In this document: positions 1 through 64,000 of the stretch, piece after piece
Position numbering within the stretch: the first letter of the stretch is position 1
Layout: each line of letters begins with the position of its first letter
IMG/VR virus record: IMGVR_UViG_3300033153_005726
Span: 1 to 64,000 of that record
Length of the DNA stretch: 64,000 nt
DNA from: a virus
Lineage: Duplodnaviria > Heunggongvirae > Uroviricota > Caudoviricetes
Reading direction: 5' to 3' (one strand)
Position numbers and translations under genes: made by a program
Notes under the pieces: generated by a model
Databases searched by the model: none
The model's input: the letters and a program-made list of their open reading frames with translations, nothing else
Told to the model about the DNA's origin: nothing

Positions 1-44
1 TTGCCCGCTGGGGTATTCAAGCAAGTATTGATATTGATTAGTAC

Positions 45-73
45 TTGACAGGTGCAGCTTGTTATGGTAGATA
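45..73 (+). promoter_or_regulatory. sigma70-like promoter: TTGACA, 17-nt spacer, TAGATA, followed by ATAGCAATACA; near-identical copy at 8489..8517
   Basis: TTGACA-N17-TA(g/t)ATA with AT-rich upstream; the same -10-extended sequence TATAGCAATACA recurs at ~8512-8528; AGGGG Shine-Dalgarno 5 nt before the ATG at 105. Confidence 0.4.
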
Positions 74-104
74 TAGCAATACAAATTAAAACATAGGGGT
101 ACAA

Positions 105-422
105 ATGAAAGTCTATATTGCCAAGTTTGAAAAGAAAGAAAAAGAGTTTAGTGTCGAGCATGGGTGTGATTTAACACAGCTTGCTATTGCCCTACACCCA
201 GTTACATCTGTTAATGGCAACGAAGCTTCTGTGTGTCCTCATGGTGTGGAACCTACCATAATGCTTGAAGGTAAAGTTATAGAACATACCCATGTTGTAC
301 AAGCACTCAGAGATGTTGCCGATATGATTGAGCAACAACTTAATAACAAAACAGCAGAGGAATTAATTGATGCCCTTAGACATACAGGAAGCCCTTCAGG
401 GGGAGAACCGCAGATTAAATGA
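105..422 (+). CDS. hypothetical protein
   Basis: ORF with AGGGG RBS; no recognisable motifs. Confidence 0.4.
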   Translation: MKVYIAKFEKKEKEFSVEHGCDLTQLAIALHPVTSVNGNEASVCPHGVEPTIMLEGKVIEHTHVVQALRDVADMIEQQLNNKTAEELIDALRHTGSPSGGEPQIK

Positions 423-603
423 GCGGATAGAGCAACTGAAAGTAGTTGAAGGTATGCAAAAATCCATAATTGATGCTGGTGGACGTTTCTTTTCATCAGA
501 TGAACTTACTGACATGACCATTGCTGACTTTGTTAATCAGTTTGGTCCAAACGGTGTTACCCTCAACACCGTTTGTGGAAAACCTAGGAGAACTGGTAAA
601 TGA
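367..603 (+). CDS. hypothetical coiled-coil protein; overlaps previous ORF in another frame; stop overlaps ligase start (ATGA)
   Basis: ORF track; heptad-like IEQLKVVEG stretch; uncertain whether an independent gene. Confidence 0.3.
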   Translation: MMPLDIQEALQGENRRLNERIEQLKVVEGMQKSIIDAGGRFFSSDELTDMTIADFVNQFGPNGVTLNTVCGKPRRTGK

Positions 604-1904
604 GTTTAAACAATGTATATCATATGCTTGAAGGGATTGCTGAACTTTCGTCAACACTGGCAAAGGAAGAATTACTTGGTACTGCCCTTGAAGACCCTGA
701 CTTCCTCAAGGTATGCCAATATACACTTGATCCACGTAAGAGATTCAAAACCAAAAAGCTCCCACCATTTCAAGAAAATGCAAACGCTAATTCTGTGGCA
801 AACATATTTGATATGTTAGATAGACTTGCCTTCCAAACTGGAGCCAGTAAACATGATAAAGAATCACTTGCATATCATGCCAGCATTGATGAAGAGACGT
901 GGGAAGTAGTCTACCGCATTTGTAATGGTGATTTGCGGTGCGGTATAGGCCAACGCATGATAAACAAGGTAAAGCCCAAGACGATACCTTTCACTCCTTA
1001 TTTGAGATGCTCAAGTAAACGTCAGATACATAAAGCCACATTCCCCGCTATTTGGCAAGTCAAGGCCAATGGCAAATACTCAGAAATGGTGTGCACTGAT
1101 AAGATTGTCTTTGGTTCTCGTGACAGCCATAAAATCAAAAACGTGAAACACTTAAAGAAATTGTACAACCAAGTGCGAGATCAATTTCGCCATAAGGTTT
1201 ACATGGGTGAGCTCCGTGTATGGAATGAAGATGGTTCTATCATGGACAGACAAGCTGGCAATGGCATCATAAACACCAAGAAACTTGATAAGAAAATAGC
1301 TAAACGTATATTCTTCTCACTGTGGGACTGTGTACCTTATGACGACTACATGAATGAAAAATGCGACATACCCTATGATATAAGACTTGATAGTGCTAAG
1401 GATATGGTAGCTGCCATTGATGATGAAAAGGCATTCCAAATAATTGATACAATTATTGTCAAAACCCTTGAAGAAGCCCAGAAGCTTACCAATGAAGAGA
1501 TTGCTAATGGTGGGGAAGGCGGTGTCCTAAAGAAAACCAAAGCCAAATGGAAGCATGGCACCAGTTTGGAGCAATTCAAAATGAAACGTGTTCTGGAGGC
1601 AGAAGTAGTAATTGTTGGCTGGGAACATGGTGACAAAGGTAAGAAGCACGAACATCGCATGGGAAGAATATTTGTGGAAAGCTCTGATGGTGGCGTTTAC
1701 TCTGCAGTAGGGGGAGGGTTTAGTGACAAGCTCAGAGAAGAGAACTGGGATAACCACATAGGTAGGATTATCGAAGTAGAGTACGAAGAAACAACCTTAG
1801 CTAAAGGTGCTACTAAGTATGCTTTATCTGGTCCTGCTTCGTTTGTATGCTTTAGAGACAGTAGAAAACAGGCAGATGCCACAGACGAAATTGTAAATAG
1901 GTAA
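600..1904 (+). CDS. ATP-dependent DNA ligase (nucleotidyltransferase superfamily; RNA-ligase identity not excluded)
   Basis: Motif I-like KANGKY (lysine nucleophile context), motif III YMGELRVW, motif IV GGEGGVLKK, motif V KAKWK, followed by an OB-like VVIVGWEHGDKGK...GRIFVES segment. Confidence 0.55.
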   Translation: MSLNNVYHMLEGIAELSSTLAKEELLGTALEDPDFLKVCQYTLDPRKRFKTKKLPPFQENANANSVANIFDMLDRLAFQTGASKHDKESLAYHASIDEETWEVVYRICNGDLRCGIGQRMINKVKPKTIPFTPYLRCSSKRQIHKATFPAIWQVKANGKYSEMVCTDKIVFGSRDSHKIKNVKHLKKLYNQVRDQFRHKVYMGELRVWNEDGSIMDRQAGNGIINTKKLDKKIAKRIFFSLWDCVPYDDYMNEKCDIPYDIRLDSAKDMVAAIDDEKAFQIIDTIIVKTLEEAQKLTNEEIANGGEGGVLKKTKAKWKHGTSLEQFKMKRVLEAEVVIVGWEHGDKGKKHEHRMGRIFVESSDGGVYSAVGGGFSDKLREENWDNHIGRIIEVEYEETTLAKGATKYALSGPASFVCFRDSRKQADATDEIVNR

Positions 1905-1918
1905 ACGTCAACTTAAAC

Positions 1919-2100
1919 CTCAGAGAAGAATTTATAAAGTATACTTGTGATCAGTGCGACAAAGAACTAACTATGTATAAAGAACATTATGCAGGTTCAA
2001 AAATTGAAAATACATGAATACATGGATACATCTATATATATTAGATAAACCCACAGACACACAAAAAACAAAGCATCACTTCTGCTCTAAAGTATGTGCT
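1919..2100 (+). pseudogene. decayed paralog of the zinc-ribbon gene 22070..22297 (no start codon, frame breaks)
   Basis: Nucleotide and peptide similarity: ...KYTCDQCDKELTMYKEHYAGS... vs RYTCDHCSNKITVGKDVYAGT, and the 3' part acaaaaaacaaagcatcacttctgc vs acaaaagacaaaagtacatttctgc; no in-frame ATG; premature stops. Confidence 0.45.
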
Positions 2101-2116
2101 GCCCGTTTCCTATTAG

Positions 2117-2305
2117 ATGGTGAATAACATGATTGAATTAATGTACGACTCTGTTGAGCAAGAAACTGAAAATGCATGGCTTATTGAATTTGAACCTGGG
2201 ATGCAGGTGTGGATACCAAAAAGCCAGTGTGAAGAACCTGACGGCACCATTGAAGTTAAAGAATGGCTGGTTAAAAAGAAAGAACTTGAGGAATATATTG
2301 TATGA
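2117..2305 (+). CDS. hypothetical small acidic protein
   Basis: ORF track; compact gene spacing. Confidence 0.35.
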   Translation: MVNNMIELMYDSVEQETENAWLIEFEPGMQVWIPKSQCEEPDGTIEVKEWLVKKKELEEYIV

Positions 2306-2490
2306 ATGATGTAACCATTCCAGAATTACTTGATGGTATTGAGTGTCTACTTGCAGAGAGCACATGGCATCCCAATAGCATTAGTAATGATTCAGTCATT
2401 AACTTGATTGAAGTCAAAGGGGATCTTATCAGGGCTAGGAAGAAACTTTTAAAAATAGTAGAGAGAGAAAACAATGCAAGAATCAAGTGA
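2302..2490 (+). CDS. hypothetical protein
   Basis: ORF track; ATGA overlap with upstream ORF. Confidence 0.35.
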   Translation: MNDVTIPELLDGIECLLAESTWHPNSISNDSVINLIEVKGDLIRARKKLLKIVERENNARIK

Positions 2491-2677
2491 ATTAATAGGT
2501 ATGTCCCTAATAGATAAATTTGCTATAGCTGCCCTACCTGCTATCATAACACATCATAGTAAAGCAGAAGAACATAGCTATGCTGAAATTGCTGTACATA
2601 CTTACAGTGTAGCAGAAGAAATGATGAAGCAACGGATTAAAAGAACTGAATCGAGATATGGTAAGAAAAAGAAATAA
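2474..2677 (+). CDS. hypothetical protein
   Basis: ORF track. Confidence 0.3.
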   Translation: MQESSELIGMSLIDKFAIAALPAIITHHSKAEEHSYAEIAVHTYSVAEEMMKQRIKRTESRYGKKKK

Positions 2678-2841
2678 TGAACAAGTCAAAGGAAGTGAGT
2701 GCTGTGTTTAAGTTCCGTGCCTGTAACCTTCCGTGGATATCTTAACTCTCCACACAGATAGTACCCTTTGACTTCCTTTAATTCGGAACTCCTAGCCTGG
2801 AGCTGTCTGTCTCGGGTTTATAGTAATAGCATAACAGTCAT

Positions 2842-2890
2842 AAACCTGCGTAGATGGTGCAATAGGGTATCCTACGCAGGTTTATTTTTC
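2842..2890 (+). terminator. rho-independent terminator: 12-bp stem AAACCTGCGTAG/CTACGCAGGTTT, then ATTTTT
   Basis: Perfect 12-bp inverted repeat with an 18-nt loop followed by a T-tract, in a 245-bp non-coding spacer. Confidence 0.55.
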
Positions 2891-2921
2891 AAGTAACTTG
2901 GCAGGTACATTAAAGGTATAA

Positions 2922-3299
2922 ATGATGAAAGAACTTGATGTCATAATAGAAAGTATGCTGCAACCTGCTCAAATAGATAGGTGGGAAGGTGTACAGTGGT
3001 TAATTAATGATGATCCACGCGGGAGTGGACGCACTCATTTAATGGCATTAGCCTTCATTCAAAAAGCATTATATGCAGGGTACCCAATACAAGTGTGGGA
3101 TCACCATAAACCAAATGCAAGCAATCCACGGTGCATGCACCGTCTATATGCAGAAATACAGAAGTGCATAAAAATAATTAATACTAATTTTGATTATATG
3201 CAACTTGTTCTGCATATACGGCCTACTCAAAATAGTATTGAAGTACTCATCGAACATACAGTAGAACCCCCAATGTATAATGGTGCCGAGTATGTTTAA
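2922..3299 (+). CDS. hypothetical protein
   Basis: ORF track. Confidence 0.4.
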   Translation: MMKELDVIIESMLQPAQIDRWEGVQWLINDDPRGSGRTHLMALAFIQKALYAGYPIQVWDHHKPNASNPRCMHRLYAEIQKCIKIINTNFDYMQLVLHIRPTQNSIEVLIEHTVEPPMYNGAEYV

Positions 3300-3498
3300 A
3301 CCAGTACGATATTTTTATAATGAAGGTGCACCAATTAAATGTCAGATATGTGGTACTGAAGATAATTTTGAAGTAATTAATTCATACATGGAATATATCA
3401 TAATGGAAATGGAAGTTATATGCCCTACATGTAATTGTACAATAGGACATTGGGTTACTGGTAACTGGGATCCTTGCTTTGAATTTGGAGATTTATAA
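3280..3498 (+). CDS. small zinc-ribbon protein (CQIC...CPTCNC)
   Basis: Two CxxC pairs. Confidence 0.4.
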   Translation: MVPSMFKPVRYFYNEGAPIKCQICGTEDNFEVINSYMEYIIMEMEVICPTCNCTIGHWVTGNWDPCFEFGDL

Positions 3499-3680
3499 TG
3501 GATGATATACTGATTACACGCACCAATTTAAAACCAGAAGAAAGATACATGTGTCATTGCCAAAAAGGTTTAATTACATATACAGATATCCCTGCTAGAG
3601 ACAGAATACAATGCCCCAAATGTCTACTGTGGTATGAAGTGTACGATAATAAGAAGGGTAGAGGGGTACAGGTGCTATAA
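3498..3680 (+). CDS. small zinc-ribbon protein (CHC...CPKC)
   Basis: Cys pairs; ATGA-type coupling to neighbours. Confidence 0.4.
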   Translation: MDDILITRTNLKPEERYMCHCQKGLITYTDIPARDRIQCPKCLLWYEVYDNKKGRGVQVL

Positions 3681-4681
3681 TGGATTCTATTCGCCTACAG
3701 AACTTCCAAGCTCACAAAGATACTTTAATAGAATTATCCCCTACATTAACAACTATCACAGGTAAAAGTCACCATGGTAAATCATCTGTGGTGCGTGCCT
3801 TTAAGTGGATGCGTGATAACAAACCGAAGAAGCCACGGTTCATACGTAAAGGTGTCAAGAAAAGTACTGTTACCATAGGTACTGTACGCCATGAACGTAC
3901 TGAGAAAACCAATAAGTATTTCATTGAGGGTAAGAAAGATCCATTCACAGCACTGCGTGGTGCTGTACCTGAAGAAGTGCAACAGGCTTTAGGTTTTGGT
4001 GAAGATAATATCCAAAATCAGCATGACAGTATATTCTTATTGAATGATAGCCCTGGAAAGGTTGCTCAAAAATTGTCAGGGTTAGTTGATTTAGAATCAA
4101 CTACTACTGCTTTAAAATATATTGCTTCCCGCAAAAGGGGACACAATGCGAATGTTGAATCACTTCGCAAATTAATTGAAGATACTGAAGGGCAACTTGA
4201 AAAACTTGAACATGTTGATACGGCTGACGCTGACCTAGCTGAGATTGAAGCAGAAGGGGTGTACATTAAACGCTTGCATGAAAAGCATACCAAAGTAAGC
4301 ACAGCAATTGAAAACGTGTCACGGGCTGATTTGGAGCTTTCAAAGATACCCTCAATTGCCGCCCTTGAACCTGCCAAAAGTATTGCCAAATTGCACAATG
4401 AAGTACAAGTCTTAATAGAAGAACAGAAAATGGTAGGTCATACAGTATGGGCTATAGAAAAATTTGAGGCTGAATTGCAATTTGATCCAAGTAAATTACT
4501 TAAGAAAGCCAAAAGGGTGTGCGGATTGAATGACAAACTTGGCACGGTATCTTTTGCAGTGATGAACGCTGAATCTATTGGGTTAGAAATAGATGATTTG
4601 ATAGTGGAAGAGATTGATTTAAAAGAAAAGAAAGATAAGTTACTTGAAGGGACATGTCCCTTATGTGGGAGATCTGAATGA
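3680..4681 (+). CDS. SbcC/Rad50-like ATPase, N-terminal half: Walker A, coiled coil, ends at the zinc-hook CPLCG
   Basis: LQNFQAHKDT...ITGKSHHGKSS Walker A typical of Rad50/SbcC/RecF-like ABC ATPases; long coiled-coil region; C-terminus ...EGTCPLCGRSE matches the CxxC zinc hook; no signature or Walker B motif in this ORF. Confidence 0.65.
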   Translation: MDSIRLQNFQAHKDTLIELSPTLTTITGKSHHGKSSVVRAFKWMRDNKPKKPRFIRKGVKKSTVTIGTVRHERTEKTNKYFIEGKKDPFTALRGAVPEEVQQALGFGEDNIQNQHDSIFLLNDSPGKVAQKLSGLVDLESTTTALKYIASRKRGHNANVESLRKLIEDTEGQLEKLEHVDTADADLAEIEAEGVYIKRLHEKHTKVSTAIENVSRADLELSKIPSIAALEPAKSIAKLHNEVQVLIEEQKMVGHTVWAIEKFEAELQFDPSKLLKKAKRVCGLNDKLGTVSFAVMNAESIGLEIDDLIVEEIDLKEKKDKLLEGTCPLCGRSE

Positions 4682-5244
4682 AACAATGTACTCGTTGTAA
4701 TACAAATAGAGAGTTAGAAAAATATAGGAAATCATCTTCCTGTAAAGATGGTAGACATACTATTTGCAATAAGTGTAAGAAAAAATACAGTAGAACTAAA
4801 ACAGGTAAAATAAAATCTATTTATGATGATCAACGTAATCATTCTAAAGCGAGAAAGCACCCAATGCCTAATTACACAAAACGAGAATTAATCAATTGGT
4901 GTCTTAAGCAACCTTTATATCATACATTACATACAAAGTGGAAAGCATCAAAATTTTTAAAATCTGCATGTCCATCATGTGATAGAATTGATGATGGTAA
5001 ACCGTACACATTAAATAATTTACAATTAATGACTTGGCAAGAAAATAACAAAAAGAGCCATGCCAACAAATGTAAAGAAGTATTTCAATACGATAAAAAC
5101 ACAAACGGTGTAATCAATAAACATAGTTCTATAGCTATGGCTGGAAAAACAATAGGAATAGCATATCAAGGTATACTTGCATGTTGCAAAGGTACTCAGA
5201 TAACAGCAGGTGGATATAAATGGGGATATGTGTATGAGACGTAA
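4678..5244 (+). CDS. HNH homing endonuclease
   Basis: N-terminal CxxC zinc finger; HNH core CDRIDDGKPYTLNNLQLMTWQENNKKSHAN; C-terminal GYKWGYV-type DNA-binding tail. Confidence 0.6.
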   Translation: MKQCTRCNTNRELEKYRKSSSCKDGRHTICNKCKKKYSRTKTGKIKSIYDDQRNHSKARKHPMPNYTKRELINWCLKQPLYHTLHTKWKASKFLKSACPSCDRIDDGKPYTLNNLQLMTWQENNKKSHANKCKEVFQYDKNTNGVINKHSSIAMAGKTIGIAYQGILACCKGTQITAGGYKWGYVYET

Positions 5245-6154
5245 ATTACAAATGAAAAAGAAAAATATATCAGTGAAATATTTAGCATGTGGAGATTTAC
5301 ATATTACAAATAAACAACCACGTTATAGATGCGATAATTATTGGGAAACAATACAACATAAATTAAAATTTATTATTGATACAGCTAATGAGCGTGATGC
5401 ACAGATACTTATAGCTGGTGACATATTTGATTCATCCAGAATGGGATATGAAGTTACAAACATCATAATTTCTATGTTCCATGAAGCACATAAAATTCCT
5501 TTATGTATAGCAGGTCAGCATGATCTAAAGTACCATACAGACCTTGATAAATGCCCATTGTACACACTGGCATTAGCAGGGGCAGTAAAAATCATTGATG
5601 GTGTGTTTGAAAATATAGCAGGGGCAGGATTTGGTGACCCTATACCTGAAGACAAAGCACAGATTCTTATCACCCATACCACTATCACTGAAAGCACACC
5701 ACCATTCTTTCTTGAAGATGCCATACCTGCTAAGAAGTTTATGCGTATGAATCCACAATTTGAAATTATTGTCAGTGGTGACTACCATGTTCCTTTTGTC
5801 AAGCGGTTGGGTAAGCAAGTCTTGATTAACACTGGTACCTTGATTCGTAACAAGAAAGATATGCATGGGTACGTACCATATATTTGGGAAATTATTATTG
5901 ATGATGGTGTAGTGATTGAGCAGGTGGAAGTACCTCATGAACCATACAGTAAAGTATTTGATCTTGAGGGTATTGAGTACGATAAAGACCATGGCATCAC
6001 CATTGATACTGAACGGCTCAAAGAACTTATTGACTCAGGAATTGATAATAATGACCTAGATTCAATAGTCTGGACGTTATTTAGAGAACTCACTGAACAG
6101 GGGCATCCAATAAATAAAGAACTTACCAAGGAGGTACTTACTCAATGCAAATAG
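5210..6154 (+). CDS. SbcD/Mre11-type metallophosphoesterase nuclease (true start probably at a downstream Met ~5234-5252)
   Basis: Calcineurin-like phosphoesterase motifs ACGDLH, ILIAGDIFD, GQHD. Confidence 0.65.
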   Translation: MDINGDMCMRRKLQMKKKNISVKYLACGDLHITNKQPRYRCDNYWETIQHKLKFIIDTANERDAQILIAGDIFDSSRMGYEVTNIIISMFHEAHKIPLCIAGQHDLKYHTDLDKCPLYTLALAGAVKIIDGVFENIAGAGFGDPIPEDKAQILITHTTITESTPPFFLEDAIPAKKFMRMNPQFEIIVSGDYHVPFVKRLGKQVLINTGTLIRNKKDMHGYVPYIWEIIIDDGVVIEQVEVPHEPYSKVFDLEGIEYDKDHGITIDTERLKELIDSGIDNNDLDSIVWTLFRELTEQGHPINKELTKEVLTQCK

Positions 6155-6390
6155 AGATTGATGAAATACAAGATGTGGTCGATGCCCTTGAAGGTGTGGC
6201 TACCAAACGTATCAAAGCTGAAGCTCGGCTTGAACAGGAAATGGAAATACTTGAAGGTCTTGGGTTCAAGTCAGTTGAAGAAGCTAAAAAGGCCATGGCT
6301 AAACTTAAAAAGAAAATCACAAAACGTGAAGCTGACCTCAAAGAAGAATTCAGTGACTTCATGAATGACTACTCGGAGATGTTTGAATGA
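6145..6390 (+). CDS. hypothetical coiled-coil protein
   Basis: Heptad-rich K/E sequence; ATGA coupling. Confidence 0.4.
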   Translation: MQIEIDEIQDVVDALEGVATKRIKAEARLEQEMEILEGLGFKSVEEAKKAMAKLKKKITKREADLKEEFSDFMNDYSEMFE

Positions 6391-6788
6391 GCATAACATA
6401 TAACATAGCCTGTACCGATTGTAAAAAAATGATATGGGTAGGGCAAGGACGCACATTGTATGGTTACACATATATAGTGGATTTCTTACATGAACACATG
6501 GGACACAATTTGATATTTGTGCGTGACAATGATGCGTTTGAGCTTGAAGAGGAAGGCTATCTAGAATTAGAATTTGAAGGTGTGTTACCCAATGAAAAAT
6601 TATCCCCTTCAGAAGCAGTGTACGGTATATTAGCTTTTTTATCTACAAGAAGTAAACCAATAACTGTTTCAGCAAAGCATGATGCTTCTATATTGGCTGA
6701 CATAGCAAATGATTTCTGCAAAGCTAATAACCTTGCTGATCCACGTGAAGATTACCATAAAATACTGATACACCCAAAGGAAAAGTAA
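6387..6788 (+). CDS. hypothetical protein
   Basis: ORF track. Confidence 0.4.
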   Translation: MSITYNIACTDCKKMIWVGQGRTLYGYTYIVDFLHEHMGHNLIFVRDNDAFELEEEGYLELEFEGVLPNEKLSPSEAVYGILAFLSTRSKPITVSAKHDASILADIANDFCKANNLADPREDYHKILIHPKEK

Positions 6789-7135
6789 TGCATATTAAAG
6801 AATTTGAAAAAGAAAGTGCCCGTACAATGGCTCCTACGATATACCCTGAAGCATTCAATGTTGAAACACTGCATGGTATCATTGGTATTAGTGCGGAAGC
6901 TGGCGAGCTCCTGGATACCGTTAAGAAGGCATACTTTTATGGGCATGAACCTGACCTCAACAATATACGTGAAGAGCTTGGGGATATCATGTGGTACATT
7001 ATGGCTGTTGCTCGTGGACTCAATTTTGATATGGAAGATATCATGAACGAAAACATTGAGAAACTCCGTAAGCGATACCCTGAACAATTTACTAAGGATC
7101 ATTCCAAGTGGAGGTTAGACAAACTCAATGAGTAA
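6788..7135 (+). CDS. mazG: MazG-like nucleoside triphosphate pyrophosphohydrolase
   Basis: GIIGISAEAGELLDTVKK ... EELGDIMWYIMAVA ... NIEKLRKRY: canonical MazG EExxE/D motifs. Confidence 0.7.
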   Translation: MHIKEFEKESARTMAPTIYPEAFNVETLHGIIGISAEAGELLDTVKKAYFYGHEPDLNNIREELGDIMWYIMAVARGLNFDMEDIMNENIEKLRKRYPEQFTKDHSKWRLDKLNE

Positions 7136-7394
7136 CTTTGGTAAAGTGCAGGGTATAGTTTTTGAGGATGCGGCTAACCTGGAAACTTCTAAAGTACCTG
7201 CTGATGAAGTACCTGCAACTGAAGTGCTGCGAAAAACACGGGTACATATCCATAAACAGCCAAGGAGCATCAGGGCACTCAATATTAAATTAGGGAAAGG
7301 TTTAAAGAATCCAAAAGTACTAACTACAATCCTTGAAAATGATCTACTATATCTTGAAATAGAATACGACGATGAACCTGACATCTACATATAA
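7128..7394 (+). CDS. hypothetical protein, paralog of 7600..7842
   Basis: Shared PRSxRxxxxKLGxxxxNxKxLTxxL...LxLExEYDD pattern with the downstream copy. Confidence 0.45.
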   Translation: MSNFGKVQGIVFEDAANLETSKVPADEVPATEVLRKTRVHIHKQPRSIRALNIKLGKGLKNPKVLTTILENDLLYLEIEYDDEPDIYI

Positions 7395-7599
7395 AACTTC
7401 TTCTCATTTTATTTTACAGAAGACCTTGATGACAATAGCCTATTGAAATGTGCTGACTGTGGTAAGTGGGCAATGGCGAGGTACTGGAAACACGTGCAGT
7501 CCTACTGTGAAATATGCGGGGATCATGATGGTATAATGTGTCCCTTATGCGGTAATACGCTTGACTGTGTGTATGATGATGAAACCATAGAGGTAGATA

Positions 7600-7842
7600 A
7601 TGAGCACCAATAAATTTGATGATTCTGAAGAAATACCTATAGAAAAAGTATTCCGTTCACTACCCGTATGGATGCCTGTGCATGAACAACCTAGAAGTAC
7701 TAGGACTGTCCATGTTAAATTAGGTGCAAAATCATCTAATCTTAAAATACTCACCTCCGTTCTTAATGATAATATATTAATCCTTGGACTAGAATACGAT
7801 GACGGAACAATAGAGGTAGATAATGAACAAAAACACCTGTGA
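7600..7842 (+). CDS. hypothetical protein, paralog of 7128..7394
   Basis: As above; a duplicated translation initiation region (atagaggtagataATGa) is present at both ~7585 and ~7810. Confidence 0.45.
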   Translation: MSTNKFDDSEEIPIEKVFRSLPVWMPVHEQPRSTRTVHVKLGAKSSNLKILTSVLNDNILILGLEYDDGTIEVDNEQKHL

Positions 7843-7877
7843 TTCAATGATCAAAGAAAATCAGCAGGAGGACACAA

Positions 7878-8492
7878 ATGGGAATACAAACAGCACGCAA
7901 AAAAGTAGATGATCTCTTGGCTGAACAGCGAATCGCTAAAAAAGCATTAAGTAACTTTAACACCCAATTAGAACAAGAAATAATTGCGGTGGGAGAAATT
8001 GAAGCTGTACAAAAATTGTTTCAATCTGCTGTGGCAATGATGTATGCAAACCTTAGTTCCAAACTTGGGGATATCATTACTGAAGGTATATCAATAGTAT
8101 TCCCTGATGCCCAATTGAAGTTTGTTATTAATTTTGTTGAGAGACGTAACAATGTCGAAGCTGATATCTTACTTGAAGACTCTGATGGTGACCAGTTCAC
8201 TGCCCTTGATGATTCTGGCGGGGGGCTTGCTGATTTTATTGCTCTTTTGCTTAGGATTACGTATATCATTCTGTCTGAACACGATAATATTCTCATCGCG
8301 GACGAACCATTAAAGTTCATTGACCGTGAAAGAATACTTGAAGCAGCACAATTTACTAGAAAAGTATGTGATGATTTCAATTTTCAATTGATAATGGTTA
8401 GCCATATCCCAGAAATGGTGCAGAGTAGCAAAGTTGTTTATGAAGTAAAAAAGAAAAATGGCATTTCTATCACCACTAAAATTAAAGGTTGA
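7878..8492 (+). CDS. SbcC/Rad50-like ATPase, C-terminal half: signature motif, Walker B, D-loop, H-loop
   Basis: DDSGGGLADF (LSGG-type signature), ILIADEP (Walker B), MVSHIPEM (H-loop); short N-terminal coiled coil; no Walker A. Confidence 0.65.
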   Translation: MGIQTARKKVDDLLAEQRIAKKALSNFNTQLEQEIIAVGEIEAVQKLFQSAVAMMYANLSSKLGDIITEGISIVFPDAQLKFVINFVERRNNVEADILLEDSDGDQFTALDDSGGGLADFIALLLRITYIILSEHDNILIADEPLKFIDRERILEAAQFTRKVCDDFNFQLIMVSHIPEMVQSSKVVYEVKKKNGISITTKIKG

Positions 8493-8517
8493 CAAATAAT
8501 ATTGCTCATAGTATATA
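8489..8517 (+). promoter_or_regulatory. sigma70-like promoter TTGACA, 17-nt spacer, TATATA, then TAGCAATACA (copy of 45..73)
   Basis: Consensus -35 embedded in the sbcC-C stop; 17-nt spacer; drives 8552 ORF (AAGGGG RBS). Confidence 0.4.
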
Positions 8518-8551
8518 TAGCAATACACTTTAAAAAATAATCACAAGGGGT

Positions 8552-8845
8552 TTGATCATGAAAGCAAAAGAAACAATTGAAATCACTATACCTAAAGCAC
8601 CATTGAAACGCAACGAACGTCATCCTGCTGCTCAAATAGCTCTTGATTTTGTAAAGGATCTTTCTGCTGAACAAGCTTACATGTACATGACTGTCTTTAA
8701 ACAAGAGAGTACTGATGGTTCATTTGATTCGTGCATATATGCAATGGAACAATTGCTGAATGGTAAAATGATTTCTGATACATACCTGCTTGGTTTGATG
8801 GTAACTATCCAAGAAACTCAACGCCTTAATAAGGAGTCTGAATGA
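8552..8845 (+). CDS. hypothetical protein
   Basis: ORF track. Confidence 0.4.
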   Translation: MIMKAKETIEITIPKAPLKRNERHPAAQIALDFVKDLSAEQAYMYMTVFKQESTDGSFDSCIYAMEQLLNGKMISDTYLLGLMVTIQETQRLNKESE

Positions 8846-9018
8846 GTTGGCATAGAGCAAAAATATTTCAATGTGAGCATTGTACTAAGAGTTTTAGAAC
8901 GAAACGGCAGCTTAAAAGCCATATGAAGGACTCTCACGGTGCAACATACAGATGCAAAAGCTGTGGAACACCAGCCAAACAAAACGAGATTTGCATGAGG
9001 TGTCATGATGAGACGTAA
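8842..9018 (+). CDS. 58-aa C2H2-type zinc-finger protein (not in ORF track, under 60 aa)
   Basis: AAGGAG RBS 5 nt upstream; ATGA coupling to the upstream ORF; FQCEHCTKSFRTKRQLKSHMKDSH fits the F-x-C-x2-C-x3-F-x5-L-x2-H-x4-H C2H2 pattern; a second CxxC...CxxC ribbon follows. Confidence 0.45.
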   Translation: MSWHRAKIFQCEHCTKSFRTKRQLKSHMKDSHGATYRCKSCGTPAKQNEICMRCHDET

Positions 9019-9763
9019 AAAGAAAACTGTAAAAGAATTACGTACAAAAAATAAGCATGGTGTGCGTAGTGACGATGAACTTGATGAGCATGAATCCTAT
9101 GGTATGATTTCATTGACACGCCAAAGTTGGGGAGGCCGTGGTGGTGGGGCTTCATTGTTTGGTTCTAAAATAAAACACAACAATGTTATCAGTCTCAAAA
9201 TAAATCATGCTGACCGGAGCCGTAACAAGTACAGTGATTTTTACTATTCCAAAAGTCAAATCATTGAGATACTGTTATCCCCTGCTCAGTTTACCAGTAT
9301 GCTCACACAGATGAATACCAGTGGTTCACCCTGTACGTTACATTGGTTGAATGGTGAATCAATTGAGATACCACCTGACCATGACACCATTGATGAATTG
9401 AAAGACGACCTTGCTCAGAAGTATAAGGAACTTGCTGCAAGGGTGGATGAAATGAAAAATACCATTGATGAAAGACTAAAAGGTGCTGTCAAAAAAGCAG
9501 ACAAAGAAGCCATTAAAGAAGCCGTATATTTCATTCACCAAGACCTTGACAGTAATCTTGGGTACCTGCGTAAATGTCAGTATGAAAAACTTGAAGATAC
9601 TGTGTCTGAAGCAAAAGCTGAAGTTGAATCTGCTATGGTCACCACTTTAATCAATGCTGGTATCGAGCAGCTTAAAGTAGGTAACATAGAGATGACTACC
9701 ATGAAACAAATAGGAGATACTGATGAGCAAAGAAGATGTATCAGTAAGGGAAGTGTTACTTGA
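9005..9763 (+). CDS. hypothetical protein
   Basis: ORF track. Confidence 0.4.
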   Translation: MMRRKKKTVKELRTKNKHGVRSDDELDEHESYGMISLTRQSWGGRGGGASLFGSKIKHNNVISLKINHADRSRNKYSDFYYSKSQIIEILLSPAQFTSMLTQMNTSGSPCTLHWLNGESIEIPPDHDTIDELKDDLAQKYKELAARVDEMKNTIDERLKGAVKKADKEAIKEAVYFIHQDLDSNLGYLRKCQYEKLEDTVSEAKAEVESAMVTTLINAGIEQLKVGNIEMTTMKQIGDTDEQRRCISKGSVT

Positions 9764-10199
9764 AATGCGATTACAACGTGCCCTTGAAGAACTACATTAC
9801 TTGAAAGAAAAGTTAAAACATGCAGACTGCTCAATGCAATACGTTGAAGAACCTTACGAAACAACAGTGCAAAAACACAACATCCAAAACCGTACACTGG
9901 AAATGGTTGCTGGTGTTGATGCTCGTATTGAATTTCATAAGCTCAATGTTTACGGGTGGTACAAAGATGTTGAAGGTCCACATCAGGAGTTCAGACTTGG
10001 CTATTTTCTTGACCCACTGGTAAAAACAACAGTGTTTGATCTTGCTCAACAATTAGGTGATATGCATTACAGATTTGTCCGTAATATTGCTGATCATTAC
10101 CAAGCAAAGTATGGCGATGTAACTATTAAGTATGACACATTTAGAAATGAACGTAAACAAAATAAGGAGTTCAAAGTAAATGGCAAGCAACAAAGATAA
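9723..10199 (+). CDS. hypothetical protein
   Basis: ORF track. Confidence 0.4.
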   Translation: MSKEDVSVREVLLEMRLQRALEELHYLKEKLKHADCSMQYVEEPYETTVQKHNIQNRTLEMVAGVDARIEFHKLNVYGWYKDVEGPHQEFRLGYFLDPLVKTTVFDLAQQLGDMHYRFVRNIADHYQAKYGDVTIKYDTFRNERKQNKEFKVNGKQQR

Positions 10200-10327
10200 T
10201 TTAACCATAGGTATGATTGATTTCGTTGAAGAAAATTGGGCAACCTTTGTGTTTAGGATGGAAGAAAGGGGAATCACAGAAAGAGAGGTTGAAGAAACCC
10301 TAGAATTAATAAGACAGGAAGTTCAAT

Positions 10328-10915
10328 ATGAATAAAGTAACAGCAGAACCAAGTATATTTGTTGGACTATCAGGTGGTGCAGGAGTAGGCAAATCCACCA
10401 TAGCAAGACAAATGTGGTTGGTCAGCAAGTTTCAAATACTTTCTTATGCACATCCACTCAAGTCTGCGTTGATCAAAATGACAGGACTTGACCGCAAATG
10501 GTTCTACGATATTGACTATAAAGAAAAAGAAATACCTGGACTCCCGGCAATCACCCCACGCATTATGATGCAGAAGTTTGGTACAGAATATGCCCGTGAA
10601 ATGATTGCCCCTGACTTTTGGTTATGGCGTATGCGTCAATCAATATCTAGATATTCTGATAGGGATATTGTTATTGATGACATTAGGTTTGAAAATGAAT
10701 CACAACTGATTCGTGACAATGGTGGCATCATCATTCATTTACGTAGAGACTTTGATTCGCCCACTGATCACACTACTCATGAATCTGAACAGGAAATCAT
10801 AGTAAGTGAAAGGGATTATGTTATTTATAGTGGCCTTCAAACAAAACATGAAACCTACAATGATGTAGCTGGCATAGTTCAGACGCATTACTATGGTGGT
10901 TCTAATGTCCTCTAA
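10328..10915 (+). CDS. P-loop nucleotide kinase (dNMP-kinase-like)
   Basis: Walker A GLSGGAGVGKST near the N-terminus; size and context (ThyX, ligase, MazG) fit a deoxynucleotide kinase. Confidence 0.45.
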   Translation: MNKVTAEPSIFVGLSGGAGVGKSTIARQMWLVSKFQILSYAHPLKSALIKMTGLDRKWFYDIDYKEKEIPGLPAITPRIMMQKFGTEYAREMIAPDFWLWRMRQSISRYSDRDIVIDDIRFENESQLIRDNGGIIIHLRRDFDSPTDHTTHESEQEIIVSERDYVIYSGLQTKHETYNDVAGIVQTHYYGGSNVL

Positions 10916-11123
10916 AACAGAATTCAAGTGTGACTTTTGTGGAAATCACCTTGTTGCTAAAGGCACTAACCCTGATAAAGTGGGTTGGTGTCTTTCTACT
11001 GATACCGTAAATAAGATAGAATTCACAAATAACCTGCACCGTAAATTGAATGGTCCTCATATTTGTGAAGACTGTGTAGAACATCTAGCTAAAGCTATGA
11101 GGTTAATTCCAACCGATGGGTGA
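10893..11123 (+). CDS. small zinc-ribbon protein
   Basis: CDFCG ... CEDC. Confidence 0.35.
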   Translation: MVVLMSSKTEFKCDFCGNHLVAKGTNPDKVGWCLSTDTVNKIEFTNNLHRKLNGPHICEDCVEHLAKAMRLIPTDG

Positions 11124-11397
11124 GGTAATTGGAATAAATGAAAACAAACCCCATATAAGCGGTCCAGTGGTCTGTATGAACTGTAAACATGAATGGGTTG
11201 GTGTTGCCCCTGCTGGTACTTATTGGCTTGAGTGCAAGCAATGTGGAACCTTTAAAGGGGTATTCAAAGGTGCTATACAATGTGATTGCATGACATGGGA
11301 GTGTAATTGCGGCAATACCCTATTTGAAATTTGCCCTGACGGTATACACTGTCCTAATTGTGGCGTAATGCAAGAATTTGGAGATTTTTATGAGTAA
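11116..11397 (+). CDS. Cys-rich small protein (multiple CxxC)
   Basis: CMNC, CKQC, CNCG, CPNC. Confidence 0.35.
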   Translation: MGEVIGINENKPHISGPVVCMNCKHEWVGVAPAGTYWLECKQCGTFKGVFKGAIQCDCMTWECNCGNTLFEICPDGIHCPNCGVMQEFGDFYE

Positions 11398-11827
11398 GCT
11401 ACCAAAATGCTGTGGCGACTGTGGGTTTTTTGCCAACGGGGCCTTATGTAAATGCCTGCATGATGACATTACAGACATGTTAGAAATCATTGACATAAAT
11501 AAAGTACCTACATTCTGTCCACTCAAAGAGGATGAACTTGATGCCAAACGTTTTAAGGTGCAGTACAGGGGTGAGAATTTCTACCTGTGTATTGCTGAAC
11601 ACCCAGAACGTGTAGGTAAACCATGGGAAATATTTGTGGAACATGCTATTAACGGTAAGTCAGAATTGCAATTCATGATGTCAAGTTGGGACACAGCTAC
11701 CCGTTTTATTTCAAGGGATTTGAAACGTGAACCTCTTGAAAGTACCTTACGTCAATTAGATAAGGCAAGTAGGCAAAAAGATGATCTGCCACATATTATT
11801 GCCGCCACATTGCGGAGGTGGGTATGA
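11378..11827 (+). CDS. hypothetical protein with N-terminal Cys domain, paralogous to 12066..12437
   Basis: Shared KCxxC...LC...VPT(F/W)CP(L/M) N-terminal pattern. Confidence 0.4.
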   Translation: MEIFMSKLPKCCGDCGFFANGALCKCLHDDITDMLEIIDINKVPTFCPLKEDELDAKRFKVQYRGENFYLCIAEHPERVGKPWEIFVEHAINGKSELQFMMSSWDTATRFISRDLKREPLESTLRQLDKASRQKDDLPHIIAATLRRWV

Positions 11828-12069
11828 GTAAAATAGTAAACCGTACAATAGCACAAGTATTTATAATGTTCGTAATTATGAGCACAGGTCATGTAATTTA
11901 CAACTACATAACATTGCAGGGCTTCAAAGAAGGATATCTTCTTGGTGTAGAAGCGGGTTACAGTGAGTTTATGGAACACTATGAAGAAACTTGCAATAAA
12001 CTCCCACCAGAAAATGCTGAAGAATTATGTTGGAAAATCCTTTATCACAAATATGGAGTGGGTGAATGA
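11818..12069 (+). CDS. small membrane protein (one TM)
   Basis: Hydrophobic segment IAQVFIMFVIMSTGHVIY. Confidence 0.35.
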   Translation: MGMSKIVNRTIAQVFIMFVIMSTGHVIYNYITLQGFKEGYLLGVEAGYSEFMEHYEETCNKLPPENAEELCWKILYHKYGVGE

Positions 12070-12437
12070 ATACAATAGTAACTTTCGTTAAATGTCCTGA
12101 GTGTCCACATTACAGAAACATCCCTAATGACGCTGATTTGTGTATGATGAAACAAGATTACAAACACATACCTGAATTAGAAAGTGTACCTACATGGTGC
12201 CCTATGAGAGATGCAAAATGTTGTTCTATACAAGATACAGTTTGGAAACCTATCTCTTCAGTACCTAATGACAAATGGGTTTTAATTAAAGGTTCGTCTG
12301 GTGTAATGAGAACAAGAGAGTATATTATTAAAGCTGAATACAACACTGATTACAACAGGTGGCTCACTGTGCAGAATGATGCTGTGTCAGATGAGTTTAC
12401 ATCACCGCCCACATACTGGATGGAGGTACCGAAATAA
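12066..12437 (+). CDS. hypothetical protein with N-terminal Cys domain (paralog of 11378..11827)
   Basis: VKCPECP...DLC...VPTWCPM. Confidence 0.4.
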   Translation: MNTIVTFVKCPECPHYRNIPNDADLCMMKQDYKHIPELESVPTWCPMRDAKCCSIQDTVWKPISSVPNDKWVLIKGSSGVMRTREYIIKAEYNTDYNRWLTVQNDAVSDEFTSPPTYWMEVPK

Positions 12438-12619
12438 TGCAAGGATTATATGTGGAACATATAGACAAAGGAAGTAAACTTATCATAACTGGGCAACATA
12501 TATCAAATGATGGCGTAGATGGTATTAGGTCTAAATTGGTAGAAATAGATTTGGATCTATTTGATTTATCTGATAAACCATACACACATTTAACTATTTC
12601 TTTGGAGGCACCGAAATAA
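12437..12619 (+). CDS. hypothetical small protein
   Basis: ORF track; its initiation region tggaggYaccgaaataATG is duplicated at ~12604. Confidence 0.3.
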   Translation: MQGLYVEHIDKGSKLIITGQHISNDGVDGIRSKLVEIDLDLFDLSDKPYTHLTISLEAPK

Positions 12620-12752
12620 TGCTATTACCAACATGGCTTGTAAACAGTAAGCTATGGTTCCATCTGTATTATAAGCATACCAAAAAGCATAAAAAAGAAA
12701 TAAAAGATATACGTGATGGCGCACTAAAATTCAGGAAGGAGATGCTTGGTAA

Positions 12753-13004
12753 GTGAAACCTATACAATTCCCTGAAGTGAATGGGCTGCTGGCTAAAGAC
12801 CAACCACAATACAAAACGCTGCCAGTATACAAAGACCCTGAAGACCCTGTAGGTGAAGTTATATCTTGTTGGGAACTGACACCTGAAGAAACAATGCATG
12901 TATTGCATACAGGTAAAATTTGGATGAGGATGATTACATTTAATGGTCAGGTATTGCCAACACTATTAGATGTCAAAGACCCTTGGAGAGAAAAAGATGA
13001 GTGA
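12753..13004 (+). CDS. hypothetical protein (GTG start)
   Basis: ORF track. Confidence 0.3.
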   Translation: MKPIQFPEVNGLLAKDQPQYKTLPVYKDPEDPVGEVISCWELTPEETMHVLHTGKIWMRMITFNGQVLPTLLDVKDPWREKDE

Positions 13005-13200
13005 ATCATTGGGAGAAGCTTTCCCGAAAGCAATTGATCATTGTAAGTTCTTGCAAAATGCATACAAAGAGATAGGACCTCCGGGCATATTTGCTTACAC
13101 TATAATTACTGATTTGATACGCAAAGCAGAAATTGCTAACAGAAATCAAGATGTAGTTGCCATGGCTCAATTATATCCTGAATTGCAGGGGTGTAGATAA
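12970..13200 (+). CDS. hypothetical protein
   Basis: ORF track. Confidence 0.3.
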   Translation: MSKTLGEKKMSESLGEAFPKAIDHCKFLQNAYKEIGPPGIFAYTIITDLIRKAEIANRNQDVVAMAQLYPELQGCR

Positions 13201-13367
13201 TGGACAAACCAAAAACATTAGCCCAAGTTGAGCGTGATGCTGAACTTGAAGATAACTACAAAAAAAAGAAGTATGTGACACTATTTAAGAGTAGAGTGAT
13301 TATTTCTAAAATAGGAACAATGGAAGAACGTAGAGTCTGCAAAAACAATTAAAAAGGATGCAACGAG

Positions 13368-14030
13368 ATGGTACAAAAACAATCTAAAGCAACAATAGAA
13401 AAAAGTAAAAAAGACATCAGTGCCAAAGAAGTATTGAGGCGTAAGGAAGCGATAATGGCTAGATGTAAATCAATGCCTGACATGATGACAAACACACCAA
13501 TTAATAGGCGGTGTGCTCATGGTGGGGTGCTCCCAAAACGCACCTTAGTTAGGAAACAGATGCTTCAACATCAATTGGATGCCCTACGCTACTCATCAAG
13601 GAATTTCCGTATAAAAACTGCTGGACTTGATGCTAAACCGCTTGCATTATTAAAAGCATTATTAAACAAGGAGACAGAGAAAATGGAAGACACAATGCCA
13701 CACCGTAATTGGGAATTTGAAGTACCGCATGGTGATGTTATTTGTATGGATGAAGTAACCAAATATGTTACACGAGATAATCCTGTAGTGATACTGTCGT
13801 CAAATAGTTATATTGTTGTTTTGGTACATACATCCATCGTACTCAAAGCTAAATTGATTGACTATTTACCATGGGAATTGCAGCAAACACAGGAATCACA
13901 TATTTTTGGAATGACAACTAAACATATGCATTACAAAGATATTATTGAATGGGCTCGCCATATTAAACGTGCTTCTTGGGGTGATGCTAAATGTGCTGAA
14001 GATGTACGGGTGATAGTACCCAAGATTTGA
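13368..14030 (+). CDS. hypothetical protein
   Basis: ORF track; GGATG RBS. Confidence 0.4.
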   Translation: MVQKQSKATIEKSKKDISAKEVLRRKEAIMARCKSMPDMMTNTPINRRCAHGGVLPKRTLVRKQMLQHQLDALRYSSRNFRIKTAGLDAKPLALLKALLNKETEKMEDTMPHRNWEFEVPHGDVICMDEVTKYVTRDNPVVILSSNSYIVVLVHTSIVLKAKLIDYLPWELQQTQESHIFGMTTKHMHYKDIIEWARHIKRASWGDAKCAEDVRVIVPKI

Positions 14031-14039
14031 GGAACAACC

Positions 14040-14282
14040 ATGTGGAAATTAGGTGTACTGCTACTTATTATGGCCGTTGGGTTTGTTGTTCATCAGGAAA
14101 TTAAAATTTTCCGTAAAAAAGAAGAAGAGCGGATAAAAAAACTTAATGCCCTGACAGCATGTAAAGAGGAACTTTCTGATGAACAACGCAGGAGTTCCAC
14201 CCTTGACATTATAGCAGAGACAACAGTAACAAAGGTACATAACAATGCCTTTGAAAAAGAAATCAACAAGTTTAAGGAGTAG
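14040..14282 (+). CDS. small membrane protein (N-terminal TM plus charged helix), immediately upstream of the SPFH gene
   Basis: LGVLLLIMAVGFVV TM segment then a K/E-rich helix. Confidence 0.4.
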   Translation: MWKLGVLLLIMAVGFVVHQEIKIFRKKEEERIKKLNALTACKEELSDEQRRSSTLDIIAETTVTKVHNNAFEKEINKFKE

Positions 14283-14287
14283 TACTC

Positions 14288-15607
14288 ATGGGTTACTATG
14301 AAGAAGAAGAACAAAGCAGACGAGAAGCTGCTATGGAGAAAGCAAAAATGATTAAACGGTTGGTGTTTAAAGCAGGTATACCACTATTCTTTTTATTCGT
14401 GACGTTATGTACATTGCCATTTGCCATTGGTATTAATGATGCTGGTCAACGAACAGTCGTGCAATGGCCTAATGGTACACTGTTTGTGAAGTTTACTCCC
14501 GGTCTGTATTTTGAATGGTTTGGTTCCAGTATTGAATATAATGATGTCATTACCTATGACTTTGATCAGGATTCAAACCCATCAGGTGCTACCCTTGACT
14601 ACAATGGTATACCTGTACGTTACCGTGATGGTGGTATGGGTACCATCTTTGGTAAATCACGTTTCAACTTACCATCAGATGAACCTACTATGCTAATGCT
14701 ACATAAAGAAACACGTAGCAGTCAGGGTGTTGCCAGTAAAATCTTGAAGTCTGTAACTGATGAAGCAATCAATCAAACTGCTGGCCTCATGACCAGTGAG
14801 GAAGGATATGATTCAAAGCGTTCAATCTTCACTCAGATGGCACGTAGTCAACTAAGTAACGGACTTTATCATACACGGGTTGAAACTAAAGTGGTAACCG
14901 ATGAAGTCACTGGTAAAACTGTACGTAAAGAATTCCCTGTCCAAAAGTTTGGTGAAGATGGTAAAGAATTACATTATCAATCAGACTTGAAAAAGTATGG
15001 TATTACTGTATCAGGTTTCCAGTTGAATAATCCTGGGTTTGAAGCAACCACCATGAAACAAATCAGTGAGAAACGTGCTGCTACCATGGCTATTATCACA
15101 GCCAAGGCTACCGCTGAAAAAGCCAAGCAGGATGCCATTACTGCTGAAGAACAGGGTAAAGCTGACGTAATGAAAGCTCAGTATGCTGCCAAAATCTTGA
15201 AAGAAACTGCTACTGTTGAAGCTGAAAAACTAAAGGAAGTGGCTACTATTAAAGCATCACAGAAAGTTGAAGTGGCCAAGCAATCAAAGCTGGAAGCTGC
15301 TGAAATGAAGTTACGTGCTAAGGAAATTAAGCAAGAACAGATCTTTCTTGGTGAAGGTGAAGCTGAACGTAAGCGTCTTGTGATGGCCGCAGATGGTGCC
15401 CTTGCTCAAAAACTGGATGCACTTGTGCGTATCAATGCTAAATATGCTGATGCACTTGGTAAGCATCGCCTTGTACCTGACATTCAGTTTGCTGGTGGTG
15501 AAGGTACTGAAAGCAATGGTGCTACAGACCTGATCAATATGCTTATGGTCAAGACTGCCAAAGACCTGTCACTTGATGCTACCATAAAAACTGCCCCAGT
15601 ACAGTAA
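14288..15607 (+). CDS. SPFH/band-7 (prohibitin/HflK/C-like) membrane protein
   Basis: N-terminal TM; GQRTVVQWPNGTLFVKFTPGLYFEWFG matches the SPFH core; long C-terminal Ala/Lys/Glu coiled coil as in HflK/C. Confidence 0.65.
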   Translation: MGYYEEEEQSRREAAMEKAKMIKRLVFKAGIPLFFLFVTLCTLPFAIGINDAGQRTVVQWPNGTLFVKFTPGLYFEWFGSSIEYNDVITYDFDQDSNPSGATLDYNGIPVRYRDGGMGTIFGKSRFNLPSDEPTMLMLHKETRSSQGVASKILKSVTDEAINQTAGLMTSEEGYDSKRSIFTQMARSQLSNGLYHTRVETKVVTDEVTGKTVRKEFPVQKFGEDGKELHYQSDLKKYGITVSGFQLNNPGFEATTMKQISEKRAATMAIITAKATAEKAKQDAITAEEQGKADVMKAQYAAKILKETATVEAEKLKEVATIKASQKVEVAKQSKLEAAEMKLRAKEIKQEQIFLGEGEAERKRLVMAADGALAQKLDALVRINAKYADALGKHRLVPDIQFAGGEGTESNGATDLINMLMVKTAKDLSLDATIKTAPVQ

Positions 15608-15618
15608 CCTCTACCTGT

Positions 15619-15649
15619 AAAGCCCTGCCTCACGGTGGGGCTTTTTATT
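15619..15649 (+). terminator. rho-independent terminator AAGCCC(loop)GGGGCTTTTTATT
   Basis: GC stem plus T-tract directly after the SPFH stop. Confidence 0.5.
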
Positions 15650-16045
15650 ATGATTATTATAACGAAAGTAGAAACAATCACTGTTGACCGTGATCCTTAC
15701 GAGGTTTTACACCAAGCCATGCCAAATGGTTTTTGCACACCAGATTTAACTGCACCCCCTATGGAATGTGAGGTATTCAGTGAACTCATACACGGTATGC
15801 GTTGGCGTTGGCATGATAGGGACAATGATATTGACATCATTGTAGGTGTCAGTGGCGAAGCGGAAAAGATACTTAACCTTGGGTATGGTATAGTTGAAAA
15901 CCTGAAGAAAGAAACTAACCGCCTTGATGATCTGGTCATGATGCAGGGTATAAACATAAAAGACCAAACCAAAACCATAAAAAATTTACGTGATGCTTCC
16001 TTTTGGCAGCGGTTCAAATGGGTATTCACAGGGGTGACAGAATGA
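15635..16045 (+). CDS. hypothetical protein
   Basis: ORF track; ATGA overlap with thyX start. Confidence 0.35.
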   Translation: MGLFIMIIITKVETITVDRDPYEVLHQAMPNGFCTPDLTAPPMECEVFSELIHGMRWRWHDRDNDIDIIVGVSGEAEKILNLGYGIVENLKKETNRLDDLVMMQGINIKDQTKTIKNLRDASFWQRFKWVFTGVTE

Positions 16046-17775
16046 AAATAGTACAACCGACGGCTAAAGTATGGGGAGAATGTCCTACCAATATTGATGA
16101 AGCTATTGTGTGGATTGAACGTGCTGGGCGTGTATGCTACCGCTCAGAAGATAAAATCATTGAGGGTTCAGGTAGAAAGTTTGTTGATGGGATTGTCAGG
16201 CGTAAACATTTTTCAGTAATTGAACACTCAAATTTCGTTGTCCGCACCAAACCCCTTACTTCTCCACGTAAAGAAATGGAAAAGTTGCGTAACAAATACG
16301 CTACTCCATTCTTGCGTTTTTTATTAAAAGGTGATAGAGTATATATCGGTGGTAATTTTAGAGCGTGGATGGAAATGCTTAAATTAAATACTATTGATGA
16401 GTTATTTGATTATTCCTCTAATGATGGACTTAAACTAATCACTAATCACACTGATATCCCTAAACGCCTTAAAATGGTCACTGCTGAGTTTTTAACTGAT
16501 AGGGCAGTTACCCATGAACTTGTAAGACATCGACCTTCAAGTTATTGTTTAACAGGTGATACACTGATACATCACTTTGCTAATGAAAAAAATACAAATT
16601 CAACTGGCAAGAAAAGAACTATTAAACAATTATATGAATATAGCCAAGATCAACGTAAAGGGAGACTCAAGCTCATATCATTAACTGGTATGGATAATGA
16701 TGGTGAATTAATACCAGTACCAATAAAATCTATAATTAAATCTGGTGTTAAAAAAGTGTATAAATTAGTGACAGCTAATGGTAGAAAAATAAAAGCAAGC
16801 AGAAAACATAGGTTTTGTACTAAAAATGGTTGGAAACGTCTACATGAACTTACTGTCGGAGATTCTATTTTATGTAATGGTATTGAGGTGTCCAGGGAAT
16901 ATATTAAACAAAGGTATCTTATAGATAACTTACAGAGGAAAGACCTTGCAAAAGAAATAGGTATGTCTGATGTATGGTTAGGTAAAAAAATAGCCTTATG
17001 GGGGTTACAAAAACCAAAATCACAATATCCAGGACGTAAGGCAGGACATGGTAATCCTGGAATGCATAGCGAAGAAGAAAAAAAAGCCATTTCAAAACGT
17101 ATGAGTGGTGAAAATAATCACAGATGGAATGGGGGTGTGTGGAAAAATGGAAACACTCAATGTGTGAATAAGTATGATATCTCAAATGAATATTGTGTGT
17201 GCGGTATAAAAGCAGAAGAGCGACATCATATAGATAAAAATCCGAATAACAATGAACCTGATAACATAGAGTTTGTTTGCATCAAGTGCCATAAAGCAAG
17301 ACACTTTGATAAAGTTAAAATAGTATTTGAGGATGAGATAATTTCTATAAAATATGCTGGAAAAGAAGAAACCTATGATATCGAAATTGATCATCCATGT
17401 CATAACTTTATTGCAAATGGTTTAGTGGTTCATAATTCACAGGAATCACAACGATATTGTGCTTATCGCAAACATCTTGAAGTTATTATGCCTTGGCATT
17501 ATGATGGTAATAATCAATCTGCATGTTTTCAAATGTGGAAACAAGGAATTGAGTACTCAGAAAAAGCATATAAATATTTACTACAAAATGGAGAAAAAGC
17601 AGAACAAGCACGTAGTGTACTTCCCAATTCAACAGCAACGAGAATTGTTACAACTGCTACAGTTAAAGAATGGGAACATATCTTTATGTTACGTACTTCA
17701 GCAGCCGCATATCCTGGTATCAGAAACATAATCAATCCAGTAAAGTTGGACTTCCAAGAAAATAATTGGATATAA
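16042..17775 (+). CDS. thyX: flavin-dependent thymidylate synthase ThyX interrupted by an in-frame intein (precursor 578 aa; exteins about 281 aa)
   Basis: ThyX signature RHRxxSxxxxSxR is split: ...ELVRHRPSSY | C... ...VHN | SQESQRY...; C-extein ...ARSVLPNSTATRIVTTATVKEWEHIFMLRTSAAA is ThyX-like; GGGTG RBS before ATG 16042. Confidence 0.75.
   Translation: MKIVQPTAKVWGECPTNIDEAIVWIERAGRVCYRSEDKIIEGSGRKFVDGIVRRKHFSVIEHSNFVVRTKPLTSPRKEMEKLRNKYATPFLRFLLKGDRVYIGGNFRAWMEMLKLNTIDELFDYSSNDGLKLITNHTDIPKRLKMVTAEFLTDRAVTHELVRHRPSSYCLTGDTLIHHFANEKNTNSTGKKRTIKQLYEYSQDQRKGRLKLISLTGMDNDGELIPVPIKSIIKSGVKKVYKLVTANGRKIKASRKHRFCTKNGWKRLHELTVGDSILCNGIEVSREYIKQRYLIDNLQRKDLAKEIGMSDVWLGKKIALWGLQKPKSQYPGRKAGHGNPGMHSEEEKKAISKRMSGENNHRWNGGVWKNGNTQCVNKYDISNEYCVCGIKAEERHHIDKNPNNNEPDNIEFVCIKCHKARHFDKVKIVFEDEIISIKYAGKEETYDIEIDHPCHNFIANGLVVHNSQESQRYCAYRKHLEVIMPWHYDGNNQSACFQMWKQGIEYSEKAYKYLLQNGEKAEQARSVLPNSTATRIVTTATVKEWEHIFMLRTSAAAYPGIRNIINPVKLDFQENNWI
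16546..17436 (+). mobile_element. intein (297 aa) with embedded HNH endonuclease and HTH, inserted in the ThyX catalytic motif
   Basis: Starts CLTGDTLI (intein block A), ends GLVVHN (block G) followed by +1 Ser; internal CVCGIKAEERHHIDKNPNNNEPDNIEFVCIKCHKARH is an HNH/zinc motif; LIDNLQRKDLAKEIGMSDVW is HTH-like; removing it restores a contiguous RHRPSSYSQESQR motif. Confidence 0.7.
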
Positions 17776-17787
17776 TAAGAGGTTAAT

Positions 17788-17988
17788 ATGAAAATAGAAT
17801 GTGAAGTATCAGGATGTTATACAATGGTGACCATATCAAGGTGGAAACAGTTCAAACGTAAATTGAGTAGCCTACGCCATGGGTATGACTTTTACGCACC
17901 TATCTTATGCCCAGAACATATGGAACGTGCCACTTCAGGGGGAATTAGTGATAATGACCCCATGACCAATCCTGACTTGGAGAAATAA
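17788..17988 (+). CDS. small Cys/His-containing protein
   Basis: ORF track; GAGG RBS. Confidence 0.35.
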   Translation: MKIECEVSGCYTMVTISRWKQFKRKLSSLRHGYDFYAPILCPEHMERATSGGISDNDPMTNPDLEK

Positions 17989-17989
17989 A

Positions 17990-18529
17990 ATGGAATTTAA
18001 TGGGTATATGGTGGGTACTGTTGGTCACATGCTTAATAGCAAAGCAATATCACACATCACTGATAATGAAAAGCAAAAATTACGTTCGATACACGGATGT
18101 CCTGTTAATAGAAGAATACCCGCTAAAATGTCCAGGTCATGTTTCAGAAACATGTGTTTAACTTTTCAAAGTCATGCTGGTATTAATTCTAATAAACAAA
18201 ATGGGAAAAATACACGTATGACTTTGAGAGGATTTAAATCTAATAACACTTTAGTATGTGTCGGATGTATTATAGGAGAATCTGTACGTAATAATAAAGA
18301 ATATGAAGCACCTCCTGAATTGACATTTGTAGATATAACACCTCCGGTAATACCACCTCATCCGAAAGCGCGTAAAGGTAGAGTTAAACTTACGAAAGGT
18401 GAAGTACAACATATTAGAAAATTACATCAAGAAGGTGTTAAAATAAGTAGACTTATGGAATTGTATTCAAAAATGAGTAGAGCAGCAATATCGAATGTAG
18501 TTAATAGAATTACTTGGAAAAATATATGA
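17990..18529 (+). CDS. hypothetical protein with C-terminal helix-turn-helix
   Basis: C-terminal LTKGEVQHIRKLHQEGVKISRLMELYSKMSRAAISNVVNRITW resembles a sigma-70 region-4 / homing-endonuclease-type HTH. Confidence 0.35.
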   Translation: MEFNGYMVGTVGHMLNSKAISHITDNEKQKLRSIHGCPVNRRIPAKMSRSCFRNMCLTFQSHAGINSNKQNGKNTRMTLRGFKSNNTLVCVGCIIGESVRNNKEYEAPPELTFVDITPPVIPPHPKARKGRVKLTKGEVQHIRKLHQEGVKISRLMELYSKMSRAAISNVVNRITWKNI

Positions 18530-18638
18530 TATATGGGTTTGCCACAGGAACTGGAACACGAATTGGAACACAAACCTGGAAATTATGTGTCTATCGGTGG
18601 AATTAGGCAAAAAAGCTGGATCATATAGGGAGTAAAAC

Positions 18639-18773
18639 ATGCTTGCAAGCTATGTCTGTAACAAATGCGATCACAAAACAGTGAGAACGCATACTATATT
18701 GACAGGTCTTCTATGTTCTAAATGTAGGAATGGACGAATGATAGTGAAGAAAATAGCAAGGAAATCAAAATAA
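18639..18773 (+). CDS. 44-aa zinc-ribbon protein (not in ORF track)
   Basis: AGGGAG RBS; CNKC...CSKC; TAAATG coupling to next ORF. Confidence 0.3.
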   Translation: MLASYVCNKCDHKTVRTHTILTGLLCSKCRNGRMIVKKIARKSK

Positions 18774-19136
18774 ATGAACACAATAGCAACATTCAAACTA
18801 TGCAAATTATCCGACAAGAATCTCCTGCAAAAAGTAGATAAGGGAACTGATAAAATGTACAAAACTGGAGAGATCCCAACCAGGACGAGACTAAAAGAAG
18901 AACTTAGGAGAGAGTGTATGGCTATGGGAGTTATTTTATGCGTTGACTGTGGACTACCAGAGCAAGATTGTACTTGCGAGGTGGAAGTTGAATACCGCAG
19001 ATTAAAAAAAGGTGAAAAAATATTGAAAACTGATGAATACCTTGATGATGACCGGTGGGTATTAACAACGTGCGCTGGAGACTTGGCACCAGATCCGCAA
19101 TACACTTGTCATCGAGAGTATAGGCGTAGGCTATAA
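18774..19136 (+). CDS. hypothetical Cys-containing protein
   Basis: ORF track. Confidence 0.4.
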   Translation: MNTIATFKLCKLSDKNLLQKVDKGTDKMYKTGEIPTRTRLKEELRRECMAMGVILCVDCGLPEQDCTCEVEVEYRRLKKGEKILKTDEYLDDDRWVLTTCAGDLAPDPQYTCHREYRRRL

Positions 19137-19189
19137 ATAATGCCAAGCTCACGTGGGATCGTGGATAAAGCACGGAACCAAATAAGCAA

Positions 19190-19279
19190 GACGAAAACTT
19201 AAAATAAAGGAAACAGATAATTCGAAGATAGGCGCTGCCTGGGGCCAATCTGGATTTATTTGTTATGTGAGTTGTTATG
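19190..19279 (+). repeat. cassette leader repeat, copy A (AAAACTTAAAaTAAAGGAAACAG ... GGCGCTGCCTGGGGCC ... TTATTTGTTATGTGA)
   Basis: Shares ~35-nt 5' block and ~20-nt 3' block with 20291..20372 and partially with 21039..21119. Confidence 0.5.
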
Positions 19280-19603
19280 GAGAAAGTACCAAGTGTAGGA
19301 AAAACCTACAACTGTTTTGATGACGGGAAGATCCGTGTAAGTAGGCGATATGATATCACGGTAAAATCATTAACTCCATTTGACAAGGCCGACAGCCACA
19401 CGCTTAATATTTGGAAAAGTGAAGTGAAGAGCTGCTACTGGCTTTACAACACAGAAACCGATTTCTTTGTGTTGGGGGTTCGAGACGATGGTGAAAAAGA
19501 GACATTTGTCAGAACTGTTGATGGTGGATGGTTTGGTATAGGTGGTTTTTTGAATTGCGGAAGATTAGATATTGATGGTAAGTGCAACACGCTTGACACA
19601 TAA
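19277..19603 (+). CDS. hypothetical protein (cassette gene 1)
   Basis: ORF track; ends in conserved ...ACATAACGTTTTA. Confidence 0.45.
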   Translation: MEKVPSVGKTYNCFDDGKIRVSRRYDITVKSLTPFDKADSHTLNIWKSEVKSCYWLYNTETDFFVLGVRDDGEKETFVRTVDGGWFGIGGFLNCGRLDIDGKCNTLDT

Positions 19604-19741
19604 CGTTTTAAATCACCGGCTGGCCATGGGGCTACCGTGATTTTATAGCGTGGCAGAAACTTAAACAAACAACCGGAGAACGGGCGTGTGAGCCAGTCGT
19701 GTGCATTTGCTTGTTATCTTTTAATTTTTGAGGGTTTAGTA

Positions 19742-19933
19742 ATGAACAAACAAAACGCAGCAATAATAAAAAGAGAATATGCCCAAGATGGCAAGAAACT
19801 TATCACTGTTTGTGGGCAAACTGGGAAAAAGGTTGGGAGTGCCGACTGTGAAAGAAATTGCAAATATTTTCATTCTTCGGAGCATTTTTACAAGACCATA
19901 AATTGTTATGACCCAGATAGAAATTTGTTTTGA
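19742..19933 (+). CDS. small Cys-containing protein (start at internal Met of track ORF 19688)
   Basis: GAGGG RBS before ATG 19742. Confidence 0.35.
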   Translation: MNKQNAAIIKREYAQDGKKLITVCGQTGKKVGSADCERNCKYFHSSEHFYKTINCYDPDRNLF

Positions 19934-19975
19934 AGATAACGTTTATACAAGCCGCCTTGAACGGAGTAACTAAAA

Positions 19976-20236
19976 ATGAAAAACGAAACTAAAGTAACCC
20001 CGGAAGATAGCTCAAAGAAAGGCGCTGCTCGTGGTCTGCTTGATACGATTGTTATGTGGTTGCATATCTTTATGTTGATTATTGGCGCTCCTGTGTTTTC
20101 GGTTCTAATTGGACTGATGGAAGCAAGAGATTATGGGAAATTAGCAGTACGAGATTTCACGATAGGGTTCTTGTCGTATTTTGTTAATTTATACACCGAA
20201 ATAAAGAAAGTTGTGTCTATCACTGTCCACATATAG
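19976..20236 (+). CDS. small membrane protein (cassette gene; N-terminus MKNETKVTPEDSSKK shared with 20687 and 21430 genes)
   Basis: TM segment WLHIFMLIIGAPVFSVLIGL; carries the conserved 29-nt motif at 20010..20038. Confidence 0.45.
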   Translation: MKNETKVTPEDSSKKGAARGLLDTIVMWLHIFMLIIGAPVFSVLIGLMEARDYGKLAVRDFTIGFLSYFVNLYTEIKKVVSITVHI

Positions 20237-20290
20237 CAGCCTGTATCAGCGGAAATGAGAAGCATAACCGCTAAACTTGATACGAAGAAT

Positions 20291-20372
20291 AAAACTTAAA
20301 CAAAGGAAACAGGTAATTCAAAGCCGGATCTCTCGTTTTCCGACTGAATTTATTTGTTATGTGATTTTTATG
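20291..20372 (+). repeat. cassette leader repeat, copy B
   Basis: AAAACTTAAACAAAGGAAACAGGTAATTCAAAG ... TTATTTGTTATGTGATTTTTATG. Confidence 0.5.
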
Positions 20373-20633
20373 AGTGATTTTACACAAGGTGTCGCTGGTG
20401 GGTTGAGACGAATGAATATTCAGCCTGATGCTTTTTTGTTTTGTGAAGATGATGGTGTTACGTTTGATGAAGCTGAAATTCTTGGTATTCCCGTGTTTCA
20501 TTCCGCACTTATAATAAACACATATACAGATCTAAATATTCCATTTATTCCGATCTGGAAGGCGGAAAGTGATTATATCATTCAGAGAGGATTATTTAAT
20601 GACGGGTATGAGCAGAATTGCAATGCAACATAA
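20370..20633 (+). CDS. hypothetical protein (cassette gene; start at internal Met of track ORF 20277)
   Basis: Conserved leader ends at this ATG; 3' end ...AACATAACGTTTTAG. Confidence 0.4.
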   Translation: MSDFTQGVAGGLRRMNIQPDAFLFCEDDGVTFDEAEILGIPVFHSALIINTYTDLNIPFIPIWKAESDYIIQRGLFNDGYEQNCNAT

Positions 20634-20686
20634 CGTTTTAGCTCACGGGATTTTTGCAATTTAACCACTGAACGAGGAATGAAAAT

Positions 20687-20986
20687 ATGAATGACGATAA
20701 ACCCAAAACTACGCCCGAAGAAAGCGCTGGCAAAATTCCGCTGCAGCGCCTTGTTAGCCAATTATTTGCAGTTGCTTATGAGGATGACGGCCCAAGCGGT
20801 ATTTGTGGGCAAGCTTGCAGCATCACAAACCCATGGCGCAAACTGTATCTTTTTGAAACAGAAGAAAAGATGAGGGAGTTTGTAAGGAAAATTGAGCAAA
20901 CTACTGGAAGATTAAGAGGACGAATCGTTGGCATGTATTATCCAGCGCCTGGATCAGTAGGTGATATCAGTTTTATTTCTGGCTAA
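20687..20986 (+). CDS. hypothetical protein (cassette gene; N-terminus MNDDKPKTTPEES)
   Basis: ORF track; GAGG RBS. Confidence 0.4.
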   Translation: MNDDKPKTTPEESAGKIPLQRLVSQLFAVAYEDDGPSGICGQACSITNPWRKLYLFETEEKMREFVRKIEQTTGRLRGRIVGMYYPAPGSVGDISFISG

Positions 20987-21038
20987 CGTTTCAATAACCT
21001 GCTGCAAGGATACGAAGCACTGAACGTGGCTAAACCAC

Positions 21039-21119
21039 AAAACTAAATACGGAGGACAAAGCCCAATAAACCACGCTGCTTGCGGTCTGCGTTTATTGGC
21101 TTGTTATGTGATTTATATG
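21039..21119 (+). repeat. cassette leader repeat, copy C, containing hairpin CCAATAAAC(20-nt loop)GTTTATTGG
   Basis: Loop carries CGCTGCTTGCGGTCTG; followed by TTGTTATGTGATTTATATG. Confidence 0.5.
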
Positions 21120-21371
21120 GATTTACCCCCATTGAGAAAAACAGTGAGGATAAAATTTTGGTCTTTGCGCAATGGTGTTGGCCCCAATCTTGGCGTTATT
21201 TTTGACATGGACGAACAAGTTGAACGTGAAGCGTATCGTGTCCGTGTCGAAGATGGTTGGAAGTGGCAAGTAAAAGGGCTGAACACCATAAACAGGTATG
21301 ATTCAACCGCAGACATAGACCAGGAAGTATTTGACGAATATGGCAGTGAGCTTGAAGTTGAATACGCATAA
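21117..21371 (+). CDS. hypothetical protein (cassette gene; start at internal Met of track ORF 21096)
   Basis: ATG 6 nt downstream of the ATGTGA mini-ORF; ends ...GCATAACGTTCTAGC. Confidence 0.4.
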   Translation: MDLPPLRKTVRIKFWSLRNGVGPNLGVIFDMDEQVEREAYRVRVEDGWKWQVKGLNTINRYDSTADIDQEVFDEYGSELEVEYA

Positions 21372-21429
21372 CGTTCTAGCTAACCTGCCGCAAGCGAACT
21401 ACCACGAAACTTTGAACAAAGGAAAGACT

Positions 21430-21702
21430 ATGAATAACCCGAAAACTGAGCTCAAAGAAAGGCGCTGCTTGCGGTCTGAGTTAAGCGCCTTGTTATCTGA
21501 TAATAGCTCTGGAGATTTGCTTGATGTGTGGGAGCTGTTTCGTTTGAAATGCCCTTGGTCTGAACATAAAAGATCATGGGATGAAACGGAGTTCTCTTGC
21601 ATGGCTATTCGGTACGGAGGCGGTGCTGGTAGAGAGTGTTCGATGAAGCTGTGCGCCCCTTTTTATTTTGTGAAAACACTGACTGAATGTGCTGCAAGAT
21701 AA
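21430..21702 (+). CDS. hypothetical protein (cassette gene; N-terminus MNNPKTELKE)
   Basis: AAAGGAAAG RBS 5 nt upstream; contains hairpin 21459..21491. Confidence 0.4.
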   Translation: MNNPKTELKERRCLRSELSALLSDNSSGDLLDVWELFRLKCPWSEHKRSWDETEFSCMAIRYGGGAGRECSMKLCAPFYFVKTLTECAAR

Positions 21703-21764
21703 CAGTGTAATAAGTGGAAACTTTCCACTAATACATTTACTTCAACCGGATTAAGTGGAAAACA

Positions 21765-22055
21765 ATGACAGACAAACTATTACCATGCCCGTTTTGTGGT
21801 GGAAAAGCCGACAGCCGGCCACAATATGGAGTTGTTGAATGTATGGATTGTGGTATTGAAAAAGAAGAAGATGACCTACATAGTGCGGAATACTATTGGA
21901 ACACTCGCACTACAACAGTCGAAGAACCACCTGACGTTTTTCAGCGAACAATGAAACTTTGCCCAATATGTGGGAACAAGCGTTGTCCACACGCAACAGA
22001 TGTTAAATATAAATGCACGAATAGCAATCGACCTGGACAATCAGTATCAACATAA
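21765..22055 (+). CDS. Lar-family restriction-alleviation-like zinc-ribbon protein
   Basis: N-terminal ...LLPCPFCGGKA motif and ...AEYYWNTR, characteristic of the Lar family; an extra C-terminal CPICGNKRCPH ribbon. Confidence 0.5.
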   Translation: MTDKLLPCPFCGGKADSRPQYGVVECMDCGIEKEEDDLHSAEYYWNTRTTTVEEPPDVFQRTMKLCPICGNKRCPHATDVKYKCTNSNRPGQSVST

Positions 22056-22069
22056 GGAAATCAAACCAA

Positions 22070-22297
22070 ATGAAAGAAGAGTTAACAAGATATACCTGTG
22101 ATCATTGCAGTAATAAAATAACTGTCGGAAAAGATGTCTACGCAGGGACACCGCTCGCTGACAGATGGGTGAGAATGTACCTGAAAGTTAAATCTATTGA
22201 CGTACAAAAGACAAAAGTACATTTCTGCGGAGAAGGTTGCGCTACGGCGTATTTGTTGAAGAGAAGCTCGCAAAAACAATCAAAGGAAACCAAATGA
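22070..22297 (+). CDS. zinc-ribbon protein (intact paralog of pseudogene 1919..2100)
   Basis: CDHC...CGEGC. Confidence 0.4.
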   Translation: MKEELTRYTCDHCSNKITVGKDVYAGTPLADRWVRMYLKVKSIDVQKTKVHFCGEGCATAYLLKRSSQKQSKETK

Positions 22298-22455
22298 CAT
22301 ATAAACCAATAAAAACAGCACCAAAAGACGGCACTTACATCTTAGTCTTCGGTGATAGCAGGACGGGAAACTGTTACGAAACCGATACTAAAATAAACGG
22401 ATTTGATAGTTGTAAACATATGGCTATTGATGCCTGGAACAGAAGAGTGAAATGA
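22294..22455 (+). CDS. DUF551-like small protein with Lar-like C-terminal AWNRR motif
   Basis: MTYKPIKTAPKDGTYILVF (DUF551-type N-terminus); ...HMAIDAWNRRVK. Confidence 0.4.
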   Translation: MTYKPIKTAPKDGTYILVFGDSRTGNCYETDTKINGFDSCKHMAIDAWNRRVK

Positions 22456-22655
22456 ATATGCAACGAATATTAGTAGGTATTGGATTGACATTATTTTGCT
22501 TTGCAACAATTGGAGTGCAGGTAGTAACACGCATAATAGATATATCAAACAGGGGGTGGGAAACGTACAGAATAGTGGGGGAAGCTGTCTTCGGTGGAGC
22601 TATTATTGTCGCTTGTTTATGTTTTATAATATCAGTGATGCTCGAACTTTATTAA
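22452..22655 (+). CDS. small two-TM membrane protein (holin-like topology, function unproven)
   Basis: Two hydrophobic helices ILVGIGLTLFCFATIGVQVV and VFGGAIIVACLCFIISVML; last + strand gene before the convergent junction. Confidence 0.35.
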   Translation: MNMQRILVGIGLTLFCFATIGVQVVTRIIDISNRGWETYRIVGEAVFGGAIIVACLCFIISVMLELY

Positions 22656-22708
22656 ATATGAGTTGAACAGGGTTCGAACCTGTAATCTCCTGAAGGTGTT
22701 ATCATCAT

Positions 22709-22739
22709 CTACTGAGTTTATTTTGTTTAAACTCAGTAG
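22709..22739. repeat. perfect 12-bp inverted repeat CTACTGAGTTTA(7-nt loop)TAAACTCAGTAG at the convergent junction; candidate bidirectional terminator
   Basis: Lies between the last + strand gene and the stop of the - strand endolysin; no clean T-tract. Confidence 0.35.
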
Positions 22740-22807
22740 GATTTACGCTGGCTCTATTAAGTTACCTGCCACCCAAGTGTTTTCCCAATTAAACTACCAA
22801 CCCAATT

Positions 22808-23329
22808 CTATAAAACATAAAATAAAAGATCAGCAACCCTATTGACCCAACCACGTAAAAATTTATTTTGACTAGGGTTCTTTTTAACTAAGGCACTATA
22901 TCGTTTTAATCTATAACCAATAATACCACTTATTAAACTTTGTTGATCATGCATTGAAATTGCTAAAAGGCTTTGTAAGCCAATTATACCATCAACTACT
23001 AACTGACTACCTTTTTTATTACACGCACGTTGTAGCCACTTTGCCGAGCTCCCTACACCACAATTAATACCCGTATCAAATAGTACAGTAGCAAGTGACT
23101 CAGTAACATCATTACAACGTAACATCATCCAATAATCATCATAATAAATTTTTAAAGCCTGTGATTTTCTTAAATTCACAATGTCAATGTCTGGATATGC
23201 CTTTGCAGAAATTCCATATTTTGTTTTTCCACCTAAATCTGAAAGCTCATCAGAAAACACACCTTCCATTTCAAGTACAAATTCTACAGCCTTCAAATAT
23301 TTATCTAATTCAAAATGTATAGAATTCAT
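22808..23329 (-). CDS. endolysin, GH108-type N-acetylmuramidase with C-terminal peptidoglycan-binding domain
   Basis: LEMEGVFSDELSDLGGKTKYGIS matches the GH108 E-G-G..D..D.GG.T..GI signature; C-terminal region is PG_binding_3-like. Confidence 0.65.
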   Translation of the reverse strand: MNSIHFELDKYLKAVEFVLEMEGVFSDELSDLGGKTKYGISAKAYPDIDIVNLRKSQALKIYYDDYWMMLRCNDVTESLATVLFDTGINCGVGSSAKWLQRACNKKGSQLVVDGIIGLQSLLAISMHDQQSLISGIIGYRLKRYSALVKKNPSQNKFLRGWVNRVADLLFYVL

Positions 23330-23437
23330 ATTTATTTCTCATCCATTGCGCAGTTTGCATAGCAATTATCCAATCTTCCCATTCTACTATTATAAAAGGT
23401 AATTCTTTAAGGAAATATCCTATTGGAGATTTATTAA

Positions 23438-23560
23438 TCATACGCAAGTATAGCGAATATAATCGCCTCTCTTACGTTTATATCTTAAACGTGCCATTAA
23501 TTTAGAATATTCATGCCAATCTCTTATTGAATTTAAAGCCCAACGGAATGAAGTAATCAT
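23438..23560 (-). CDS. 40-aa basic small protein, translationally coupled (ATGA) to the DUF1353 gene (not in track)
   Basis: ATG overlaps the upstream stop; K/R-rich; weak. Confidence 0.2.
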   Translation of the reverse strand: MITSFRWALNSIRDWHEYSKLMARLRYKRKRGDYIRYTCV

Positions 23561-23997
23561 GGTGCAGTGTACTCCCTTTTAAGTTTATCAGGATGTGTAG
23601 ACATAAAACCAAATCTTGTTACAGCTTTTTTAATAATCCATGCAGTCCATTTCCACATACCATCTTCAACACACATACTGTAAAGAAGTTGATCAGCTAT
23701 TTTTTTGTATTTAGATGGTATTAATTCCATACGAAGCATTTGATAAATAACATCATGAACCATCGATCCGCGCATAAATGATTTTATATCAACAGTCGGG
23801 CCAGAAGGGCCATCCCAAGCATACCCACCTTTTACAAAAAGAACCCCTTCTTTTGAAAGTTCAAAATGTTTAGTCTGAAATTCATACTCTTTAATAGGAA
23901 CTGAAAGATAACAATCTTGAGTAAGTTGATATTTGAACCCGCTTTTATACTTGATTTTCTTGTACTCAAGTTTACGAGTTAATTCTATTTTATCCAT
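23557..23997 (-). CDS. DUF1353-family protein
   Basis: YAWDGPSGP...SMVHDVIYQ resembles the DUF1353 (TDGAS.P ... HD.LY) motifs. Confidence 0.45.
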   Translation of the reverse strand: MDKIELTRKLEYKKIKYKSGFKYQLTQDCYLSVPIKEYEFQTKHFELSKEGVLFVKGGYAWDGPSGPTVDIKSFMRGSMVHDVIYQMLRMELIPSKYKKIADQLLYSMCVEDGMWKWTAWIIKKAVTRFGFMSTHPDKLKREYTAP

Positions 23998-24136
23998 TAC
24001 TTATTTTCTCTTTCAGATTTAATTACATTGATCAATGCCATAATAATTTTTACAAAAAACCAACTCAATACAAGCGTTCCGACAATTGTAGGATAGTTTA
24101 AAATCTCCTTAATAATGTCTTCAGTAAAAAAATCCA

Positions 24137-24664
24137 TTAATCAACCTCGTCAAGACTACCAGTAGAGCTTTCATTAGTTATAGGAAGATTAACATCAACT
24201 ACGTTGTCCGATCCAATAGTACTGACATCATTTCTGTTAAAAGAACTTTCCATATCAAGCTCATCAGCAGAAATTTGATAAGAATTACCACCATATTGCA
24301 TAGCCTTTTTACTGATGCCGTAGGAAGTAAGTCCAAGTACCATCATAGGTATTCCACCAGCAACAGAATTTAAAACATCGTAACCAGTTAAAGGTGCCTG
24401 TCGGTTAAATTTATCTTTTTCTATATCTCTGATTGCTTGGACAGCAATGACTTTATATAATGCAGCTTCAACAGGGGTAGCAAACTCAGATGCATTGGAT
24501 ACTGAAACAATAGCTTCAGCTTGATTAGAGATGCGATTGTACTCATATTCTTGATGAACAGCATACATCTCGCTATGAGTTTTATATGTATCTTGAGTAA
24601 ATAATCCACAACCGGATAAAACAAATGGGAGTATGAACATGACGGTTATTTTCTGTCGATTCAT
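24137..24664 (-). CDS. lipoprotein (signal peptide plus lipobox LSGC)
   Basis: MNRQKITVMFILPFVLSGCGL; candidate o-spanin-like or superinfection-exclusion lipoprotein. Confidence 0.55.
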   Translation of the reverse strand: MNRQKITVMFILPFVLSGCGLFTQDTYKTHSEMYAVHQEYEYNRISNQAEAIVSVSNASEFATPVEAALYKVIAVQAIRDIEKDKFNRQAPLTGYDVLNSVAGGIPMMVLGLTSYGISKKAMQYGGNSYQISADELDMESSFNRNDVSTIGSDNVVDVNLPITNESSTGSLDEVD

Positions 24665-24673
24665 GATAACCTC

Positions 24674-25120
24674 TTAATACGGAAAGGGTTTAGTTTTAAA
24701 TGTTTTAAATGCAAATCGAGATATTAACATCGAAAGTGGAGGCCAAAAACGTCTGGGCATACAATAAAATCGTGCAAAAATAGCAAAATAATGTATCCAA
24801 GCAAGAAGTGCCGTTATTGTAAAAAAGAAAGTGGCTGGCTGGTGTATTAAAGAAAAAGGAATACATCCGTGAGATATCTTAATATTAAAATAAGCCCACC
24901 AAATAACAAGAGAAGTACAAAGCATAAAACTTAACCAGCAAACTAATTTCATGGATCTAGGAGTTACTTGTTTTCTACGAAATAAATCTGGGTGTTGTTC
25001 AATCCATTGCATATGTTTATACAAAAATATAAACCACATAAAACAATCATTAGCTAAAACAAACACTAAAAAATGTTGTATTAGAATTGAGATTGTCACT
25101 GAATTGAAAAAAGTTATCAT
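24674..25120 (-). CDS. polytopic membrane protein (3-4 TM)
   Basis: Hydrophobicity; ATGA coupling. Confidence 0.45.
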   Translation of the reverse strand: MITFFNSVTISILIQHFLVFVLANDCFMWFIFLYKHMQWIEQHPDLFRRKQVTPRSMKLVCWLSFMLCTSLVIWWAYFNIKISHGCIPFSLIHQPATFFFTITALLAWIHYFAIFARFYCMPRRFWPPLSMLISRFAFKTFKTKPFPY

Positions 25121-25539
25121 GGTCTATCATGCCAAGCTAGAGCTTTCGCCAATTGTGCCTGTACAGAAGATAATGCACTCATTATCTTCTCATCACGTTC
25201 ATACATTCTACGTTCAAGAATTGAAATATCATCTTTTATACGAGTGGTTACAACAAGAAGTTCAGATTTAGTTGAATTAACCTGTCTATTAATTACAACA
25301 TTATTTGCATGATATTGTTCACGAAAAGTATTAACTTCAAAATATCCATAAGTAGAAATTGCACAGAGAGCACCAACAAGAGAAAGTGCAATTTTACTAT
25401 AAGATGCTATTTTCCCTTCAAGACTTTCCATATCTGTTGTAATCTTTGGTAATTTAGCAAGAACCAAAGTGCAGTCAGATTGTAACTTCTCAATTGTTTC
25501 TTCCTGTTCACATGCGTCAGAGTTACATGAAGGTATCAT
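25117..25539 (-). CDS. membrane-anchored coiled-coil protein (single central TM)
   Basis: IALSLVGALCAISTYGYF TM; C-terminal heptads. Confidence 0.4.
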   Translation of the reverse strand: MIPSCNSDACEQEETIEKLQSDCTLVLAKLPKITTDMESLEGKIASYSKIALSLVGALCAISTYGYFEVNTFREQYHANNVVINRQVNSTKSELLVVTTRIKDDISILERRMYERDEKIMSALSSVQAQLAKALAWHDRP

Positions 25540-25549
25540 TTCATAATCC

Positions 25550-25852
25550 TTATTGTTCTTTAATTTTCATTTGAACATCTTTTTCCCATTGATGGGTAGA
25601 ATCAGTTACTATCCTGCAAGTGATCTTATAAGGGCTAGATAATTCATCACCTGCTTGGATCATACATAACCCACTCTTTGCACCATCACCCTGCACATTG
25701 GAAACAATAGTTGAACTTACATCAACTTCAGCGTTATCTATTGCAAACACATTTACGGTAGTGACCACTTCAGAATCATCCATATTTTCAGAAAAATCAA
25801 ATTCAATAGAAAACTTCTCGTAACCCTGTTTTGTAAATTTATCAAGTCCCAT
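25550..25852 (-). CDS. hypothetical small structural or accessory protein
   Basis: ORF track. Confidence 0.4.
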   Translation of the reverse strand: MGLDKFTKQGYEKFSIEFDFSENMDDSEVVTTVNVFAIDNAEVDVSSTIVSNVQGDGAKSGLCMIQAGDELSSPYKITCRIVTDSTHQWEKDVQMKIKEQ

Positions 25853-25861
25853 ATCTAATCC

Positions 25862-27394
25862 TCAATCACAAGTTTTCTTATAAGAACGAATAACTTTTTC
25901 CCTAGTAAATTTTTTTAATTGTACTGTTCTTTTATATATTTTACAAGATGATAATATTAAAGCTGGTATCACTGTGGCTATTATAGTATCGGAGAATTCA
26001 AAAGTATCTGAGAATTCTGTAAATAGCCCTTTACTTACTATCAATGAGTCAGATAATCCAAGAGCATCTGTGAGCAATGAAGTATTACCAAATATAAATG
26101 AATCAGATAAAATAAATGCATCATTTATTTGTGCTACACTATTTTGAACAACTTCGAGTGTATCAGATAATGTTAGAGTATCCTGAGAGAATATTTTTAA
26201 ATTAGCCAATACAACAATAGAATCTGATAAGCTGAGGGAATCCACTATACTTATAATGATTCCTATACTTAATACATCAGATAATGATAAAGAATCAGAT
26301 ATGCTTATATGAGCGTGTAACAGCCCCGTAGCAGTATCTATTAATGAAAGTGTATCACTGATATCAATTTTTGCTTTAAGCAGCGCTGAAGCAATGTCAG
26401 TGAGTGCTAGAGTGTCTTGTATATTAGTTTTATATTTTTGAAGTACATCAAACTGTTCAGCTAAAGCAAGAGTATCAGAAATGGATACACTATTTGCTGA
26501 TAATAAGTCAAAAAGATCCGACAACATTATAGTATCAGAAAGTTGAGAAATATAATTAGCTAAAGAATCGTCTGAATCCGAAAGAGTTAATGAATCAGAA
26601 GTACTCAGAAGATAATGACCAATATCAACAATAAAATCTGATAAAGATAATGTATCGAGAGTTGAGATAGAATAATGGCCTATCGCTTCTGGAGTATCAG
26701 ATAAAGATAAAGTATCAAACGGTGTTGTTGTATAATGCCCAATAGGTTCAAATATATCTGTTAATGATAAAGTATCATAAATTTGTAAAAGTTGACCAGT
26801 AGAAAATACACTAGTCAAAACTAATGTATCAGTCAGAAATGCAGAGTAGTTGCCTGTAGTAATTGTATCATCAGTTAATAATAAAGTATCTGATATTTGA
26901 ACAGCTATACCAACGGAGAGTAAATCAGTCAGAGATAGAGTATCTGAAGGAGAAATTGAAAAATGACCTACTATTTCTTCGCCATCAGTTAAAATTAACG
27001 TATCCAGTAATGTTGCTGTATAATTTCCTATTGTTTCAAGGGTATCAGATAGTACTAAAGTATCTCCAGAAGAGATAGAATAATTACCTAATGATTCAAG
27101 TGTATCTGAAAAAGATAAAGTATCTGATATTTGAACAGCTATACCAACAGAAAATACATCAGATAAAACTAAAGTATCAAATATTTCTACAATTTGACCA
27201 GTTCCAACACTATCTGTTAAAGTCAGTGTATCGGAAAATGAAACTATATAATTTCCCGAAGCAGAAAAAGAATCAGTTAAGTTAAAGGTATCAGATATTT
27301 CTGCTGTTTGACCAGTTCCTGATTCTTCAGTCGATCCTAAATATAGGTCATCATCAGAAGTAAGATATCCTCTATAAGTTATTACCCATCCCAT
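25862..27394 (-). CDS. tandem-repeat fibre-like protein (about 28 copies of a 17-aa unit, core DTL(S/T)LSD)
   Basis: Periodic SDTLSLSDxxExIGHYxxS repeats throughout; start overlaps the stop of the 1217-aa fibre gene. Confidence 0.55.
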   Translation of the reverse strand: MGWVITYRGYLTSDDDLYLGSTEESGTGQTAEISDTFNLTDSFSASGNYIVSFSDTLTLTDSVGTGQIVEIFDTLVLSDVFSVGIAVQISDTLSFSDTLESLGNYSISSGDTLVLSDTLETIGNYTATLLDTLILTDGEEIVGHFSISPSDTLSLTDLLSVGIAVQISDTLLLTDDTITTGNYSAFLTDTLVLTSVFSTGQLLQIYDTLSLTDIFEPIGHYTTTPFDTLSLSDTPEAIGHYSISTLDTLSLSDFIVDIGHYLLSTSDSLTLSDSDDSLANYISQLSDTIMLSDLFDLLSANSVSISDTLALAEQFDVLQKYKTNIQDTLALTDIASALLKAKIDISDTLSLIDTATGLLHAHISISDSLSLSDVLSIGIIISIVDSLSLSDSIVVLANLKIFSQDTLTLSDTLEVVQNSVAQINDAFILSDSFIFGNTSLLTDALGLSDSLIVSKGLFTEFSDTFEFSDTIIATVIPALILSSCKIYKRTVQLKKFTREKVIRSYKKTCD

Positions 27395-27395
27395 T

Positions 27396-30300
27396 TTATG
27401 GTACCCATACTATATTATGATTAGATCCTACTTGTTGTAATGTCCCGTTTTTACTGAGCAGTGGTTGATGTATCGGCCCGTGACCTGGAATGAATGGTAC
27501 TTGAGGTGTGTTTGGGTTGTTGGTTATGGTGAAGCCATGGATATCACCTCCACAATCCCTGTTTAACCCTGAATAATTACCTACGATGATGTTCCCAGAA
27601 CCCAAATCACCACTAGAAAAAGTAGGATTGGCATCATCTTGAAAAACTCCGTCAAGGGTAAGTGTCACATAATCTAAATCCGCATCATAGACAATTTCAA
27701 AATAATGCCACAAGCCATCCCAATAATCAGTACAATCAAGATTACAGATCTCAGATCCGTCGGGAAGGTAGAATGAAACAAGTATGCTGCTTGGAATTCT
27801 ACCCCGAAAAAACTCTTCACCACTGCTATGACCAAATACAGATGCATACGTGGAACTACTTGTATCAAGATGTCTATACCAGAAAGATATCTTTCCTCTG
27901 GTATTTATCGCATCACTATTTAATGGAAATAAAGCGTAATCAGTACCATCACCATCACCATCTGAATGAAAAGCACTATTTGCAATGCCATCAGGCCCTG
28001 TAACATGTGTAGCACCTGTAACTGTAATATCACCAGTTCCAATCTTCAAAGCATCGGAATCAGCTTCATCACCATGGATATAAGCAGTAATATCACTATG
28101 CGCCTTACTATAATCAGTTAAATTCCCTGGAATAAATGATCCGTAAGGGAGGATTGGTGTATCATAAATACAGAAGTTGTCTATGATGCCTCCTGCTCCG
28201 CTATCCACAGCGTCTGAAGCAATGTACAGATTGTCACCATTTGGAACTGGTGAATTTCCAGCCAATTCGACATTATCATCTGTAAGCAATCCGTCCAACC
28301 AAAGAATAGCCTTACCATCTTTATCCCATGTTAAAGTGATATTGTGCCACTCTCCGTCAAAAATATTAGTATGTACCCCTGACCCTCCAGGGCCATCAAA
28401 TGAATAAGAGTTTTCAGCATATCGGAATGTGAAACCTTCTGCATTCGGGCAATATAATGCGAAATCTGCTGAAGTAAGGCCAAACTGAAACATTCTCGAA
28501 TATCCAGCAAATGTTTCAGTTTGTTTGAAGTCAAAAGATATTGCTCCCGTGTCTAAACTAACATTGTTTCCATCAGTTGCAGTTATGTAAACTCCGTCAC
28601 CAGAATTAGGAATTTCTATTCCATTGCCTCGTTTGCCTAATACAAAAGATGAATCCCCTAATTCTACCGTATCGCCATCAGTAGCATCAAACACATCCAA
28701 AGTGTCAGAATCGCAATTCCACTGAACCAACAAATGCTCATCCTCACTGCCCACAGTACCCGTCCGAACACTCGCCTCATGTAATTCTATAGCAGGATTA
28801 ATCTCGTCTTGCTGGAAGTCAAGTTTGGTTGAATGAGAAACACGAAACATCTGGTAAGGATCAGCATGGAGAGATGCTATTTCTTCTGCTGAGAGGGCTC
28901 GGTTGTAGATGTAAATTGTTTCAACATTAGAATCTAAATAATCACTGCTTCTGGTCCTTCCAATTTGGAAATTATTTAACGTACCTAAAATTGTACCTGA
29001 ATGAGTTATATCATCAAAATAACCATTCATTCCTAAATTAATATTAGACGCTGTAACAATAGCAGATACAATTGAGCGATTTGCAGGAGTAGTTAAATTA
29101 GAGTCAGCTCTGGAATAATCAAGCGAACCATGAATAGTAAAACCAATATACCCTGTATTGTTATACTGCTCCATTTTCAAAGTATAACCATCTAAAGTAC
29201 CGTCGTTATACGCACAAATAGAACTACTAAGCCCAGGTGAAGCACCATTATTTACAATCGCAATAATAGTAAATGGAAAATCTTGTGGCAAACCACTTGT
29301 AGTGACAGACATATAATCAGAATTTGCCTGAATAAAATCTAATCCACCATCAACCCAATCAGGACCAGATATATTAGTAAAATCTGCTGTTCCTGCATAA
29401 TCAGCAACAGTGTCTCCACTCCCCTCATTCATCAGCCAAGCACCCACCAAACCATCAGCAAGGGAATGACCTGATATTAAAGAGGCCGATAATTTAGGTT
29501 TATCCTGGGGTTGGGGAAGATCAATATGATACGCGCCATCGGTTGCCATGCCGTGCCTGAACATTTGGTAAGGATCGTCATGAATCTGAGCTATTTCCTG
29601 GGCAGATAACGCCCTGTTATAAATATGAACGTAATGAATCTCGCCATTCCAGACATTACTCGTATCTGACTGGCCACCAAGGTACATATCGCCTGTGGAA
29701 TCATCAATATCACCTGTTTGCGTAGGTGGGGTACCCCCTGCTTTTACGCCATCTTTATAAACGATGAGTTCAGCTCCATCATAAGTCCCAGCAAGAGTAT
29801 ATTCAGTATCAGTTGATAGGATACCACCTTCGGAATCTTCCTCTATAACAGTAGCGGTTCCATTGTAAACACCGAACCGAAATCCATCAGATGTAGCAGA
29901 AGGCATACGAAGGAAAACACTATCATTTGCTGCTATTTTGAGCCATGTACCAATTGATGCACCCGTTTTTACCTTAGCTACGATGGTGATCCCATCAGTG
30001 TAGAGATCGTCAAGGTCCCCTATACTTACCTTACGGTCACTGTCGCTGTTGATATCAAGGCCGTCTGTAATCCAGCCATCAGATGCGGCCATGTTTCCAT
30101 CATTACTCCCCGTAGCGTCATGAACATCCGTTCCGGTATTTTCATTCATGATCCACGAACCAACAAGACCATTTGCAAGAGGATGATCAGTAATTAACGC
30201 TCTATCATATCCAGGTTTCCCGAAATCAGTATTCGGTATGTTGAGATCAGTTACAGCAGATCCGGTTGTGATGTCTGGGAGCGTTGTGTTGGAAGGGATA

Positions 30301-31049
30301 TCGTGGTATTGATTGCCTAGGAGGAGTCGTTCTGTCGATGTGTATTGCTTACCGCCATCTCTTTCTGCTGAGTCGATGACAACGCATATATTTTGCTTAT
30401 GTACCCCTGAAGCAATTGTGCCGTCATTCCAACCTGCAACGGATGCGCCCGCCCCCCATACAGCCTGTGTCCCCGTTGGTGCTTCAACGTCCTGATGCAT
30501 AACAGAAAACAATATGTCTATTTCTGTGGCAGTTGAACCTATATAGTTCTCGTCTGGCAAGTTTGTCCAATTTGTTCCTGATGTTTCAGTTATTGTTCCG
30601 TAGATATTCGCAACGCTTGTCCCATTATTAGACACCAAAACACCATTGCTATCGGTATCATTATCAATAACAATATCAGATGAAGTTTCCCATTTACATA
30701 CAACTGTAAAATGATCCTGATATACAGTAAACAGTAATTCAACCCCCGTCGACCCAGACAAATAACTGTTTCCTGTATATGTACTGTCGTAATTGCCAGA
30801 AAGAACAAAAACAACTCGTGTTGTATTATTCTCAATAATAGTTATTGTTTTATTTTCATCATATCCTAAAAAATAAATCGTACTTGCATGAACCCTGTTA
30901 TCTGAGATATAAATGAGATTAGTCGTATTTGCTTCATCTCGAATAGAAGCTATCCGATTATCCAGTTGGGATTTATGTACTCGCAACACATACCCATCAC
31001 AAAAAACGTCAATATAGTTACTCTGCTCATCAACTGTAAGATACATCAT
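27396..31049 (-). CDS. large tail fibre / receptor-binding protein with several ConA/LamG-like lectin domains
   Basis: Repeated LamG_3-type endings ...IYNRALSAQEIAQIHDDPYQMFR and ...IYNRALSAEEIASLHADPYQMFR. Confidence 0.55.
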   Translation of the reverse strand: MMYLTVDEQSNYIDVFCDGYVLRVHKSQLDNRIASIRDEANTTNLIYISDNRVHASTIYFLGYDENKTITIIENNTTRVVFVLSGNYDSTYTGNSYLSGSTGVELLFTVYQDHFTVVCKWETSSDIVIDNDTDSNGVLVSNNGTSVANIYGTITETSGTNWTNLPDENYIGSTATEIDILFSVMHQDVEAPTGTQAVWGAGASVAGWNDGTIASGVHKQNICVVIDSAERDGGKQYTSTERLLLGNQYHDIPSNTTLPDITTGSAVTDLNIPNTDFGKPGYDRALITDHPLANGLVGSWIMNENTGTDVHDATGSNDGNMAASDGWITDGLDINSDSDRKVSIGDLDDLYTDGITIVAKVKTGASIGTWLKIAANDSVFLRMPSATSDGFRFGVYNGTATVIEEDSEGGILSTDTEYTLAGTYDGAELIVYKDGVKAGGTPPTQTGDIDDSTGDMYLGGQSDTSNVWNGEIHYVHIYNRALSAQEIAQIHDDPYQMFRHGMATDGAYHIDLPQPQDKPKLSASLISGHSLADGLVGAWLMNEGSGDTVADYAGTADFTNISGPDWVDGGLDFIQANSDYMSVTTSGLPQDFPFTIIAIVNNGASPGLSSSICAYNDGTLDGYTLKMEQYNNTGYIGFTIHGSLDYSRADSNLTTPANRSIVSAIVTASNINLGMNGYFDDITHSGTILGTLNNFQIGRTRSSDYLDSNVETIYIYNRALSAEEIASLHADPYQMFRVSHSTKLDFQQDEINPAIELHEASVRTGTVGSEDEHLLVQWNCDSDTLDVFDATDGDTVELGDSSFVLGKRGNGIEIPNSGDGVYITATDGNNVSLDTGAISFDFKQTETFAGYSRMFQFGLTSADFALYCPNAEGFTFRYAENSYSFDGPGGSGVHTNIFDGEWHNITLTWDKDGKAILWLDGLLTDDNVELAGNSPVPNGDNLYIASDAVDSGAGGIIDNFCIYDTPILPYGSFIPGNLTDYSKAHSDITAYIHGDEADSDALKIGTGDITVTGATHVTGPDGIANSAFHSDGDGDGTDYALFPLNSDAINTRGKISFWYRHLDTSSSTYASVFGHSSGEEFFRGRIPSSILVSFYLPDGSEICNLDCTDYWDGLWHYFEIVYDADLDYVTLTLDGVFQDDANPTFSSGDLGSGNIIVGNYSGLNRDCGGDIHGFTITNNPNTPQVPFIPGHGPIHQPLLSKNGTLQQVGSNHNIVWVP

Positions 31050-31135
31050 TGCACCTCAAGCGATACTTGGAATAAATAACAATAATAAGAAAATAATTGC
31101 TTTATGTATTTTACACATTTGCGATCCTTCATGTT

Positions 31136-31159
31136 GGTGGGCAACCGAAGTCACCCACC
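31136..31159 (-). other. stable RNA hairpin with UUCG tetraloop (GGUGGGUGAC-UUCG-GUUGCCCACC) between structural genes
   Basis: 10-bp stem (2 G-U pairs) with a UUCG loop; no T-tract; candidate processing or stability element. Confidence 0.35.
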
Positions 31160-31179
31160 AAGTTTATTATGCAAGTTTA

Positions 31180-31689
31180 TTAGGCATCTACAGTATAAGT
31201 GATGTCAAGAGTCTCGCCTTGTGCAAGAGTTTTTGAAACATCAGCAGAAGATAACAAAATACCATCAGTACAAGCTTGATCATCTTTTGCATCATCATCA
31301 GTAGCACCAGTAGGTGAACCAACAACACCAATACCTACAACACTAATACCACCTGTATCAGCGGTAATGGTAGCTACAACAGCATTAGTTACTGATTGAG
31401 AAGAAGAAGCACCTTCATCCCACCCTTGGCGTAATGATTCTGTATAGTTATCTGTTTCTGTACGATTCGGTACAGCATATGTATCTCCAGCAGCAGCAGT
31501 ACCAGAAGTAAAAATAGCAAAGAACCAATCAAGTACAGATGTTTGATTATGCAATACAGCATCAAGTGCATAATCTTTTCCTTCATTAGTAATAAGATTG
31601 TTAATTAATTCTCGATCAATAATATCACCATTAATATCACGATGAGTTAAAAAATACTTCCCTTTAAAATTCAATTTGGCTTTCATCAT
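31180..31689 (-). CDS. hypothetical structural protein
   Basis: ORF track; AAGGAAATTATG RBS. Confidence 0.4.
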   Translation of the reverse strand: MMKAKLNFKGKYFLTHRDINGDIIDRELINNLITNEGKDYALDAVLHNQTSVLDWFFAIFTSGTAAAGDTYAVPNRTETDNYTESLRQGWDEGASSSQSVTNAVVATITADTGGISVVGIGVVGSPTGATDDDAKDDQACTDGILLSSADVSKTLAQGETLDITYTVDA

Positions 31690-31821
31690 AATTTCCTTCG
31701 TTTAAACGATGTTGTCATTTTACAGCGGAAAAATTCTCCTACTGCTCTTAAAGTCATTAATACTGTAGTCCATTTAGTAAAATGCTTCGTCTTAAAATAA
31801 TTAGTCTTAAAATGTCTTGTA

Positions 31822-33819
31822 TTAAACATCTGTCACTATATTAGTTCTATTTCCACTACTATCGACTGTAGAGGTAATCGCATCCCTATCATCAGAAATA
31901 CTTCTAAAGGTTTCGGTTGAAGTTCCAGCACCAGAGACTTTACCTGCCAAAATAGCACCTGCGACTTTCATAATCTGTTCTGCTGTATAACCAGTTTCGA
32001 TTAATTCAGACCACACAGAAGTTGAGGATGCATCGGCCTGTATATCGCGATTGTTTAATTTGTCAGTAAGAACTGTACAACCTGCCGCAGAATTATCAGC
32101 AGGATATCCCGTACCACTCAAGTTGATGATACCCTCTACACAAGTGTCATTAACGGTAACTTTAGACATTAATGAATGAACATTTACGTTATTAATCCCA
32201 TACTTGTTGTCCAGAATCAAGTGACTAATCCATTCTTGAATAGTTACAAATGCTTGACCTACATTCAGGATTGTTCCCGCACGATCTATAGCTCTACAGT
32301 CTTTCATAATAACTTGATTTGTAAGACTGTCTTCACAAGCATTAGAGCCCATGAACCCACACTCTTTAAATATACCACATAAATTTGTGAGATTCATAAT
32401 GAAACAATTTTGATATATAGTCTTATGACCAGATACACCTGTTACACGAAGATATGTAAACTCAGTATCTTTCATCTCGACACCGGACTCCAAAGTAACA
32501 GTCAAACTTAGAGATTTATGTGCTTCAATAATCTTTTTAGAAATATCCATTCCTGTAGTAAATGTAACACTGCTATGTAAATGGATAACTTCACAATTAT
32601 ACTTTTCTGCTAAAATTAAAGCATCCGCTACATTATCAACAGGATCTCCTAAAGTTCCTAAAGGATATGTAGAACCAGAAGAGCCAGTCTCAGTATCAAT
32701 TACTACTTTACGATTATACTCAACAGCAATCTGATTAACTAAACCAGAAACATTAACTTTGTTAGGAAGAGTCAAATTAGAGTAATCATATAGTAACCCA
32801 TTTCCTGATACAATAATTGTACCATCAGTAATAGAAGGTTCAAGAATAACTAAACCAGCATTCAAACCGATACCAATTTCTTCACTAGCAGAAGATAAAT
32901 TTCTAATTTTAACAATACCAGTATAATTAGGCATACTTAAATCTTGGCCCGAGAAATTCATATCAATAATTGGAATAGTATCTTGATCAACAATAATACA
33001 ATTATTAAATGTACACTCTGTATTACCACCTAAAACGATAGTACCGTAAAGTCCAGAGTTTTCAATATAACCATTCATAAAATCTATACTACCAACACGG
33101 CAATTACTTAAATGAGTACCCCCATCTAATGTACCTGTTATATTACATTCTTTAATCGTAACTTCAGAACAAATAGCATCAGATAGTATTTCAAGATAGG
33201 TATTTACAGCAGAACGTCCGTAAATTTCAAAACCTGTAAGTTCTATCACACCACCTACTCCAAGAGCATTAGAACCTGTCATTGATTTTAATATTTTTAA
33301 TTTCTTAAACCCACGATAATCATCAATTAATAAAGCATCATCAATATTATTAACTGGTTTTCTAGGTGTCCCTGTTGGAAATATTGTACCTGTATTGGAT
33401 GTAGTAACATCTATATGAACAGCACCATCAAAACTTGAATATTCTATATCTGGTGAACTAACCATTCCTGCGGAATTAGCAAGTCTGACAGAAACTTGAT
33501 TAACATTTACCCTATCACCAATATTACTATTCGCACCTACCAAGTTTACTGCATATTGCCCATCCTCGAAAGTTATAGTGTATGGTTCATTCATCAATAT
33601 TGATTTGGCAAGGGTGAGCGTACCTACATCAACTTCTGGATAATGTTCCCAAACAGTAGGAAATGTCATACCATTAGGGTCATCCTCAAGTGCCATAATT
33701 TGCAATCTAAGCCAATTTATATTACACTCCCGTATTTCCGTTGGAGATGACTGAATTAATGTCATATCCGCTCTCGGAACGTGGAATATATAATTGGGCC
33801 AGTCAGCAATAATCGACAT
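31822..33819 (-). CDS. tailspike-like protein with probable right-handed beta-helix (pectate-lyase-like) domain
   Basis: Repetitive NCxIxD / TIVLGGNTECTFNNCIIVD beta-helix-like coils. Confidence 0.4.
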   Translation of the reverse strand: MSIIADWPNYIFHVPRADMTLIQSSPTEIRECNINWLRLQIMALEDDPNGMTFPTVWEHYPEVDVGTLTLAKSILMNEPYTITFEDGQYAVNLVGANSNIGDRVNVNQVSVRLANSAGMVSSPDIEYSSFDGAVHIDVTTSNTGTIFPTGTPRKPVNNIDDALLIDDYRGFKKLKILKSMTGSNALGVGGVIELTGFEIYGRSAVNTYLEILSDAICSEVTIKECNITGTLDGGTHLSNCRVGSIDFMNGYIENSGLYGTIVLGGNTECTFNNCIIVDQDTIPIIDMNFSGQDLSMPNYTGIVKIRNLSSASEEIGIGLNAGLVILEPSITDGTIIVSGNGLLYDYSNLTLPNKVNVSGLVNQIAVEYNRKVVIDTETGSSGSTYPLGTLGDPVDNVADALILAEKYNCEVIHLHSSVTFTTGMDISKKIIEAHKSLSLTVTLESGVEMKDTEFTYLRVTGVSGHKTIYQNCFIMNLTNLCGIFKECGFMGSNACEDSLTNQVIMKDCRAIDRAGTILNVGQAFVTIQEWISHLILDNKYGINNVNVHSLMSKVTVNDTCVEGIINLSGTGYPADNSAAGCTVLTDKLNNRDIQADASSTSVWSELIETGYTAEQIMKVAGAILAGKVSGAGTSTETFRSISDDRDAITSTVDSSGNRTNIVTDV

Positions 33820-34031
33820 TATCTAACCCCTGCTTCAAATAATTTAGCTCTCATACTATTAATAGTGTCTTTCAACACGACAATATCAGATAACATAGTT
33901 ATCATGATTGCTCTATCCTTAGACAAGAGTTCTTTCACTTCACGCAAATCTTTGTTCAAAGATATTATATTTACATGAGCAGACTTTACATTAAGTCTTA
34001 GCTCTGTAATTCCTGGTTGATAATCATTCAT
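33819..34031 (-). CDS. small coiled-coil protein (possible fibre assembly/chaperone)
   Basis: ORF track; ATGA coupling. Confidence 0.3.
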   Translation of the reverse strand: MNDYQPGITELRLNVKSAHVNIISLNKDLREVKELLSKDRAIMITMLSDIVVLKDTINSMRAKLFEAGVR

Positions 34032-35925
34032 CTGATAACATTAGAGCTGTCAGAGACACACCATCAGCAGAGTCAATTACTCCTGTGACTTGTCCTGTTT
34101 TATAATAAGGTGACGATGTAGATTTTCTTACCCAACCAATTACAGGTTGATCAGAAGAATACGTTTTCTGCTTTGTAATGGTGTTTGTTGCCCCTAACGT
34201 TTCGTAAATACATACCCACGTAGATGTACCACTTATACTCGATTGAGTTTCAGTTGATGCATAAGTATATGTATCGGCATCAGTAACTGTTATAGAATAA
34301 ACACCATTAAGATCGGCATTACTTAACCCTTTAATCAATGCTTTATCGTTAGTTTTCATACCATGAGTCGTATGAGACACAGTAGCAATCGAACCGTTTG
34401 CAGATACAGATACAGAATTTTCAAATGGTAATGGGCCAGTACCATCTTTTGCATATAGTGCAATAGCAACACCATTAACAGGGTCGCCAGCAACGTCAAT
34501 GGCAGAAATAGTAGTATCAACAGCCCCAGCAATTACGTTTACAACAGCCCCAGCACTTGACACAGATGGTGTGTCGCCAGTAGAAGCCACAGTAATATTA
34601 AATGTTCCAGTTGTTGCTGTGACATGTATTGCCTCATTCCCAGTTATAGATCCACCGGTAACTTCTACACCATCACCAGCAGATCCACTATCGTACCCAG
34701 ACAATGTACAATCCCAACCAAAATCAGCACCAGCACTAGTCAATTGAACAGCATTACTATCATTAGATTCAAAATTACATTTATCAAGATAGTTAAGGTC
34801 TGCTGTAGTAATGCAATGTGTTGTAGGTGTTTTAAATGTACAACCTGATAATGTAGAACTTGCAACTAAAGGCACTGAAGATGAAACAGTGTTGTTCAAA
34901 AACGTTCCACCATTAACAGTTATGGCTTCTACATTATTTAACGACGCATTTTGAATTGTCCAATCAGTATCGACAGTAAGAGCTTTAATCCTCTCAAGTG
35001 TACCACCATCAAAATTATATTCAGCACCAGACTCTTTTGAAAATGTCAACCATGCATTTTCATTCCCATAAAATGAGCTGTTAAGAGAGTTAAATTCAGT
35101 TGTATAACTAGAATGTTTCTCCAAATGTACAATATTGTATAATGTATCACTACCTACAGAAGATATCCATGATGAACCATTGTAATATTCTGTTGTATTA
35201 AAACCAATAACTTTATTTGTAACCGTGAGGATAGTATTAGCAGAAGCACTGGTATTATCACCAAGAGTGAATTTACCTAATGCATAATTAAATCGACCTT
35301 CTTCGGTAAATATTCCTATAATTCTTGTGATAGGAGTGTTCCAAGCATAAGTAAGTATTTCATCAAATGTACCAGTACCACTATGTGCTATTAATCCATC
35401 AGCAATAGCAAACTCATCAATAAAAATAGATTCAGCACGTACAGACGCAGCCACATCAAGCCATAACCCAAATGTATCTATGATCGTATTATCATATGTT
35501 CCAGGGTCGTAAGTTCCCGCAGTTGTTGGATCGATAATAAACATCTTCCAACCTTGTGACCAGCCGTTATCACCATCAGAACCAGCAACAGTCCAATAGC
35601 GACTATCGTCCTGATTATCACCCAAAATAATAGACATACCATAAGTGGATAATATGTCCAATGATGATGTACTGGAAATACCAAGCCACATATACAACTT
35701 TTGACCTTCTGCATTACCTCCTCCAGTAAAGTCATAAGTTGTACCATGTGTATAATATGTGTACCCTGTTTTATTAGCATACTGGCTACCAATAGATGCA
35801 CCACCTTGCAAGTACTGATCTGGGTTGGCAGAAATATTACCACCACCGTCCTCTGCCCACCCAGAAGTACTCTCGCAACTATTGATTACGCCTATACCAT
35901 TCCAACCTATTGATGAAAAAGACAT
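34024..35925 (-). CDS. tail fibre protein
   Basis: Gly/Ser/Thr-rich; position in fibre cluster. Confidence 0.45.
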   Translation of the reverse strand: MSFSSIGWNGIGVINSCESTSGWAEDGGGNISANPDQYLQGGASIGSQYANKTGYTYYTHGTTYDFTGGGNAEGQKLYMWLGISSTSSLDILSTYGMSIILGDNQDDSRYWTVAGSDGDNGWSQGWKMFIIDPTTAGTYDPGTYDNTIIDTFGLWLDVAASVRAESIFIDEFAIADGLIAHSGTGTFDEILTYAWNTPITRIIGIFTEEGRFNYALGKFTLGDNTSASANTILTVTNKVIGFNTTEYYNGSSWISSVGSDTLYNIVHLEKHSSYTTEFNSLNSSFYGNENAWLTFSKESGAEYNFDGGTLERIKALTVDTDWTIQNASLNNVEAITVNGGTFLNNTVSSSVPLVASSTLSGCTFKTPTTHCITTADLNYLDKCNFESNDSNAVQLTSAGADFGWDCTLSGYDSGSAGDGVEVTGGSITGNEAIHVTATTGTFNITVASTGDTPSVSSAGAVVNVIAGAVDTTISAIDVAGDPVNGVAIALYAKDGTGPLPFENSVSVSANGSIATVSHTTHGMKTNDKALIKGLSNADLNGVYSITVTDADTYTYASTETQSSISGTSTWVCIYETLGATNTITKQKTYSSDQPVIGWVRKSTSSPYYKTGQVTGVIDSADGVSLTALMLSDE

Positions 35926-35934
35926 TGGTTACCT

Positions 35935-37884
35935 TTACTCGTCACTATCTCTCGATACGTTCACAGTACCACCAGATGAACTAAAAGTACCTTTAGCTTC
36001 ATAAGTCTTGATTGGAGTACCGCCACCATCACGAACCCTGACCCATAAATCACGATCAGAATGATATGTTGCAAGGTATGATTCTTGTCCACTAACAGGA
36101 GAACCATCAGCTAACTCATCCACATAAGAAATAAAAACATCATTATCAATAGAAGCAGTAGGAACATCTGTGCTAGTTACAGTAAATACCATATCAGAAG
36201 CATTTACAACAACAGCAGTATAAGGAATCTTATGATAGATTCCATCATCACCAAGAACGCGTATAGTTCCAGTTGCTGGAGTATCAGTCGCAGATTGAGT
36301 ACTTGTTCCAAGAGATTCAGAACCATCCTTTAATTCAATCTCAGTTCCAGTATCTTCTACAGTGGCTACACTAAGTAGGAACTGTCCATATTCAATATCT
36401 GTCTCACCACCATTAATAGGCCCAACAAGAATATAATCTTCTGCGTCTTCGATACCTTTAACATAGAAGTTCTGATTATTAGGAGGATAATAAGTCTCGC
36501 CATCAAGTGCAATCAATCGATCATTATTTGTAACATCAGCAGCAGTAATACCAAAACCGTAAGAACCAAGTAAAGCAGAACCAGTAGAAGCACCACAGAA
36601 AGGAGCAGAAATTGGTTTTTCTGTTACAGAATCAATATCGGCTGTAGTTGTACCTGTACCTTGATCCAAAGTCTCAGTATCAACAGGAGCAGTACCAGTA
36701 ACAAGCTGTCCCCACATAGTATCTGTAGTATTATCAGCAAGAATATGAAATTCAGCACCACCAGAGCAATCAACTATATCTCCTTCTGCAAAAGGACCGC
36801 CTGCTAAAGTACTATAAGTGATTTCGTGAGTTACACCACGAACCTGCTCACCAGCTATACCACCAAGTACTGTGGTTTCGCCCATTACAGTAAGTGCTTT
36901 CCAGTATTCGTAAGAATCATTAATACTACGATTACTTTTATTAATATCACTTTCTATCCAGTAATATTCATCAGAGATATCAAAATCGACATCTATACCC
37001 GCATAACCAGCAGTAACAGTAAAATCTGCTGCCCAACCAGTTACCGTTGTGATATCAGTTGTATTATTGGTATCATCAGCAAACTGAAGAGCAATAACAT
37101 TATTACCACGAGCAGTTCCATTAACTTTAAATTCAGAAAAAGTCTTAGTCCACACTCTGGTTGTACCGATGATTTTTCTTCCGTCAAGTTCAGCACCAGT
37201 TGTTTTTACCTTGAGTAAGAAACGAGATGCAATACCATTTGCGGCATCGGGATTTAATGGTGCGCCAATGTAATAATCATCAGCATCGGTGAAAGTATCT
37301 AAAGTACCACCGTAAAGATCGGCAGTTATAGTATCTGCAGTATTAGATATAATAACACCCTGAGAACCATCAGTTGTATTCTTAATCATATAACCAACAA
37401 ATTCATCTACTGTCCATGTTTCACCAGTATCCTCCATGGTAGAACCAGATGAACCAGCAGAAGCTGCTCCTGTAATTCCCCAGTTCCAGAAATCATTCGA
37501 AACAACAGCATTGTCTTGAATAATCTGACAATTACATCCTTGATTGGCAATTACAGTAATACCGTCCCAAATATCGTTTCCACCACCTTGAATTATAGAA
37601 CAATCATAAAGATGTTCAGATGCTGTTTGTGTAATTGTAAAACCATTCACCATCTCAATAATCTGATCGATACCATTTCTGGTCGATGGTGTCATCTTAG
37701 TCATATCCATGAAGTCGTCGGTAGCTGGATCAGCCTGTGCATCATCAGCTAAACCTTGCAGCCACCTATGAAATTCAATTCCAGTTGCATATGTAGCACC
37801 AGACACTCCATGTGCCGGTCCACCATCATAGTCAATAACTTTTGTACTATTATTAATAGTCCAATGAGTTGCATCAATTGCCAT
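35935..37884 (-). CDS. tail fibre protein
   Basis: Gly/Thr/Asp-rich beta-rich composition; fibre cluster. Confidence 0.45.
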   Translation of the reverse strand: MAIDATHWTINNSTKVIDYDGGPAHGVSGATYATGIEFHRWLQGLADDAQADPATDDFMDMTKMTPSTRNGIDQIIEMVNGFTITQTASEHLYDCSIIQGGGNDIWDGITVIANQGCNCQIIQDNAVVSNDFWNWGITGAASAGSSGSTMEDTGETWTVDEFVGYMIKNTTDGSQGVIISNTADTITADLYGGTLDTFTDADDYYIGAPLNPDAANGIASRFLLKVKTTGAELDGRKIIGTTRVWTKTFSEFKVNGTARGNNVIALQFADDTNNTTDITTVTGWAADFTVTAGYAGIDVDFDISDEYYWIESDINKSNRSINDSYEYWKALTVMGETTVLGGIAGEQVRGVTHEITYSTLAGGPFAEGDIVDCSGGAEFHILADNTTDTMWGQLVTGTAPVDTETLDQGTGTTTADIDSVTEKPISAPFCGASTGSALLGSYGFGITAADVTNNDRLIALDGETYYPPNNQNFYVKGIEDAEDYILVGPINGGETDIEYGQFLLSVATVEDTGTEIELKDGSESLGTSTQSATDTPATGTIRVLGDDGIYHKIPYTAVVVNASDMVFTVTSTDVPTASIDNDVFISYVDELADGSPVSGQESYLATYHSDRDLWVRVRDGGGTPIKTYEAKGTFSSSGGTVNVSRDSDE

Positions 37885-37918
37885 TTTGTACTCCTGTGTA
37901 AATGTTGATTAATATTAC

Positions 37919-38272
37919 CTAAATAACCTTAACTTCTATACCTGAATCATCAGATATTATTTTAGCAACAGCTATTTGAATGGCTCCAAGAGCATTAACC
38001 AAACCCATTTCACCTGTTTGGGCTTGTTCCATTGCCATCATATAAAAATCTTCAATAGCTATAGAATTACTTCTTTTTTTGTATGTAAATTGATTTTTAC
38101 TATCAATAGCACGTAATCTATATTCGATACTGATTACATATTGTGGATGGGCTGTGAGTGAAGCAGTACGTACTTGTTCGCATGTAAGTTTATCCATAAA
38201 GATACGATCAAACACCAGAGGTTCTTCTGGTTCAACATCAGATATTCTAATCGCCATTTTAGTCACCTTCAC
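37919..38272 (-). CDS. hypothetical protein
   Basis: ORF track. Confidence 0.35.
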   Translation of the reverse strand: MKVTKMAIRISDVEPEEPLVFDRIFMDKLTCEQVRTASLTAHPQYVISIEYRLRAIDSKNQFTYKKRSNSIAIEDFYMMAMEQAQTGEMGLVNALGAIQIAVAKIISDDSGIEVKVI

Positions 38273-38330
38273 AGATTATAATTAATTTACATCATGATAC
38301 AATCTTTTATTGACAAAATCAAATAAAAAA

Positions 38331-38771
38331 TTAAGGAGTAACACATGGGACTGTATCAAGGTTATCAATCATCACATCAGCCCGTAATTGAAAGTGACAA
38401 TAATTTGTTGATTTACGATTCTGACCGCCCCATTCAAGGGCAGGACACTTATCAAGTACAAGATTACCAAACAAAATATACCATGCTGTAACTGAGGTAT
38501 CACGTAAATTCCATGACCATCTACCATCGTAAAAAACGTAATCAACAGCCGTGGCATACAATGGTGGGTCATTATCAAGATTGTAAAGATGCCGTGAGAC
38601 TATGTCCTTGGTCTTACCACGTTGAATTAACATATTATGACGTTCATGTACCCTGCCACTTTCAAACAACCGTAAGGGTATCTTATGAGCTTCTATGACG
38701 TCGTGCTGAATTACTTCAATACAATTAGCCATAATTGGATGTAACATTTCATAATTTCTTTGAATTTTCAT
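38331..38771 (-). CDS. hypothetical protein
   Basis: ORF track. Confidence 0.35.
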   Translation of the reverse strand: MKIQRNYEMLHPIMANCIEVIQHDVIEAHKIPLRLFESGRVHERHNMLIQRGKTKDIVSRHLYNLDNDPPLYATAVDYVFYDGRWSWNLRDTSVTAWYILFGNLVLDKCPALEWGGQNRKSTNYCHFQLRADVMIDNLDTVPCVTP

Positions 38772-38774
38772 ATA

Positions 38775-39023
38775 TTATCCTGATATTTCAACTATTGATA
38801 ATGAAGCTAAATTAGGTGCCTTGGAAACTACAGTACTACCTTCAATAAAAACATAAGAATTTGTATCATATGTTTCATCAGTATTAACCACTATACCTGT
38901 TGCACTACTTCCTGGAACACTTACAGTTATTTTCCCATCAGTAGCATCATTATTCATCACCTTTCCTATCCACCTATTTTGATCTGGTAAAAGATTTAAA
39001 AACTGAGTCCATGGGTTAGCCAT
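38775..39023 (-). CDS. small structural protein
   Basis: ORF track. Confidence 0.35.
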   Translation of the reverse strand: MANPWTQFLNLLPDQNRWIGKVMNNDATDGKITVSVPGSSATGIVVNTDETYDTNSYVFIEGSTVVSKAPNLASLSIVEISG

Positions 39024-39039
39024 TTAATCACCTTATAAT

Positions 39040-41394
39040 TTATGCAACATAATCAATATGTTGTTCTACGTTGAGTACTTGTTGAGCACTAAATCCTCCA
39101 GTAGAACGTGCAGCAGCTACACTAACTGATGTTACTTGTCCATACCAAACTTCCCCACGTTCTTTAACAGCAAGCATGTCTCCTGGTTTGAACAATCCCA
39201 TGCCACTACCAGCAGGACAAAGTACACTTAAACGAAGGGTGTGTTTTATCCACTCACCTACTTCACCAATAATCATTTTACCACGTTCACCTGCAGATTC
39301 ACTAGTAGTTAGTAGTTTATCAGTAATCATTGGGGCTTGTCCAGTATAATCAGAATTTCTCCACACTTTTGTAAATATAGAATCATCTTCTGCATCATCA
39401 CCTTCAACAAGTGTCCCATTAGACCTTACATTTTCTCCTATTACATGAACTTCATTATAATAAGGTTTTAGTTCATAACTCCTTGCTATTTCTACACATT
39501 GATCTTCAACAATACCAAAATAGTGATCTTCAGAACCATCCCATTTCCAAGGAGCATTTCTATACATAGGTTTTACGTGAAAAGTATTCTCACTGGCATC
39601 AGTTTGTATGTAAGCACCAATAGTATCGGTAAGTGTTTTCATTATTTCTATAGTGGTTTTATCTGTATAAGAGAATGTATCTGCAGGAATAAACCACATT
39701 TGATCATGTGCATTAAAACCACTTTCTATATCTTGATATCCAGTACCATAATCACGCCCTATATCTCCAGCAGACTCACCCCAGCTTGCAATCCACGATT
39801 CAAAATCGCTATGCCAGCCAGAAGCAGGAGTTTTATTTTCTATTAATGCATTAAATATCTGCCCTCCTGCATATGGAGTCGTTTCAACACCTGAATGTTT
39901 CATATCTATAGGATCACCAAACATTAATGAATGTGACCTGCCAACAACTGTCCAGGCATCTTTACCAAATGATCTATTTTCTGACCATCCCTCAACAACA
40001 CAATTCCATTTGTATCCATTTATTTCAATAACAATAACGACAAACACGCCATTATAAGGTTTCATTTTTTCAAGGCAATCACGAGAAGCGACTGTCACAC
40101 TAAACTGCCATAACCAACTATCCCTATCAATAGTGGCAGAAACAGCTAACACTTCAATTGGTGTGTTGGTTATATATTCTTTAACTAAAATTGAATTTAA
40201 CATATAATATACCTGTTGTGCTATTGGGAATAATCGGTCTTCTGGTTCAATTAATATACCTGAACCTGCATCTCTCCAACCTGTATGCCAATGACCAATA
40301 AAGGGACAACGTGGATTGGGATCTGATGTATAGGTAGTTAAATCAAAAGTAAGTCCACTACAAACATCAGGTGTCAATGGATATTTAGAAGGAAAATTAA
40401 ATGGAATAGAATAACATGCTTTTGGAGGCCAATAAATATCTCCAAAACATATTTTGTAATAACTAAAAGGCCCCCAGGCAATACATTTATTTGCGTCATT
40501 TGCATCTGGGGCATTCCATATAGTGTCAAAATGCCAATCATATGCTACAGGCTCATCAAATTTAGCGCACTTAGATATGTCATTAGGATCTGGGGCATTC
40601 CAAGGTACTGCAAAATGCTCATTAATGTATTCTAAATTAGAACCCCATAAAGCAGTATTATGTTCATCTATTATAGAAAACTGATCCCATAGGGCAGCTA
40701 TTGATAAATCCCATAAATCCTTAAATACACTAGCTGAAGAATGAACTGTATTGTCTAAATATTCCAATATAAACCATGAAAAACCTATAGATAAATCAGG
40801 TTTGTCTTCTGCTTTGAAAGATGCAGCAATTACACGTCTTCTATCTTCCCCATCACCAGCGGGAAATCTTTTAAGTGTATCTACACCTACATTACCTCCC
40901 CAACCAGTACCACAACCCTCTTCTGGAATTAAAGTGCTTGGTAAATGATGTTCTTCAGTACCCCGTATTAATGATTCTGTTGCACTAGTCAAAATAGTAA
41001 CATCATCTATCACCATATCAGGTAATATTTCAATGTCATGTAAAGGTAGCTCTATATTTATTTCTACATCATCTATCACCATATCAGGTAATATTTCAAT
41101 GTCATGTAAAGGTAGCTCTATATTTATTTCTACATCATGAGGTTCATGATGATACATAGGTTCTAGCAAATAGTCAAAAAATTCTATATTAATGTCAGCA
41201 TTGGCCGTATTAATAGTAGGTCCATTATGTACCCAACTTTCTTGAGCTTCAAGTACAATTTCAACATTAGCGGTATTAATATCTGGTGCTACATCCCCAC
41301 CAACATCAAAAGTAATGCTTGTACAGATAGGTGGAGTATACGAACCACTGCTATCAAAATCAAGTACATTACATATTGGAGGGGTATACGCCAT
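39040..41394 (-). CDS. baseplate/fibre structural protein with internal 22-aa tandem duplication
   Basis: ORF track; duplicated INIELPLHDIEILPDMVIDDVE. Confidence 0.45.
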   Translation of the reverse strand: MAYTPPICNVLDFDSSGSYTPPICTSITFDVGGDVAPDINTANVEIVLEAQESWVHNGPTINTANADINIEFFDYLLEPMYHHEPHDVEINIELPLHDIEILPDMVIDDVEINIELPLHDIEILPDMVIDDVTILTSATESLIRGTEEHHLPSTLIPEEGCGTGWGGNVGVDTLKRFPAGDGEDRRRVIAASFKAEDKPDLSIGFSWFILEYLDNTVHSSASVFKDLWDLSIAALWDQFSIIDEHNTALWGSNLEYINEHFAVPWNAPDPNDISKCAKFDEPVAYDWHFDTIWNAPDANDANKCIAWGPFSYYKICFGDIYWPPKACYSIPFNFPSKYPLTPDVCSGLTFDLTTYTSDPNPRCPFIGHWHTGWRDAGSGILIEPEDRLFPIAQQVYYMLNSILVKEYITNTPIEVLAVSATIDRDSWLWQFSVTVASRDCLEKMKPYNGVFVVIVIEINGYKWNCVVEGWSENRSFGKDAWTVVGRSHSLMFGDPIDMKHSGVETTPYAGGQIFNALIENKTPASGWHSDFESWIASWGESAGDIGRDYGTGYQDIESGFNAHDQMWFIPADTFSYTDKTTIEIMKTLTDTIGAYIQTDASENTFHVKPMYRNAPWKWDGSEDHYFGIVEDQCVEIARSYELKPYYNEVHVIGENVRSNGTLVEGDDAEDDSIFTKVWRNSDYTGQAPMITDKLLTTSESAGERGKMIIGEVGEWIKHTLRLSVLCPAGSGMGLFKPGDMLAVKERGEVWYGQVTSVSVAAARSTGGFSAQQVLNVEQHIDYVA
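41001..41132 (-). repeat. perfect 2 x 66-bp tandem duplication inside the 784-aa gene
   Basis: catcatctatcaccatatcaggtaatatttcaatgtcatgtaaaggtagctctatatttatttcta repeated head-to-tail. Confidence 0.6.
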
Positions 41395-41960
41395 TACGCA
41401 GGGTCTCTCACTACTACATCAAAAGTGAAGAAAATAGTTGTTCTGCCCGATTCAACATCATTATCACCACCAAGTGTCGTTTGAGCAGTAGTGACAAAAT
41501 GTAATGTTTTGGTAGCGTGTTCAAGTAATGCCGTATGACTCACTGTACCTGCTGTATGCGTCACTACACCCATCTTTTGAGCTACAATAAGTTTACGGCC
41601 ATCAGTGTCACCATCATCCTTTGAATAATCCCCTGAGACCATTGTCTCATTAACAAGAGAATAATTTTCATGTGATTTCCAAGTAACACCACCATCAGTA
41701 AATTCCTGGTCTTGTGTAGTTCCCCATCCAGGTTCTGTACCACCAGAATCACCAGCAACAATACATTCATAAATAAAAGCATTGTCAGATGGTGGATGTA
41801 CTAAATCACCTATAATATATGCTGTACTAGCTGTCCATAAATCAGGCCATACAGCATTAAAAAATGTTGTAGGCTGTGCATTACAGATAGCTTGTTCATC
41901 AGACAAAGCTATACTATCAAGTATTAAATCTAAATGTGCATCCGATAACCACTTAGCCAC
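41394..41960 (-). CDS. structural protein
   Basis: ORF track; ATG overlaps next gene. Confidence 0.4.
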   Translation of the reverse strand: MAKWLSDAHLDLILDSIALSDEQAICNAQPTTFFNAVWPDLWTASTAYIIGDLVHPPSDNAFIYECIVAGDSGGTEPGWGTTQDQEFTDGGVTWKSHENYSLVNETMVSGDYSKDDGDTDGRKLIVAQKMGVVTHTAGTVSHTALLEHATKTLHFVTTAQTTLGGDNDVESGRTTIFFTFDVVVRDPA

Positions 41961-41971
41961 TGTACTTCTCC

Positions 41972-44900
41972 TTAATTAAGAATGAATTCAAAAAATACGT
42001 CATCAGGGTTAGCTTGGATATCTAAATCCAATACCATTTTAAATTGAATCTCTATACCAATTGTGTCCATAGCTGCTGTTATCCCAGGAACTGCTAAACC
42101 ATTAGTACATTCAATCCATGAAGTATCCCCTGTTTTCATAACATACACTTTAATATGGGAATCACCTAGTATTGAAGTGTAACTCCAATTAACTTGAGAA
42201 AAAACTATAATACCATCATAAGGTTCTAAATCATATACTTCAGATGACCAGGAATCACTATTATTATATCTAATCTTTGTGAATTCAGGGAGTACAAAAT
42301 CAGTACTAGTTTTAATTCCAACTGCAACATCAAAAACCCCAACAGTAGAATCAAATAATGTATCAAATTCTGTAACAGTAAGTGCATCTACTTGCGTTTT
42401 AGTATTGTAATTGATTACATATTCAAAAGCTGCCGATAAAGCAAAGTTTGCTGAATTAAGACTTTTCTGCCAAACATCAACACCATCACGGTAATGCCAA
42501 TCAGAATCACCTGTGTCCCCATGTATAGCATCATCAGTTGATGCCACTGCTCTCCACGCAGCAGATTCATATACATAATAAGTATCATGATCAATTGTAA
42601 ATGCTAACCCGATAGTTTCATTTTTATCGTCTAGGGTTATATCAATAGCGGTAATACTTTCATCTAAAAATAAAGGGAAAGTAGTATGTACAGAATTGAA
42701 AAGATTCACTGTAAAAATGTCTGTATAAGTAGGTAAAACAGTATTTTTATAAATAAATGCGATATCATCAGCACTTAAATCAGTATCAAATATATAAAAA
42801 TCAGATAAAGAACCAATAAAATTACTAGCTTGGGAATTAGCACCTAATTCTATTGGAGCCGAACCAGCAGTTGGGCCATAAACATTCATAGCTGCTGTAA
42901 TAGATAATACACCATTTATGTAAATAGACCAAGTAAGATCAGTCCAATTACGGGTATGGACTATATGCATCCATTCATCAAGAAGTACAACATTAGTGGT
43001 AGTTTGAATTGACTGAGAAGAACTAGAATTACCACACCAAATATGAACCTTCTTATCTGTAGTTATATTTATAGTAATTTCATAAGTATGAGTAGTGCCA
43101 AATATAGCATGAATTTCAGATAAAGAAGTGCACTTCATCCAAAAACAAATTGACATCTCGTCTTCTGCAAGTGTACTTCTAAGTTCTTCTGGTAAAGAAA
43201 TAACCTGATCACCAGAACCAGTAAAAGTCATAGCAGAAGTGAGACGTAATGTATGATTAGCAGAAAAAATAAGATTGTCAGTCGTAAATCTTTCTAATCC
43301 ATTACGATCAGAACCAAATTGGTATGTAATTAAATTTGTGCCAGTAAGTACGCCAGATTTTCTAAGTTCAGTTGTAATGTACTGTAAATCAGTGTCAGTA
43401 CTCCCAGAAGTTTCTGAGATAGATATACGCACAGGAAAATCTGTTTGTTCCGTAGGTATATCTGTATAGTCAATAGTTGCTACTACCCCAACATAATCAT
43501 CCCATCCTTTTAATGTGGTAGACCCTGCCCAACTAGAATAAGTAATTAATGTATCCGTATTTGATTTATTAGTAAGTAATTCCCAATCAGCAGTTCTTTC
43601 AATATCAGAAATACGAACTTCATCTAATGTACCATCAAGAAATGCACCAACAACAGAATCGTCTGATTGAGCACCTATTGTAAATGGTTCTCCTGAAGAC
43701 CCAAAACCAGCAAACGTGCCAGTTTCGGTGACAGATAAAGCTATACCAGAAGCATATAGTGTAAGTCCAGCAGCGGTATCAGTTCCATTATAAACACCAG
43801 CAATAGTAGTCAATACGTCTGTTGTTATATTACCACCAGAAATGTAATCTGTAGCAGTACCAAATTGAATTTCATCTGAATTTGCAGGTATACCCATAAA
43901 AGCCCCTAAATTGGCTCCTGCTTGTCCTTTGGTTGTTATTGTACCCAAACTACTTGTTTGTGCTGCACGTTTAATCACGGCCTCATAAGTGAGTCCTGTA
44001 GCAGTAATTTCAAATGATGCATCAGTTACGCTTGCAACGTCACTTGAACCATTGAAATCAACAGCGTTTCCAATCATACCAGCTACAGTAGTTCCGCCAG
44101 TTAATGAAAGATGTAATTCATTTGCAGTAGAATCTATAATAATACCTGACTCATCTACCATATGATAAACAGCAATAAAATTAGAATCCCAAACATTTTG
44201 AGCTACGGTACTGCCAATTAAACCTACATAAGAAGTATTATCAGCATGGGTATTAGAAAAATAAAACCGCAATACAGTATCTTCAGTATTAGATAAAGTT
44301 GGTATTTTAACCCATAATTCTATTTGAGCATTTTCTATATCATATTTTTCAACTTCAACATAACATTGTTGTCCTGTTTCACCTATTTCGCAAGCTATTT
44401 TTAACCCTACTGGAAAAACAATACCCCCTGTGCCGCCATCAGCAATTTGAATGTTTGCTACATTCCCTTCAAAATACTCACCTGCCCCTGCTGTAGTTGT
44501 TACAGGTGATCCTGCACAAACACCACCAACAGTTTGTTGACCAGTACCATTACCAGAAGTAACTGTGCCAGTCTCACTTACTAATTCGACAAAAGTATTA
44601 TCAAATAAAGTAATGCCGGTATTAGAACATTTTAAATTATACCATGTATCATTCTGTACATTAGAAGAAGGTACTGTAATAGAAGTAATAATAGAATTTG
44701 CATTTCCAAATAAACCAATAGCACCAGAACCATCTAATGCAACTGCAACACCATTTGTGTCATCACCTGATTTATAAATTATTTGAGGGGTTTCTTTACT
44801 TACATCTGTTGGTTTGAATTTACAAAGAATATCAATATCTGATTCATCGCCTACCCCTGCTGGTGAAGTATCTGCACAAGTGTCTAATTCATGAATAGCT

Positions 44901-46921
44901 CCAGTACCATCGAAAGCAATATGATCAGGTTGGATACTTGTACCTAAAACTACACCATCAAAATTGCGTATATCATCTCTCCAATGTCCACGCAAAGAAT
45001 AAAAATTTACGGGGGCAACTTCAATGCCTTCTAATGTAAACATGGTGTCTGTAAGATTATGAGCATAAATTGTTTCTACATCAAGTGGGGTTAGTATAGG
45101 TGGGACAGATGGTATAAGTCCAATCTGTACACCATCAGGGACTGTAGTATTTGTAACAAAGTTTGCTAGAAAAACACCTGTGAACTCAGTTCCTGCTGCA
45201 TGGCTAGACACCCCAGGCCACAAAGGCCCTGTTATGCCAGAAAAAGCAGCAGCTTTACCCACAGGAGAACCTGCATCATCAGAACCTTGCCAACCATCCC
45301 CTTCAACCCAAAAATAAAGGGCACCATCCATAAATAGTACACCAATACGATCGCCAGCACCCCATGTAATTCCATATGTTACTTGAGAAGCACTATGCAT
45401 GTGTGTCCCATTTACCCCAAAGTAACCCCAACTTGTATCATTAACTCCCACATAGTGAGTATCAAGTTGATACGCTGATAATACACCAATTATATTATTA
45501 GCATTTCCAACTGTTCCTACTACCACTTCAAAGTAAAATGCATCTGAATTAGATGTAGTGCATTGAGCAGTACACCATCCCGCTAAAATAGAAGTTACAG
45601 TTAAATCATTATTACTACCTGTAAAATATGTTGCACTAAAGTCATCGAATACATTAAATTCAGGTATACTTGGATATGAAATTGTTGGTGGGGTAAAATC
45701 TTCAGACCAACGTACTATCCCCGTAGAGATCCTGATTTCGTCCAGATATCCTTCCATGTCCGAAGATGTATATCCTGGCCCTAGTCGTCCTACCGTCACA
45801 GGGTTTGAATGCGTATTAATAGTTACAGATGTTTCTGTTACATCAATAATACCATTAAAATATAATTTTAAATCTGTTCCATCATAAACAACAGCAATAT
45901 GTGTCCATGTATCTACTGGAACGGCAGTGATACCAGTTAGTACCACTACATTGTCACTATACACATTAATACCACCGCCACTAGGTCTAGAAAGATACCA
46001 ACCTGCCATTGAGCCGCCACCCTCACTCTTACCAATAAAACCCATATTTCCAGTATCTGTTGGGTGTATCCAAAAATCAATAGACCACGAACCTGATGAT
46101 AAATCTAAATCTACATGATCTTGCACAGAAAGGTAATCACCAGTACCACCAAAATAAATAGAAGTAGTTCTAAACTTATGTTGATCTATTTCGTGGTGTA
46201 CATCACCAGTAACAGCAATAACATGAGTACTATCAGAATTGTCTTTAAACATGATAGACTCATCAACTGTATTTGACTGAATTAAAAGTTTAGTATATTG
46301 ATCATTCCCACCAATACCTAGAAAACTAGGAACAAATTTTGTTAAATCTCCATCAAGAAAAACACTACCTAATTCATAAATAACATGAGCACCATTTACA
46401 ATAAGTCCTGGTTGTATATCATCTCTGCCAATGACTTCCTCAGATGAAGAATCTGTTAGTTTCCCTTCATATGGAACATACAACCATTCTATGGTTTCTA
46501 TATTGTCTTTTAAATTATGCTCGGCAACAATATACATAAAAGAAACTATCTTTGCATCAAACTGTAAAACACCAGTAACATAAATAAGACCAGCATCAGG
46601 GAATATTAATGAATCATACTCTGCTGGATGGTCAAAATTTACATTACATAGTGAAATCCTGTCATATATATCAGCGTTAAAGTCACCGCCTTCATCTCTA
46701 CATATAAGAGTAATGGATTCATCAGGACAATAGGGAACATCAAGTAGCCAATCACCTGTAGAAATGTCAGCAACAGTGACACCAAGTAATTCTCCAGTAA
46801 CCCTATAATAAGCAAGGATTGTTTTTGCAGCCGAATTACCAGAAGTAACTGTGCCAGACATACGCATTTTTATAGAATTAGAATCAAATTCACTCGAAAT
46901 CCATTTTCTATTAGTTAACAT
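41972..46921 (-). CDS. giant fibre/baseplate protein (1649 aa) with ConA/LamG-like lectin domains
   Basis: ...NAVDFNGSSDVASV... and ...LDEVRISDIERTADW..., ...YLDEIRISTGIVRWSEDF... match LamG/ConA-like patterns. Confidence 0.5.
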   Translation of the reverse strand: MLTNRKWISSEFDSNSIKMRMSGTVTSGNSAAKTILAYYRVTGELLGVTVADISTGDWLLDVPYCPDESITLICRDEGGDFNADIYDRISLCNVNFDHPAEYDSLIFPDAGLIYVTGVLQFDAKIVSFMYIVAEHNLKDNIETIEWLYVPYEGKLTDSSSEEVIGRDDIQPGLIVNGAHVIYELGSVFLDGDLTKFVPSFLGIGGNDQYTKLLIQSNTVDESIMFKDNSDSTHVIAVTGDVHHEIDQHKFRTTSIYFGGTGDYLSVQDHVDLDLSSGSWSIDFWIHPTDTGNMGFIGKSEGGGSMAGWYLSRPSGGGINVYSDNVVVLTGITAVPVDTWTHIAVVYDGTDLKLYFNGIIDVTETSVTINTHSNPVTVGRLGPGYTSSDMEGYLDEIRISTGIVRWSEDFTPPTISYPSIPEFNVFDDFSATYFTGSNNDLTVTSILAGWCTAQCTTSNSDAFYFEVVVGTVGNANNIIGVLSAYQLDTHYVGVNDTSWGYFGVNGTHMHSASQVTYGITWGAGDRIGVLFMDGALYFWVEGDGWQGSDDAGSPVGKAAAFSGITGPLWPGVSSHAAGTEFTGVFLANFVTNTTVPDGVQIGLIPSVPPILTPLDVETIYAHNLTDTMFTLEGIEVAPVNFYSLRGHWRDDIRNFDGVVLGTSIQPDHIAFDGTGAIHELDTCADTSPAGVGDESDIDILCKFKPTDVSKETPQIIYKSGDDTNGVAVALDGSGAIGLFGNANSIITSITVPSSNVQNDTWYNLKCSNTGITLFDNTFVELVSETGTVTSGNGTGQQTVGGVCAGSPVTTTAGAGEYFEGNVANIQIADGGTGGIVFPVGLKIACEIGETGQQCYVEVEKYDIENAQIELWVKIPTLSNTEDTVLRFYFSNTHADNTSYVGLIGSTVAQNVWDSNFIAVYHMVDESGIIIDSTANELHLSLTGGTTVAGMIGNAVDFNGSSDVASVTDASFEITATGLTYEAVIKRAAQTSSLGTITTKGQAGANLGAFMGIPANSDEIQFGTATDYISGGNITTDVLTTIAGVYNGTDTAAGLTLYASGIALSVTETGTFAGFGSSGEPFTIGAQSDDSVVGAFLDGTLDEVRISDIERTADWELLTNKSNTDTLITYSSWAGSTTLKGWDDYVGVVATIDYTDIPTEQTDFPVRISISETSGSTDTDLQYITTELRKSGVLTGTNLITYQFGSDRNGLERFTTDNLIFSANHTLRLTSAMTFTGSGDQVISLPEELRSTLAEDEMSICFWMKCTSLSEIHAIFGTTHTYEITINITTDKKVHIWCGNSSSSQSIQTTTNVVLLDEWMHIVHTRNWTDLTWSIYINGVLSITAAMNVYGPTAGSAPIELGANSQASNFIGSLSDFYIFDTDLSADDIAFIYKNTVLPTYTDIFTVNLFNSVHTTFPLFLDESITAIDITLDDKNETIGLAFTIDHDTYYVYESAAWRAVASTDDAIHGDTGDSDWHYRDGVDVWQKSLNSANFALSAAFEYVINYNTKTQVDALTVTEFDTLFDSTVGVFDVAVGIKTSTDFVLPEFTKIRYNNSDSWSSEVYDLEPYDGIIVFSQVNWSYTSILGDSHIKVYVMKTGDTSWIECTNGLAVPGITAAMDTIGIEIQFKMVLDLDIQANPDDVFFEFILN

Positions 46922-47840
46922 TTCGGAAACTAGCTCCTATTTTAATAGCCATTCTATTGTAATAACTTACACTATTATTTTTAAAAGTATTAAATTGAAA
47001 TACTGTATTACTCCCAATAGTGTCAAAAAACGGATCAAACCGGAACGGTGTATACGTTATCGTATTTAATAATCCTGGTAATATCCCTATAGGATCAGCA
47101 GTAGTACTCATAGCCACCACAATATTTGTATATAAATACCTACCATTCACTGGGGATAATGCATAATTCTGACCGAAGGAAGATGAATTAACGGTTAAAG
47201 TGAGAGCAAGGGGATAAAAAGGAACAGATCCCCTATCATTAGTCCTTGGGTCTCGCATTAAATGTGTTGCATAACTATAATTTGGTTGAAAACGGTTTTT
47301 AAATGGATGCGTGTCTGTTATACTGCAATAAGCATAAGAAGTTTTTGTCATATCAATTGGGAGGTAATCACCAAAATAAACAATAGTAAAAATACCGTCA
47401 TGGACATTGCCTGATTCATACCCATTACACATAAGCCAAAATCCTTTCTCATCCCCAATAATATACCAAGATACATCGTGTTCGACATTGGTATATGATT
47501 TGACTATAGATTTATAGTCAGTACTTATAGAAGTTGCTGGACACGATTCCATGCCTGTATTAACATCTGACATAGTTTCATAACTAAGCACTGTTGCATA
47601 TTTTACGGTACCTCCGTATCCATTATCATCTATACGTAAGAAAAAACGGGTACCCTGTGAAGCCCTAAATACAGCTACATTATTTGGAATATCTTCAAAT
47701 TCTAAAGTATACCCCAAAGAAGCAGTTGAGCCATAACCATTAACCAATACAGCTTTTAATACAGATATTAAAGAACCTGTTGTATTGCTACCCATAGAAG
47801 GTGCATCTGTATCGGTTGATTGAAATAATCTACTAACCAT
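46911..47840 (-). CDS. structural protein
   Basis: ORF track; overlaps neighbours. Confidence 0.4.
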   Translation of the reverse strand: MVSRLFQSTDTDAPSMGSNTTGSLISVLKAVLVNGYGSTASLGYTLEFEDIPNNVAVFRASQGTRFFLRIDDNGYGGTVKYATVLSYETMSDVNTGMESCPATSISTDYKSIVKSYTNVEHDVSWYIIGDEKGFWLMCNGYESGNVHDGIFTIVYFGDYLPIDMTKTSYAYCSITDTHPFKNRFQPNYSYATHLMRDPRTNDRGSVPFYPLALTLTVNSSSFGQNYALSPVNGRYLYTNIVVAMSTTADPIGILPGLLNTITYTPFRFDPFFDTIGSNTVFQFNTFKNNSVSYYNRMAIKIGASFRNVN

Positions 47841-50800
47841 TATGAGCTATCTCCTCTTATCTGAATTGTATAATAATCAACAGGTTCTGTGGGTGGGGCC
47901 TGTAGTGTAGTCCTAATAAACCACAGTGGGAAATTAGCAGCATCAGTATTAAATCGTATACAGTTACCAGTAGCCCAACTAGAACCAAAACCATCTAACT
48001 TTATAACAAAATATGATTGGTTTGTTGTTGTTATTCCCTTTTCTTCATTGATAGGGAATTGTTTATTGTGAATAATTAAACACAATGGATCTAATTCACC
48101 TGGATACCCATAAACACCACTTACATTTCCTGGATAAGCTCCTTTAGCCCTAATAGCAGTTATTTCTTCCGAAGTTAATTCAGCAACTTTTACCTCATCG
48201 ACTGGATTCCCATCAACAATGCCAAGAGATTGAACACCAAACTTCTCTCCAATAACTGAAACTTTTGTGGTAGAAGTAAATTTAATTAACCACCGTTCTT
48301 TAATAGAAGGGGCATTAGTAACAGTGATAGGATAATCAACAAAATTATAACTTGCTAAAGGTTCTGCATCAATCCGTTCATCAGACCAAGTACCATCCCA
48401 AACAGATTGTTCAAATTCATTATATGCGCGTGCTTGCAAATCAGCAGAAGGAAGTACTGAAGAAACTAACGTACCATCAGCAGGGTAAGAATGAGTCAGT
48501 GCACTTGTAATTGCAATATGTCCAGTAACTTGCACATCAGAAGCAAGGCACATATCTTCTATGCGTGATAAAATAACCACATCACGGGGGGTGCTTTGCC
48601 CATCATACATGGCATTATGAGCAGTGCCAAAACCAGTACCACCATTATCTGGAAAACCTGCTAAAAATGTTACAGAAGCAGTCCGTATGTCATCATCACC
48701 AGTACCATCAAGAGGTTCTAAATTAACCGTATATTCGCCAGCTTCAGGTACATACTTAGGACAAGTTAAATCACCATTAAGTGTATCAAAAGCTGTAGGT
48801 AAAGCATACACTTCAATTAAATCTCTATTGGGATAAAGTGTAGCACCAGCATCTGTTATTATTTCAACCTTATGATCAACTGCCAATGGAAGTGTATTAT
48901 TATTATTTTGTGTGGCGCAAGGGTTGCCTTCCCAATCATCAATTTGAGAAGCATCCCTACTAAGTAAATCATCACCTTGTGGCCCACCTAAATCTTCACC
49001 AGTAGATGATACAGAATAATGAACAACAATAATATATCCATCCCTAAAAATAGGTACCCTACCATCAAGGGGTAGTCGTACAGGATCAAGTCCTAATAAA
49101 TCAGGATCAAGTGGAAGGTAGGAAGTAATAACGCAATTCATTAAAATAGTAGAAGCTCTAACTACATATGGTTTCCATACATTACCTCCACTCTCAGTAT
49201 TAGCATTATACCAATCTGCAGCTTGTGCCTCTGCATCATCCAGCACCCATGTACCAAAAGATACTTTGCAAAGTCCAGTGCTAAAATTGACATGTCCTAC
49301 TATTCCAGCACCAGTAATATCTCCTGAGAAGTCAGACTGCCCTTCAATTAAAGTACCACCACCAGTAGTACCACGAATAAAGGCACTTCCGGGACGTATA
49401 GGTGCTCCAGGAGCACGGAATACTAAAGTCATAGTAGGGTCTATGACACCACTACCAGCACAAAAATCTATTTCCATAGAAGCTATATTAATGGAATCAG
49501 AAATTATAGTAAATGTTTTCTGTGCATAATTTACTGTACCTACTTGTGTTTTATTTCCAACTATACCATCAACATGGGTATATAAGTTGCCATTAGTTCC
49601 ATCTACAATATGCTGACCAGCAGCACTTATGTGTAATCCTCCTGGAATTATCTCAAGGTATTTATCTGGTTTTATTGTATAGGTAGGAGCGATAGTACCA
49701 GAATAAGTATCAAAATTAGCACCATCAGTAGTGCAATAAGAACATGTAACTGATCCATCTGCTGGAAATGTAGAAGCGGCTGGTAAATATTCAATGTAAT
49801 CGAATACGTAACTCTCAACAACCCCAGGGTGCATCCACTCAGTAACCATCCAATCATACACAGCATGTGGAAATACACTAATCCTGTCAGGGTGGTACAT
49901 AATTTCACCAGTGGTGTAATTTATAGTACCTTGTACCCAATTATCTGACCCATCATCTATATCACCAGCAAAATTCCCTGCCCCATCATCTTTAAAAAAG
50001 TAAATTGGGTCTATTGTCATATCAATACGTGTTTCAGGATCGTATTCCTCAAGATCTGTATGCCATAATATATTGAAAGTTCCAGGTACAATAGGGGTAT
50101 TAGTCAAAGTCAAATGAATATGGCCTAAACCATCACGTGGAGGTGCTTCAAACACATCTGTAAAAGGGTCACCATAATTATATGATATGGTAAATACCTC
50201 AGAAGCCACAGGAGTGGATTGAGAAGCAGCGGGTTGTAACTCAACTTCACCAGTAGCATATTTAATACTACCTACAGTAATAGGAGAAGCAGCAGGACTC
50301 CAATCACCAATATCTGCAAGTTGGCATTCCCATGTAACTCCACCATCGTCAACAGTAGACCCTGGAACTATAGGCCAAGTAGGTTCGGAACTATTTGAAG
50401 TTCCAGCAACAGTACATTCATATGTGTAACCATTTTTAGTAATGGGTAGCACTTCATCAGTTAATTCATAAGATGTGCTAGCAATCCAGGTAGTAGCATC
50501 ACCAAAATCATATTCAGCATCTTGTAATAAACTATTACCATCATCTACTATACCATACTCATTGGCAGGTCCAGGTCCATTACCATCACCAACCCATGTA
50601 AACACAAACGTATTTCTCGCAACTCCATCATTTTCCGTGGTAAATTCATACTTAAGAGGCAATGTCTCACCTGATAGATCATACAATTCTGATGGTTTAG
50701 CCCAGAAAAAAAGCACCTGAGAATCAACATCTGGCATAGCACCTAACGTAATTGAAACAGAACCAGTATCATAATTAACAGAACCAGAACCTAGTGATTC

Positions 50801-52087
50801 GTTACCTTCAATGTTATTTTTTATCTGTCCATCACCTATATCCCATATAGAATACCATTTACCACCAGCAAGGAAATCTATTTTCAAACTTCCTGGTTGT
50901 GGTAATGGATTGCAACTAAATGTGTAAACAAATCCACGATTATTGGTATCAATTATAATGCCACCAGTTTCAGAAATCTGTTGAGGGGCACAAGCGGGAA
51001 TGTATACAGCAGATCCAGTACCAGAAGAAGTAATACCAGCATCACCAAAAGTGATAATACCTGTATCATATGCTATAGAACCTATTATAGTCCCGCCTAC
51101 AGATGGTGTCCATATATTATTTTGCCCATCATCTTCCAATGCCAGACCACCAGTCCAGCTAAAAGTTTTTGGTAAAACTCCCTCACCGATAAATAATTTA
51201 GCATTAGTGCTTATGCTATATTGAATACTTCTGGTAACAGTTGTTTGTGCATCCTCTGTTTGAATCATTGGTGCTATAGAAACACCAACTCCAGCATCTG
51301 TAATAGCAGTTTCTGAAGCTGCTGAAGGAACTAAAGCTGTTTGTATATCATCTACTTGTATTTGCAATTCACCAGCATTAGCATTTTCAAGTAAATTAGA
51401 AACACCATAATAACGAGAAGCATCTGCTGCAACCGTAGTATATATAGGGGTACTTTCCATATTATTCCAATCATAATAAATTTCAGCCCCATCAAGGTCA
51501 TTTGCTAATTGAGAACCTAATGTGATAGAAATATGATTTCTATAGTAGACATTCTCATCGTCTGTATAAAATTCAGTGAGTTCTGAAGATAAATCTATTA
51601 TACGGACATACTGTTCTGTCACACCTTCACCTAAAACAAGTACATCTCCTATTTCAGGGATAGGCCAATTTGCTAAAGTGATACAAGAAAGAAACGCAGT
51701 GCCAGCATAATGATTGCCCCATAATTTAATATTGGCACTTGGTCCTTTTACAAGATATGCTTCTATACGATCACGAGCATCCTCACGTACACTAAACCAA
51801 TCTTTATTAGAAAAGAAGCAAACCGACACATTAGGGTCTTTTGCCTGTTCAGTTATAATTGTGTGCGAACCATAGTACGTTTCTCTATTTGCAGTTTGTA
51901 CAGCAAGGTAAGCTTTACGCATTGATACCCGACCATATACACGATCAAGTCTTGAAATATCTGGAAACAGATTATTAACAACCCCATCAACAACTTCAAT
52001 AGAAGTCATTTGGCCACCACCTTGATCAGTATCATCAAGACGCTGTGATTCCATTAATTTAATATCTTCTTTATTTATGTCAGCCAT
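47840..52087 (-). CDS. giant tail tip / baseplate hub-like protein (1415 aa; Tal-like position downstream of TMP and Dit-like gene)
   Basis: Position and size; no motif-level confirmation. Confidence 0.4.
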   Translation of the reverse strand: MADINKEDIKLMESQRLDDTDQGGGQMTSIEVVDGVVNNLFPDISRLDRVYGRVSMRKAYLAVQTANRETYYGSHTIITEQAKDPNVSVCFFSNKDWFSVREDARDRIEAYLVKGPSANIKLWGNHYAGTAFLSCITLANWPIPEIGDVLVLGEGVTEQYVRIIDLSSELTEFYTDDENVYYRNHISITLGSQLANDLDGAEIYYDWNNMESTPIYTTVAADASRYYGVSNLLENANAGELQIQVDDIQTALVPSAASETAITDAGVGVSIAPMIQTEDAQTTVTRSIQYSISTNAKLFIGEGVLPKTFSWTGGLALEDDGQNNIWTPSVGGTIIGSIAYDTGIITFGDAGITSSGTGSAVYIPACAPQQISETGGIIIDTNNRGFVYTFSCNPLPQPGSLKIDFLAGGKWYSIWDIGDGQIKNNIEGNESLGSGSVNYDTGSVSITLGAMPDVDSQVLFFWAKPSELYDLSGETLPLKYEFTTENDGVARNTFVFTWVGDGNGPGPANEYGIVDDGNSLLQDAEYDFGDATTWIASTSYELTDEVLPITKNGYTYECTVAGTSNSSEPTWPIVPGSTVDDGGVTWECQLADIGDWSPAASPITVGSIKYATGEVELQPAASQSTPVASEVFTISYNYGDPFTDVFEAPPRDGLGHIHLTLTNTPIVPGTFNILWHTDLEEYDPETRIDMTIDPIYFFKDDGAGNFAGDIDDGSDNWVQGTINYTTGEIMYHPDRISVFPHAVYDWMVTEWMHPGVVESYVFDYIEYLPAASTFPADGSVTCSYCTTDGANFDTYSGTIAPTYTIKPDKYLEIIPGGLHISAAGQHIVDGTNGNLYTHVDGIVGNKTQVGTVNYAQKTFTIISDSINIASMEIDFCAGSGVIDPTMTLVFRAPGAPIRPGSAFIRGTTGGGTLIEGQSDFSGDITGAGIVGHVNFSTGLCKVSFGTWVLDDAEAQAADWYNANTESGGNVWKPYVVRASTILMNCVITSYLPLDPDLLGLDPVRLPLDGRVPIFRDGYIIVVHYSVSSTGEDLGGPQGDDLLSRDASQIDDWEGNPCATQNNNNTLPLAVDHKVEIITDAGATLYPNRDLIEVYALPTAFDTLNGDLTCPKYVPEAGEYTVNLEPLDGTGDDDIRTASVTFLAGFPDNGGTGFGTAHNAMYDGQSTPRDVVILSRIEDMCLASDVQVTGHIAITSALTHSYPADGTLVSSVLPSADLQARAYNEFEQSVWDGTWSDERIDAEPLASYNFVDYPITVTNAPSIKERWLIKFTSTTKVSVIGEKFGVQSLGIVDGNPVDEVKVAELTSEEITAIRAKGAYPGNVSGVYGYPGELDPLCLIIHNKQFPINEEKGITTTNQSYFVIKLDGFGSSWATGNCIRFNTDAANFPLWFIRTTLQAPPTEPVDYYTIQIRGDSS

Positions 52088-53508
52088 TACTGTACCCTCT
52101 TAAATTTTATATGACCACAATCAAATACCCTGCTAAACCCATTATTACGCATATTCTGAATTTCAGTTAAATCTGCATCAAACAAATCCAATTTAGCAGC
52201 CAGTTTGTTTTTCTGGAATTGTTGCCTTGACCCTAAGTAAGAACCCCCATGCACATAAAAATAATTCGGCTGTGTTACTTTATCTAATATAAACCCATTA
52301 TGCGTATAGGAACTTCCAGTGTATACACGTTGATCAACATAAGAATATGTTACCGTGGAATGTGCTAAGAGCCTAGAAAACCCACCAAGTATTGTTGTAT
52401 TTCTTGCTACTACATATCTGACTAACTCACCATCACTAGCTACTATAAGTAAAGCTGCTAATCTCTTCCCTGATATTAATCCTAAGTAAGATGATCCAGA
52501 ACGGAACCCATGTAAATGATGTTTTTCACAAAAATTTCTTGCTACTTTTGGTTCTACTGCCCTTAATTGTAATTTTCTAGCGAATAACCTTTTTTTATAC
52601 ATCCCTAATTTGTTTAAAATAATAGATTTTACTATATCTTTCTTATGCTTCCACTCAAAATCCCAAAACTGCATTAAATGTATATCAAGTGCAGCACATG
52701 CATCTGTTTTATTTTTATGGTACAATTTCCCCTTACCTGTATCTTCTGAGTGCCAGTAAATACCATTATATTCTATCGCCAATTTAAAATCCGGTAAGTA
52801 TAAATCAAGTTCTTTAGGTGCTATTATTTTTCTAGAACGTTCTATAACATGCACATCAAGAGAACGCAACCAAGTGACTAACTCAGATTCACCTTTAGAT
52901 TGCAATGTAGCACATTTTGGGCAGCACCAACCACGCATGTGGTTGGAAGCTATTTGGTCAAATACACCATGATCAGGACATACTATTTTAACAGTGGAAT
53001 GTGTAGTGGTATAAACAACCAAAGAATAATCATACTTATTTCCGTGAATGGCTTTAGACTTTTTAATAAACCCTTCAGTAGTGCCACGCAGGGTATTCCC
53101 ATTGAACTGTAAAGCACACTGTTTACATCCCTTACCACTAGTATGCCCACCAGCCCTTTGTCTAAATCCACCGTGCACAGGACATATTATAATAATAAAA
53201 CCACCATATCCATTGTACACAACTTTTGAATAATCGTATTTATCTCCATGTACTTCTTTAGCTTTTATCAAAAATGAATCAGTGCAATCTTTATTATTAA
53301 CAGAATTGTTTATGTCGGCACATTTTCTACACCCTTGTTTCATATTTATATGGGCAGAAGCTCTCTGAATAAAACTACCATGTACAGGACAAATAATAGT
53401 TACCATAGATTTAGAAGTACCTACAACAGAATCTGAATAATCAAAAATAGTGCCATGTATTTCTTTGGCCCATTTTATAAAATTCTCTGTATTCCATTTT
53501 TTACGCAT
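52087..53508 (-). CDS. DUF559/Vsr-like PD-(D/E)xK endonuclease with three N-terminal zinc-ribbon repeats (homing-endonuclease-like), embedded in the tail module
   Basis: Three repeats of xKAKExHGxKYDYSxVVY...ICPxHGxFxQ...H..GxGCxxC; then ELDLYLPDFKLAIEYNGIYWHS matching the DUF559/Vsr core; TAATG overlap with downstream gene. Confidence 0.55.
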   Translation of the reverse strand: MRKKWNTENFIKWAKEIHGTIFDYSDSVVGTSKSMVTIICPVHGSFIQRASAHINMKQGCRKCADINNSVNNKDCTDSFLIKAKEVHGDKYDYSKVVYNGYGGFIIIICPVHGGFRQRAGGHTSGKGCKQCALQFNGNTLRGTTEGFIKKSKAIHGNKYDYSLVVYTTTHSTVKIVCPDHGVFDQIASNHMRGWCCPKCATLQSKGESELVTWLRSLDVHVIERSRKIIAPKELDLYLPDFKLAIEYNGIYWHSEDTGKGKLYHKNKTDACAALDIHLMQFWDFEWKHKKDIVKSIILNKLGMYKKRLFARKLQLRAVEPKVARNFCEKHHLHGFRSGSSYLGLISGKRLAALLIVASDGELVRYVVARNTTILGGFSRLLAHSTVTYSYVDQRVYTGSSYTHNGFILDKVTQPNYFYVHGGSYLGSRQQFQKNKLAAKLDLFDADLTEIQNMRNNGFSRVFDCGHIKFKRVQ

Positions 53509-53517
53509 TACTTATCC

Positions 53518-54198
53518 CTAATCTACTGTGCAAGAACCATTTGGTCCTGTTACAGTATCACCAGAAGAAATGGTTCCTAATGCAACATATAATTGTAAAG
53601 TCGGGTCAGAAAAGCCCATTACGGTACCTATAACAATGGGATCACCATCACTATTAATAGTTTCACCAATATCGAATGTACCAGAAACAATTGTAACAGT
53701 TAAAGTTACATTTGCAGTACATGGTGAAGATGCTGAAGGTATTGCTTCCATAAATTTCAAATTTCTGACCTTATACCAAGCGGTCTGTTCAAAGTTATCA
53801 AATCGCAGAACATTCTCCAATTCAAGGGGAGGCGGTTCATAATGGCGAAACATAACATCATATTGAAATAATACATTACCAGTATAGGCACTGTCAACAT
53901 ATTTTTCATAACTCAAAACCATTGTACAACCAGCCGTATCCCGTAACTGCAATAGCTGTTCGCCAACACTGCGTTGAATCCAACCCATGTCATCTTTACC
54001 TTGCAAGGTAATAGGGCGTCCACGTAACTGGGTAGATTCTTGAATTACTAAAGCACCAGTAAGGGTAGTCTCAATAGTTTGTTGTACAGGTGCCCAACTA
54101 AATTCATCAACCCATTCCAAATCTTGTGGTAGTCGTATATCGAAAGATGGAGCATCACATTGAAGTCTCCACACATAATCTTCATAAACTATTGCCAT
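53518..54198 (-). CDS. tail component immediately downstream of TMP (distal-tail-protein-like position)
   Basis: Gene order only. Confidence 0.3.
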   Translation of the reverse strand: MAIVYEDYVWRLQCDAPSFDIRLPQDLEWVDEFSWAPVQQTIETTLTGALVIQESTQLRGRPITLQGKDDMGWIQRSVGEQLLQLRDTAGCTMVLSYEKYVDSAYTGNVLFQYDVMFRHYEPPPLELENVLRFDNFEQTAWYKVRNLKFMEAIPSASSPCTANVTLTVTIVSGTFDIGETINSDGDPIVIGTVMGFSDPTLQLYVALGTISSGDTVTGPNGSCTVD

Positions 54199-54199
54199 G

Positions 54200-57100
54200 C
54201 TACGACCTCATCTTTGCTAATGCTAAATCATTAAGTATTGAATCAATACCAGCTTGTGAACCATATAATTCTTCATGCTGTGTACCATTCACTGTTAATT
54301 CAAGTGAATGTTTAACTGATTCTAGAGCGGATTGTCGTACACTATTTTGTACTGTGCCAACAACACCACCAAGATTGAATCCAGGGATCTTAAAGTTGTT
54401 TAGTGCGTCAAAGAAACCAGCACCAAAGTGAGAAACAACGCCCTCTTTCATTACAAACTCGCCAGGGGTGAGAGCCGCCATAATTGAATCTTTTCCTGGA
54501 ATTGATGTGCTTGTATGCGGTACAGAACCACCAGTATTAAAACCAAATAATCCTTTACCAAGACGTTTTAATAATTCTTCAATTGAAAATGTTCTAGCTG
54601 TGCCAACTTCTTCTTTCATATCAGTGGCAGTATCCAAAGCTTTTAATGTATCTTCAGATGATTCACTAGCTAACTTATCTTGAAGGGCAGTTAATTCAGT
54701 TTGCGTTTCTTCTTTTTGTGATTCTGCATCAGTCTCAGCAGTAGCAGAAGCAGAAGCAACAGCATCTTCATAAGATGCAAGTAGGGAAGTCAATGAATCA
54801 GCGAGCGACTCATCAGCAGAATCAACAGAATCATTATAGGATTCTAAATAATCTGCCATGTCCTCTGCATAAGATTCATTCTCATCAGTATTACTGCCAT
54901 CATAACTTTCTAAATAATCAGCTAATGCTTCAACATGATCTTCATCGCGATCAGTTACATCTTCAGCATGATCAGTTGTATAATCACTCCAATCATCATC
55001 ATAATTAGTTTTAGCTTCATCATATGCGGCTTGGGCTTCATCAAGTTCAGCTTGTTTATCAGCCTCTGAAATAATCAAAGCAAGTGAAGAAATATCCTGG
55101 GTACCAGCAATAACGCCAGAAGTATTTGTTATTCCAAGGTCTTCTAATGAAGATAGTGATGAAAGCCAAGTAGACCACTTCTGGGCAGCTTCTTCTAAGG
55201 CTGTTTCTTTTTGGGTGGCGGCAGTGGCGTGATCAATACCATTTGCCATTTGTCTAACCCAATAACCCTCAATGGCACGTTCGTATGTACTCAAATCAGG
55301 TACATCGTACCCTTCATATGGATATGTATTGGACTCACCTCTCCAAGTACTAGTATCGCCATAGTTTCTGCCAGAAGTATTTATGTCTTCGGCAGCTTCA
55401 CGGGCACTGCTACGTGCATCTATTAAATCACCCCATAATTCATAATACTTATCTTTGTATTCATCATCAATATCAGCTTGCTCTTCTTCATAATCATCAA
55501 GGTTATCATTAGAATTTTCATCATAATCTGTTTCAGTATCAGTATAATCCTCAGTATCATCATCTACTGTATCATTATAAGACTCATTCTCATCTTCAAC
55601 ACTATCATCATATGTTTCTTGAGTATCGCTAAGTGTATCAGTGTTACTCTCATCCCTGTCATCTACAGATTCATTATAACTTTCTTTAGCATCTGCAACA
55701 GATTCATCATGATCTTCAGTGGTATCTACTACATCCTCATCATACTCAGCAGTAAGTGTAGCGATTTTTTCTTTTAATTCCTCAGAAATGGCAAGTAGGG
55801 CTGCTTGTTCTTTTGCAAGGATGGCAGCTTGCTCATAACTATCGCCTTGATTAGCTTTAGAAATTAAATCATCATAAATAATGTTGATTCCTTTCGTAGC
55901 ACTATCAAAATCAATAGTATTTATACTACCGCCATAAGCATAGCCATTCACTGTACTCGTAAAGGCATCTGTAAGCCTGTTCACTGACTCAACACCTAAT
56001 TCACTGGTAATGTCCTTTGAACTATTTGCGACCGTATTTTGAAAGTTTACGCTGTCTACATTAAGGTTAACGTCACGGCCTACTTCAGAACCAAACAATT
56101 CATAAAGGCGTTTTTTCATTGAGCCAATAACACCAGAAAGAACAGAACCACCACGTGCGAAATTCTGCACCACACTTGATGAGTCAAAATCAAACTGGAC
56201 TGGTCCACCTTTAGCGAAATGAGGTACGGCCTTCTTTGCCATCTCAATTGGATATGAACCTGAGTTGACCATATCCATAAAGCGTTTACCATATTTCTTC
56301 ACAGCAGCTACTTTATGAACAAACTCACCTTTCATCAGCATGGCAGGTACATCATCTTTACTACCACCACCCCTTGTTATGAATGGGTTGGCAAGTTTTC
56401 TGAATACACCGCCACCTGCATCAAAACCTTGTATTTCTCCACCATGTGCTCTAGCTTCAGAAGGTGGTGACCCTTCAGTTTTATATTTAGTGGTGATGGT
56501 GATAGTTTTATCTTTCAACTTATCAATAGCACTTTTAAGTTCACGGACTTTGTCAATACCAGTTACCTTTGCTATCACTTCTACAGTTTTGTTTACTAAA
56601 GAATCTATAAGCTGTTTTAAAGTAACAACATCCTCAGTGCCAGTTACATTTGCAACAACATCTACAACTGTAGGATTAGCTTGGTCTATTAAACCTAACC
56701 ATTCCTCAAGGGAACGCATATCATCAGAACCATTCACTTTCACATTTACTGTAATATCAGTGCCACCACCAAGTTCTTCTAACTGAGCAACAAACTCAGT
56801 AAAGTCCTCTTGAGAAAGTTGGATTGTTACTTCTGGCACTTCATCTCCAATAGCATTTAGTTTTTCTTTTATTTCATCTATCTTTTCAGTGGCAGGGGCA
56901 GCAGGAGAAGCAGCAAGTAGTAACTGGCCAGTAACCTCAAATGTCTCACCAGCTAGGGTCTGTAATTCAACCTTAGCTTCGTCAACGCCTTCAGTATTAA
57001 CAGCAAGCATTACACCTTCTTCTGGTAACACTTTAGGTAATTCTTCCAGGTCTTGCGTAGCTTTTTCTGTATCAGCCTCAACCTCCATTGTGACAGGTTC

Positions 57101-60100
57101 TTCGACAACCTTTTCTTCAACGTCGTTTACTATTTCTTCAGCTTTATCAGCAGAATCTTGTAACTTTTCTTGATCAATAGTAACTTCTTTTACAATAGGT
57201 TCTTTTAATTTATCAGTAGCTTCTATGGCCTTATCGGCATTTATATCAAGCTCACGCTTCTCGGCAGCTAAATCAAGAGAACCGTTTATTGCACCTAAAG
57301 AATTTATTATCTTATCAGTGGCACCTTCAACATTACTGAAAGGTTCAAATGGATTAGATTGAATATTTTTAATAAGACCCTTTGCAGCTTCTTCTGTTTC
57401 AGCAATTATCCTGATAGGCTTTTTATTATCCATAGTTAATTCTATAGACAACCCATCAACAGTTTCAGCATAATTCAATGCAACTTGGGTCATGTCGCTG
57501 AATACCCTGCTACCATCATCACCTACACCATTAAGGGTATTAACTATGTCAACCAATTTCTGTCTGGGGTCTGATGTATCCATACCCTCAAACATAGTAC
57601 TGAACTTATCTTTTATTGAATCAAGTTGCTTTCCATCTTCTTCAGTGAAAGTGAGAACACTATTGGCACGAAGTTTAGCACTTTCTTGACTGACATAACC
57701 AAAATAATCTTTCAGCTTTGCCCTCATGTCATCAATCTTCTTGCCTTCCTTGGTGCTGATCCCACCATCACTCTTTTTAGACTCAGCTATATAAGCAAGA
57801 AACTCTTGTTTAAGTTCACCGTATTTACCTTTTAATTCATCAACACGGGCATACTCTTCAGGCTTGGCAACAGGTGTGTCAGACAGAGTGCGTTTAGCTT
57901 CTGTCAATTCACTCATCAGTGCTTTATATTCAGTAACAGCTTCACGTTTGAATGTAAGTTCTGTTTCCACACCAACTGGTACACTTTCTGGCATAGCATC
58001 TGATAGGGTTTTCTTTACGTCAGATTGTGCTGGTGCCTCAATTGTTATCTTACCATACCAACCTTCACCAGAAGCTACTATTTCTTTAACAGAACCTAAT
58101 TCATCTTTAATGGTTTGGATAGTTGCTTTAGTATCTGACTGGACTTGCTTCATTCCTGTGCTTATACCGTTCCCAACACCACCTACATCACCAGAAGTTG
58201 TATTAGCAGTCTCACCAGTTTCAACAAGTGCAGCTTTTGCTTCTGCCATGGCAGCAACAATACTTTCAGCAGTTTCTTGACTAGCATCCCCAATTGCTTC
58301 AAATTCTTTAACTACATTGTCAGCAGCCCCATCGTCAGTACTGGCTGAGTAAGAAGCAGTTTGCCCACTTGCAGTTGTTATTTCACCAGTAGCAGCAGGA
58401 TCTTCAGCAGACTTTTTCTGAACCTCATCCAATTTACCTAGCAATTTTTCGTACAAGGCTAATTTTTTCTCATGTTCCAACACCTCTGTTTTAATGTTGT
58501 CCATCTCGAGTGTGTGGCGGGCTGCTTCTGCTTCTTCAATAGTTGTGTACAATTCTCTGTGCACACCCATTTCATCAGCAATTGATTCCCGCATTTCTTC
58601 TCTTGCATCAATCAAATCTTGCTGTTTCTTAGTTACATCTTCCGCAGCCTTTATTTGTACTGTAGCAAGTGCTTCTTCAGAAACACGTTTCTTTTCTATA
58701 GCTCCCTGCTCTGCTTCATAATCACCTACACCCTTCAAGCCACCTTCAGCTTTTTTGAGTACATTTGTGGTTCGAGCCATGGCACTTACAGATTGATTTA
58801 TGTTGCTGTAACCTTCAGCCAAATCCATTGCTTGTTCGGCCTTTTTCTTACCACGCTCTATGATTCCTTTATCATTCTTTTTGATACCTTCAGCAATGAG
58901 GTTATTGGCCTCACCTATTTTTTGTCTGTAGGCACTTTCATCATCACGCTCTTTTTCCCTGTCAGTCATTCCTTCTTGACGGCGCTTTCTTATCTTATCT
59001 TCAAGAGAATCATCAAGTGCAGCAATAGAATCACGTAAATCTTTTTCAGCCTCAAGCCTATCATCAGCTTGTTCAGCAAGGAAATCAGTTAATTCTTCTT
59101 CTATCTTCTCTTTATCTTTAGTTGCTTTTTCCCAAATCTTATCAATATCATCAGCAGCATCCTCTTCAAGATCTACGAGGTCTTCAAGTGCATCTTCATG
59201 TGCATTATTTTCTTTTATTAACCTTTTCTCAGTTTTCTTAATGTCATCCTTAACTTTCTCCAACTTACCATAAGCATCGACTGCCATGGATACTAATTTA
59301 GTATAGTGGGCACGATTAAGGTTTTGGATTACAAGTAGCTGTGCCTTTATCTTAGTGTCATTAAGTGTTGGGTTTTCTTTCAGGTCTGCTAAATGTTTCT
59401 GATCAAGTGCGAGCATAGATGCATGGTGCTGTTTTAATGCACTGAGTTTATCTTTTTGTGCTTGAACGAAATTGTTTTTATCTTGAGCTTCAAATAATGC
59501 AATACCCTGTAAACGATCAGCATACGCATTATCAATTACACCTTTCTGGTCATTGTAATGTGTTTCTAAATCAGCGATACGTTTTTTGTATTCAGTAGAA
59601 AGTTGTTGAGTAGTAGATGTTGCATACTCTAAAACAATATCCTGTAACTCTTCTTCAGCTTCCTTGATAGCTTCAGGGTCGGTGCCAGCCTGTTTAAGCT
59701 GGAGAACTCTAGCACTGGCAATATTAATTCTTTCATCAAATGACTTATTAAGGGCTTTCTTTTTCTCAGCGTACCCTTCCTCTTCAGTCTTTGTTTCATT
59801 CTGAACAGCAGCTTCTATTTCTGCATTACGTCTAGCCAATGCATCCGCTATATCATCAACTAAGATATCATAAGTATCAACTATATTTTCAATGTGTTCT
59901 TGTTGATCATCCTCAACCTGTTTATTATGTTGGGTAATAACTTCAGTTTGGGCGTTGGTAGCTGCAGTCTTGGCATCAGTTTTTTGCTGTTCAGCATCAA
60001 TGACATCTTTAAGGTCTACCCCTTTAATGCCAGCCATGTCGTCTGCATGTATTTGAGCAGCAAGATACATGGCAGCTTGAGCTTTCATCTTGGCTTCTAC

Positions 60101-63100
60101 AATAAGACGGTTATGCTCATCTTCGAGGTTAGCATCCCGTGCAGTGGCTTGCTTTAAATCAGCAGTACGTTCAGCCAATTTAGTTTTTATGACTTTAGTA
60201 GCAGCAGTATAAGCAGTGTTGACAGCCTCTACTTTACCTTTAAGCTCATCAGCATCAGATTTCTCATAACCCTCACGCTGAGTTTTTAATGCCTCAAGGT
60301 ACTTACCTTCTGCTGAAAGCATTTGAGTGTGGGCTAACTCAGCAGCAGTAGAATCTGCACCATACATCAGTACAAATCTATCATAGGTAGCCTTACGTAT
60401 TAAATAAGACCTATCGGTAAAATCATGCTCACCGTTTATTTTACGCTCTTTATATTCAGCATCAGTGATTTCATCATTTTCACGTTGCCTTTGCAGTTCT
60501 ACATAATACGCTTCATAGACACTTTTAAGTTTAGCGATACGGGCTTCATCTTCCTTTATTGCTTTTGCAGCATCACCAGAACTACCAGCACCTAATTGTT
60601 GTAATTTTTTGTTGTATTTTAATTGCAACAAGAACGTTTGCTTAATAAGTTCGTCTTTATCTTTATGTTCTTTCTTAAGTGCAGCAGCTTCTTTTTCATA
60701 AGCAGTAACCGCTTTCATGATACCTTTAGCTATTGCAACAGACCTATGAGCAACAGCACGTTCAGTTAAATCAGTGATCTTATTGATCTCATCTTCTTCA
60801 ACTGTGGCAGCTTCTTTATTGATTCTAAACACTTCACTCATGTATACTTCATAAGCTTGTGTCTTTTCTTTCATAACATCAGAATCAGAAAGACCACCTG
60901 CTGATTCATCTAACTTGGCAAGTTCTTTAATTGCTTTCACACGTTGATCGTACACATTCGTAGCTTCATCGTATTCATCAATTAATTCTTGCTTACGTTT
61001 ATCTATACCTTCAAGGACTTCCCCATTAACTAATTTGTATACATCCCTAAACTTTTCTAAAGAAGCCAAACCAGTAGCTTCTAATGTTTTTATTTCTTTT
61101 TCATTATAAAAAGAATCGAATGGAGAATCAAAATCAAGGTTTTCTTTATTAAACTCTTTTTTCCAAGTCCCAATAATTCCTTCAGTAGCTTCTTTTATTT
61201 TAGATTCAGCACTTGCAGCAGAGTCAACTATTTTATCAAAAGCAGCCGACAAGAAATTAATTTCTGATTCCCCTAAATCTAATGTTTGTATACCCTTTGT
61301 AAATTCTTCTATAGAATCACCAGCAGCATGAGAAGCTTTAGCATAAGCAAGTAGCCCTGCTTTAGAAGTAGCTTGCATCTTAAGTGATTCACCTAAAGCA
61401 TCTTTGTACCCCTGCAACTCAGTCCTAAGTTTATTTAGATTAGCACCTGAAGAACTGAAAAACTTTTGCATAGTAGTGCCAGTGGCTTCAATTTCTTCAA
61501 ATCTATCTATATCTTCTTTTAATTTAGTAACCCAGTAAGAAGCAGAATCCACTTCTTTTTTTGATTCACGTAAAGCGTCTGCAAAAGACTTTACCCCTAG
61601 TTCAGCTTTTCCCTGACTCAATTCTTTTTGGACAGCTATATATTTACGAAGTTCGTCTAAATTAGCAGTAGTTTCTTCAGTTACTTCTGCCATAACTTCG
61701 CCTTGTTTATTTAAAGACAAGGTAGTAGCTGGTACTACTTTTCCAAGTTCTATTTCAGCTTCTATCCAAGCTGCTGAACCTTTCTCACCTTCGGTAAATA
61801 CTTTTTCTAGTTCTTCAAGGGATTTTATCTCAGAATTCAATGCATCTACAACTACAGAAGTCTTCTTTGCTAATTCTAAATGGTCTTCCGCTGTTTTGCC
61901 GACTATAGCTTTGTACGCAAAAAAACCAGCTACAGCCACAGCTATAACGGCACCAATGCCAGTAAACATCGTAGCAATCCCAGCAAAACCAATAGTGGCA
62001 GTTCCAGCAGCAGCACCAGCAGCAGTTGTGGCAGTGGCAGCAGTGGCAGCACTACCTGTCAGTGCAGCAAATCCCACTGCTGCTGTTCTTAGCACTGTTA
62101 TTAAACCAGTAAAATATGTTGTAAGAAATTTAACAAATCCCCCCGCCCCTGATATAGCACCAAACAAGGTCATGATCTTAAACAACGCTGTGAAAGCAAC
62201 AGCAGTGCTAAGAAGAACTTGCATAAGGACTTTATTCTCAACAACTAGTTTACCTACTGCAATGGCAATCTCACCAAAAATAGCAGCGATGCCAAGCATA
62301 TCACTTGCCCAATCAGCCAACTGTACTTTGTTTTCTCTAATTGATTTTGTTAATCCACGTATAAATTCTAATACAGTAGGTTCTATTTCACGCCCAAACT
62401 CAATCGCCATTTCTTGCCAAGCAGATTTAATCTGACGTAAAGCACCACCCATACCAGCTTCCATATCACGGGCAACCCTAGCAGAAACTCCTTCAGAATT
62501 CTGCATGGAAACTAAGAATGTATTAAGTGCATCTTCACCTTGATTAATCAAAGCAGCCATTCCAGGTCCAGCACGCTTACCAAAGATTGTGATGATGTCA
62601 GAAACATCTGCACCAGCAACCTTAAATTGATTGAGAATGTCAATCATAGAAAGCATGTCACCACTTGAATCTGTTACTGAAATACCAAGTGTTTCAAGTG
62701 ACTCACTAACTCTCTTAGTAGGCTCAAGTAAACGGGTAATCGCATTACGCAGTGTCATACCAGCTTTAGATGAATGGTAACCAGCTTGAGCCAGACCAGC
62801 AAGTAATGCACCAGTTTCTTCAAATTCTATATTTGCAGCAGAAGCCAGTGGACCAACATACTGAAAAGCAGTACCAAGTTGCTCAAGGTTTGTACTGGAA
62901 CTTGTAAATCCTGTGACAAGTACATCATTGATGCGTCCTAAATCATCAACTTCCATTTTATAACCACGTAGAATGTTCGTGGTTATATCAGCAGCCCTGC
63001 CAATATCCATCATGCCAGCAGTAGCTAATTGGAGTACGTTAGGAAGTGCACCTATGGTTTCTTCAACAGAAAAACCAGCCATTGATAACTGACGAGCTGC

Positions 63101-64000
63101 TTCAGCCACCTGAGAGGACGTGTAACGTGTGGTTGCACCCAAATCACGTATTACTACTTCAAACTCTTTTAATTGTGCTGAGGACGCTTGTGCGGTCGCA
63201 CCAGCAGCTCTGAGGGCATCATCAAATGTTGAAAGTTCACGTATAGCACCTTTTACAGCAAACACCGCTGCAAAAGAAGCAGTGAATCCCGTCATGGTGC
63301 TTAATCCAGCATTGATAGCTGAGAGTCCACGAGATATACCATACATCTGCCCATTAAACTTACTCATCCCAGCAGATGCAGATGCAGCAGCATAGCCAAA
63401 TTTAGATATAACAGAACGTGTCTTAATAAGCTTAACATTAGCACTGCTGGTAGCTGAAGATACTTTATTTAAATCTGAAGCGAATGTTGCGAATGCTCTA
63501 AGTTTACCTGCTCTATCAAGCTCACCAATAGCCGCAGAAAGCTCACGCATTTTTTGTGCTATAACATTTATATCAAGGTCTTTAATTTTGACAAGACCCT
63601 TAGCCATACTATCCAAATTAGGTATAGATTTGACTTTATCAAATGTCATCAGTTCCTTAGAAAGCCTACCAAAAAATTCAGGGAGATTCTCATTGAATGA
63701 TTCTACTGTAGAAAGTTTTTCTATACCTTCTGCAAAAGGCTTCAGTGCTGGTATTTTAATATCCTTAGTGAAACTGGAAAGTGCGGTACTAAGCTTGGTA
63801 AGGTTAGTAGAAAACTTATCAGTAATATTAAGGGCAGTAATGTCCTTGATACCTTTAGCTATCCCACCAAGACTAGGGACCTTAACCTTTGAGAAAACAT
63901 CTAAAGCCTCAGCAATGGCTATGAGTTTTTTAGAAAACTTCTCATCTATAGTGCCTATTTGCTTTAAGTCTTTAAACCCGTCAGCAAAGTTCTTAAGGTT
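54200..64000 (-). CDS. tail tape measure protein, 5' partial: reading frame stays open upstream of Met 63649 to the window edge (more than 3266 codons)
   Basis: TP901-type TMP core LGATTRYTSSQVAEAARQLSMAGFS...GRINDVLVTGFTSSSTN...QYVGPLA; Ala/Gly-rich hydrophobic segment; long coiled coils; duplicated C-terminal GG..VPA.L..GEFV motif; no in-frame stop between 63650 and 64000 on the - strand. Confidence 0.8.
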   Translation of the reverse strand, partial: NLKNFADGFKDLKQIGTIDEKFSKKLIAIAEALDVFSKVKVPSLGGIAKGIKDITALNITDKFSTNLTKLSTALSSFTKDIKIPALKPFAEGIEKLSTVESFNENLPEFFGRLSKELMTFDKVKSIPNLDSMAKGLVKIKDLDINVIAQKMRELSAAIGELDRAGKLRAFATFASDLNKVSSATSSANVKLIKTRSVISKFGYAAASASAGMSKFNGQMYGISRGLSAINAGLSTMTGFTASFAAVFAVKGAIRELSTFDDALRAAGATAQASSAQLKEFEVVIRDLGATTRYTSSQVAEAARQLSMAGFSVEETIGALPNVLQLATAGMMDIGRAADITTNILRGYKMEVDDLGRINDVLVTGFTSSSTNLEQLGTAFQYVGPLASAANIEFEETGALLAGLAQAGYHSSKAGMTLRNAITRLLEPTKRVSESLETLGISVTDSSGDMLSMIDILNQFKVAGADVSDIITIFGKRAGPGMAALINQGEDALNTFLVSMQNSEGVSARVARDMEAGMGGALRQIKSAWQEMAIEFGREIEPTVLEFIRGLTKSIRENKVQLADWASDMLGIAAIFGEIAIAVGKLVVENKVLMQVLLSTAVAFTALFKIMTLFGAISGAGGFVKFLTTYFTGLITVLRTAAVGFAALTGSAATAATATTAAGAAAGTATIGFAGIATMFTGIGAVIAVAVAGFFAYKAIVGKTAEDHLELAKKTSVVVDALNSEIKSLEELEKVFTEGEKGSAAWIEAEIELGKVVPATTLSLNKQGEVMAEVTEETTANLDELRKYIAVQKELSQGKAELGVKSFADALRESKKEVDSASYWVTKLKEDIDRFEEIEATGTTMQKFFSSSGANLNKLRTELQGYKDALGESLKMQATSKAGLLAYAKASHAAGDSIEEFTKGIQTLDLGESEINFLSAAFDKIVDSAASAESKIKEATEGIIGTWKKEFNKENLDFDSPFDSFYNEKEIKTLEATGLASLEKFRDVYKLVNGEVLEGIDKRKQELIDEYDEATNVYDQRVKAIKELAKLDESAGGLSDSDVMKEKTQAYEVYMSEVFRINKEAATVEEDEINKITDLTERAVAHRSVAIAKGIMKAVTAYEKEAAALKKEHKDKDELIKQTFLLQLKYNKKLQQLGAGSSGDAAKAIKEDEARIAKLKSVYEAYYVELQRQRENDEITDAEYKERKINGEHDFTDRSYLIRKATYDRFVLMYGADSTAAELAHTQMLSAEGKYLEALKTQREGYEKSDADELKGKVEAVNTAYTAATKVIKTKLAERTADLKQATARDANLEDEHNRLIVEAKMKAQAAMYLAAQIHADDMAGIKGVDLKDVIDAEQQKTDAKTAATNAQTEVITQHNKQVEDDQQEHIENIVDTYDILVDDIADALARRNAEIEAAVQNETKTEEEGYAEKKKALNKSFDERINIASARVLQLKQAGTDPEAIKEAEEELQDIVLEYATSTTQQLSTEYKKRIADLETHYNDQKGVIDNAYADRLQGIALFEAQDKNNFVQAQKDKLSALKQHHASMLALDQKHLADLKENPTLNDTKIKAQLLVIQNLNRAHYTKLVSMAVDAYGKLEKVKDDIKKTEKRLIKENNAHEDALEDLVDLEEDAADDIDKIWEKATKDKEKIEEELTDFLAEQADDRLEAEKDLRDSIAALDDSLEDKIRKRRQEGMTDREKERDDESAYRQKIGEANNLIAEGIKKNDKGIIERGKKKAEQAMDLAEGYSNINQSVSAMARTTNVLKKAEGGLKGVGDYEAEQGAIEKKRVSEEALATVQIKAAEDVTKKQQDLIDAREEMRESIADEMGVHRELYTTIEEAEAARHTLEMDNIKTEVLEHEKKLALYEKLLGKLDEVQKKSAEDPAATGEITTASGQTASYSASTDDGAADNVVKEFEAIGDASQETAESIVAAMAEAKAALVETGETANTTSGDVGGVGNGISTGMKQVQSDTKATIQTIKDELGSVKEIVASGEGWYGKITIEAPAQSDVKKTLSDAMPESVPVGVETELTFKREAVTEYKALMSELTEAKRTLSDTPVAKPEEYARVDELKGKYGELKQEFLAYIAESKKSDGGISTKEGKKIDDMRAKLKDYFGYVSQESAKLRANSVLTFTEEDGKQLDSIKDKFSTMFEGMDTSDPRQKLVDIVNTLNGVGDDGSRVFSDMTQVALNYAETVDGLSIELTMDNKKPIRIIAETEEAAKGLIKNIQSNPFEPFSNVEGATDKIINSLGAINGSLDLAAEKRELDINADKAIEATDKLKEPIVKEVTIDQEKLQDSADKAEEIVNDVEEKVVEEPVTMEVEADTEKATQDLEELPKVLPEEGVMLAVNTEGVDEAKVELQTLAGETFEVTGQLLLAASPAAPATEKIDEIKEKLNAIGDEVPEVTIQLSQEDFTEFVAQLEELGGGTDITVNVKVNGSDDMRSLEEWLGLIDQANPTVVDVVANVTGTEDVVTLKQLIDSLVNKTVEVIAKVTGIDKVRELKSAIDKLKDKTITITTKYKTEGSPPSEARAHGGEIQGFDAGGGVFRKLANPFITRGGGSKDDVPAMLMKGEFVHKVAAVKKYGKRFMDMVNSGSYPIEMAKKAVPHFAKGGPVQFDFDSSSVVQNFARGGSVLSGVIGSMKKRLYELFGSEVGRDVNLNVDSVNFQNTVANSSKDITSELGVESVNRLTDAFTSTVNGYAYGGSINTIDFDSATKGINIIYDDLISKANQGDSYEQAAILAKEQAALLAISEELKEKIATLTAEYDEDVVDTTEDHDESVADAKESYNESVDDRDESNTDTLSDTQETYDDSVEDENESYNDTVDDDTEDYTDTETDYDENSNDNLDDYEEEQADIDDEYKDKYYELWGDLIDARSSAREAAEDINTSGRNYGDTSTWRGESNTYPYEGYDVPDLSTYERAIEGYWVRQMANGIDHATAATQKETALEEAAQKWSTWLSSLSSLEDLGITNTSGVIAGTQDISSLALIISEADKQAELDEAQAAYDEAKTNYDDDWSDYTTDHAEDVTDRDEDHVEALADYLESYDGSNTDENESYAEDMADYLESYNDSVDSADESLADSLTSLLASYEDAVASASATAETDAESQKEETQTELTALQDKLASESSEDTLKALDTATDMKEEVGTARTFSIEELLKRLGKGLFGFNTGGSVPHTSTSIPGKDSIMAALTPGEFVMKEGVVSHFGAGFFDALNNFKIPGFNLGGVVGTVQNSVRQSALESVKHSLELTVNGTQHEELYGSQAGIDSILNDLALAKMRS

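Follow-up and report, generated by a model that had tools for sequence, protein, structure and literature searches.

The region spanning positions 3680 to 8492 of the DNA we analyzed (the window; positions 1 to 64,000, thus 64,000 nucleotides, of the tailed-virus record IMGVR_UViG_3300033153_005726) very probably, at roughly 85% by our estimate, represents one copy of an ancient and widespread four-gene module of the Mre11-Rad50 type in which Rad50/SbcC is encoded as separate polypeptides. The proposed parts of this module are an N-half and a C-half of the ATPase, an SbcD/Mre11 nuclease and a helix-loop-helix protein of ~80 amino acids. The same split, accompanied by the nuclease and the small helical protein, is found again in thousands of other phage sequences and beside recA in many Bacillota, and it looks like a working design rather than a broken gene. 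While Mre11-Rad50 itself is already known, the split module is apparently undescribed, and our search of the literature and of NCBIfam found no account of such a division of Rad50/SbcC. The domain content of the two halves, the integrity of their motifs, the conservation of the split, its synteny and its distribution were all observed directly.

The original prediction held that the SbcC/Rad50 ATPase is divided at its hook motif, and both reading frames and the position of the motif proved to be correct. The N-half (3680..4681, plus strand, 333 amino acids) is comprised of the N-lobe of an ABC ATPase, a helical arm and a hook motif at the C-terminus. Its Walker A motif reads G28-KSHH-G33-K34-S35 (nucleotides 3761-3784); G28, K34 and Q114 are invariant among the homologues in alignment A1, with G33 nearly so, and Q114 is at the position expected for the Q-loop glutamine. 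Pfam assigns AAA_15 and AAA_23 to this protein and PHROGs assigns phrog_16465 ('exonuclease'), while the top matches of its profile in the PDB are archaeal Rad50 N-lobes (5f3w/3aux, E 3.6e-16). The arm predicted by AlphaFold2 (residues 139-322, ~185 helical residues; model pLDDT 82.9) is built of tandem helical repeats of ~45 residues, and comparisons between arm segments in hhalign gave 94-97% probability, against only 2-38% for control coiled-coil comparisons. The chain ends with C326-P-L-C329-G330 followed by R-S-E and the stop, which places the zinc-hook-type motif CPLCG (4655..4669, plus strand) three codons ahead of the stop. The motif is nearly identical to the hooks of E. coli (CPLCG) and P. 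furiosus (CPVCG), and across 30 diverse N-half homologues invariance is complete at C326, C329 and G330 and nearly complete at P327 and L328. The end of the N-half profile also aligns weakly (E 3e-4) to the 140-residue Rad50 chain 6zff_A, which we take to be a hook structure.

The C-half (7878..8492, plus strand, 204 amino acids) begins with a single long helix and continues into the C-lobe, and its ORF is preceded by a separate ribosome-binding site, AGGAGG at 7866-7871. It carries the predicted signature (S113-GGG, 8214-8225), Walker B (D142-E143, 8301-8306) and H-loop (H176, 8403-8405), along with a D-loop that reads DEPLKFID, and this ORF, again as predicted, contains no P-loop (Walker A). 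The GGG, DE and H residues are invariant in alignments A2 and A6. PHROGs assigns phrog_15167 ('ATPase'), and among PDB chains its profile fits Rad50 C-lobes best (3aux_A residues 175-368, E 1.5e-10); the N-half and C-half profiles match complementary parts of the same Rad50 chains. Structure prediction for each half leads to the same assignment, with the AlphaFold2 models matching the separate N and C chains in crystal structures of two-chain Rad50 heads. The best Foldseek matches of the N-half are 9a9j_A and 1f2u_A; for the C-half (pLDDT 90.6, pTM 0.71) the first rank is taken by the C chain of an SMC head, 5h66_B, and two-chain Rad50 heads are represented in the top ten by their C chains (1f2u_B/D, 1ii8_B and 9a9j_B). 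The two arms are as asymmetric as had been noted: against the ~185 helical residues of the N-half stands a single C-half helix (residues 3-74), ~50 residues of which are estimated from the model to protrude from the lobe.

Comparison of the gene order in related phages revealed no intact sbcC, and the halves were always separate. All 93 homologues of the N-half measure 286-527 amino acids and all 56 homologues of the C-half 145-218, and none of either set is fused to the other half. A profile of the N-half retrieved 10,896 protein clusters with E<=1e-30. All of the 150 top-scoring ones measure 295-409 amino acids and match from end to end, and no fused relative was present among the 93, the 56 or these 150 homologues. 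Each of the ~110 related loci (30 viral and ~80 from Bacillota) encodes the two lobes in ORFs of their own, which run in the same direction as the SbcD-like and small-protein genes, and every complete N-half (28 viral and ~79 bacterial loci) has C-P-x-C close to its end, 3-44 residues short of the C-terminus. Wherever the flanking sequence is long enough, one half is accompanied by the other in essentially every locus, whether viral or on Bacillota chromosomes. An SbcD-like gene accompanies them in every such locus except L030, and N-half, SbcD and C-half are found together in 77 of the 82 bacterial loci. The order N-half, SbcD, small protein, C-half on a single strand is found across the 30 viral loci; in Bacillus phages and Bacillota the order is sbcD-N-small-C, colinear with the canonical sbcD-sbcC, and most bacterial loci in Bacillota are arranged as recA-sbcD-N-small-C-rny. 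In three loci (L014, L017 and L028) SbcD is fused to the N-half, as in gp8 of phage 0305phi8-36. Recurrence in every related locus examined puts this pattern far beyond chance.

These neighborhoods also bear on whether the genes could instead form an ABC-ATPase-plus-nuclease system of defence or anti-defence, similar to Septu PtuAB, Gabija, PARIS or OLD. The N-half does match the heads of PtuA, OLD and GajA weakly, and AAA_15 is a Pfam label common to such systems. We nevertheless consider a conflict module improbable: Rad50 is the top profile match of both halves, the partner is an Mre11/SbcD-type phosphoesterase and not a TOPRIM or HNH protein, the bacterial operon occupies a housekeeping neighborhood between recA and rny, and the neighbors of the phage copies are genes for ligase, RecA, polymerase and nucleotide metabolism.

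The two halves are separated by 3196 bp, in agreement with the ~3.2 kb reported originally, and this gap includes sbcD and MazG as described, although it holds eight ORFs and not seven. The first of these (4678..5244, plus strand, 188 amino acids) begins on the stop of the N-half, the two overlapping as ATGA (4678-4681), and had been called an HNH endonuclease. Its NUMOD-type domains (PF22083 I-HmuI_NUMOD-like, E 1.6e-6; PF07453 NUMOD1) and its match to 'endonuclease VII' in PHROGs (phrog_1035, E 7.8e-15) agree with a homing-endonuclease-like gene, and its N-terminus is zinc-ribbon-like; the HNH domain itself stayed below significance, with no Pfam HNH match at E<=0.1. Read by eye, the motif CDRID...NNLQLMT..EN looks degenerate, with Arg at what is presumably the position of the first HNH His. 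The GC content of the gene is 0.30-0.32 versus ~0.38-0.40 nearby, and its occurrence is sporadic, being present in the window and in locus L003 and missing from L004-L007. It entered an already existing intergenic junction at a later time and stands outside the core module.

The contact between this gene and the N-half had raised the possibility of fragmentation by a mobile element, that is, that an HNH homing-endonuclease gene with its cargo recently cut an intact phage sbcC and left decaying or tolerated fragments. The ATGA overlap and the low GC content would fit such an event, as would an HNH_3+AP2 gene directly 3' of the N-half in vB_BboS-125 and an HNH-type gene adjoining it in 0305phi8-36. 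However, the endonuclease-free loci L004-L007, most of L008-L030 and ~80 bacterial operons are split after the same C-P-x-C, fused relatives are missing from the homologue sets counted above, and the catalytic motifs are all invariant down to ~20% identity. At that junction L004-L007, most viral loci and all of the bacterial operons have no inserted gene. Because L004 and the minimal cassettes L005-L007 are split without the HNH-like gene, this gene is not causal, and we regard a recent disruption as extremely improbable. Genes in pieces are reportedly found in phage Aeh1, where nrdA is said to be split by the homing endonuclease gene mobE, and in T4, where the topoisomerase genes 39/60 are said to be another case; the window resembles them in making an enzyme from separate pieces and in having a homing-endonuclease-like gene at the junction, but differs in that its split is family-wide and long older than its endonuclease gene. 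An origin of this kind by homing-endonuclease insertion was rejected, since relatives without the endonuclease would be expected to carry an unsplit gene, whereas theirs is divided at the identical position.

Because the window is part of a contig assembled from a metagenome (JGI source), the split could also be the product of an assembly or sequencing error, a frameshift or a chimeric join. The same ORF boundaries are found in independent metagenome assemblies, in the finished phage genomes 0305phi8-36, vB_BboS-125 and phBC6A51, and in isolate genomes, among them those of Halalkalibacterium halodurans DSM 497 and Peptoniphilus duerdenii ATCC BAA-1640, and the C-half has a ribosome-binding site of its own. 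Since independent assemblies, including finished phage and isolate genomes, have the same architecture, an artefact is excluded for practical purposes and is to us the least credible of the explanations.

The SbcD/Mre11-like metallophosphoesterase is encoded by a 314-amino-acid ORF (5210..6154, plus strand; Pfam Metallophos E 4.7e-8; phrog_100, SbcD-like), translation of which probably starts only at the ATG at 5234. Phosphoesterase motifs I-V (DxH, GD, GNH[DE], H, GxH) are matched, and D29xH31, G70D71, G102-Q-H104-D105 and G190DxH193 are invariant in alignment A4; Q replaces N in motif III, which reads GQHD and not GNHD in the clade of the window, and a further His was read by eye in an ITHTT stretch. 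The fourth component of the module is the helix-loop-helix protein (6145..6390, plus strand, 81 amino acids here). An HMM built from 8 sequences identified a homologue of 73-118 amino acids in 23 of 31 viral and ~77 of 82 bacterial loci, always between the N-half and the C-half and usually directly upstream of the latter. This protein has no family in Pfam, PHROG or NCBIfam.

With regard to function, these genes most likely encode a working complex of the Mre11-Rad50 type, with an ATPase head put together in trans in the manner of laboratory two-chain Rad50 heads. The original prediction had offered such assembly as one of two readings, and it is strongly supported by the conservation of the split, the retention of the catalytic motifs, the co-occurrence of the halves and their mapping onto two-chain structures; the existence of two-chain Rad50 head structures means that the lobes are able to assemble in trans. 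The N- and C-lobes would join non-covalently into one ABC ATPase head, and two heads would sandwich ATP. The first arm helix of the N-half and the helix of the C-half may form the coiled-coil base, which is the docking site for Mre11/SbcD in canonical complexes, with an SbcD dimer as the putative source of nuclease activity. Two N-halves could be linked through their C-terminal C-P-x-C motifs around a shared zinc ion. The role in the phage may be the processing of DNA ends for recombination-dependent replication or repair, as with T4 gp46/gp47.

A return strand matching the N-half arm in length is not encoded, the C-half helix being only ~50-70 residues, and an arm with no partner of matching length therefore cannot form the canonical antiparallel intramolecular coiled coil. 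The 81-amino-acid ORF had been proposed as a third fragment, in which case the small protein would be the detached middle of the return strand and the canonical antiparallel arm would be rebuilt from three pieces. The colinearity of sbcD-N-small-C in Bacillota and Bacillus phages with canonical sbcD-sbcC speaks for this, and the small protein is all-helical, nearly always immediately 5' of the C-half and, to that extent in line with the proposal, a conserved member of the module. We nonetheless consider a three-piece Rad50 unlikely: the small protein forms a helix-loop-helix instead of a single long helix, it has no detectable homology to Rad50, hhalign finds it similar neither to the repeats of the arm nor to the helix of the C-half, and together with that helix it provides ~130-150 residues versus arms of ~130-370, with no compensating change. 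The arm (~185 amino acids here and 130-370 in relatives) differs by >200 amino acids among relatives, while the small protein stays near 80 and the C-half helix is likewise constant.

The most far-reaching reading, to which we give somewhat less than even odds as a whole, is a distinct class of Mre11-Rad50 with a single-pass arm of ~45-amino-acid repeats, a C-terminal zinc hook and an obligately heteromeric head. The partner of the arm would be another N-half, the arm itself or the ~80-amino-acid subunit. Such a class, though uncharacterised, would be of old origin, passed down in Bacillota within the recA-rny interval and abundant in uncultured phages. If true, it would constitute a separate structural class of this machine.

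Canonical SbcCD (E. coli), T4 gp46/gp47 and archaeal Mre11-Rad50 share with the split module the same ABC head motifs and an Mre11/SbcD-type partner in the same operon, and the canonical order of sbcD before sbcC is also that of the Bacillota module. In contrast, canonical Rad50 has its lobes on one chain, where the split module has two polypeptides and a conserved ~80-amino-acid protein; the canonical hook is mid-chain at the apex of the coiled coil, where the N-half has C-P-x-C at its very C-terminal end; and neither the short return strand nor the variable repeat array of the arm is like canonical Rad50. The window proteins align chain-for-chain with laboratory two-chain heads (1F2T/1F2U, 1II8, 3QKR and 9A9J for Rad50; 5H66 for SMC), but those are engineered truncations without arm or hook, whereas the phage split is natural and its N chain keeps both. 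In a study of Mre11-Rad50 fusions, one P-loop NTPase segment 'was not observed' in a Bacillus phage and Anaerostipes (Yoshida, Claverie & Ogata 2011, PMC3175470). The 0305phi8-36 gp8 fusion consists of SbcD and an N-half of the window's own family, and the segment missing from it is the separately encoded C-half, gp5. The window differs from this type in that its SbcD is unfused and lies between the halves.

The remaining five ORFs of the gap, all on the plus strand, are lineage-specific cargo that sits between the small protein and the C-half: a 133-amino-acid ORF (6387..6788), MazG (6788..7135; PF03819, E 8e-13), an 88-amino-acid ORF (7128..7394), a zinc-ribbon-like ORF of 56 amino acids (7443..7613) and an 80-amino-acid ORF (7600..7842). 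This stretch (6387..7842) is missing in the minimal cassettes L005-L007, and MazG, the small ORFs and the HNH/NUMOD gene would be later arrivals in the junctions between module genes. The 88- and 80-amino-acid cargo ORFs are paralogues.

The two ORFs under study are complementary halves of one Rad50-type head, because their profile and structural matches fall on the N-terminal and C-terminal parts, respectively, of known heads. The N-half (3680..4681, +; 333 aa) matches Pfam AAA_15 and AAA_23 as well as phrog_16465 'exonuclease'. It starts with a beta-strand and a P-loop (G28-KSHH-G33-K34-S35), ends in LLEGT-C326-P-L-C329-G-RSE-stop and has a stop codon that overlaps the next ATG, as ATGA. The C-half (7878..8492, +; 204 aa; phrog_15167 'ATPase') has its own AGGAGG ribosome-binding site and carries the signature S113-GGG, Walker B D142-E143, the D-loop DEPLKFID and the H-loop H176; the P-loop is absent from it. 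The ORF map thus agrees with the original prediction, which described an ORF with Walker A terminating just past CPLCG and a second ORF with the signature, Walker B and H-loop and no Walker A. A profile built from 30 diverse N-half homologues gave archaeal Rad50 N-lobes as its top PDB matches (5f3w/3aux, E ~1e-16), and the C-half profile aligned with these chains as well, at residues 175-368 (E 1.5e-10). Structure prediction of each half, proposed earlier as a check, pointed the same way. The AlphaFold2 model of the N-half shows the N-lobe followed by helices at 139-175, 177-221, 227-266 and 270-322 (pLDDT 82.9, pTM 0.35), and that of the C-half a single helix, residues 3-74, and then a beta/alpha lobe (pLDDT 90.6, pTM 0.71). 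Foldseek pairs the N-half model with N chains, and the C-half model with C chains, from two-chain Rad50/SMC heads (1f2t/1f2u, 1ii8, 3qkr, 9a9j, 5h66). The reading of the two as unrelated neighbouring ORFs was rejected. Since such two-chain heads exist as laboratory constructs, halves of this kind can assemble in trans.

In Rad50/SMC models, ATPase head and zinc hook are connected by a long antiparallel coiled coil formed within one chain. The module in the window has the motifs and the partner nuclease of the Rad50 family but not the single-chain antiparallel coiled coil, and its hook is in an atypical position. C326, C329 and G330 are invariant in the N-half alignment, P327 and L328 nearly so, and the motif is always C-terminal: C-P-x-C lies 3-20 residues from the stop in every complete N-half of the viral loci and 6-44 residues from the C-terminus in the bacterial loci. 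The last ~80 positions of the N-half profile align to the 140-residue Rad50 chain 6zff (E 3e-4), which we take to be a hook structure. N-halves measure 295-472 aa in viral loci and ~435 to 531 aa in complete bacterial copies. Despite this variation the C-half, at 190-260 aa, hardly changes, and neither does the small protein encoded with the halves (73-118 aa). None of the loci examined encodes a return strand as long as the arm, which rules out the canonical intramolecular antiparallel coiled coil. Homologous helical repeats of ~45 residues make up the arm (residues 139-322), with hhalign probabilities of 96.7% (H2-H3), 95.9% (H3-H4) and 93.6% (H2-H4), against 2-38% for controls using the C-half helix or the small protein. 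When 183 sequences were tested for a fold-back hairpin within the arm, as a mutual-information anti-diagonal, the signals were weak and not the same in two runs.

The small protein (81 aa in the window, 6145..6390) is a helix-loop-helix with the consensus ..LK..LEkAK..kykAEARLEqL...ELeeLGV.PE.Le.EI..Le.EI... over 96 sequences. The suggestion that this stand-alone coiled-coil ORF is a third fragment, part of the return strand, is favoured by its position between the two halves, but its length stays constant while that of the arm varies, and in hhalign the small protein was not significantly similar to either half, the arm repeats or the C-half helix. A homologue search of the protein collection with the 81-aa protein returned only itself, and its homologues were located by local HMM; it is a conserved subunit of the module.

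The split is widespread among viruses. In a collection of 5.8 billion proteins, all 93 N-half homologues were 286-527 aa long and all 56 C-half homologues 145-218 aa, and the same long contigs contain both. We compared gene order in relatives for an intact sbcC, as had been proposed, and found the halves as separate ORFs throughout; local HMMs over 30 viral loci gave the order N-half, SbcD, small protein, C-half on one strand, with the halves never fused. Two Bacillus-phage variants exist besides, one with the order N-small-C-SbcD (vB_BboS-125, phBC6A51) and one with SbcD joined to the N-terminus of the N-half (0305phi8-36 and loci L014 and L017). Three viral loci (L005, L006 and L007, with 40%, 33% and 28% identity) hold a minimal cassette of the N-half, the SbcD-like nuclease, the ~80-aa protein and the C-half. 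Of 1.84 billion cluster representatives, 10,896 matched the N-half HMM at E<=1e-30; the 150 with the best scores were all 295-409 aa and matched end to end. Among 50,697 deposited phage records the module occurs in only about four lineages. In the vB_BboS-125 RefSeq record, a stretch without annotated CDS contains a 326-aa SbcD-like ORF (NC_048735.1, ~22423-23403; positions 6424-7404 of locus L001; HMM E 1.9e-21). Microbacterium phage Magritte (OR553905.1) has a C-half-like gene 2 ('exonuclease', 488-925) and an N-half-like gene 155 ('hypothetical', 93838-94317), 93 kb apart in linear-record coordinates, a possible exception to the tight synteny.

The original prediction also offered a gene broken by mobile-element insertion, the HNH gene abutting the break. 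The HNH-like/NUMOD gene (4678..5244) does lie directly at the N-half junction, but it is sporadic and of low GC (0.30-0.32): among the relatives' neighbourhoods it was found in the window and locus L003 only, and both L004, which does not have it, and the minimal cassettes are split too. We therefore reject it as the cause of the split and regard it as a sporadic insertion at a junction that existed before. At this junction vB_BboS-125 has a different gene, HNH-AP2, which suggests that the site tolerates or attracts homing endonucleases. An assembly artefact is likewise rejected because finished phage genomes and isolate genomes have identical boundaries.

The module is also present in cells. 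Two N-half homologues were found in chromosomal contexts. A scan limited to a single genome for each species gave 184 relatives; we examined the best 80, and all came from Bacillota. The carriers include Ezakiella, Peptoniphilus and other Tissierellia, Thermoactinomycetaceae, the alkaliphilic Bacillaceae Halalkalibacterium halodurans and Shouchella, and Caloramator and Mahella. N-half, SbcD and C-half occur together in 77 of 82 bacterial loci, in most of them as recA-sbcD-N(~480 aa)-small(~80 aa)-C(~220 aa)-rny, with operon genes that adjoin or overlap by a few bases. This synteny in a housekeeping neighbourhood across Bacilli and Clostridia argues for an old cellular system with a role in DNA repair or recombination, and the location between recA and rny, seen in many Bacillota, suggests that it has a housekeeping task in repair. 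On one 1.16-Mb contig (L032) the module lies among NADH-dehydrogenase genes. In public annotation, the Ezakiella-like genes for the N-half and C-half (6001-7473 and 7690-8412 of locus L033) run past TGA codons near their 3' ends; these proteins may simply end at the TGAs, because recA and sbcD of the same locus have none.

Judged by its sequences, the module would be functionally a Mre11-Rad50/SbcCD system. From motifs, homology and synteny we infer its most likely assembly and activity as follows. The N-lobe and C-lobe would form a heteromeric ABC head, and the N-half helix at ~139-175 would pair with the C-half helix at ~5-55 as the coiled-coil base. In canonical complexes a helix-loop-helix of the Mre11/SbcD C-terminus docks at this base; the SbcD-like protein of the window appears by eye to end in three short helices. 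ATP-driven head dimerisation would control the SbcD dimer, and two N-halves would be joined via zinc at their C-terminal hooks. In the phage, the complex may process ends for recombination-dependent replication, as with T4 gp46/gp47.

Among published work, Yoshida et al. 2011 (PMC3175470) give the closest hint of the split: they described Mre11 fused to Rad50 in 0305phi8-36 and Anaerostipes and noted that one NTPase segment 'was not observed'. The C-half, encoded by a gene of its own, is this segment. In ~8 million full texts, a coverage that does not extend to the ABC ATPase classification of Krishnan et al. 2020 (NAR), no account of a naturally split Rad50/SbcC was found. Neither half has a model in NCBIfam, where no model reached its cut-off; the best partial matches cover positions 4-71 and 799-894 of a model for archaeal Rad50 with 895 positions. 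The split family is thus missing from the curated libraries checked; in public records its pieces are labelled 'exonuclease SbcC', 'chromosome segregation ATPase' or 'hypothetical', and surveys counting intact SbcC genes have probably overlooked it. As a large natural family without most of the return strand and with the hook at the chain end, it offers a direct test of what in the arm is required to tether DNA ends, form the clamp and gate the nuclease, and its small separable subunits should be convenient for structural studies.

Within this family the window is an ordinary case with added mobile and cargo genes, and the interest lies in the family. The gap between its halves is 3196 bp and holds eight ORFs, one more than originally counted: the HNH-like/NUMOD gene, the SbcD-like metallophosphoesterase, the 81-aa helical protein, a 133-aa ORF, MazG, an 88-aa ORF, a 56-aa zinc-ribbon-like ORF and an 80-aa ORF. 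Megablast of the region against deposited phages gave no match, and a promoter and terminator scan performed no better than on shuffled sequence. Phosphoesterase motif III, usually GNHD, reads GQHD in 6/6 phage SbcD sequences of the clade in our SbcD alignment (window 5513..5524, residues 102-105) and GNHD in Halalkalibacterium SbcD. The 88-aa (7128..7394, +) and 80-aa (7600..7842, +) ORFs are paralogues with 42% identity, and a 49-nt direct repeat (7572-7620 and 7795-7843, 78% identity) spans the 3' ends of the 56-aa (7443..7613, +) and 80-aa ORFs; this arrangement, located between MazG and the C-half, resembles a small cassette that was duplicated.

Elsewhere in the window, an intein (PF14890 Intein_splicing, residues 201-478) interrupts the ThyX (Pfam Thy1) gene (16003..17775, +), a further case in which a mobile element has invaded this phage, and a 473-aa HNH/homing endonuclease (52087..53508, -; phrog_559, E 8e-103) lies among tail genes. 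The early/metabolic gene block includes a 439-aa SPFH/Band 7 domain protein (14288..15607, +). Large minus-strand ORFs are found at 54200..63649 (3149 aa), 47840..52087 (1415 aa), 41972..46921 (1649 aa, with baseplate/virion PHROG matches) and 27396..31049 (1217 aa, with Laminin_G_3 domains).

What the first reader, a model, noticed from the sequence alone, without database searches (positions are those of the whole stretch)
16546..17436. HNH-type intein inserted in the catalytic RHRxxSxxxxSxR motif of ThyX
The 590-aa ORF is ThyX-like on both sides of a 297-aa insertion. The insertion begins CLTGDTLI and ends GLVVHN+S, the canonical intein N- and C-terminal splice blocks. Removing residues 182-478 restores a contiguous ThyX signature RHRPSSYSQESQR. 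The insert carries an HNH endonuclease motif (CVCG...RHHID...N...CIKCH) and an HTH rather than a LAGLIDADG domain. Insertion at a catalytic motif is typical intein homing behaviour. HNH inteins are the less common class.
Basis: partly seen in the sequence, partly recalled or inferred. Interest (0 to 1): 0.7.

Follow-up and report, generated by a model that had tools for sequence, protein, structure and literature searches.

The report
HNH-type intein splitting phage ThyX

Summary
The observation and the interpretation both hold. The thyX ORF most likely starts at ATG 16042 (577 aa). It contains a 297-aa in-frame insert at nt 16546-17436. Removing the insert restores RHRPSSYSQESQR and lifts the thyX equivalog score above its cutoff. 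The insert is a canonical class-1 intein: Cys1, block-B His, block-F Asp, C-terminal His-Asn and Ser+1. By sequence (E 1.9e-16) and predicted fold (TM 0.79-0.93) it matches solved DnaB and RecA inteins. A 145-aa module sits between the two intein lobes: a three-helix HTH, a NUMOD3-like helix and a divergent zinc-finger HNH nuclease. No LAGLIDADG domain is present.

It is not novel in kind. HNH inteins have been known since 1997, and ThyX inteins are published for Trichodesmium and mycobacteriophages. Nearly all of the about 200 closest database proteins have the same architecture.

Three things add detail. The intein is more conserved than its host enzyme across relatives. Syntenic relatives carry a mini-intein (nuclease module deleted) or a second LAGLIDADG intein. 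Homologous inteins occupy three sites 2-3 codons apart within the same ThyX motif, apparently after several site switches. This copy is not allelic with the published ThyX inteins.

Splicing and nuclease activity remain inferred.

The parts
16042..17775 (+). thyX precursor gene (577 aa plus stop; 66.8 kDa precursor). An upstream in-frame TTG lies at 16003.
   Evidence: 100% identical to database protein P0001.
16042..16545 (+). N-extein (168 aa), ending ...ELVRHRPSSY
   Evidence: Thy1/thyX match.
16546..17436 (+). Intein, 297 aa, 34.0 kDa, class 1 (Cys1 ... His-Asn)
16546..16881 (+). HINT N-lobe (intein residues 1-112). Block A is CLTGDTLI. Block B is GRKIKASRKHRF, with invariant His88 at nt 16807-16809 and Ser in place of the usual Thr.
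   Evidence: TIGR01445 scores 34.4 bits.
16882..17316 (+). Homing-endonuclease module (intein residues 113-257). This is exactly the segment missing in the mini-inteins of relatives.
   Evidence: AlphaFold2 pLDDT 90.
16894..16998 (+). Three-helix HTH DNA-binding element (intein residues 117-151)
17065..17121 (+). NUMOD3-like DNA-binding helix (intein residues 174-192, GMHSEEEKKAISKRMSGEN)
   Evidence: Pfam NUMOD3 E 0.009-0.013, below cutoff. Above cutoff in the free-standing homologue P0186.
17191..17304 (+). HNH (beta-beta-alpha-metal) nuclease core with Cys216/Cys218...Cys245/Cys248 and His227-His228, Asp230, Asn240, His249, His253 (intein numbering)
17317..17436 (+). HINT C-lobe. Block F is EETYDIEIDHPCHNFIANG (invariant Asp278). 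Block G is GLVVHN (His296, Asn297).
   Evidence: TIGR01443 scores 21.2 bits.
17437..17772 (+). C-extein (112 aa), starting with the +1 Ser: SQESQRYCAY... The DNA TCACAGGAATCACAACGA holds a 5/6 direct repeat (SQ-E-SQ).

Best explanation
A tailed-phage thyX gene (flavin-dependent thymidylate synthase) carries a mobile class-1 intein inside the codons of the ThyX motif.

Shown here:
- The insert is in frame and bounded by Cys1 and His-Asn/Ser+1.
- It has a HINT fold.
- Excising it restores an intact ThyX motif.
- A modular HTH-NUMOD3-HNH nuclease is nested between the two HINT lobes.
- The catalytic residues of both activities are conserved across the family.
- The intein is more conserved than its host protein.

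Inferred:
- The 66.8-kDa precursor splices itself. The steps would be an N-S acyl shift at Tyr-Cys1, transesterification to Ser+1, cyclisation of Asn297, and an O-N shift. The products would be a 32.8-kDa active ThyX and a free 34-kDa intein.
- The unspliced precursor should be inactive, because the insert splits the dUMP-binding loop.
- The intein's HNH module, guided by its HTH and NUMOD3 elements, nicks or cuts intein-less thyX alleles of co-infecting relatives near the motif codons. Recombinational repair from the intein-plus copy then copies the element in (homing).
For: Boundaries and motif restoration:
- Shown: - Thy1 rises from 105.6 to 127.9 bits on excision. TIGR02170 thyX rises from 75.4 bits (below its 87.9 cutoff) to 98.9 bits.
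- The spliced sequence aligns without a gap to M. tuberculosis ThyX RHRHFSYSQLSQRY.

HINT domain:
- Pfam Intein_splicing scores 2.1e-17.
- Npu and Ssp DnaB inteins match at E 1.9e-16 and 9.3e-13.
- The AlphaFold2 model has pLDDT 86. Foldseek finds mini-inteins at E down to 3e-12 with target TM 0.79-0.93, the nuclease module forming an insertion between the two halves.
- Cys1, His88, Asp278, His296 and Asn297 are invariant in 40 relatives.

Nuclease module:
- Free-standing HTH/NUMOD3/HNH proteins match the whole module (P0163 and P0186).

Mobility:
- Versus P0007, the exteins are 41-45% identical but the HINT domain is 69%.
- Versus P0009, the exteins are 44-45% identical and the HINT domain 75%.
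- Versus P0002, the exteins are 66-68% identical and the nuclease module 81%.

Homing-cycle signatures:
- Mini-inteins of about 150 aa lack exactly the nuclease module (P0006, P0009, P0021, P0096, P0098, P0112).
- Partial deletions occur in P0084 and P0106.
- One of the mini-inteins sits in a syntenic relative of this phage (L084).
Against: - No experiment: neither splicing nor DNA cleavage is shown.
- The sequence itself scores below the Pfam HNH and NUMOD3 cutoffs.
- Foldseek with the nuclease module alone found nothing significant.
- The first zinc-ligand pair is CxC instead of the usual CxxC.
- Block B has Ser instead of Thr.
- No intein-less allele with more than about 40% extein identity appeared among the listed hits. 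The element may therefore be fixed in this lineage, with no current homing target.
Confidence: 0.88

Rival explanations
1. The intein still splices, but its HNH module no longer works as a homing nuclease. The element would be fixed in this phage lineage and simply tolerated, on the way to becoming a mini-intein.
For: - All the closest relatives carry the intein or a mini-derivative, and no close intein-less allele was found.
- Nuclease deletions are frequent in the family.
- The first zinc pair is an unusual CxC.
- Pfam HNH scores only 13.5 bits.
Against: - His-His, Asp, Asn, CxxCH and His are invariant or nearly so.
- The CxC form is shared by the whole subclade rather than being a private lesion.
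- The nuclease module is more conserved than the host enzyme versus P0002 and P0004: 81% and 76% against 51-68%.
Confidence: 0.25
2. The insert is a non-splicing domain or the gene is a disrupted pseudogene, so this locus makes no functional ThyX.
For: There is no direct evidence. The only support is that splicing is untested.
Against: - The ORF is uninterrupted and the flanks are in frame.
- All residues needed for the four splicing steps are present and invariant in relatives.
- The extein catalytic residues are conserved.
- The related Ter ThyX intein splices efficiently in E. coli (PMC3620165).
Confidence: 0.03
3. The intein acts as a conditional switch (redox, temperature or substrate) that times ThyX activity during infection, and is not purely selfish.
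For: It sits in the substrate-binding loop, so ThyX activity depends on splicing. Conditional splicing has been proposed for other inteins (reviewed in PMC4760082).
Against: - Nothing in this sequence points to it. There is no nearby extein Cys to form a redox trap: the flank here is PSSY, whereas some relatives have PCSF.
- The distribution is sporadic, horizontal, and shows nuclease decay. That pattern fits a selfish element.
Confidence: 0.07

Closest known systems
Mycobacteriophage cluster C1 (Bixzunavirus) ThyX inteins, e.g. phage Norm gp94 (Kelley et al. 2016, PMC5050341; bioRxiv 10.1101/2025.01.02.630785)
   Same: - A phage ThyX interrupted in the RHR motif by a class-1 intein with an in-frame HNH nuclease.
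- Cys1, ...VVHN and Ser+1.
- The C-terminal splicing block is 39% identical to ours.
   Different: - The insertion site is two residues upstream: RHRSGF|intein|SYNEESGRY, before the first conserved Ser. The two are therefore not alleles.
- The nuclease module there is a shorter HNH without the HTH-NUMOD3 array.
- Similarity is detectable only over about 20% of the intein.
Ter ThyX intein of Trichodesmium erythraeum (InBase name; splicing shown in E. coli, PMC3620165)
   Same: A ThyX-motif intein with Cys1/His-Asn/Ser+1. Its splicing has been verified experimentally for engineered mini and split versions.
   Different: - In the Trichodesmium MAG locus L041 the site is THRIGC|intein|SFDVQSYRF, before the first conserved Ser (site c).
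- It sits in a cellular (cyanobacterial) host.
- Its central domain shows no intact HH...N...CxxCH signature on inspection.
Same-site ThyX inteins in public data, e.g. Methanomassiliicoccales virus vir335 thymidylate synthase (BK063680.1) and about 100 metagenomic proteins (P0002-P0118)
   Same: - Identical insertion point: RHRxxS[YF]|C...HN|SQxSxRY.
- The same HINT + HTH (+NUMOD3) + HNH layout.
- P0002 is 73% identical over the whole precursor.
   Different: These are unannotated or annotated only as 'thymidylate synthase'. vir335 is 28% identical to ours over the intein.
Ssp/Npu DnaB inteins (PDB 1MI8, 4O1R)
   Same: The closest solved HINT domains: E 1.9e-16 and TM 0.85-0.88, with blocks A, B, F and G aligned.
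   Different: A different host protein. They are engineered or natural mini-inteins, or carry LAGLIDADG-type nuclease domains.
Modular phage HNH homing endonucleases of the I-HmuI type, and small HNH nickases (GVE2 HNH 5H0O, Gme HNH 4H9D)
   Different: - Here the order is HTH, then NUMOD3, then HNH.
- The module is embedded in an intein rather than free-standing or intron-encoded.
- Similarity to I-HmuI itself was not tested.

Membership tests
Intein (class 1, HINT domain) | In-frame insertion in a conserved host protein; removing it restores a contiguous host sequence | tested here: met
   The thyX equivalog score rises above its cutoff only after excision.
Intein (class 1, HINT domain) | N-terminal Cys or Ser nucleophile (block A) | tested here: met
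   Cys1 in CLTGDTLI. Invariant in 40 relatives.
Intein (class 1, HINT domain) | Block B TxxH | tested here: met
   The sequence is SRKH. His88 is invariant. Thr is replaced by Ser here and in the closest relatives, while others have Thr. This is a conservative variant.
Intein (class 1, HINT domain) | Block F Asp, penultimate His, C-terminal Asn, and +1 Ser/Thr/Cys | tested here: met
   Asp278, His296, Asn297 and Ser+1 are present. TIGR01443 is above cutoff.
Intein (class 1, HINT domain) | HINT fold | tested here: met
   Foldseek matches Ssp/Npu DnaB and Mtu RecA inteins at E 3e-12 to 1e-9, target TM 0.79-0.93. Pfam PF14890 scores 63.8 bits against a cutoff of 35.8.
Intein (class 1, HINT domain) | Autocatalytic protein splicing | not testable with these tools
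   Needs expression plus western blot or mass spectrometry.
HNH / His-Me finger homing endonuclease | Beta-beta-alpha-metal fold | tested here: met
HNH / His-Me finger homing endonuclease | Catalytic His, Asn and His/Asn residues plus Cys4 zinc ligands | tested here: met
   His227, His228, Asp230 and Asn240 are invariant. Cys245, Cys248, His249 and His253 are at least 90% conserved. The first Cys pair is CxC here rather than CxxC.
HNH / His-Me finger homing endonuclease | Match to a curated HNH model at its threshold | tested here: not met
   PF01844 scores 13.5 bits against a cutoff of 21.4, and only 3-4 of 40 relatives hit HNH models at E<0.01. Indirect links exist: a family profile hits the IscB HNH at 3e-5, and the module matches the free-standing HNH_3/NUMOD3 protein P0186 at 6e-8.
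HNH / His-Me finger homing endonuclease | Site-specific cleavage of the intein-less allele | not testable with these tools
   Needs a biochemical assay.
ThyX (flavin-dependent thymidylate synthase, PF02511 / TIGR02170) | Thy1 domain and the ThyX motif RHRxxSxxxxSxR | tested here: met
   After excision, PF02511 scores 127.9 bits and TIGR02170 98.9 bits (cutoff 87.9). The motif is restored. Solved ThyX structures match at E 5e-15.
Allele of the published ThyX inteins (Ter ThyX, mycobacteriophage C1) | Same insertion point in the host protein | tested here: not met
   The published ones sit before the first conserved Ser of the motif. This one sits two residues further on, after motif position 7.
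LAGLIDADG-type intein | LAGLIDADG endonuclease domain between the HINT lobes | tested here: not met
   No LAGLIDADG hit at E<=1. The central module is an HTH plus a beta-beta-alpha fold.
Bacterial intein-like (BIL) domain | HINT domain in a non-conserved region of a variable protein, usually without a canonical +1 nucleophile or ligation | tested here: not met
   It is inserted in the most conserved motif of an enzyme, with canonical His-Asn/Ser+1. BIL2 structures rank far below true inteins.

The most novel reading that the evidence does not exclude
This intein belongs to a family that has moved repeatedly between three insertion points 2-3 codons apart inside one catalytic motif: before Ser6, after residue 7, and before Ser11 of RHRxxSxxxxSxR.

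A plausible cause is its modular HTH-NUMOD3-HNH nuclease. Such a nuclease would recognise the conserved motif DNA but cut at a distance from the insertion point. Repair could then land the element in a slipped register, for example at the SQ-E-SQ codon repeat, wherever a Ser or Cys can serve as the +1 residue. That would be a concrete route by which inteins colonise new sites. It would also conflict with the usual rule that related inteins share one site.
Probability: 0.35. Interest if true: 0.5.

Novelty: new member of a known kind. Interest (0 to 1): 0.27.

Why it matters
For annotation, the gene should be called as one thyX precursor with an intein, not as a fusion or a hypothetical protein. 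The phage's own dTMP synthesis depends on splicing.

For the intein field, it adds a well-preserved, probably active HNH-type intein with an HTH-NUMOD3-HNH module from an uncultured tailed phage. As far as I recall, few or none of the HNH intein nucleases have been characterised biochemically.

The family around it includes full-length forms, mini-inteins, double-intein alleles and three adjacent insertion sites. That makes it a compact natural dataset on the homing cycle and on how inteins change sites.

The element itself is neither surprising nor new in kind.

Tried and rejected
- Megablast of 3 kb around the gene against 50,697 phage records found no match, so no close cultured relative exists.
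- An exact-sequence look-up of P0001 on contigs found nothing on record.
- I first suspected that the 3149-aa ORF was an N4-type virion RNA polymerase. That is rejected: it matches PhageMin_Tail, a tape measure protein.
- Base composition was tested as a sign of foreign origin. The intein is 32.3% GC, the N-extein 37.5%, the C-extein 34.8% and the window 37.4%. HINT GC3 is 14.5%. This is a slight AT bias and is not decisive.
- A profile search of all six-frame ORFs for a second intein in the window found only this one.
- Bootstrapped neighbour-joining trees for site switching gave only moderate support, 45-76% for the mixed-site clades. The claim is therefore kept as a lead.
- Literature searches found no description of adjacent-site switching in ThyX. 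The held library is incomplete and InBase could not be consulted.

Full report
**1. The observation**

ORF 16003..17775 (+) is 590 aa from a TTG. Cys182 begins at nt 16546 (CLTGDTLI). His477-Asn478 ends at nt 17436 and is followed by Ser. Deleting residues 182-478 produces RHRPSSYSQESQR, an exact instance of the ThyX motif RHRxxSxxxxSxR. The DNA reads ...CAT CGA CCT TCA AGT TAT | TGT TTA ACA ... CAT AAT | TCA CAG GAA TCA CAA CGA....

The likely start is ATG 16042, preceded by AGGGGTGA. This gives a 577-aa protein that is in the public collection at 100% identity (P0001, JGI, contig of 86 kb).

**2. What the parts are: host protein**

Pfam Thy1 scores 105.6 bits on the precursor and 127.9 bits after excision. 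The NCBIfam thyX equivalog TIGR02170 scores 75.4 bits with the insert, below its 87.9 cutoff, and 98.9 bits without it.

The spliced sequence aligns without a gap across the motif to M. tuberculosis ThyX, RHRHFSYSQLSQRY. In the chain positions of 3gwc_A, the insert falls between Tyr101 and Ser102. Residues that are invariant in relatives include the RHR triplet, Q/S/R of the motif, and the downstream Arg residues.

**3. What the parts are: intein**

- Pfam Intein_splicing scores 63.8 bits. TIGR01445 and TIGR01443 are above their cutoffs.
- Both HINT halves match the Npu and Ssp DnaB inteins at E 1.9e-16 and 9.3e-13.
- An AlphaFold2 model of the 297 residues has pLDDT 86. It superposes on DnaB and RecA mini-inteins with target-normalised TM 0.79-0.93. 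The middle 145 residues form an inserted module.
- Cys1, His88 (block B), Asp278 (block F), His296 and Asn297 are invariant in 40 relatives.
- Block B has Ser in place of Thr, here and in the nearest relatives.
- With Cys1, His-Asn and Ser+1, this is a class-1 intein. It is the only intein in the window.

**4. What the parts are: nuclease module**

The module spans intein residues 113-257 (nt 16882-17316). It is exactly the segment missing in the mini-inteins of relatives. Modelled alone it reaches pLDDT 90.

It consists of three elements:
- a three-helix bundle at residues 117-151;
- a helix that weakly matches NUMOD3 (E 0.009);
- a beta-beta-alpha unit at residues 225-253.

An exhaustive search with the module found 475 proteins at E<=0.001. 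All full-length matches that I scanned were ThyX precursors. Several of them also carried a second, LAGLIDADG intein. Small free-standing proteins with HTH_23+HNH (P0163) or NUMOD3+HNH_3 (P0186) match the whole module.

His227, His228, Asp230 and Asn240 are invariant, and Cys245, Cys248, His249 and His253 are nearly so. The sequence itself stays below the Pfam HNH cutoff (13.5 against 21.4 bits), and few relatives pass it. The HNH call therefore rests on combined evidence. No LAGLIDADG signal is present.

**5. Context**

The window is part of a tailed-phage genome. It encodes a DNA ligase, nucleases, tail proteins, a 3149-aa tape measure protein and two Laminin_G_3-rich giant proteins. It has no close cultured relative.

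The thyX neighbours match T5-like Vibrio phages and crAss-like phages at 30-40% identity. Two metagenomic contigs are syntenic around thyX. L084 carries a 150-aa mini-intein at the same site. L083 carries the full HNH intein plus a second LAGLIDADG intein at AGRT|C...N|CYRSE.

**6. Evidence of mobility**

Across relatives, the intein is more conserved than the enzyme it interrupts.

| Relative | Extein identity | HINT identity | Nuclease identity |
|---|---|---|---|
| P0002 | 66-68% | 80% | 81% |
| P0007 | 41-45% | 69% | 56% |
| P0009 (mini-intein) | 44-45% | 75% | none |

Nuclease deletions are common. They are complete in P0006, P0009, P0021, P0096, P0098 and P0112, and partial in P0084 and P0106. 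This is the expected picture of a homing cycle.

Among the 120 listed hits, only one (P0119, 38% identity) lacks an intein. The element therefore looks fixed in the sampled lineage.

**7. Comparison with what is known**

- HNH inteins have been known since Dalgaard et al. 1997 (cited in PMC5050341 and).
- ThyX is a listed intein host in Actinobacteria and Cyanobacteria (PMC4760082).
- The Ter ThyX intein splices efficiently (PMC3620165).
- Mycobacteriophage C1 ThyX inteins were reported in 2016 (PMC5050341).
- In-frame HNH nuclease domains in actinobacteriophage thymidylate synthase inteins were reported in 2025.

I checked the insertion points. Phage Norm has RHRSGF|intein|SYNEESGRY. The Trichodesmium MAG has THRIGC|intein|SFDVQSYRF. 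Both sit before the first conserved Ser, two residues upstream of the site used here. This intein is therefore not an allele of the published ones.

It is an allele of the intein in Methanomassiliicoccales virus vir335 and of about 100 metagenomic proteins. A scan of 185,579 species genomes confirmed 344 relatives. In the 80 loci kept, ThyX-motif inteins, many of them HNH-type, occur in Gemmatimonadota, Actinomycetota including Streptomyces, Planctomycetota, Chloroflexota and others.

**8. Three adjacent insertion sites (side finding)**

Homologous inteins occupy three sites in the motif, and the spliced motif length is the same in all three:
- site c: RHRxx|S...
- site a: RHRxxSx|S/C... (this window)
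- site b: RHRxxSxxxx|S...

Of 148 inteins, 97 are at site a, 30 at site b and 21 at site c. A neighbour-joining tree needs at least 8 site changes.

Cross-site pairs reach 57-61% identity over the whole intein: P0094 (c) against P0061 (a), and P0008 (b) against this intein. P0094 and its a-site relatives P0058 and P0061 all use Cys as the +1 residue.

Bootstrap support for the mixed-site clades is only 45-76%. The nuclease module of one b-site clade is 55-62% identical to ours although its HINT domain is only 33-45% identical. That hints at exchange of modules.

The C-extein DNA begins with a 5/6 direct repeat, TCACAG GAA TCACAA. Slipped-register repair at this repeat could shift the element by three codons. 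This mechanism is an inference.

A group I intron (RF00028, 71.8 bits) interrupts thyX of a crAss-like phage just upstream of the same motif. The motif codons thus appear to be a general hot spot for homing elements.

**9. Verdict**

This is a genuine, intact class-1 intein with a modular HNH nuclease in a phage ThyX. It is a new member of a known kind and of modest interest. Splicing and nuclease activity are inferred, not shown.

Noticed in passing
window 16546 and 17437 (splice junctions); proteins P0008, P0011, P0094; loci L001, L041, L016-L049: Homologous HNH inteins sit at three sites 2-3 codons apart inside the ThyX motif. The intein tree needs at least 8 site switches. Cross-site pairs reach 57-61% identity. 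The nuclease and HINT parts give partly discordant groupings.
   Followed up: partly
L083 6001-8808 (GCA_029935835.1, contig JAPOGW010000040.1): A syntenic relative's ThyX (P0003, 935 aa) carries a second intein in addition to the HNH intein. It is LAGLIDADG-type and about 355 aa, at AGRT|CFSDD...WIGN|CYRSE.
   Followed up: partly
L084 6001-7308 (JGI 3300039229): Another syntenic relative has a 150-aa mini-intein at the same site. Exactly the nuclease module (our intein residues about 113-257) is deleted.
   Followed up: partly
L086 1450-1829 (Kehishuvirus 'tikkala', OQ198717.1): thyX of a crAss-like phage is annotated as two CDS. The gap is a group I intron (RF00028, 71.8 bits) inserted a few codons upstream of the RHR motif.
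   Followed up: partly
window 54200-63649 (-): A 3149-aa ORF matches PhageMin_Tail (6e-45). This is an unusually long tape measure protein, which implies a very long tail.
   Followed up: partly
window 52087-53508 (-): A 473-aa ORF lies between the tape measure gene and a 1415-aa ORF. It matches phage families annotated as HNH or homing endonuclease (phrog_559 8e-103, phrog_3339 2e-84). It may be a free-standing homing endonuclease within the tail module.
   Followed up: no
window 27396-31049 (-) and 41972-46921 (-): Two giant ORFs of 1217 and 1649 aa each contain three Laminin_G_3 (concanavalin-like lectin) stretches. They are probably tail fibre or receptor-binding proteins.
   Followed up: no
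window 16003-16045: The TTG-initiated reading of thyX overlaps the end of upstream ORF 15635..16045. ATG 16042, which has a Shine-Dalgarno-like AGGGGTGA upstream, is the more likely start.
   Followed up: yes

Follow-up and report, generated by a model that had tools for sequence, protein, structure and literature searches.

What are the repeated blocks that separate the small genes between positions 19178 and 21702 of this phage DNA, and how did unrelated genes come to lie between them? The window (the whole stretch of DNA that was analysed, 64,000 nucleotides, or 64 of the ~86 kb of its source contig) carries at this locus seven small plus-strand ORFs (A-G, 19277-21702) of 63-108 aa that are mutually unrelated, and inter-gene units of 97-133 nt made of common blocks. 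The original prediction described at least six ORFan-like genes with shared leaders and likened them to the PeSL elements known from T4-like phages. The seven small ORFs and the shared blocks stand, while the ORFan label fails for A, E and G, which have homologues. The region is probably an integron-type gene-cassette array without a nearby integrase gene (CALIN). An integron-type cassette array within a phage genome is a rare, previously reported arrangement.

Layout of the array and its inter-gene units

The seven cassettes (328-426 bp) lie in tandem. Their boundaries were set between the AA and the C of each unit's left box, with the plus strand read as the attC bottom strand. The ORFs and their cassettes are as follows.

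19178-21702, plus strand: whole array, seven cassettes, defined by heptamer positions, own-end complementarity and strand assignment
19277-19603, plus strand: ORF A (108 aa) in cassette A (19178-19603); flanking boxes GTTATGT/ACATAAC, 7/7 complementary; TAA stop within ACATAAC
19742-19933, plus strand: ORF B (63 aa) in cassette B (19604-19939); GTTATCT (19713) and AGATAAC (19934) at its flanks, 7/7 complementary
19976-20236, plus strand: ORF C (86 aa, hydrophobic) in cassette C (19940-20267); first 25 codons from unit uBC; alternative start ATG at 20052, within GTTATGT
20370-20633, plus strand: ORF D (87 aa) in cassette D (20268-20633); GTTATGT (20356) and ACATAAC (20628), 7/7 complementary
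20687-20986, plus strand: ORF E (99 aa) in cassette E (20634-20986); GTTAGCC (20753) and GGCTAAC (20981), 7/7 complementary
21117-21371, plus strand: ORF F (84 aa) in cassette F (20987-21371); GTTATGT (21103) and GCATAAC (21366), 6/7 complementary
21430-21702, plus strand: ORF G (90 aa) in cassette G (21372-21702); GTTATCT (21492) and AGATAAC (21697), 7/7 complementary

The inter-gene units and the downstream end of the array are as follows.

19172-19268, plus strand: u0, upstream of ORF A; left box ACGGAAC (19172-19178), right box GTTATGT (19262-19268); degenerate left arm
19598-19719, plus strand: uAB, ACATAAC ... GTTATCT, 122 nt
19934-20057, plus strand: uBC, AGATAAC ... GTTATGT, 124 nt; holds the ORF C ATG at 19976
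20262-20362, plus strand: uCD, GCATAAC ... GTTATGT, 101 nt; degenerate left arm
20628-20759, plus strand: uDE, ACATAAC ... GTTAGCC, 132 nt, degenerate; holds the ORF E ATG at 20687
20981-21109, plus strand: uEF, 129 nt; one of the two best-preserved copies
21366-21498, plus strand: uFG, 133 nt, well preserved; holds the ORF G ATG at 21430
21697-21745, plus strand: downstream end of the array; box AGATAAC followed by AGTGT and the hairpin AAGTGGAAACTTTCCACT; GTT box absent
21765-22055, plus strand: Lar-like restriction-alleviation gene (PF14354, E 1.9e-9), the immediate downstream neighbour

On its other side the array is flanked by a gene for a 120-aa protein, for which no homologue but itself was found. 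The Lar-like gene had been placed at the downstream edge by eye, and the PF14354 match bears this out; since it is not bounded by boxes, it is not counted among the cassettes.

Trailer and leader, described earlier as separate motifs, are inverted repeats of one another (ATAAC...CTGCCGCAAGC // GCTTGCGG...GTTAT), a relation that the first reading overlooked. The trailer is the 5' arm and the leader the 3' arm of a single unit bounded by nnnnAAC and GTTnnnn. The unit uEF reads GGCTAAC GTTTC AATAAC CTG CTGCAAGG ... CTTGCGG T CTG C GTTTATT GGCTT GTTATGT, and uFG reads GCATAAC GTTCT AGCTAAC CTG CCGCAAGC ... GCTTGCGG T CTG A GTTAAGC GCCTT GTTATCT. The arms of uAB form an imperfect palindrome (AAAT-CAC-CG.CTGGC // GCCAG.CGTGTGCATTT), u0 carries AAACTTAAAATAAAGGAAACAG and a local hairpin, and uCD carries AAACTTAAACAAAGGAAACAG together with the hairpin AACAGGTAATTCA/TGAATTTATTTGTT.

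The blocks are confined to this region, in agreement with the original prediction: when each unit is run against the window with nhmmer, the other units are the sole matches. All four matches to GGCGCTGCYYGSGGYC in the window lie within the region (0.01 expected), as does every one of the three exact copies of the trailer ATAACGTTYTA. Loose matches to a TTGTTATSTGA-like motif fall in 19.2-21.5 kb in 7 of 17 cases, and AAACTTAAACAAAGGAAACAG has one exact copy (20292), a copy at 19195 with one inserted nucleotide, and incomplete copies at 19658 and 21407. The exception that had been proposed, a related GCTTGTTATGG inside a promoter (58-69), is a chance match with two mismatches in a promoter-like site of the form TTGACA-N17.

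The proteins encoded between the units gave no Pfam or PHROG match (0/7). Searches of large metagenomic protein sets returned 93 homologues of ORF A, 128 of ORF E and one of ORF G. ORF A represents a widespread small phage protein family; its predicted model is confident (pLDDT 90.5), and no fold match was found in PDB or BFVD at E <0.1. About 22 N-terminal residues of ORF E are encoded by the unit uDE, and most of the 128 homologues begin at E residues ~24-29.

Descent of the array from a single small gene, duplicated in tandem together with its flanks before the coding parts diverged, could produce seven tandem units of similar size with related flanks, and is barely credible for this locus. 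The seven proteins show no similarity to one another (best E 0.03 in a 10-sequence database), ORFs A and E represent separate large families that also occur elsewhere without these flanks, and the shared blocks extend into ORFs C, E and G, where their reading frame varies (GGC GCT GCT in C; AGG CGC TGC in G). Conservation is thus at the DNA level, which also disposes of codon-level conservation among paralogues as the source of the motifs.

Complementarity between the two ends of each cassette

Read as its reverse complement, the box ahead of each ORF matches the box at the stop of that ORF. Complementarity is complete (7/7) for A, B, D, E and G and 6/7 for C and F. The own-end scores for A-G are thus 7, 7, 6, 7, 7, 6 and 7, against 6, 6, 6, 4, 4 and 5 for the two boxes of contiguous units (permutation p = 0.009 for the window alone, 5.5e-5 when the phage-like contig L010 is added, and <1e-5 with 14 cassettes). 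As a control, a 7/7 pair was found at 1 of 192 other ORFs in the window; this pair (12395/12639) lies inside coding sequence and was taken as chance. Own-end heptamer complementarity is the classical signature of integron gene cassettes: Hall and co-workers reportedly noted in 1991 that the box at a cassette start is complementary to that cassette's own far-end box and not to the box of the adjoining site.

This result bears directly on the PeSL-like interpretation, in which the units would be regulatory cassettes made of a terminator stem-loop and an early promoter, with cargo swapped by homologous recombination between repeats. PeSLs combine a stem-loop terminator with a sigma-70-like early promoter (-35 N17 -10) in T4-like phages (Arbiol 2010; Comeau 2014, PMC4122927). 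The locus resembles them in its short repeated intergenic elements around small, ORFan-like accessory genes, in the plasticity of the region, where cargo varies between genomes and flanks are conserved, and in the similar concept of cargo transfer as mini-circles. No sigma-70-like -35/-10 pair recurs in the units, however; promoter-like sites in the region number 18 against 18.8 expected, with none at a conserved position. Hairpins are present, and a few in uAB, the only unit with T-tract terminator-like sites, speak for the PeSL-like reading. PeSLs reside in hyperplastic regions of T4-like myoviruses, and the present phage is not T4-like. They are thought to use homologous recombination, which predicts neither the abrupt ends of homology exactly at AAC and GTT nor the covariation of a box with the far end of its ORF; both are seen in these AAC/GTT-boxed imperfect palindromes, whose relatives include attC sites of bacterial arrays (see below). 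A PeSL-type origin is therefore very unlikely. The modular, recombination-prone character that had been proposed along with it is upheld by the comparison with other contigs. The cargo may, as was also proposed, serve host takeover or anti-defence, a suggestion whose support is the neighbouring Lar-like gene.

Two further readings of the boxes were dropped, one as a start-stop (ATGTGA) mini-ORF and one as a dif/XerCD-like site, the boxes being variable R boxes.

attC-like architecture and related elements

An attC site is an imperfectly palindromic stretch of 57-141 nt delimited by the triplets AAC and GTT, the sole part conserved in all attC sites (PMC5027507). All seven units fall within this definition (97-133 nt, nnnnAAC to GTTnnnn), and the triplets are invariant in them. 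Compared with the R-box consensus RYYYAAC/GTTRRRY, the boxes GTTATGT, GTTAGCC, GTTATAT and GTTAGCT match at 6/7 positions and GTTATCT at 5/7. Within an attC, a 7-nt R box with the invariant AAC/GTT is followed by an unpaired spacer of 5-6 nt per arm and an L box, and one arm bears extrahelical bases at 16, optionally at 20, and a T at 23/24, with 6 bp from first to last (PMC5027507). The units uEF and uFG, the first unit of L010 (u1) and the bacterial members of the family have 5-nt spacers, a paired second box and one extra 3'-arm base; read by eye, 3'-arm positions 20 and T24 are unpaired, and a G at 16 is absent.

The fit is uneven across the array. In u0, uCD and uDE the 5' arm can no longer be recognised; these units are too degenerate for bulge scoring, and given this loss the array may be partly fossil. 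In single-stranded DNA folding, most window units do no better than shuffled sequence (z -1.5 to +1.3), whereas the L010 units and the neighbouring attCs of bacterial arrays fold end to end. Global arm-versus-arm alignment scores do not exceed those of shuffles and do not discriminate as a palindrome test. The assignment of the plus strand to the attC bottom strand is suggested by the bulge positions and by ORF orientation in bacterial arrays; a neighbouring attC in one bacterial contig (L015) points the opposite way and counts against it, and GC/AT skew gave no information as a strand marker. A crossover at the right-hand GTT (between G and TT) was dropped after strand analysis in favour of the left-hand AAC (between AA and C).

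Searches with a pattern built from the units retrieved nine metagenome loci and two genuine genome loci. Their identity over the 23 bases of that pattern is by construction; by nhmmer, uEF and uFG align with the retrieved loci end to end (E 1e-6 to 4e-9), and in the family alignment homology runs exactly from AAC to GTT, with unrelated flanks. The bacterial relatives are elements of ~130 nt that bound cassettes alongside textbook attC hairpins, such neighbouring classical hairpins being present in contigs L013-L021 and L024. In L014 (TTCTAAC/GTTAGAA), L015 (TTATAAC/GTTATAA), L020 and L019, for instance, a box of the bacterial element pairs with the box at the opposite end of its cassette, where the site is a textbook attC hairpin; in L017 a GTTCTCT/AGAGAAC pair spans a 3.1-kb R-M cassette. 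The bacterial cargo includes TIR, PIN, DUF2283, GmrSD, Mrr, and type I R-M S and M subunits. L014 also has a group II intron domain-like match, under the threshold of that family. Among other candidates, L022 (Vibrio hepatarius) proved to be a chance match inside an lnt-like gene, L023 has no obvious array, and an integron integrase in L016 was discarded, the two recombinases of this contig scoring as XerC/D-like and far under the IntI cut-off.

Near-identical palindromic copies of ~130 nt within unrelated flanks in metagenomes could also be produced by non-autonomous transposable elements (MITEs or IS200/IS605-type palindromic elements) inserted between genes. Such an origin is extremely unlikely: target duplications and a transposase are absent, the four variable bases outside AAC/GTT vary in step with the far end of the gene next to them and not with the element, and the sites nearby in these arrays are ordinary attC hairpins whose sequences are unrelated.

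Small ORFs bounded by the same attC family are present in three other phage-like contigs. L010, which encodes a gpA-type terminase, has three cassettes, all with 7/7 pairs, formed by three different heptamers. L026 is a RepB-primase element in which a homologue of ORF A lies between GTTAGCT and AGCTAAC, not GTTATGT and ACATAAC. L025 carries an ORF G homologue (81% identical) with another N-terminus fused via the attC right arm, and one of its ORFs reads through a whole attC. Between the window and these three contigs the cargo differs and the flanks are conserved. The attC family is absent from INPHARED phages and PLSDB plasmids, blastn against INPHARED at near and distant settings found no relatives of the phage or of the region, and IMG/VR scans with a leader pattern, a two-arm pattern and three neighbouring proteins returned none. 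A 1415-aa tail-like protein of the phage shares 32-35% identity with proteins from Pseudomonas and Ralstonia phages of 40-45 kb.

A further possibility is that the units are RNA-level signals only, 5' leaders kept for expression as RNase III-type processing hairpins or split ribosome-binding sites. Hairpins in u0, uCD and uEF bring an SD-like AAAGGA/ACGGAGG beside the ATG of GTTATGTGA, a lower stem is kept by a double change (AACAGATAA/TTATTTGTT in the window, GGCAATAAA/TTTATTGTT in L010), and the start codons of ORFs C, E and G lie inside units. This reading leaves unexplained the complementarity of ORF-flanking boxes ~300 nt apart, the sharp AAC/GTT ends of homology, and the identity with bacterial elements whose orientation is opposite to that of the ORFs there; moreover, the RNA folds are no better than shuffles for five of the seven units, and an Rfam search of the units gave no match. 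As a sole explanation it is unlikely, and an RNA-level role of the units is likely a secondary use rather than their origin.

Proposed cassette exchange in a phage genome

Taken as integron-type cassettes, the seven unrelated small ORFs would have been acquired separately, each unit being an imperfectly palindromic attC-type site that runs from nnnnAAC to GTTnnnn. The 64-kb window yielded no intI, attI or Pc, and its screened ORFs of at least 200 aa no tyrosine recombinase or integrase. As no integrase gene was found next to the array, the term CALIN is used and not integron. An integron integrase supplied by the host cell would fold the single-stranded site and exchange strands within the AAC triplet, and cassettes would enter, leave or be swapped as circles; in this form the array would still be active today. 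Joining of both array flanks would give ...GCACGGAA abutting CAGTGT..., which on the other strand reads as ACACTG abutting TTCCGT, a GTT site adjoining the hairpin. The first cassette probably entered at this GTT site beside the hairpin, with the 120-aa gene on one side and the Lar-like gene on the other.

Given that the strand carrying the ORFs reads as the attC bottom strand, the attC of each cassette would precede its ORF. The variable centre of the attC would then supply the Shine-Dalgarno sequence; in the case of C, E and G it would also provide the start codon along with the first ~20 codons, if these embedded starts are used; transcription would presumably be read-through from upstream phage promoters. 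In class 1 integrons, short ORFs embedded in attI and fused cassettes are known, and translation signals in the recombination site serve the downstream cassette; here, unlike these attI ORFs, the signals lie in the attC variable centre, in several cassettes and genomes.

CALINs in phage genomes, virulent phages included, were described by Qi et al. 2023 (Front Microbiol) in about 20 genomes (PMC9892861). IntegronFinder was used to call them, two attC sites being the minimum for a cluster, and IntI1 recombined five of the six tested sites (PMC9892861). Like them, the present array consists of attC-bounded small cassettes in one orientation with no intI nearby, and where those arrays have methyltransferases in or next to them, this one has a Lar-like neighbour, both being of anti-restriction type. 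It differs in having seven cassettes and 7-8 predicted sites of one sequence family, with the ORFs on the strand read as the attC bottom strand and three of them predicted to start inside the attC. New here are the attC family, the size of the array, the placement of the ORFs on this strand and the start codons embedded in attC. With sedentary chromosomal integrons (e.g. the Vibrio superintegron) the array shares long attCs of ~120-135 nt in one conserved family and cassette ends that obey the core/inverse-core rule, and the defence and toxin-antitoxin cargo of those integrons recurs in the bacterial contigs with this attC family. By contrast, the carrier here is a phage, no intI, attI or Pc was found in the window, and the products are phage-type proteins of 63-108 aa; relative to the bacterial contigs, ORF orientation with respect to the attC is reversed in the phage array.

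It is possible, though doubtful, that these represent a phage-adapted form of cassette, in which the front attC doubles as a 5' leader (SD, start codon, sometimes a linker), making each cassette a self-contained expression unit that is traded by unrelated phages via host integron integrases. If the reversed orientation and the attC start codons are real, they show a recombination site put to new use as an expression leader. As this attC family also carries anti-phage defence genes in bacteria, the phage cassettes may form the counter-defence part of one common cassette pool.

Integrons have been viewed as bacterial devices, phage attC clusters being reported only in 2023. An attC family common to bacterial defence arrays and three phage-like contigs would be direct sequence evidence of one phage-bacteria exchange system, and would provide a site-specific explanation, instead of a purely homologous one, for a hyperplastic phage accessory region. 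The ORF A family includes ordinary phage genes as well as cassettes, some members having attC flanks and others lacking them. It offers a comparative route to the unsolved origin of cassettes and could show how a gene becomes one. For the phage itself, such an array would let small accessory genes be swapped as whole units.

Inverted-repeat units and box complementarity

Seven small + strand ORFs (A-G, 63-108 aa, 19277-21702) are separated or overlapped by seven units of 97-133 nt, designated here by the ORFs that they separate (uAB to uFG, with u0 upstream of A). The original prediction described recurrent "leader" and "trailer" blocks around these genes, and the blocks are indeed real and restricted to this stretch: GGCGCTGCYYGSGGYC occurs four times against 0.01 expected, ATAACGTTYTA is present in three exact copies, and nhmmer searches with each unit as query recovered the other units and no further match within the 64 kb. 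What had been missed is that the "trailer" and "leader" are mutual inverted repeats (left arm ATAAC ... TAAC CTG CCGCAAGC; right arm GCTTGCGG TCTGA GTTA ... GTTAT), so that every inter-gene unit is one imperfect palindrome, running from a left box nnnnAAC to a right box GTTnnnn.

No Pfam or PHROG match was found for any of the seven ORFs, and their proteins showed no relatedness to one another, which excludes tandem duplication. Where the shared blocks overlap ORFs C, E and G, each ORF reads them in a different frame, so the conservation is at the level of DNA and not of protein; the motifs are thus not the codon-level trace of paralogous proteins in a single frame. The original prediction also likened the array to promoter-early stem-loop (PeSL) cassettes, which require a sigma-70-like promoter beside a terminator hairpin and are known from T4-like phages (PMC4122927). 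This likeness did not hold, as promoter-like sites in the array occur at chance level and at positions that are not conserved. The units match no family in Rfam.

The four variable bases of the boxes are matched across each gene, not within each unit.

Putative cassettes of the array: limits (placed at AA|C of the left box), strand, box preceding the ORF, box at the ORF stop, complementary positions
A: 19178-19603, +, GTTATGT, ACATAAC, 7/7
B: 19604-19939, +, GTTATCT, AGATAAC, 7/7
C: 19940-20267, +, GTTATGT, GCATAAC, 6/7
D: 20268-20633, +, GTTATGT, ACATAAC, 7/7
E: 20634-20986, +, GTTAGCC, GGCTAAC, 7/7
F: 20987-21371, +, GTTATGT, GCATAAC, 6/7
G: 21372-21702, +, GTTATCT, AGATAAC, 7/7

By contrast, the left and right boxes within single contiguous units match at just 6, 6, 6, 4, 4 and 5 positions. 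Shuffling of partners gave p = 0.009 for the window alone, and with 14 cassettes pooled the observed match was reached by none of 100,000 permutations. As a control, a 7/7 pair was found for one of 192 other ATG-ORFs in the window, and that pair lies inside coding sequence. Complementarity of boxes across a gene is the argument that originally defined the boundaries of integron cassettes: a cassette holds both boxes of the attC site of its circular form, one at each end once integrated. A MITE-type element would not predict that the outer bases covary with the distal end of the adjacent gene.

Folded as single-stranded DNA, most of the window units are not better than shuffles, their crude palindrome score is not significant, and the 5' arm is lost in u0, uCD and uDE. 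The array may be partly in decay, or partly remodelled to serve expression.

Bacterial relatives and fit to attC sites

A two-arm search pattern derived from uEF and uFG gave no match in IMG/VR, and matched nine metagenome contigs along with two genuine contigs from MAGs (Pseudomonadota and Desulfocapsa, one each); a Vibrio match was dismissed as chance. A near-identical element of ~131 nt is present in eight of the retrieved loci, and a second subtype, to which uEF, uFG and the units of the phage-like contig L010 are closest, in L016, L021 and L023. These loci were retrieved by a pattern taken from the units themselves, and the argument rests on similarity outside the pattern and on the neighbours. 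The similarity among the retrieved elements begins at AAC and ends at GTT in every case, with unrelated flanks, and the window units align with them end to end (nhmmer, E down to 4e-9). In the bacterial contigs, the outer boxes of the element have complementary counterparts at a distance of 0.6-3 kb, which end or start textbook attC hairpins of unrelated sequence (e.g. in L014, L015, L017, L019, L020, L013 and L021). The enclosed genes include TIR, PIN, DUF2283, GmrSD, Mrr and type I R-M subunits, a cargo typical of chromosomal integron cassettes. Together, these neighbours and this cargo identify the unit family as an attC family used in bacterial integron arrays. Two RNA matches were also observed in these contigs: a group II intron domain V/VI-like match in L014 (2396-2467, - strand; 36.6 bits, under the 40-bit threshold), and an int-alpA RNA adjoining the attC element in L020 (560-632, - strand; 45.1 bits).

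Known attC sites are 57-141 nt long and contain an R box, whose AAC/GTT is the only universally conserved triplet, unpaired spacers of 5-6 nt, an L box, a variable centre, and extrahelical bases on one arm (at 16, optionally 20, and a T at 23/24) (Nivina et al. 2016, PMC5027507). Read by eye, uEF, uFG, the L010 unit u1 and the bacterial members have 7-nt boxes, 5-nt spacers (e.g. GTTCT / GCCTT), a second paired box whose 3' arm is longer by one base, and a 3' arm unpaired at 20 and T24, followed by an 8-bp GC stem. The window boxes are one or two positions off RYYYAAC/GTTRRRY.

Because the unpaired bases lie on the 3' arm, the + strand of the window would be the attC bottom strand by the bulge criterion, and two further observations agree. 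In each of the eight bacterial contigs with cassette ORFs, these ORFs are opposite in strand to the displayed element. On the displayed strand, the neighbouring attC hairpins of L017, L014 and L013 are bulged in the 3' arm (two bulges, 6 bp apart, in L017 and L014), with that of L015 as an exception. The point of exchange would then be AA|C of the left box, and each cassette would consist of its own attC followed by its ORF. This arrangement explains the asymmetry of the array, which has a complete unit at its left end and just a box and short hairpin, with no GTT, at its right end. When the flanks are rejoined, the opposite strand reads ACACTG|TTCCGT, which places a GTT site next to a hairpin; integrases are known to use secondary sites of this kind. 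No integrase gene was found among the screened window ORFs of 200 aa or more, and thus any recombination activity would have to come from the host.

Other phage-like carriers and predicted translation starts within attC

Protein A has 93 homologues and a confident structural model (pLDDT 90.5) with no fold match at E below 0.1 in the PDB or BFVD. Most of the homologues belong to compact phage operons of the ordinary kind that lack the motifs (L004, L005, L006, L009, L011, L028). In L010, which encodes a gpA-type terminase, units of the array family flank an A homologue and two neighbouring genes, with box pairs GTTATAT/ATATAAC, GTTATGT/ACATAAC and GTTAGCT/AGCTAAC (7/7 for all); the gene after its "B-type" unit is not the same as window B, and A is the only protein common to L010 and the window. 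The A homologue of the RepB-primase element L026/L027 lies between the pair GTTAGCT/AGCTAAC, boxes different from those of window A and again self-complementary, and is followed by two more cassettes with GTTATGT/ACATAAC. A tRNA-like 3' end (GGGGGGTTCGACTCCCTCCCC; L026 ~2300-2345) lies directly upstream of this array, and may represent either a phage tRNA or an integration site. L025 encodes a G homologue 81% identical to window G, and has the attC right arm, G ORF and terminal box in common with the window, and nothing beyond these.

In the attC-then-ORF orientation, the variable centre of the attC appears to supply each cassette with its own predicted translation start. For A, D and F, an SD-like AAAGGAAACAG or ACGGAGG lies upstream of a hairpin; for C, E and G, a full SD and ATG lie within the unit. 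Most of the 128 E homologues start at E residues ~24-29, immediately beyond the box (L-V|S), suggesting that the first ~22 residues of E are an attC-encoded extension. A few carry similar N-terminal extensions that end in "(E/Q)R(I/L)VS", as in several of the E-family proteins P0097-P0100; in window E, the corresponding QRLVS is translated from the right arm and box of the attC (CGCCTTGTTAGC), and such an arrangement may therefore recur elsewhere. In L025, a 148-aa ORF (914-1360) reads through the whole attC and thereby connects a Cys-rich N-terminal domain with the G domain, a possible domain fusion across a cassette boundary; the stem of this attC is altered on both sides (CCGTGCAG/CTGCACGG vs CCGCAAGC/GCTTGCGG).

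Genomic setting and relation to known phage integron elements

No nucleotide relative of the phage genome was found in INPHARED (blastn). The + strand carries replication and accessory genes to ~22.7 kb, including those for ligase, exonuclease-like and SbcD/Rad50-like proteins and a thymidylate-synthase ORF with an HNH domain, and the array lies at the end of this block. The structural genes are on the - strand, among them a 3149-aa ORF and a 1415-aa tail-like protein with 32-35% identity to Pseudomonas and Ralstonia phage proteins.

Features around the array and elsewhere in the window
46-75: promoter-like TTGACA-N17-TAGATA at the very start, upstream of the first ORF; the resemblance of its GCTTGTTATGG to the array boxes is chance
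16003-17775, +: single 590-aa ORF with an HNH endonuclease region (residues ~296-437), a thymidylate-synthase C-terminal region (479-578) and a short terminase-like (intein-like?) stretch, suggestive of a thymidylate synthase gene into which a homing endonuclease or intein has inserted
18774-19136: 120-aa Cys-rich ORF, left neighbour of the array
21765-22055: Lar-like gene (PF14354, E 1.9e-9), right neighbour; both neighbours encode small, Cys-rich, zinc-ribbon-like proteins that weakly resemble each other (E 0.003, 10-sequence database)
22659-22803, -: tRNA-like sequence (Rfam RF00005, 40.7 bits, E 2.8e-6; no call by ARAGORN) between the last + strand ORFs and a GH108-like lysin gene, its anticodon loop holding a 79-nt insertion, itself with a hairpin
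52087-53508, -: free-standing 473-aa HNH/homing endonuclease gene between the 3149-aa ORF and the 1415-aa tail-like gene
54200-63649, -: 3149-aa ORF heading the structural block

Integron parts have been reported in 21 phages, including 17 attC clusters lacking integron-integrase (CALINs), of which some are carried by virulent phages, and IntI1 recombined five of six assayed phage sites (Qi et al. 2023, PMC9892861). A phage-borne attC cluster is thus of an already known kind. What is new is the size of the array and its attC family, not found in INPHARED or PLSDB and present in four unrelated phage-like contigs as well as in bacterial arrays with defence genes. To these the sequence would add an inverted gene orientation relative to attC, and putative start codons embedded in the attC sites.

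Follow-up and report, generated by a model that had tools for sequence, protein, structure and literature searches.

A candidate integrase-less array of attC-type cassettes with inverted gene polarity in a phage genome

Why should a short nucleotide motif recur among the small genes of a phage, apparently as the loop of hairpins with unrelated stems, and be translated in more than one frame? This question was raised by a first-pass annotation of the stretch of 64,000 nucleotides analyzed here (referred to as the window; positions 1 to 64,000 of virus record IMGVR_UViG_3300033153_005726). The 15-mer GCTGCTTGCGGTCTG on which the annotation was based is present exactly at 21075-21089 and 21464-21478, with a 13/15 copy at 20024-20038, and two of the reported stems are perfect, namely CCAATAAAC/GTTTATTGG (21063-71 and 21091-99) and AAGGCGCT/AGCGCCTT (21459-66 and 21484-91). 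The third hairpin, AGATAGG/CCAATCT, exists with one mismatch, and its loop bears only a loose resemblance to the others. A common 29-mer is read, as reported, in two frames, as SSKKGAARGL in the open reading frame (ORF) at 19976-20236 and as LKERRCLRS in the ORF at 21430-21702, and the change of frame is accounted for in the sequence by a 1-nt indel. The number of motif copies is by itself weak evidence: three matches were found where 0.53 are expected, and 3 of 100 shuffled sequences reach that count.

The explanation offered for these hairpins needed revision. The two local stems had been regarded as covarying; in an alignment of 53 nt with 77% identity they lie out of register and therefore do not represent covariation of one helix. 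Similarly, the motif is not a loop carried on unrelated stems. It contributes the 3' strand of a long-range helix, in which GCTTGCGG pairs with a conserved CYGCAAG box (partner TAACCTGCYGCAAG) about 75 nt upstream, and it forms only the core of a unit of 100-135 nt that is present seven times. These seven units lie at ~19.1-21.5 kb (19165-21520), one ahead of each of seven small ORFans, and none was detected elsewhere in the window by self-comparison, alignment or an nhmmer profile. All units have TTGTTA at their ends, gene ends bear xxATAAC(GTTT), the 5' box xxATAAC overlaps the upstream TAA stop in four of six units, and GTTATG is enriched ~16-fold within the array. On average two units are only 55% identical, and no conserved block exceeds 15 nt; U2-U7 measure 121-133 nt and have centers that vary in sequence and length. 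U1, U4 and U5 are degenerate. The units and cassettes are listed below, with scores from R2, a covariance model built solely from 16 metagenomic units.

19130..19268, + strand: U1, degenerate, precedes ORF 19277-19603; keeps AAACTTAAA, ATTTATTTGTTATGTGA and a short local hairpin; lacks a clear 5' AAC box; arm duplex no better than shuffles; missed by R2
19598..19719, + strand: U2, ACATAAC GTTTT AAATCAC CGGCTGGC ... GCCAGTCG t GTG c ATTT GCTT GTTATCT; 5' box contains the stop codon of ORF 19277-19603; arm duplex z = -3.1; R2 24.7 bits, E = 3e-4
19934..20057, + strand: U3, AGATAAC GTTTA TACAAGC ... GCTTGaTA CGATT GTTATGT; holds the 13/15 motif copy at 20024-20038; ORF 19976-20236 starts in its center and reads through its 3' arm; R2 32.0 bits, E = 3e-6
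20231..20362, + strand: U4, mutated 5' box ATATAGC (AGC for AAC); center homologous to metagenomic units (AAACTTGATACGAAG); weak arm complementarity; R2 45.0 bits, E = 8.5e-10
20628..20759, + strand: U5, diverged, ACATAAC GTTTT AGCTCACGGGATTTTTGC ... GGCAAAATTCCGCTGCAGCGCCTT GTTAGCC; ORF 20687-20986 starts inside it; arm duplex z = -2.45, cognate partner best in its row; R2 only 8.5 bits, not significant
20981..21109, + strand: U6, GGCTAAC GTTTC AATAAC CTG CTGCAAGG ... GCTTGCGG TCTGC GTTtATT GGCTT GTTATGT; contains the exact motif at 21075-21089 and the local hairpin at 21063-21099; R2 64.9 bits, E = 3e-15
20993..21009, + strand: 5' partner box of the motif in U6, AATAAC CTG CTGCAAGG, from RNAalifold consensus pairs and pair counts
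21366..21498, + strand: U7, GCATAAC GTTCT AGCTAAC CTG CCGCAAGC ... GCTTGCGG TCTGA GTTaAGC GCCTT GTTATCT; contains the exact motif at 21464-21478 and the local hairpin at 21459-21491; ORF 21430-21702 starts in its center; R2 81.7 bits, E = 8e-20 on the + strand, 14.3 bits on the - strand
21378..21395, + strand: 5' partner box of the motif in U7, AGCTAAC CTG CCGCAAGC, from the unconstrained fold, RNAalifold and pair counts; its stretch ATAACCTGCCGCAAGCGAAC is identical in metagenomic locus L087
21696..21764, + strand: U8, truncated, at the array end; AGATAAC over the stop of ORF 21430-21702; hairpin ATAAGTGGAAA/TTTCCACTAAT; no GTTAT box
19277-19603, 19742-19933, 19976-20236, 20370-20633, 20687-20986, 21117-21371 and 21430-21702, + strand: the seven single-ORF cassettes

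No Pfam or PHROG match was found for any of the seven cassette ORFs. A Lar-like gene adjoins the array. The surroundings are those of a phage, with genes for a ligase, an SbcCD-like nuclease, an SPFH protein and an intein-containing ThyX on the + strand; the - strand carries tail genes and giant structural genes. The closest phage relatives, whose SPFH proteins are 67-77% identical, are syntenic and lack the units.

Each unit is a long imperfect palindrome with ends xxATAAC and GTTATxx (ACATAAC is the reverse complement of GTTATGT). Inward from the end boxes there follow an unpaired spacer of 4-5 nt, a covarying second helix and a variable center; U2, U3, U5 and U6 are built on the same plan as U7. 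This structure emerged only from tests of arm against arm, as unconstrained folds of whole units as single-stranded DNA were mostly no better than those of shuffled sequences and contained the long-range helix in U7 only. Among 17 units from nine sources, with the conserved boxes excluded, cognate arms paired at -12.8 kcal/mol versus -7.9 kcal/mol for non-cognate arms, and none of 20,000 permutations was as good (p < 5e-5). RNAalifold, applied to five units from three sources, recovered the R box, the L box and the helix extension; the paired cells were filled in 94% of cases as compared to 25-55% when the partners were slid. Both partners differ in four L-box pairs, and none of 500 shuffles reached the covariation score. 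Thus helix covariation is present, as found both by the arm tests and by RNAalifold, in a helix other than the one first proposed. These results support the earlier suggestion of a structured, frame-independent element that acts at the nucleotide level.

The arrangement resembles that of integron attC sites. These sites, which recombine as folded single-stranded DNA and delimit mobile gene cassettes, are 57-141 bp long and have an R-box consensus of RYYYAAC/GTTRRRY; VCRs are about 123-133 nt long, and the extrahelical bases of VCR2 are G16, T20 and T24. In the description by Nivina et al. (2016, PMC5027507), only AAC/GTT is conserved in the R box, which is separated from the L box by an unpaired central spacer; extrahelical bases lie on the arm facing the AAC, the terminal structure varies, and the bottom strand exceeds the top strand in stability and in G:T pairs. 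The VCR bottom-strand oligonucleotide of Demarre et al. (2007, PMC2095811) reads TTATAAC GCCCG ... CGTTT GTTATAA; its R box (TATAAC/GTTATA) is identical to the window R box and its spacer is similar. The 5' boxes of the window are ACATAAC, AGATAAC, GCATAAC and GGCTAAC and the 3' boxes GTTATGT, GTTATCT and GTTAGCC. Boxes of the R' type such as GTTATGT differ from GTTRRRY at one position, while in the 16 metagenomic units only AAC/GTT is invariant and the perfect forms ACCTAAC, GTTAGAT and GTTAGGC occur.

The extrahelical bases were located in single-stranded DNA folds with the AAC forced to pair with the GTT. The VCR control gave 3'-arm bulges at 16, 20 and 24, as published. Bulges on the same arm were found at 16 and 20 in U2 and in locus L065, at 16, 20, 22 and 24 in U7, and at 16 in L009a, L009d and L087up; U3, U5 and U6 have no bulge scores because other folds won under the constraint. 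The 5' arms had mainly the spacer unpaired, with a single unpaired base at ~21 in a few units. Spacer positions 8-12 were unpaired on both arms in U2, U7, L065, L009a and L009d and in most of 17 metagenomic units picked blind to attC features. In these 17 units, 3'-arm bulges at positions 16, 20, 21, 23, 24 and 25 numbered 9, 8, 7, 8, 6 and 6, versus 0, 5, 2, 1, 1 and 1 on the 5' arm. The folding strand, on which the 3'-arm bulges lie, was the more stable one in 13 of 15 units and held 21 G:T pairs versus 5 on the other strand. A folding palindrome, AAC...GTT ends, a spacer of ~5 nt, bulges at 16/20/24 and a variable center are therefore common to attC sites, VCRs and the window units, as is the presence of one unit per small cassette in co-oriented arrays. 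There are also differences. Unlike in attC sites and VCRs, the ORFs of the window lie on the bottom-like strand, so that the hairpin precedes its gene and can hold a ribosome-binding site and start codon, and the center carries conserved boxes (AAACTTAAA and CYGCAAG/CTTGCGG), of which AAACTTAAA is dispensable for an attC site. Unlike in a complete integron, no intI, attI or Pc was seen in the window. A minimal model built only from two canonical attC oligonucleotides (R1) gave no window match at E < 0.5; this model is probably too weak and is penalized by the center of 70-80 nt. Taken together, we consider the attC-type identity of the units to be well supported.

The units are not restricted to this genome. 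Across the 64-kb window R2 detected U7, U6, U4, U3 and U2 as significant, all on the + strand, and nothing else at E < 0.2. Elsewhere it found co-oriented arrays in L009 (five units) and L095 (four units) and, in L101 and L110, a gene between two units. Scanning metagenomes for the two paired boxes yielded 20 contigs, and the motif is likewise conserved in three IMG/VR loci (L019, L059 and L063) and in the Logan locus L087, in agreement with the expectation that it would extend to other genomes. L019, L059 and L063 share one unit of 121-147 nt that contains the exact 12-mer GCTTGCGGTCTG and is 95-97% identical among them, while the flanks are unrelated and identity stops directly after GTTAT. 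Megablast and searches at blastn sensitivity found no similarity in a collection of isolate phages. An exact-pattern genome scan gave one true match, L065, which lies beside Xer-like recombinases, a link that is unproven; its other matches were mostly due to chance or rpoC-like. P0188 is, by its context, a 234-kb phage and not an integron. Homologues of ORF 19277-19603 in L009 and L087 are accompanied by similar units and different neighbors, with a unit at each junction, and in L009 the homologues of two neighboring window ORFs are separated by two additional genes. As judged by these genome comparisons, gene shuffling at unit boundaries is shown by a gene order that differs between genomes and by the units at the junctions.

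These observations bear on the original proposal that a single-stranded loop, GCUGCUUGCGGUCUG, displayed on short local hairpins, binds a phage protein such as one of the zinc-ribbon type. Two local hairpins do exist, with z of about -1.4 to -1.6, and GGTCTG is conserved even where its partner is imperfect. However, the third copy of the motif, in U3, is without a local hairpin, the two stems occupy different registers of homologous sequence, and the GCTTGCGG half of the motif is paired with a distant conserved box in the window, in L087 and in the 20 metagenome contigs. Moreover, the unit family occurs in bacteria and in unrelated phages that lack the small proteins of this phage. We regard such a binding site as very improbable. 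In our folding models the local hairpins are instead competing or terminal folds that use the L' box and spacer, and for U6 the predicted stability of the local hairpin exceeds that of the long-range fold. The motif occupies positions ~20-34 of the unit, comprising the second and third extrahelical-base zones plus the helix extension, and on this modeling it spans the bulged-base zone of an attC-type hairpin.

Gene polarity separates the bacterial from the phage members of the family. In bacterial-type contigs the units flank genes for GmrSD, TIR, Mrr-like and type I RM-S proteins. The flanking genes of at least 12 such metagenomic contigs lie opposite the motif strand, as in canonical cassettes, and L111 is part of a bacterial chromosome. 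The phage-like contigs (the window, L009 and L095, the last of which encodes DNA polymerase A, UDG and a TET-associated glycosyltransferase) have their small ORFs on the motif, or folding, strand; hence, the hairpin lies upstream of its gene. The shorter contigs L087, L022 and L033, grouped here by gene strand only, have the polarity of the phage-like contigs. The canonical order of a promoterless ORF on the top strand followed by its site was not found in the window, where R2 and the bulges place all ORFs on the bottom-like strand. Several units with phage polarity bear a ribosome-binding site and ATG in the center. The embedding of the motif in two reading frames is explained by this arrangement, because the hairpins of U3, U5 and U7 supply the ribosome-binding site, the start codon and the first ~25 codons.

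A hairpin on the sense strand between genes could equally be a feature of the mRNA. Intercistronic stem-loops, whether or not derived from attC sites, might serve RNase III-type processing, 3' stabilization or translational coupling; in the coupling version, a ribosome at the TAA in the 5' box would melt the basal helix and free a GUGAU/GAGG ribosome-binding site just past the 3' box. Sense-strand folding fits an mRNA role as well as it fits an attC site. In phage contigs, folding strand and sense strand always coincide, wobble (G:U-type) pairs are enriched on that strand (the 21 versus 5 given above), and folding with RNA parameters favors it (-391 versus -354 kcal/mol summed). A stop codon within the 5' box (the same four of six units) and a next start 7-30 nt past the 3' box in U1, U2, U4 and U6 are also compatible with an mRNA role. 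Hairpins for RNase III processing are present between the early genes of phage T7, and cluster K mycobacteriophages have SAS/ESAS inverted repeats upstream of starts; both resemble the units in being conserved imperfect hairpins at gene boundaries on the sense strand. To our knowledge, neither of these elements has AAC/GTT end boxes, is known to move between unrelated genomes or is ever antisense, whereas the unit family is antisense to the flanking genes in the 12 or more bacterial-type contigs and in L019, L059 and L063. Further evidence against an mRNA function is that the bulge positions and end boxes match those of a DNA recombination site, that the ORFs of U3, U5 and U7 start inside the loop and are translated through the 3' arm, and that most units fold as RNA no better than shuffled sequence. 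No Rfam family matches the units: a search of 17500-23000 with Rfam 15 at E <= 5 returned only a tRNA at 22659-22803 and one chance match to an miRNA. We regard an mRNA element as an unlikely explanation. A related device, a hairpin bridging the Shine-Dalgarno (SD) sequence or an AUG-UGA start-stop overlap as in T4 genes 38/25, was rejected because the TTGTTATGTG box of L009 lies upstream of a normal SD and ATG and because GUGAU/GUGAG can act as the SD in U1, U4 and U6. A lipobox or signal peptide reading of AACG/LLCG was dismissed as the frames are inconsistent.

A further alternative invokes recombination by homology. The PeSLs of T4-type phages consist of a strong sigma-70 promoter plus a terminator stem-loop and recombine by homology (PMC2839356, PMC4122927). 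Like the units, they are conserved stem-loop modules of ~100 nt that lie between genes, border ORFans in hyperplastic regions and permit modular shuffling. PeSL-like modules, with ORFans shuffled through homologous recombination and not through site-specific cleavage, would account for the presence of the units in such a region, for their absence from close relatives and for the different neighbors of the same gene in different genomes. There is, however, no sigma-70-like promoter in any unit, and two weak terminator-like sites, both in U2, were the only candidates for an intrinsic terminator. A scan of the + strand with a promoter consensus that may not be that of the host found no promoter inside the units. 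In addition, units that are 55% identical with blocks of no more than 15 nt are a poor substrate for homologous recombination, the identity among L019, L059 and L063 ends sharply at the GTTAT box, and arm covariation and fixed bulge positions are not properties of PeSLs. We therefore consider PeSL-like modules improbable, more so than an mRNA element. Among other mobile or repeated elements, IS200/IS605, MITE/Correia, REP, Xer/dif and pdif-module sequences were examined and rejected, as none accounts for a single long palindrome with covarying arms and a spacer.

Our preferred reading, to which we assign a probability of roughly 60%, is that the region at 19.1-21.7 kb is an integrase-less (CALIN-like) array of seven one-gene attC cassettes with inverted polarity. 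Qi et al. (2023, PMC9892861) reported CALINs in virulent marine phages, i.e., attC arrays that lack an integrase and whose sites are recombined by IntI1. For the window array, likewise, no integrase was found. Unlike those CALINs, it belongs to a family in common with bacterial defense-gene cassettes, all of its genes are inverted relative to attC polarity, and it resembles no phage of the isolate collection in sequence. Neither the scanned window ORFs nor a tblastn search with an Xer-like query yielded a tyrosine recombinase, the window covering 64 kb of an 86-kb contig of which 22 kb lie outside. Xer-like recombinases occur beside single units in L065 and L099, and these score far below the curated cut-offs of integron-integrase models. 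In the proposed mechanism, a unit would fold on the + strand into an R box (xxATAAC with GTTATxx) followed by the unpaired spacer, and then into an L box with single extrahelical bases, the extension CYGCAAG/CTTGCGG and the variable center. A tyrosine recombinase would then cut AA|C in the 5' box of the folded + strand; as none was seen in the window, a host integron integrase is the most likely candidate. Cassettes may in this way be exchanged between phages and possibly also with host integrons. We infer recombination at the units indirectly, from the near-identical units with unrelated flanks that break at the box and from the differing gene orders with units at the junctions, no event having been observed directly.

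Integrons are usually seen as bacterial devices for gene capture. Clusters of attC sites in virulent phages were first reported only in 2023, in a few genomes. Our results link, through one attC family, bacterial GmrSD/TIR/Mrr/RM cassettes with ORFan arrays in at least three to four unrelated phage-like genomes, and the phage arrays have the opposite gene polarity, with translation starts built into the hairpin. It is possible, though on present evidence doubtful, that marine phages keep attC arrays of ORFans of their own, belonging to the attC family of their hosts' defense cassettes, with the ORF on the recombinogenic strand and its start codon within the hairpin, so that the host integrase shuffles both sides of an arms race. 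The ORFans of such arrays could perhaps have counter-defense functions, a suggestion prompted by the Lar-like gene that adjoins the array. If this is true, a phage cassette would, once captured by a bacterial integron, point toward the Pc promoter and remain silent. If the sites are active, hypervariable phage regions could in practice be annotated by searching both strands for TAAC...GTTA palindromes that have bulges at 16/20/24, phages and their hosts would reshuffle accessory genes with one recombination machinery, and the origin and spread of phage ORFans would become testable.

Many of the attC-like units, which are imperfect palindromes with a variable centre between their arms, carry a conserved AAACTTAAA(C/T)A box in that centre. 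The box is found at window 19195, 19657 and 20292 and in units at four other loci (L009, L019, L022 and L047), and a Shine-Dalgarno-like AAGGA often comes next after it. This box could be a relic ribosome-binding site, a promoter -10 element or a protein site.

Three further sequences lie close to units at other loci:

L009, about 3820-3850: tRNA 3'-end-like sequence (GGGTTCGACTCCC), just upstream of a five-unit array
L059, 1692-1907 (reverse-complement coordinates), and L063, 5913-5978: sequence of ~43 nt (TTAAATTTATCTAACTCACTTTTGAAAGATTCCAA)
L065, 1395-1450: perfect palindrome, GTTATTATGCGG tgct CCGCATAATAAC

The five-unit array of L009 is carried on an 11.5-kb RepB-primase/helicase element, and the tRNA-like end may be the attachment site of a satellite-like element. 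On L059 and L063, two contigs that share a near-identical unit amid unrelated flanks, the ~43-nt sequence looks like an ORF-less mini-cassette: L059 has two copies, one on each side of the unit, while L063 has a single copy with GTTAT and CATAAC boxes at its bounds. The L065 palindrome has the look of a recombinase core site, with arms resembling the end boxes of the units. On one side of it are two neighbouring genes for Xer-like tyrosine recombinases and on the other an attC-like unit; this part of the Gammaproteobacteria MAG is ICE/plasmid-like, with AcaB, ParM and RadC.

Within the window, the following features were also recorded:

4678-5244: free-standing homing endonuclease gene (I-HmuI/NUMOD-like ORF), with SbcC-like and SbcD-like genes on either side
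16003-17775: ThyX ORF of 590 aa, into which an intein/HNH-like segment is inserted
22659-22803, minus strand: tRNA-like match (Rfam tRNA model, 40.7 bits)
26150-27300: repeats of period 54-60 nt (ATCAGATAAAGATAAAGTATC...) in a 510-aa ORF (25862-27394, minus strand)
41000-41131: perfect 66-nt tandem duplication within a 784-aa tail protein gene (39040-41394, minus strand)
52087-53508: free-standing homing endonuclease gene (HNH type), flanked by giant structural genes

Among relatives, ThyX is 287-288 aa long in L004 and L005, and in L007 it has 435 aa and includes Intein_splicing. The 510-aa ORF probably encodes a repetitive fibre-like protein. The Rfam match covers 145 nt with a model of only 71 positions and ARAGORN called no tRNA there; this sequence may be a tRNA that contains an intron or has been disrupted. 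It is located exactly where the genes switch from the plus to the minus strand.

A last feature adjoins the array of small-ORFan cassettes itself:

21765-22055: Lar-like restriction alleviation gene, directly after the last, truncated unit

Because this gene directly adjoins the last unit, it hints that the array cargo could be counter-defence genes.
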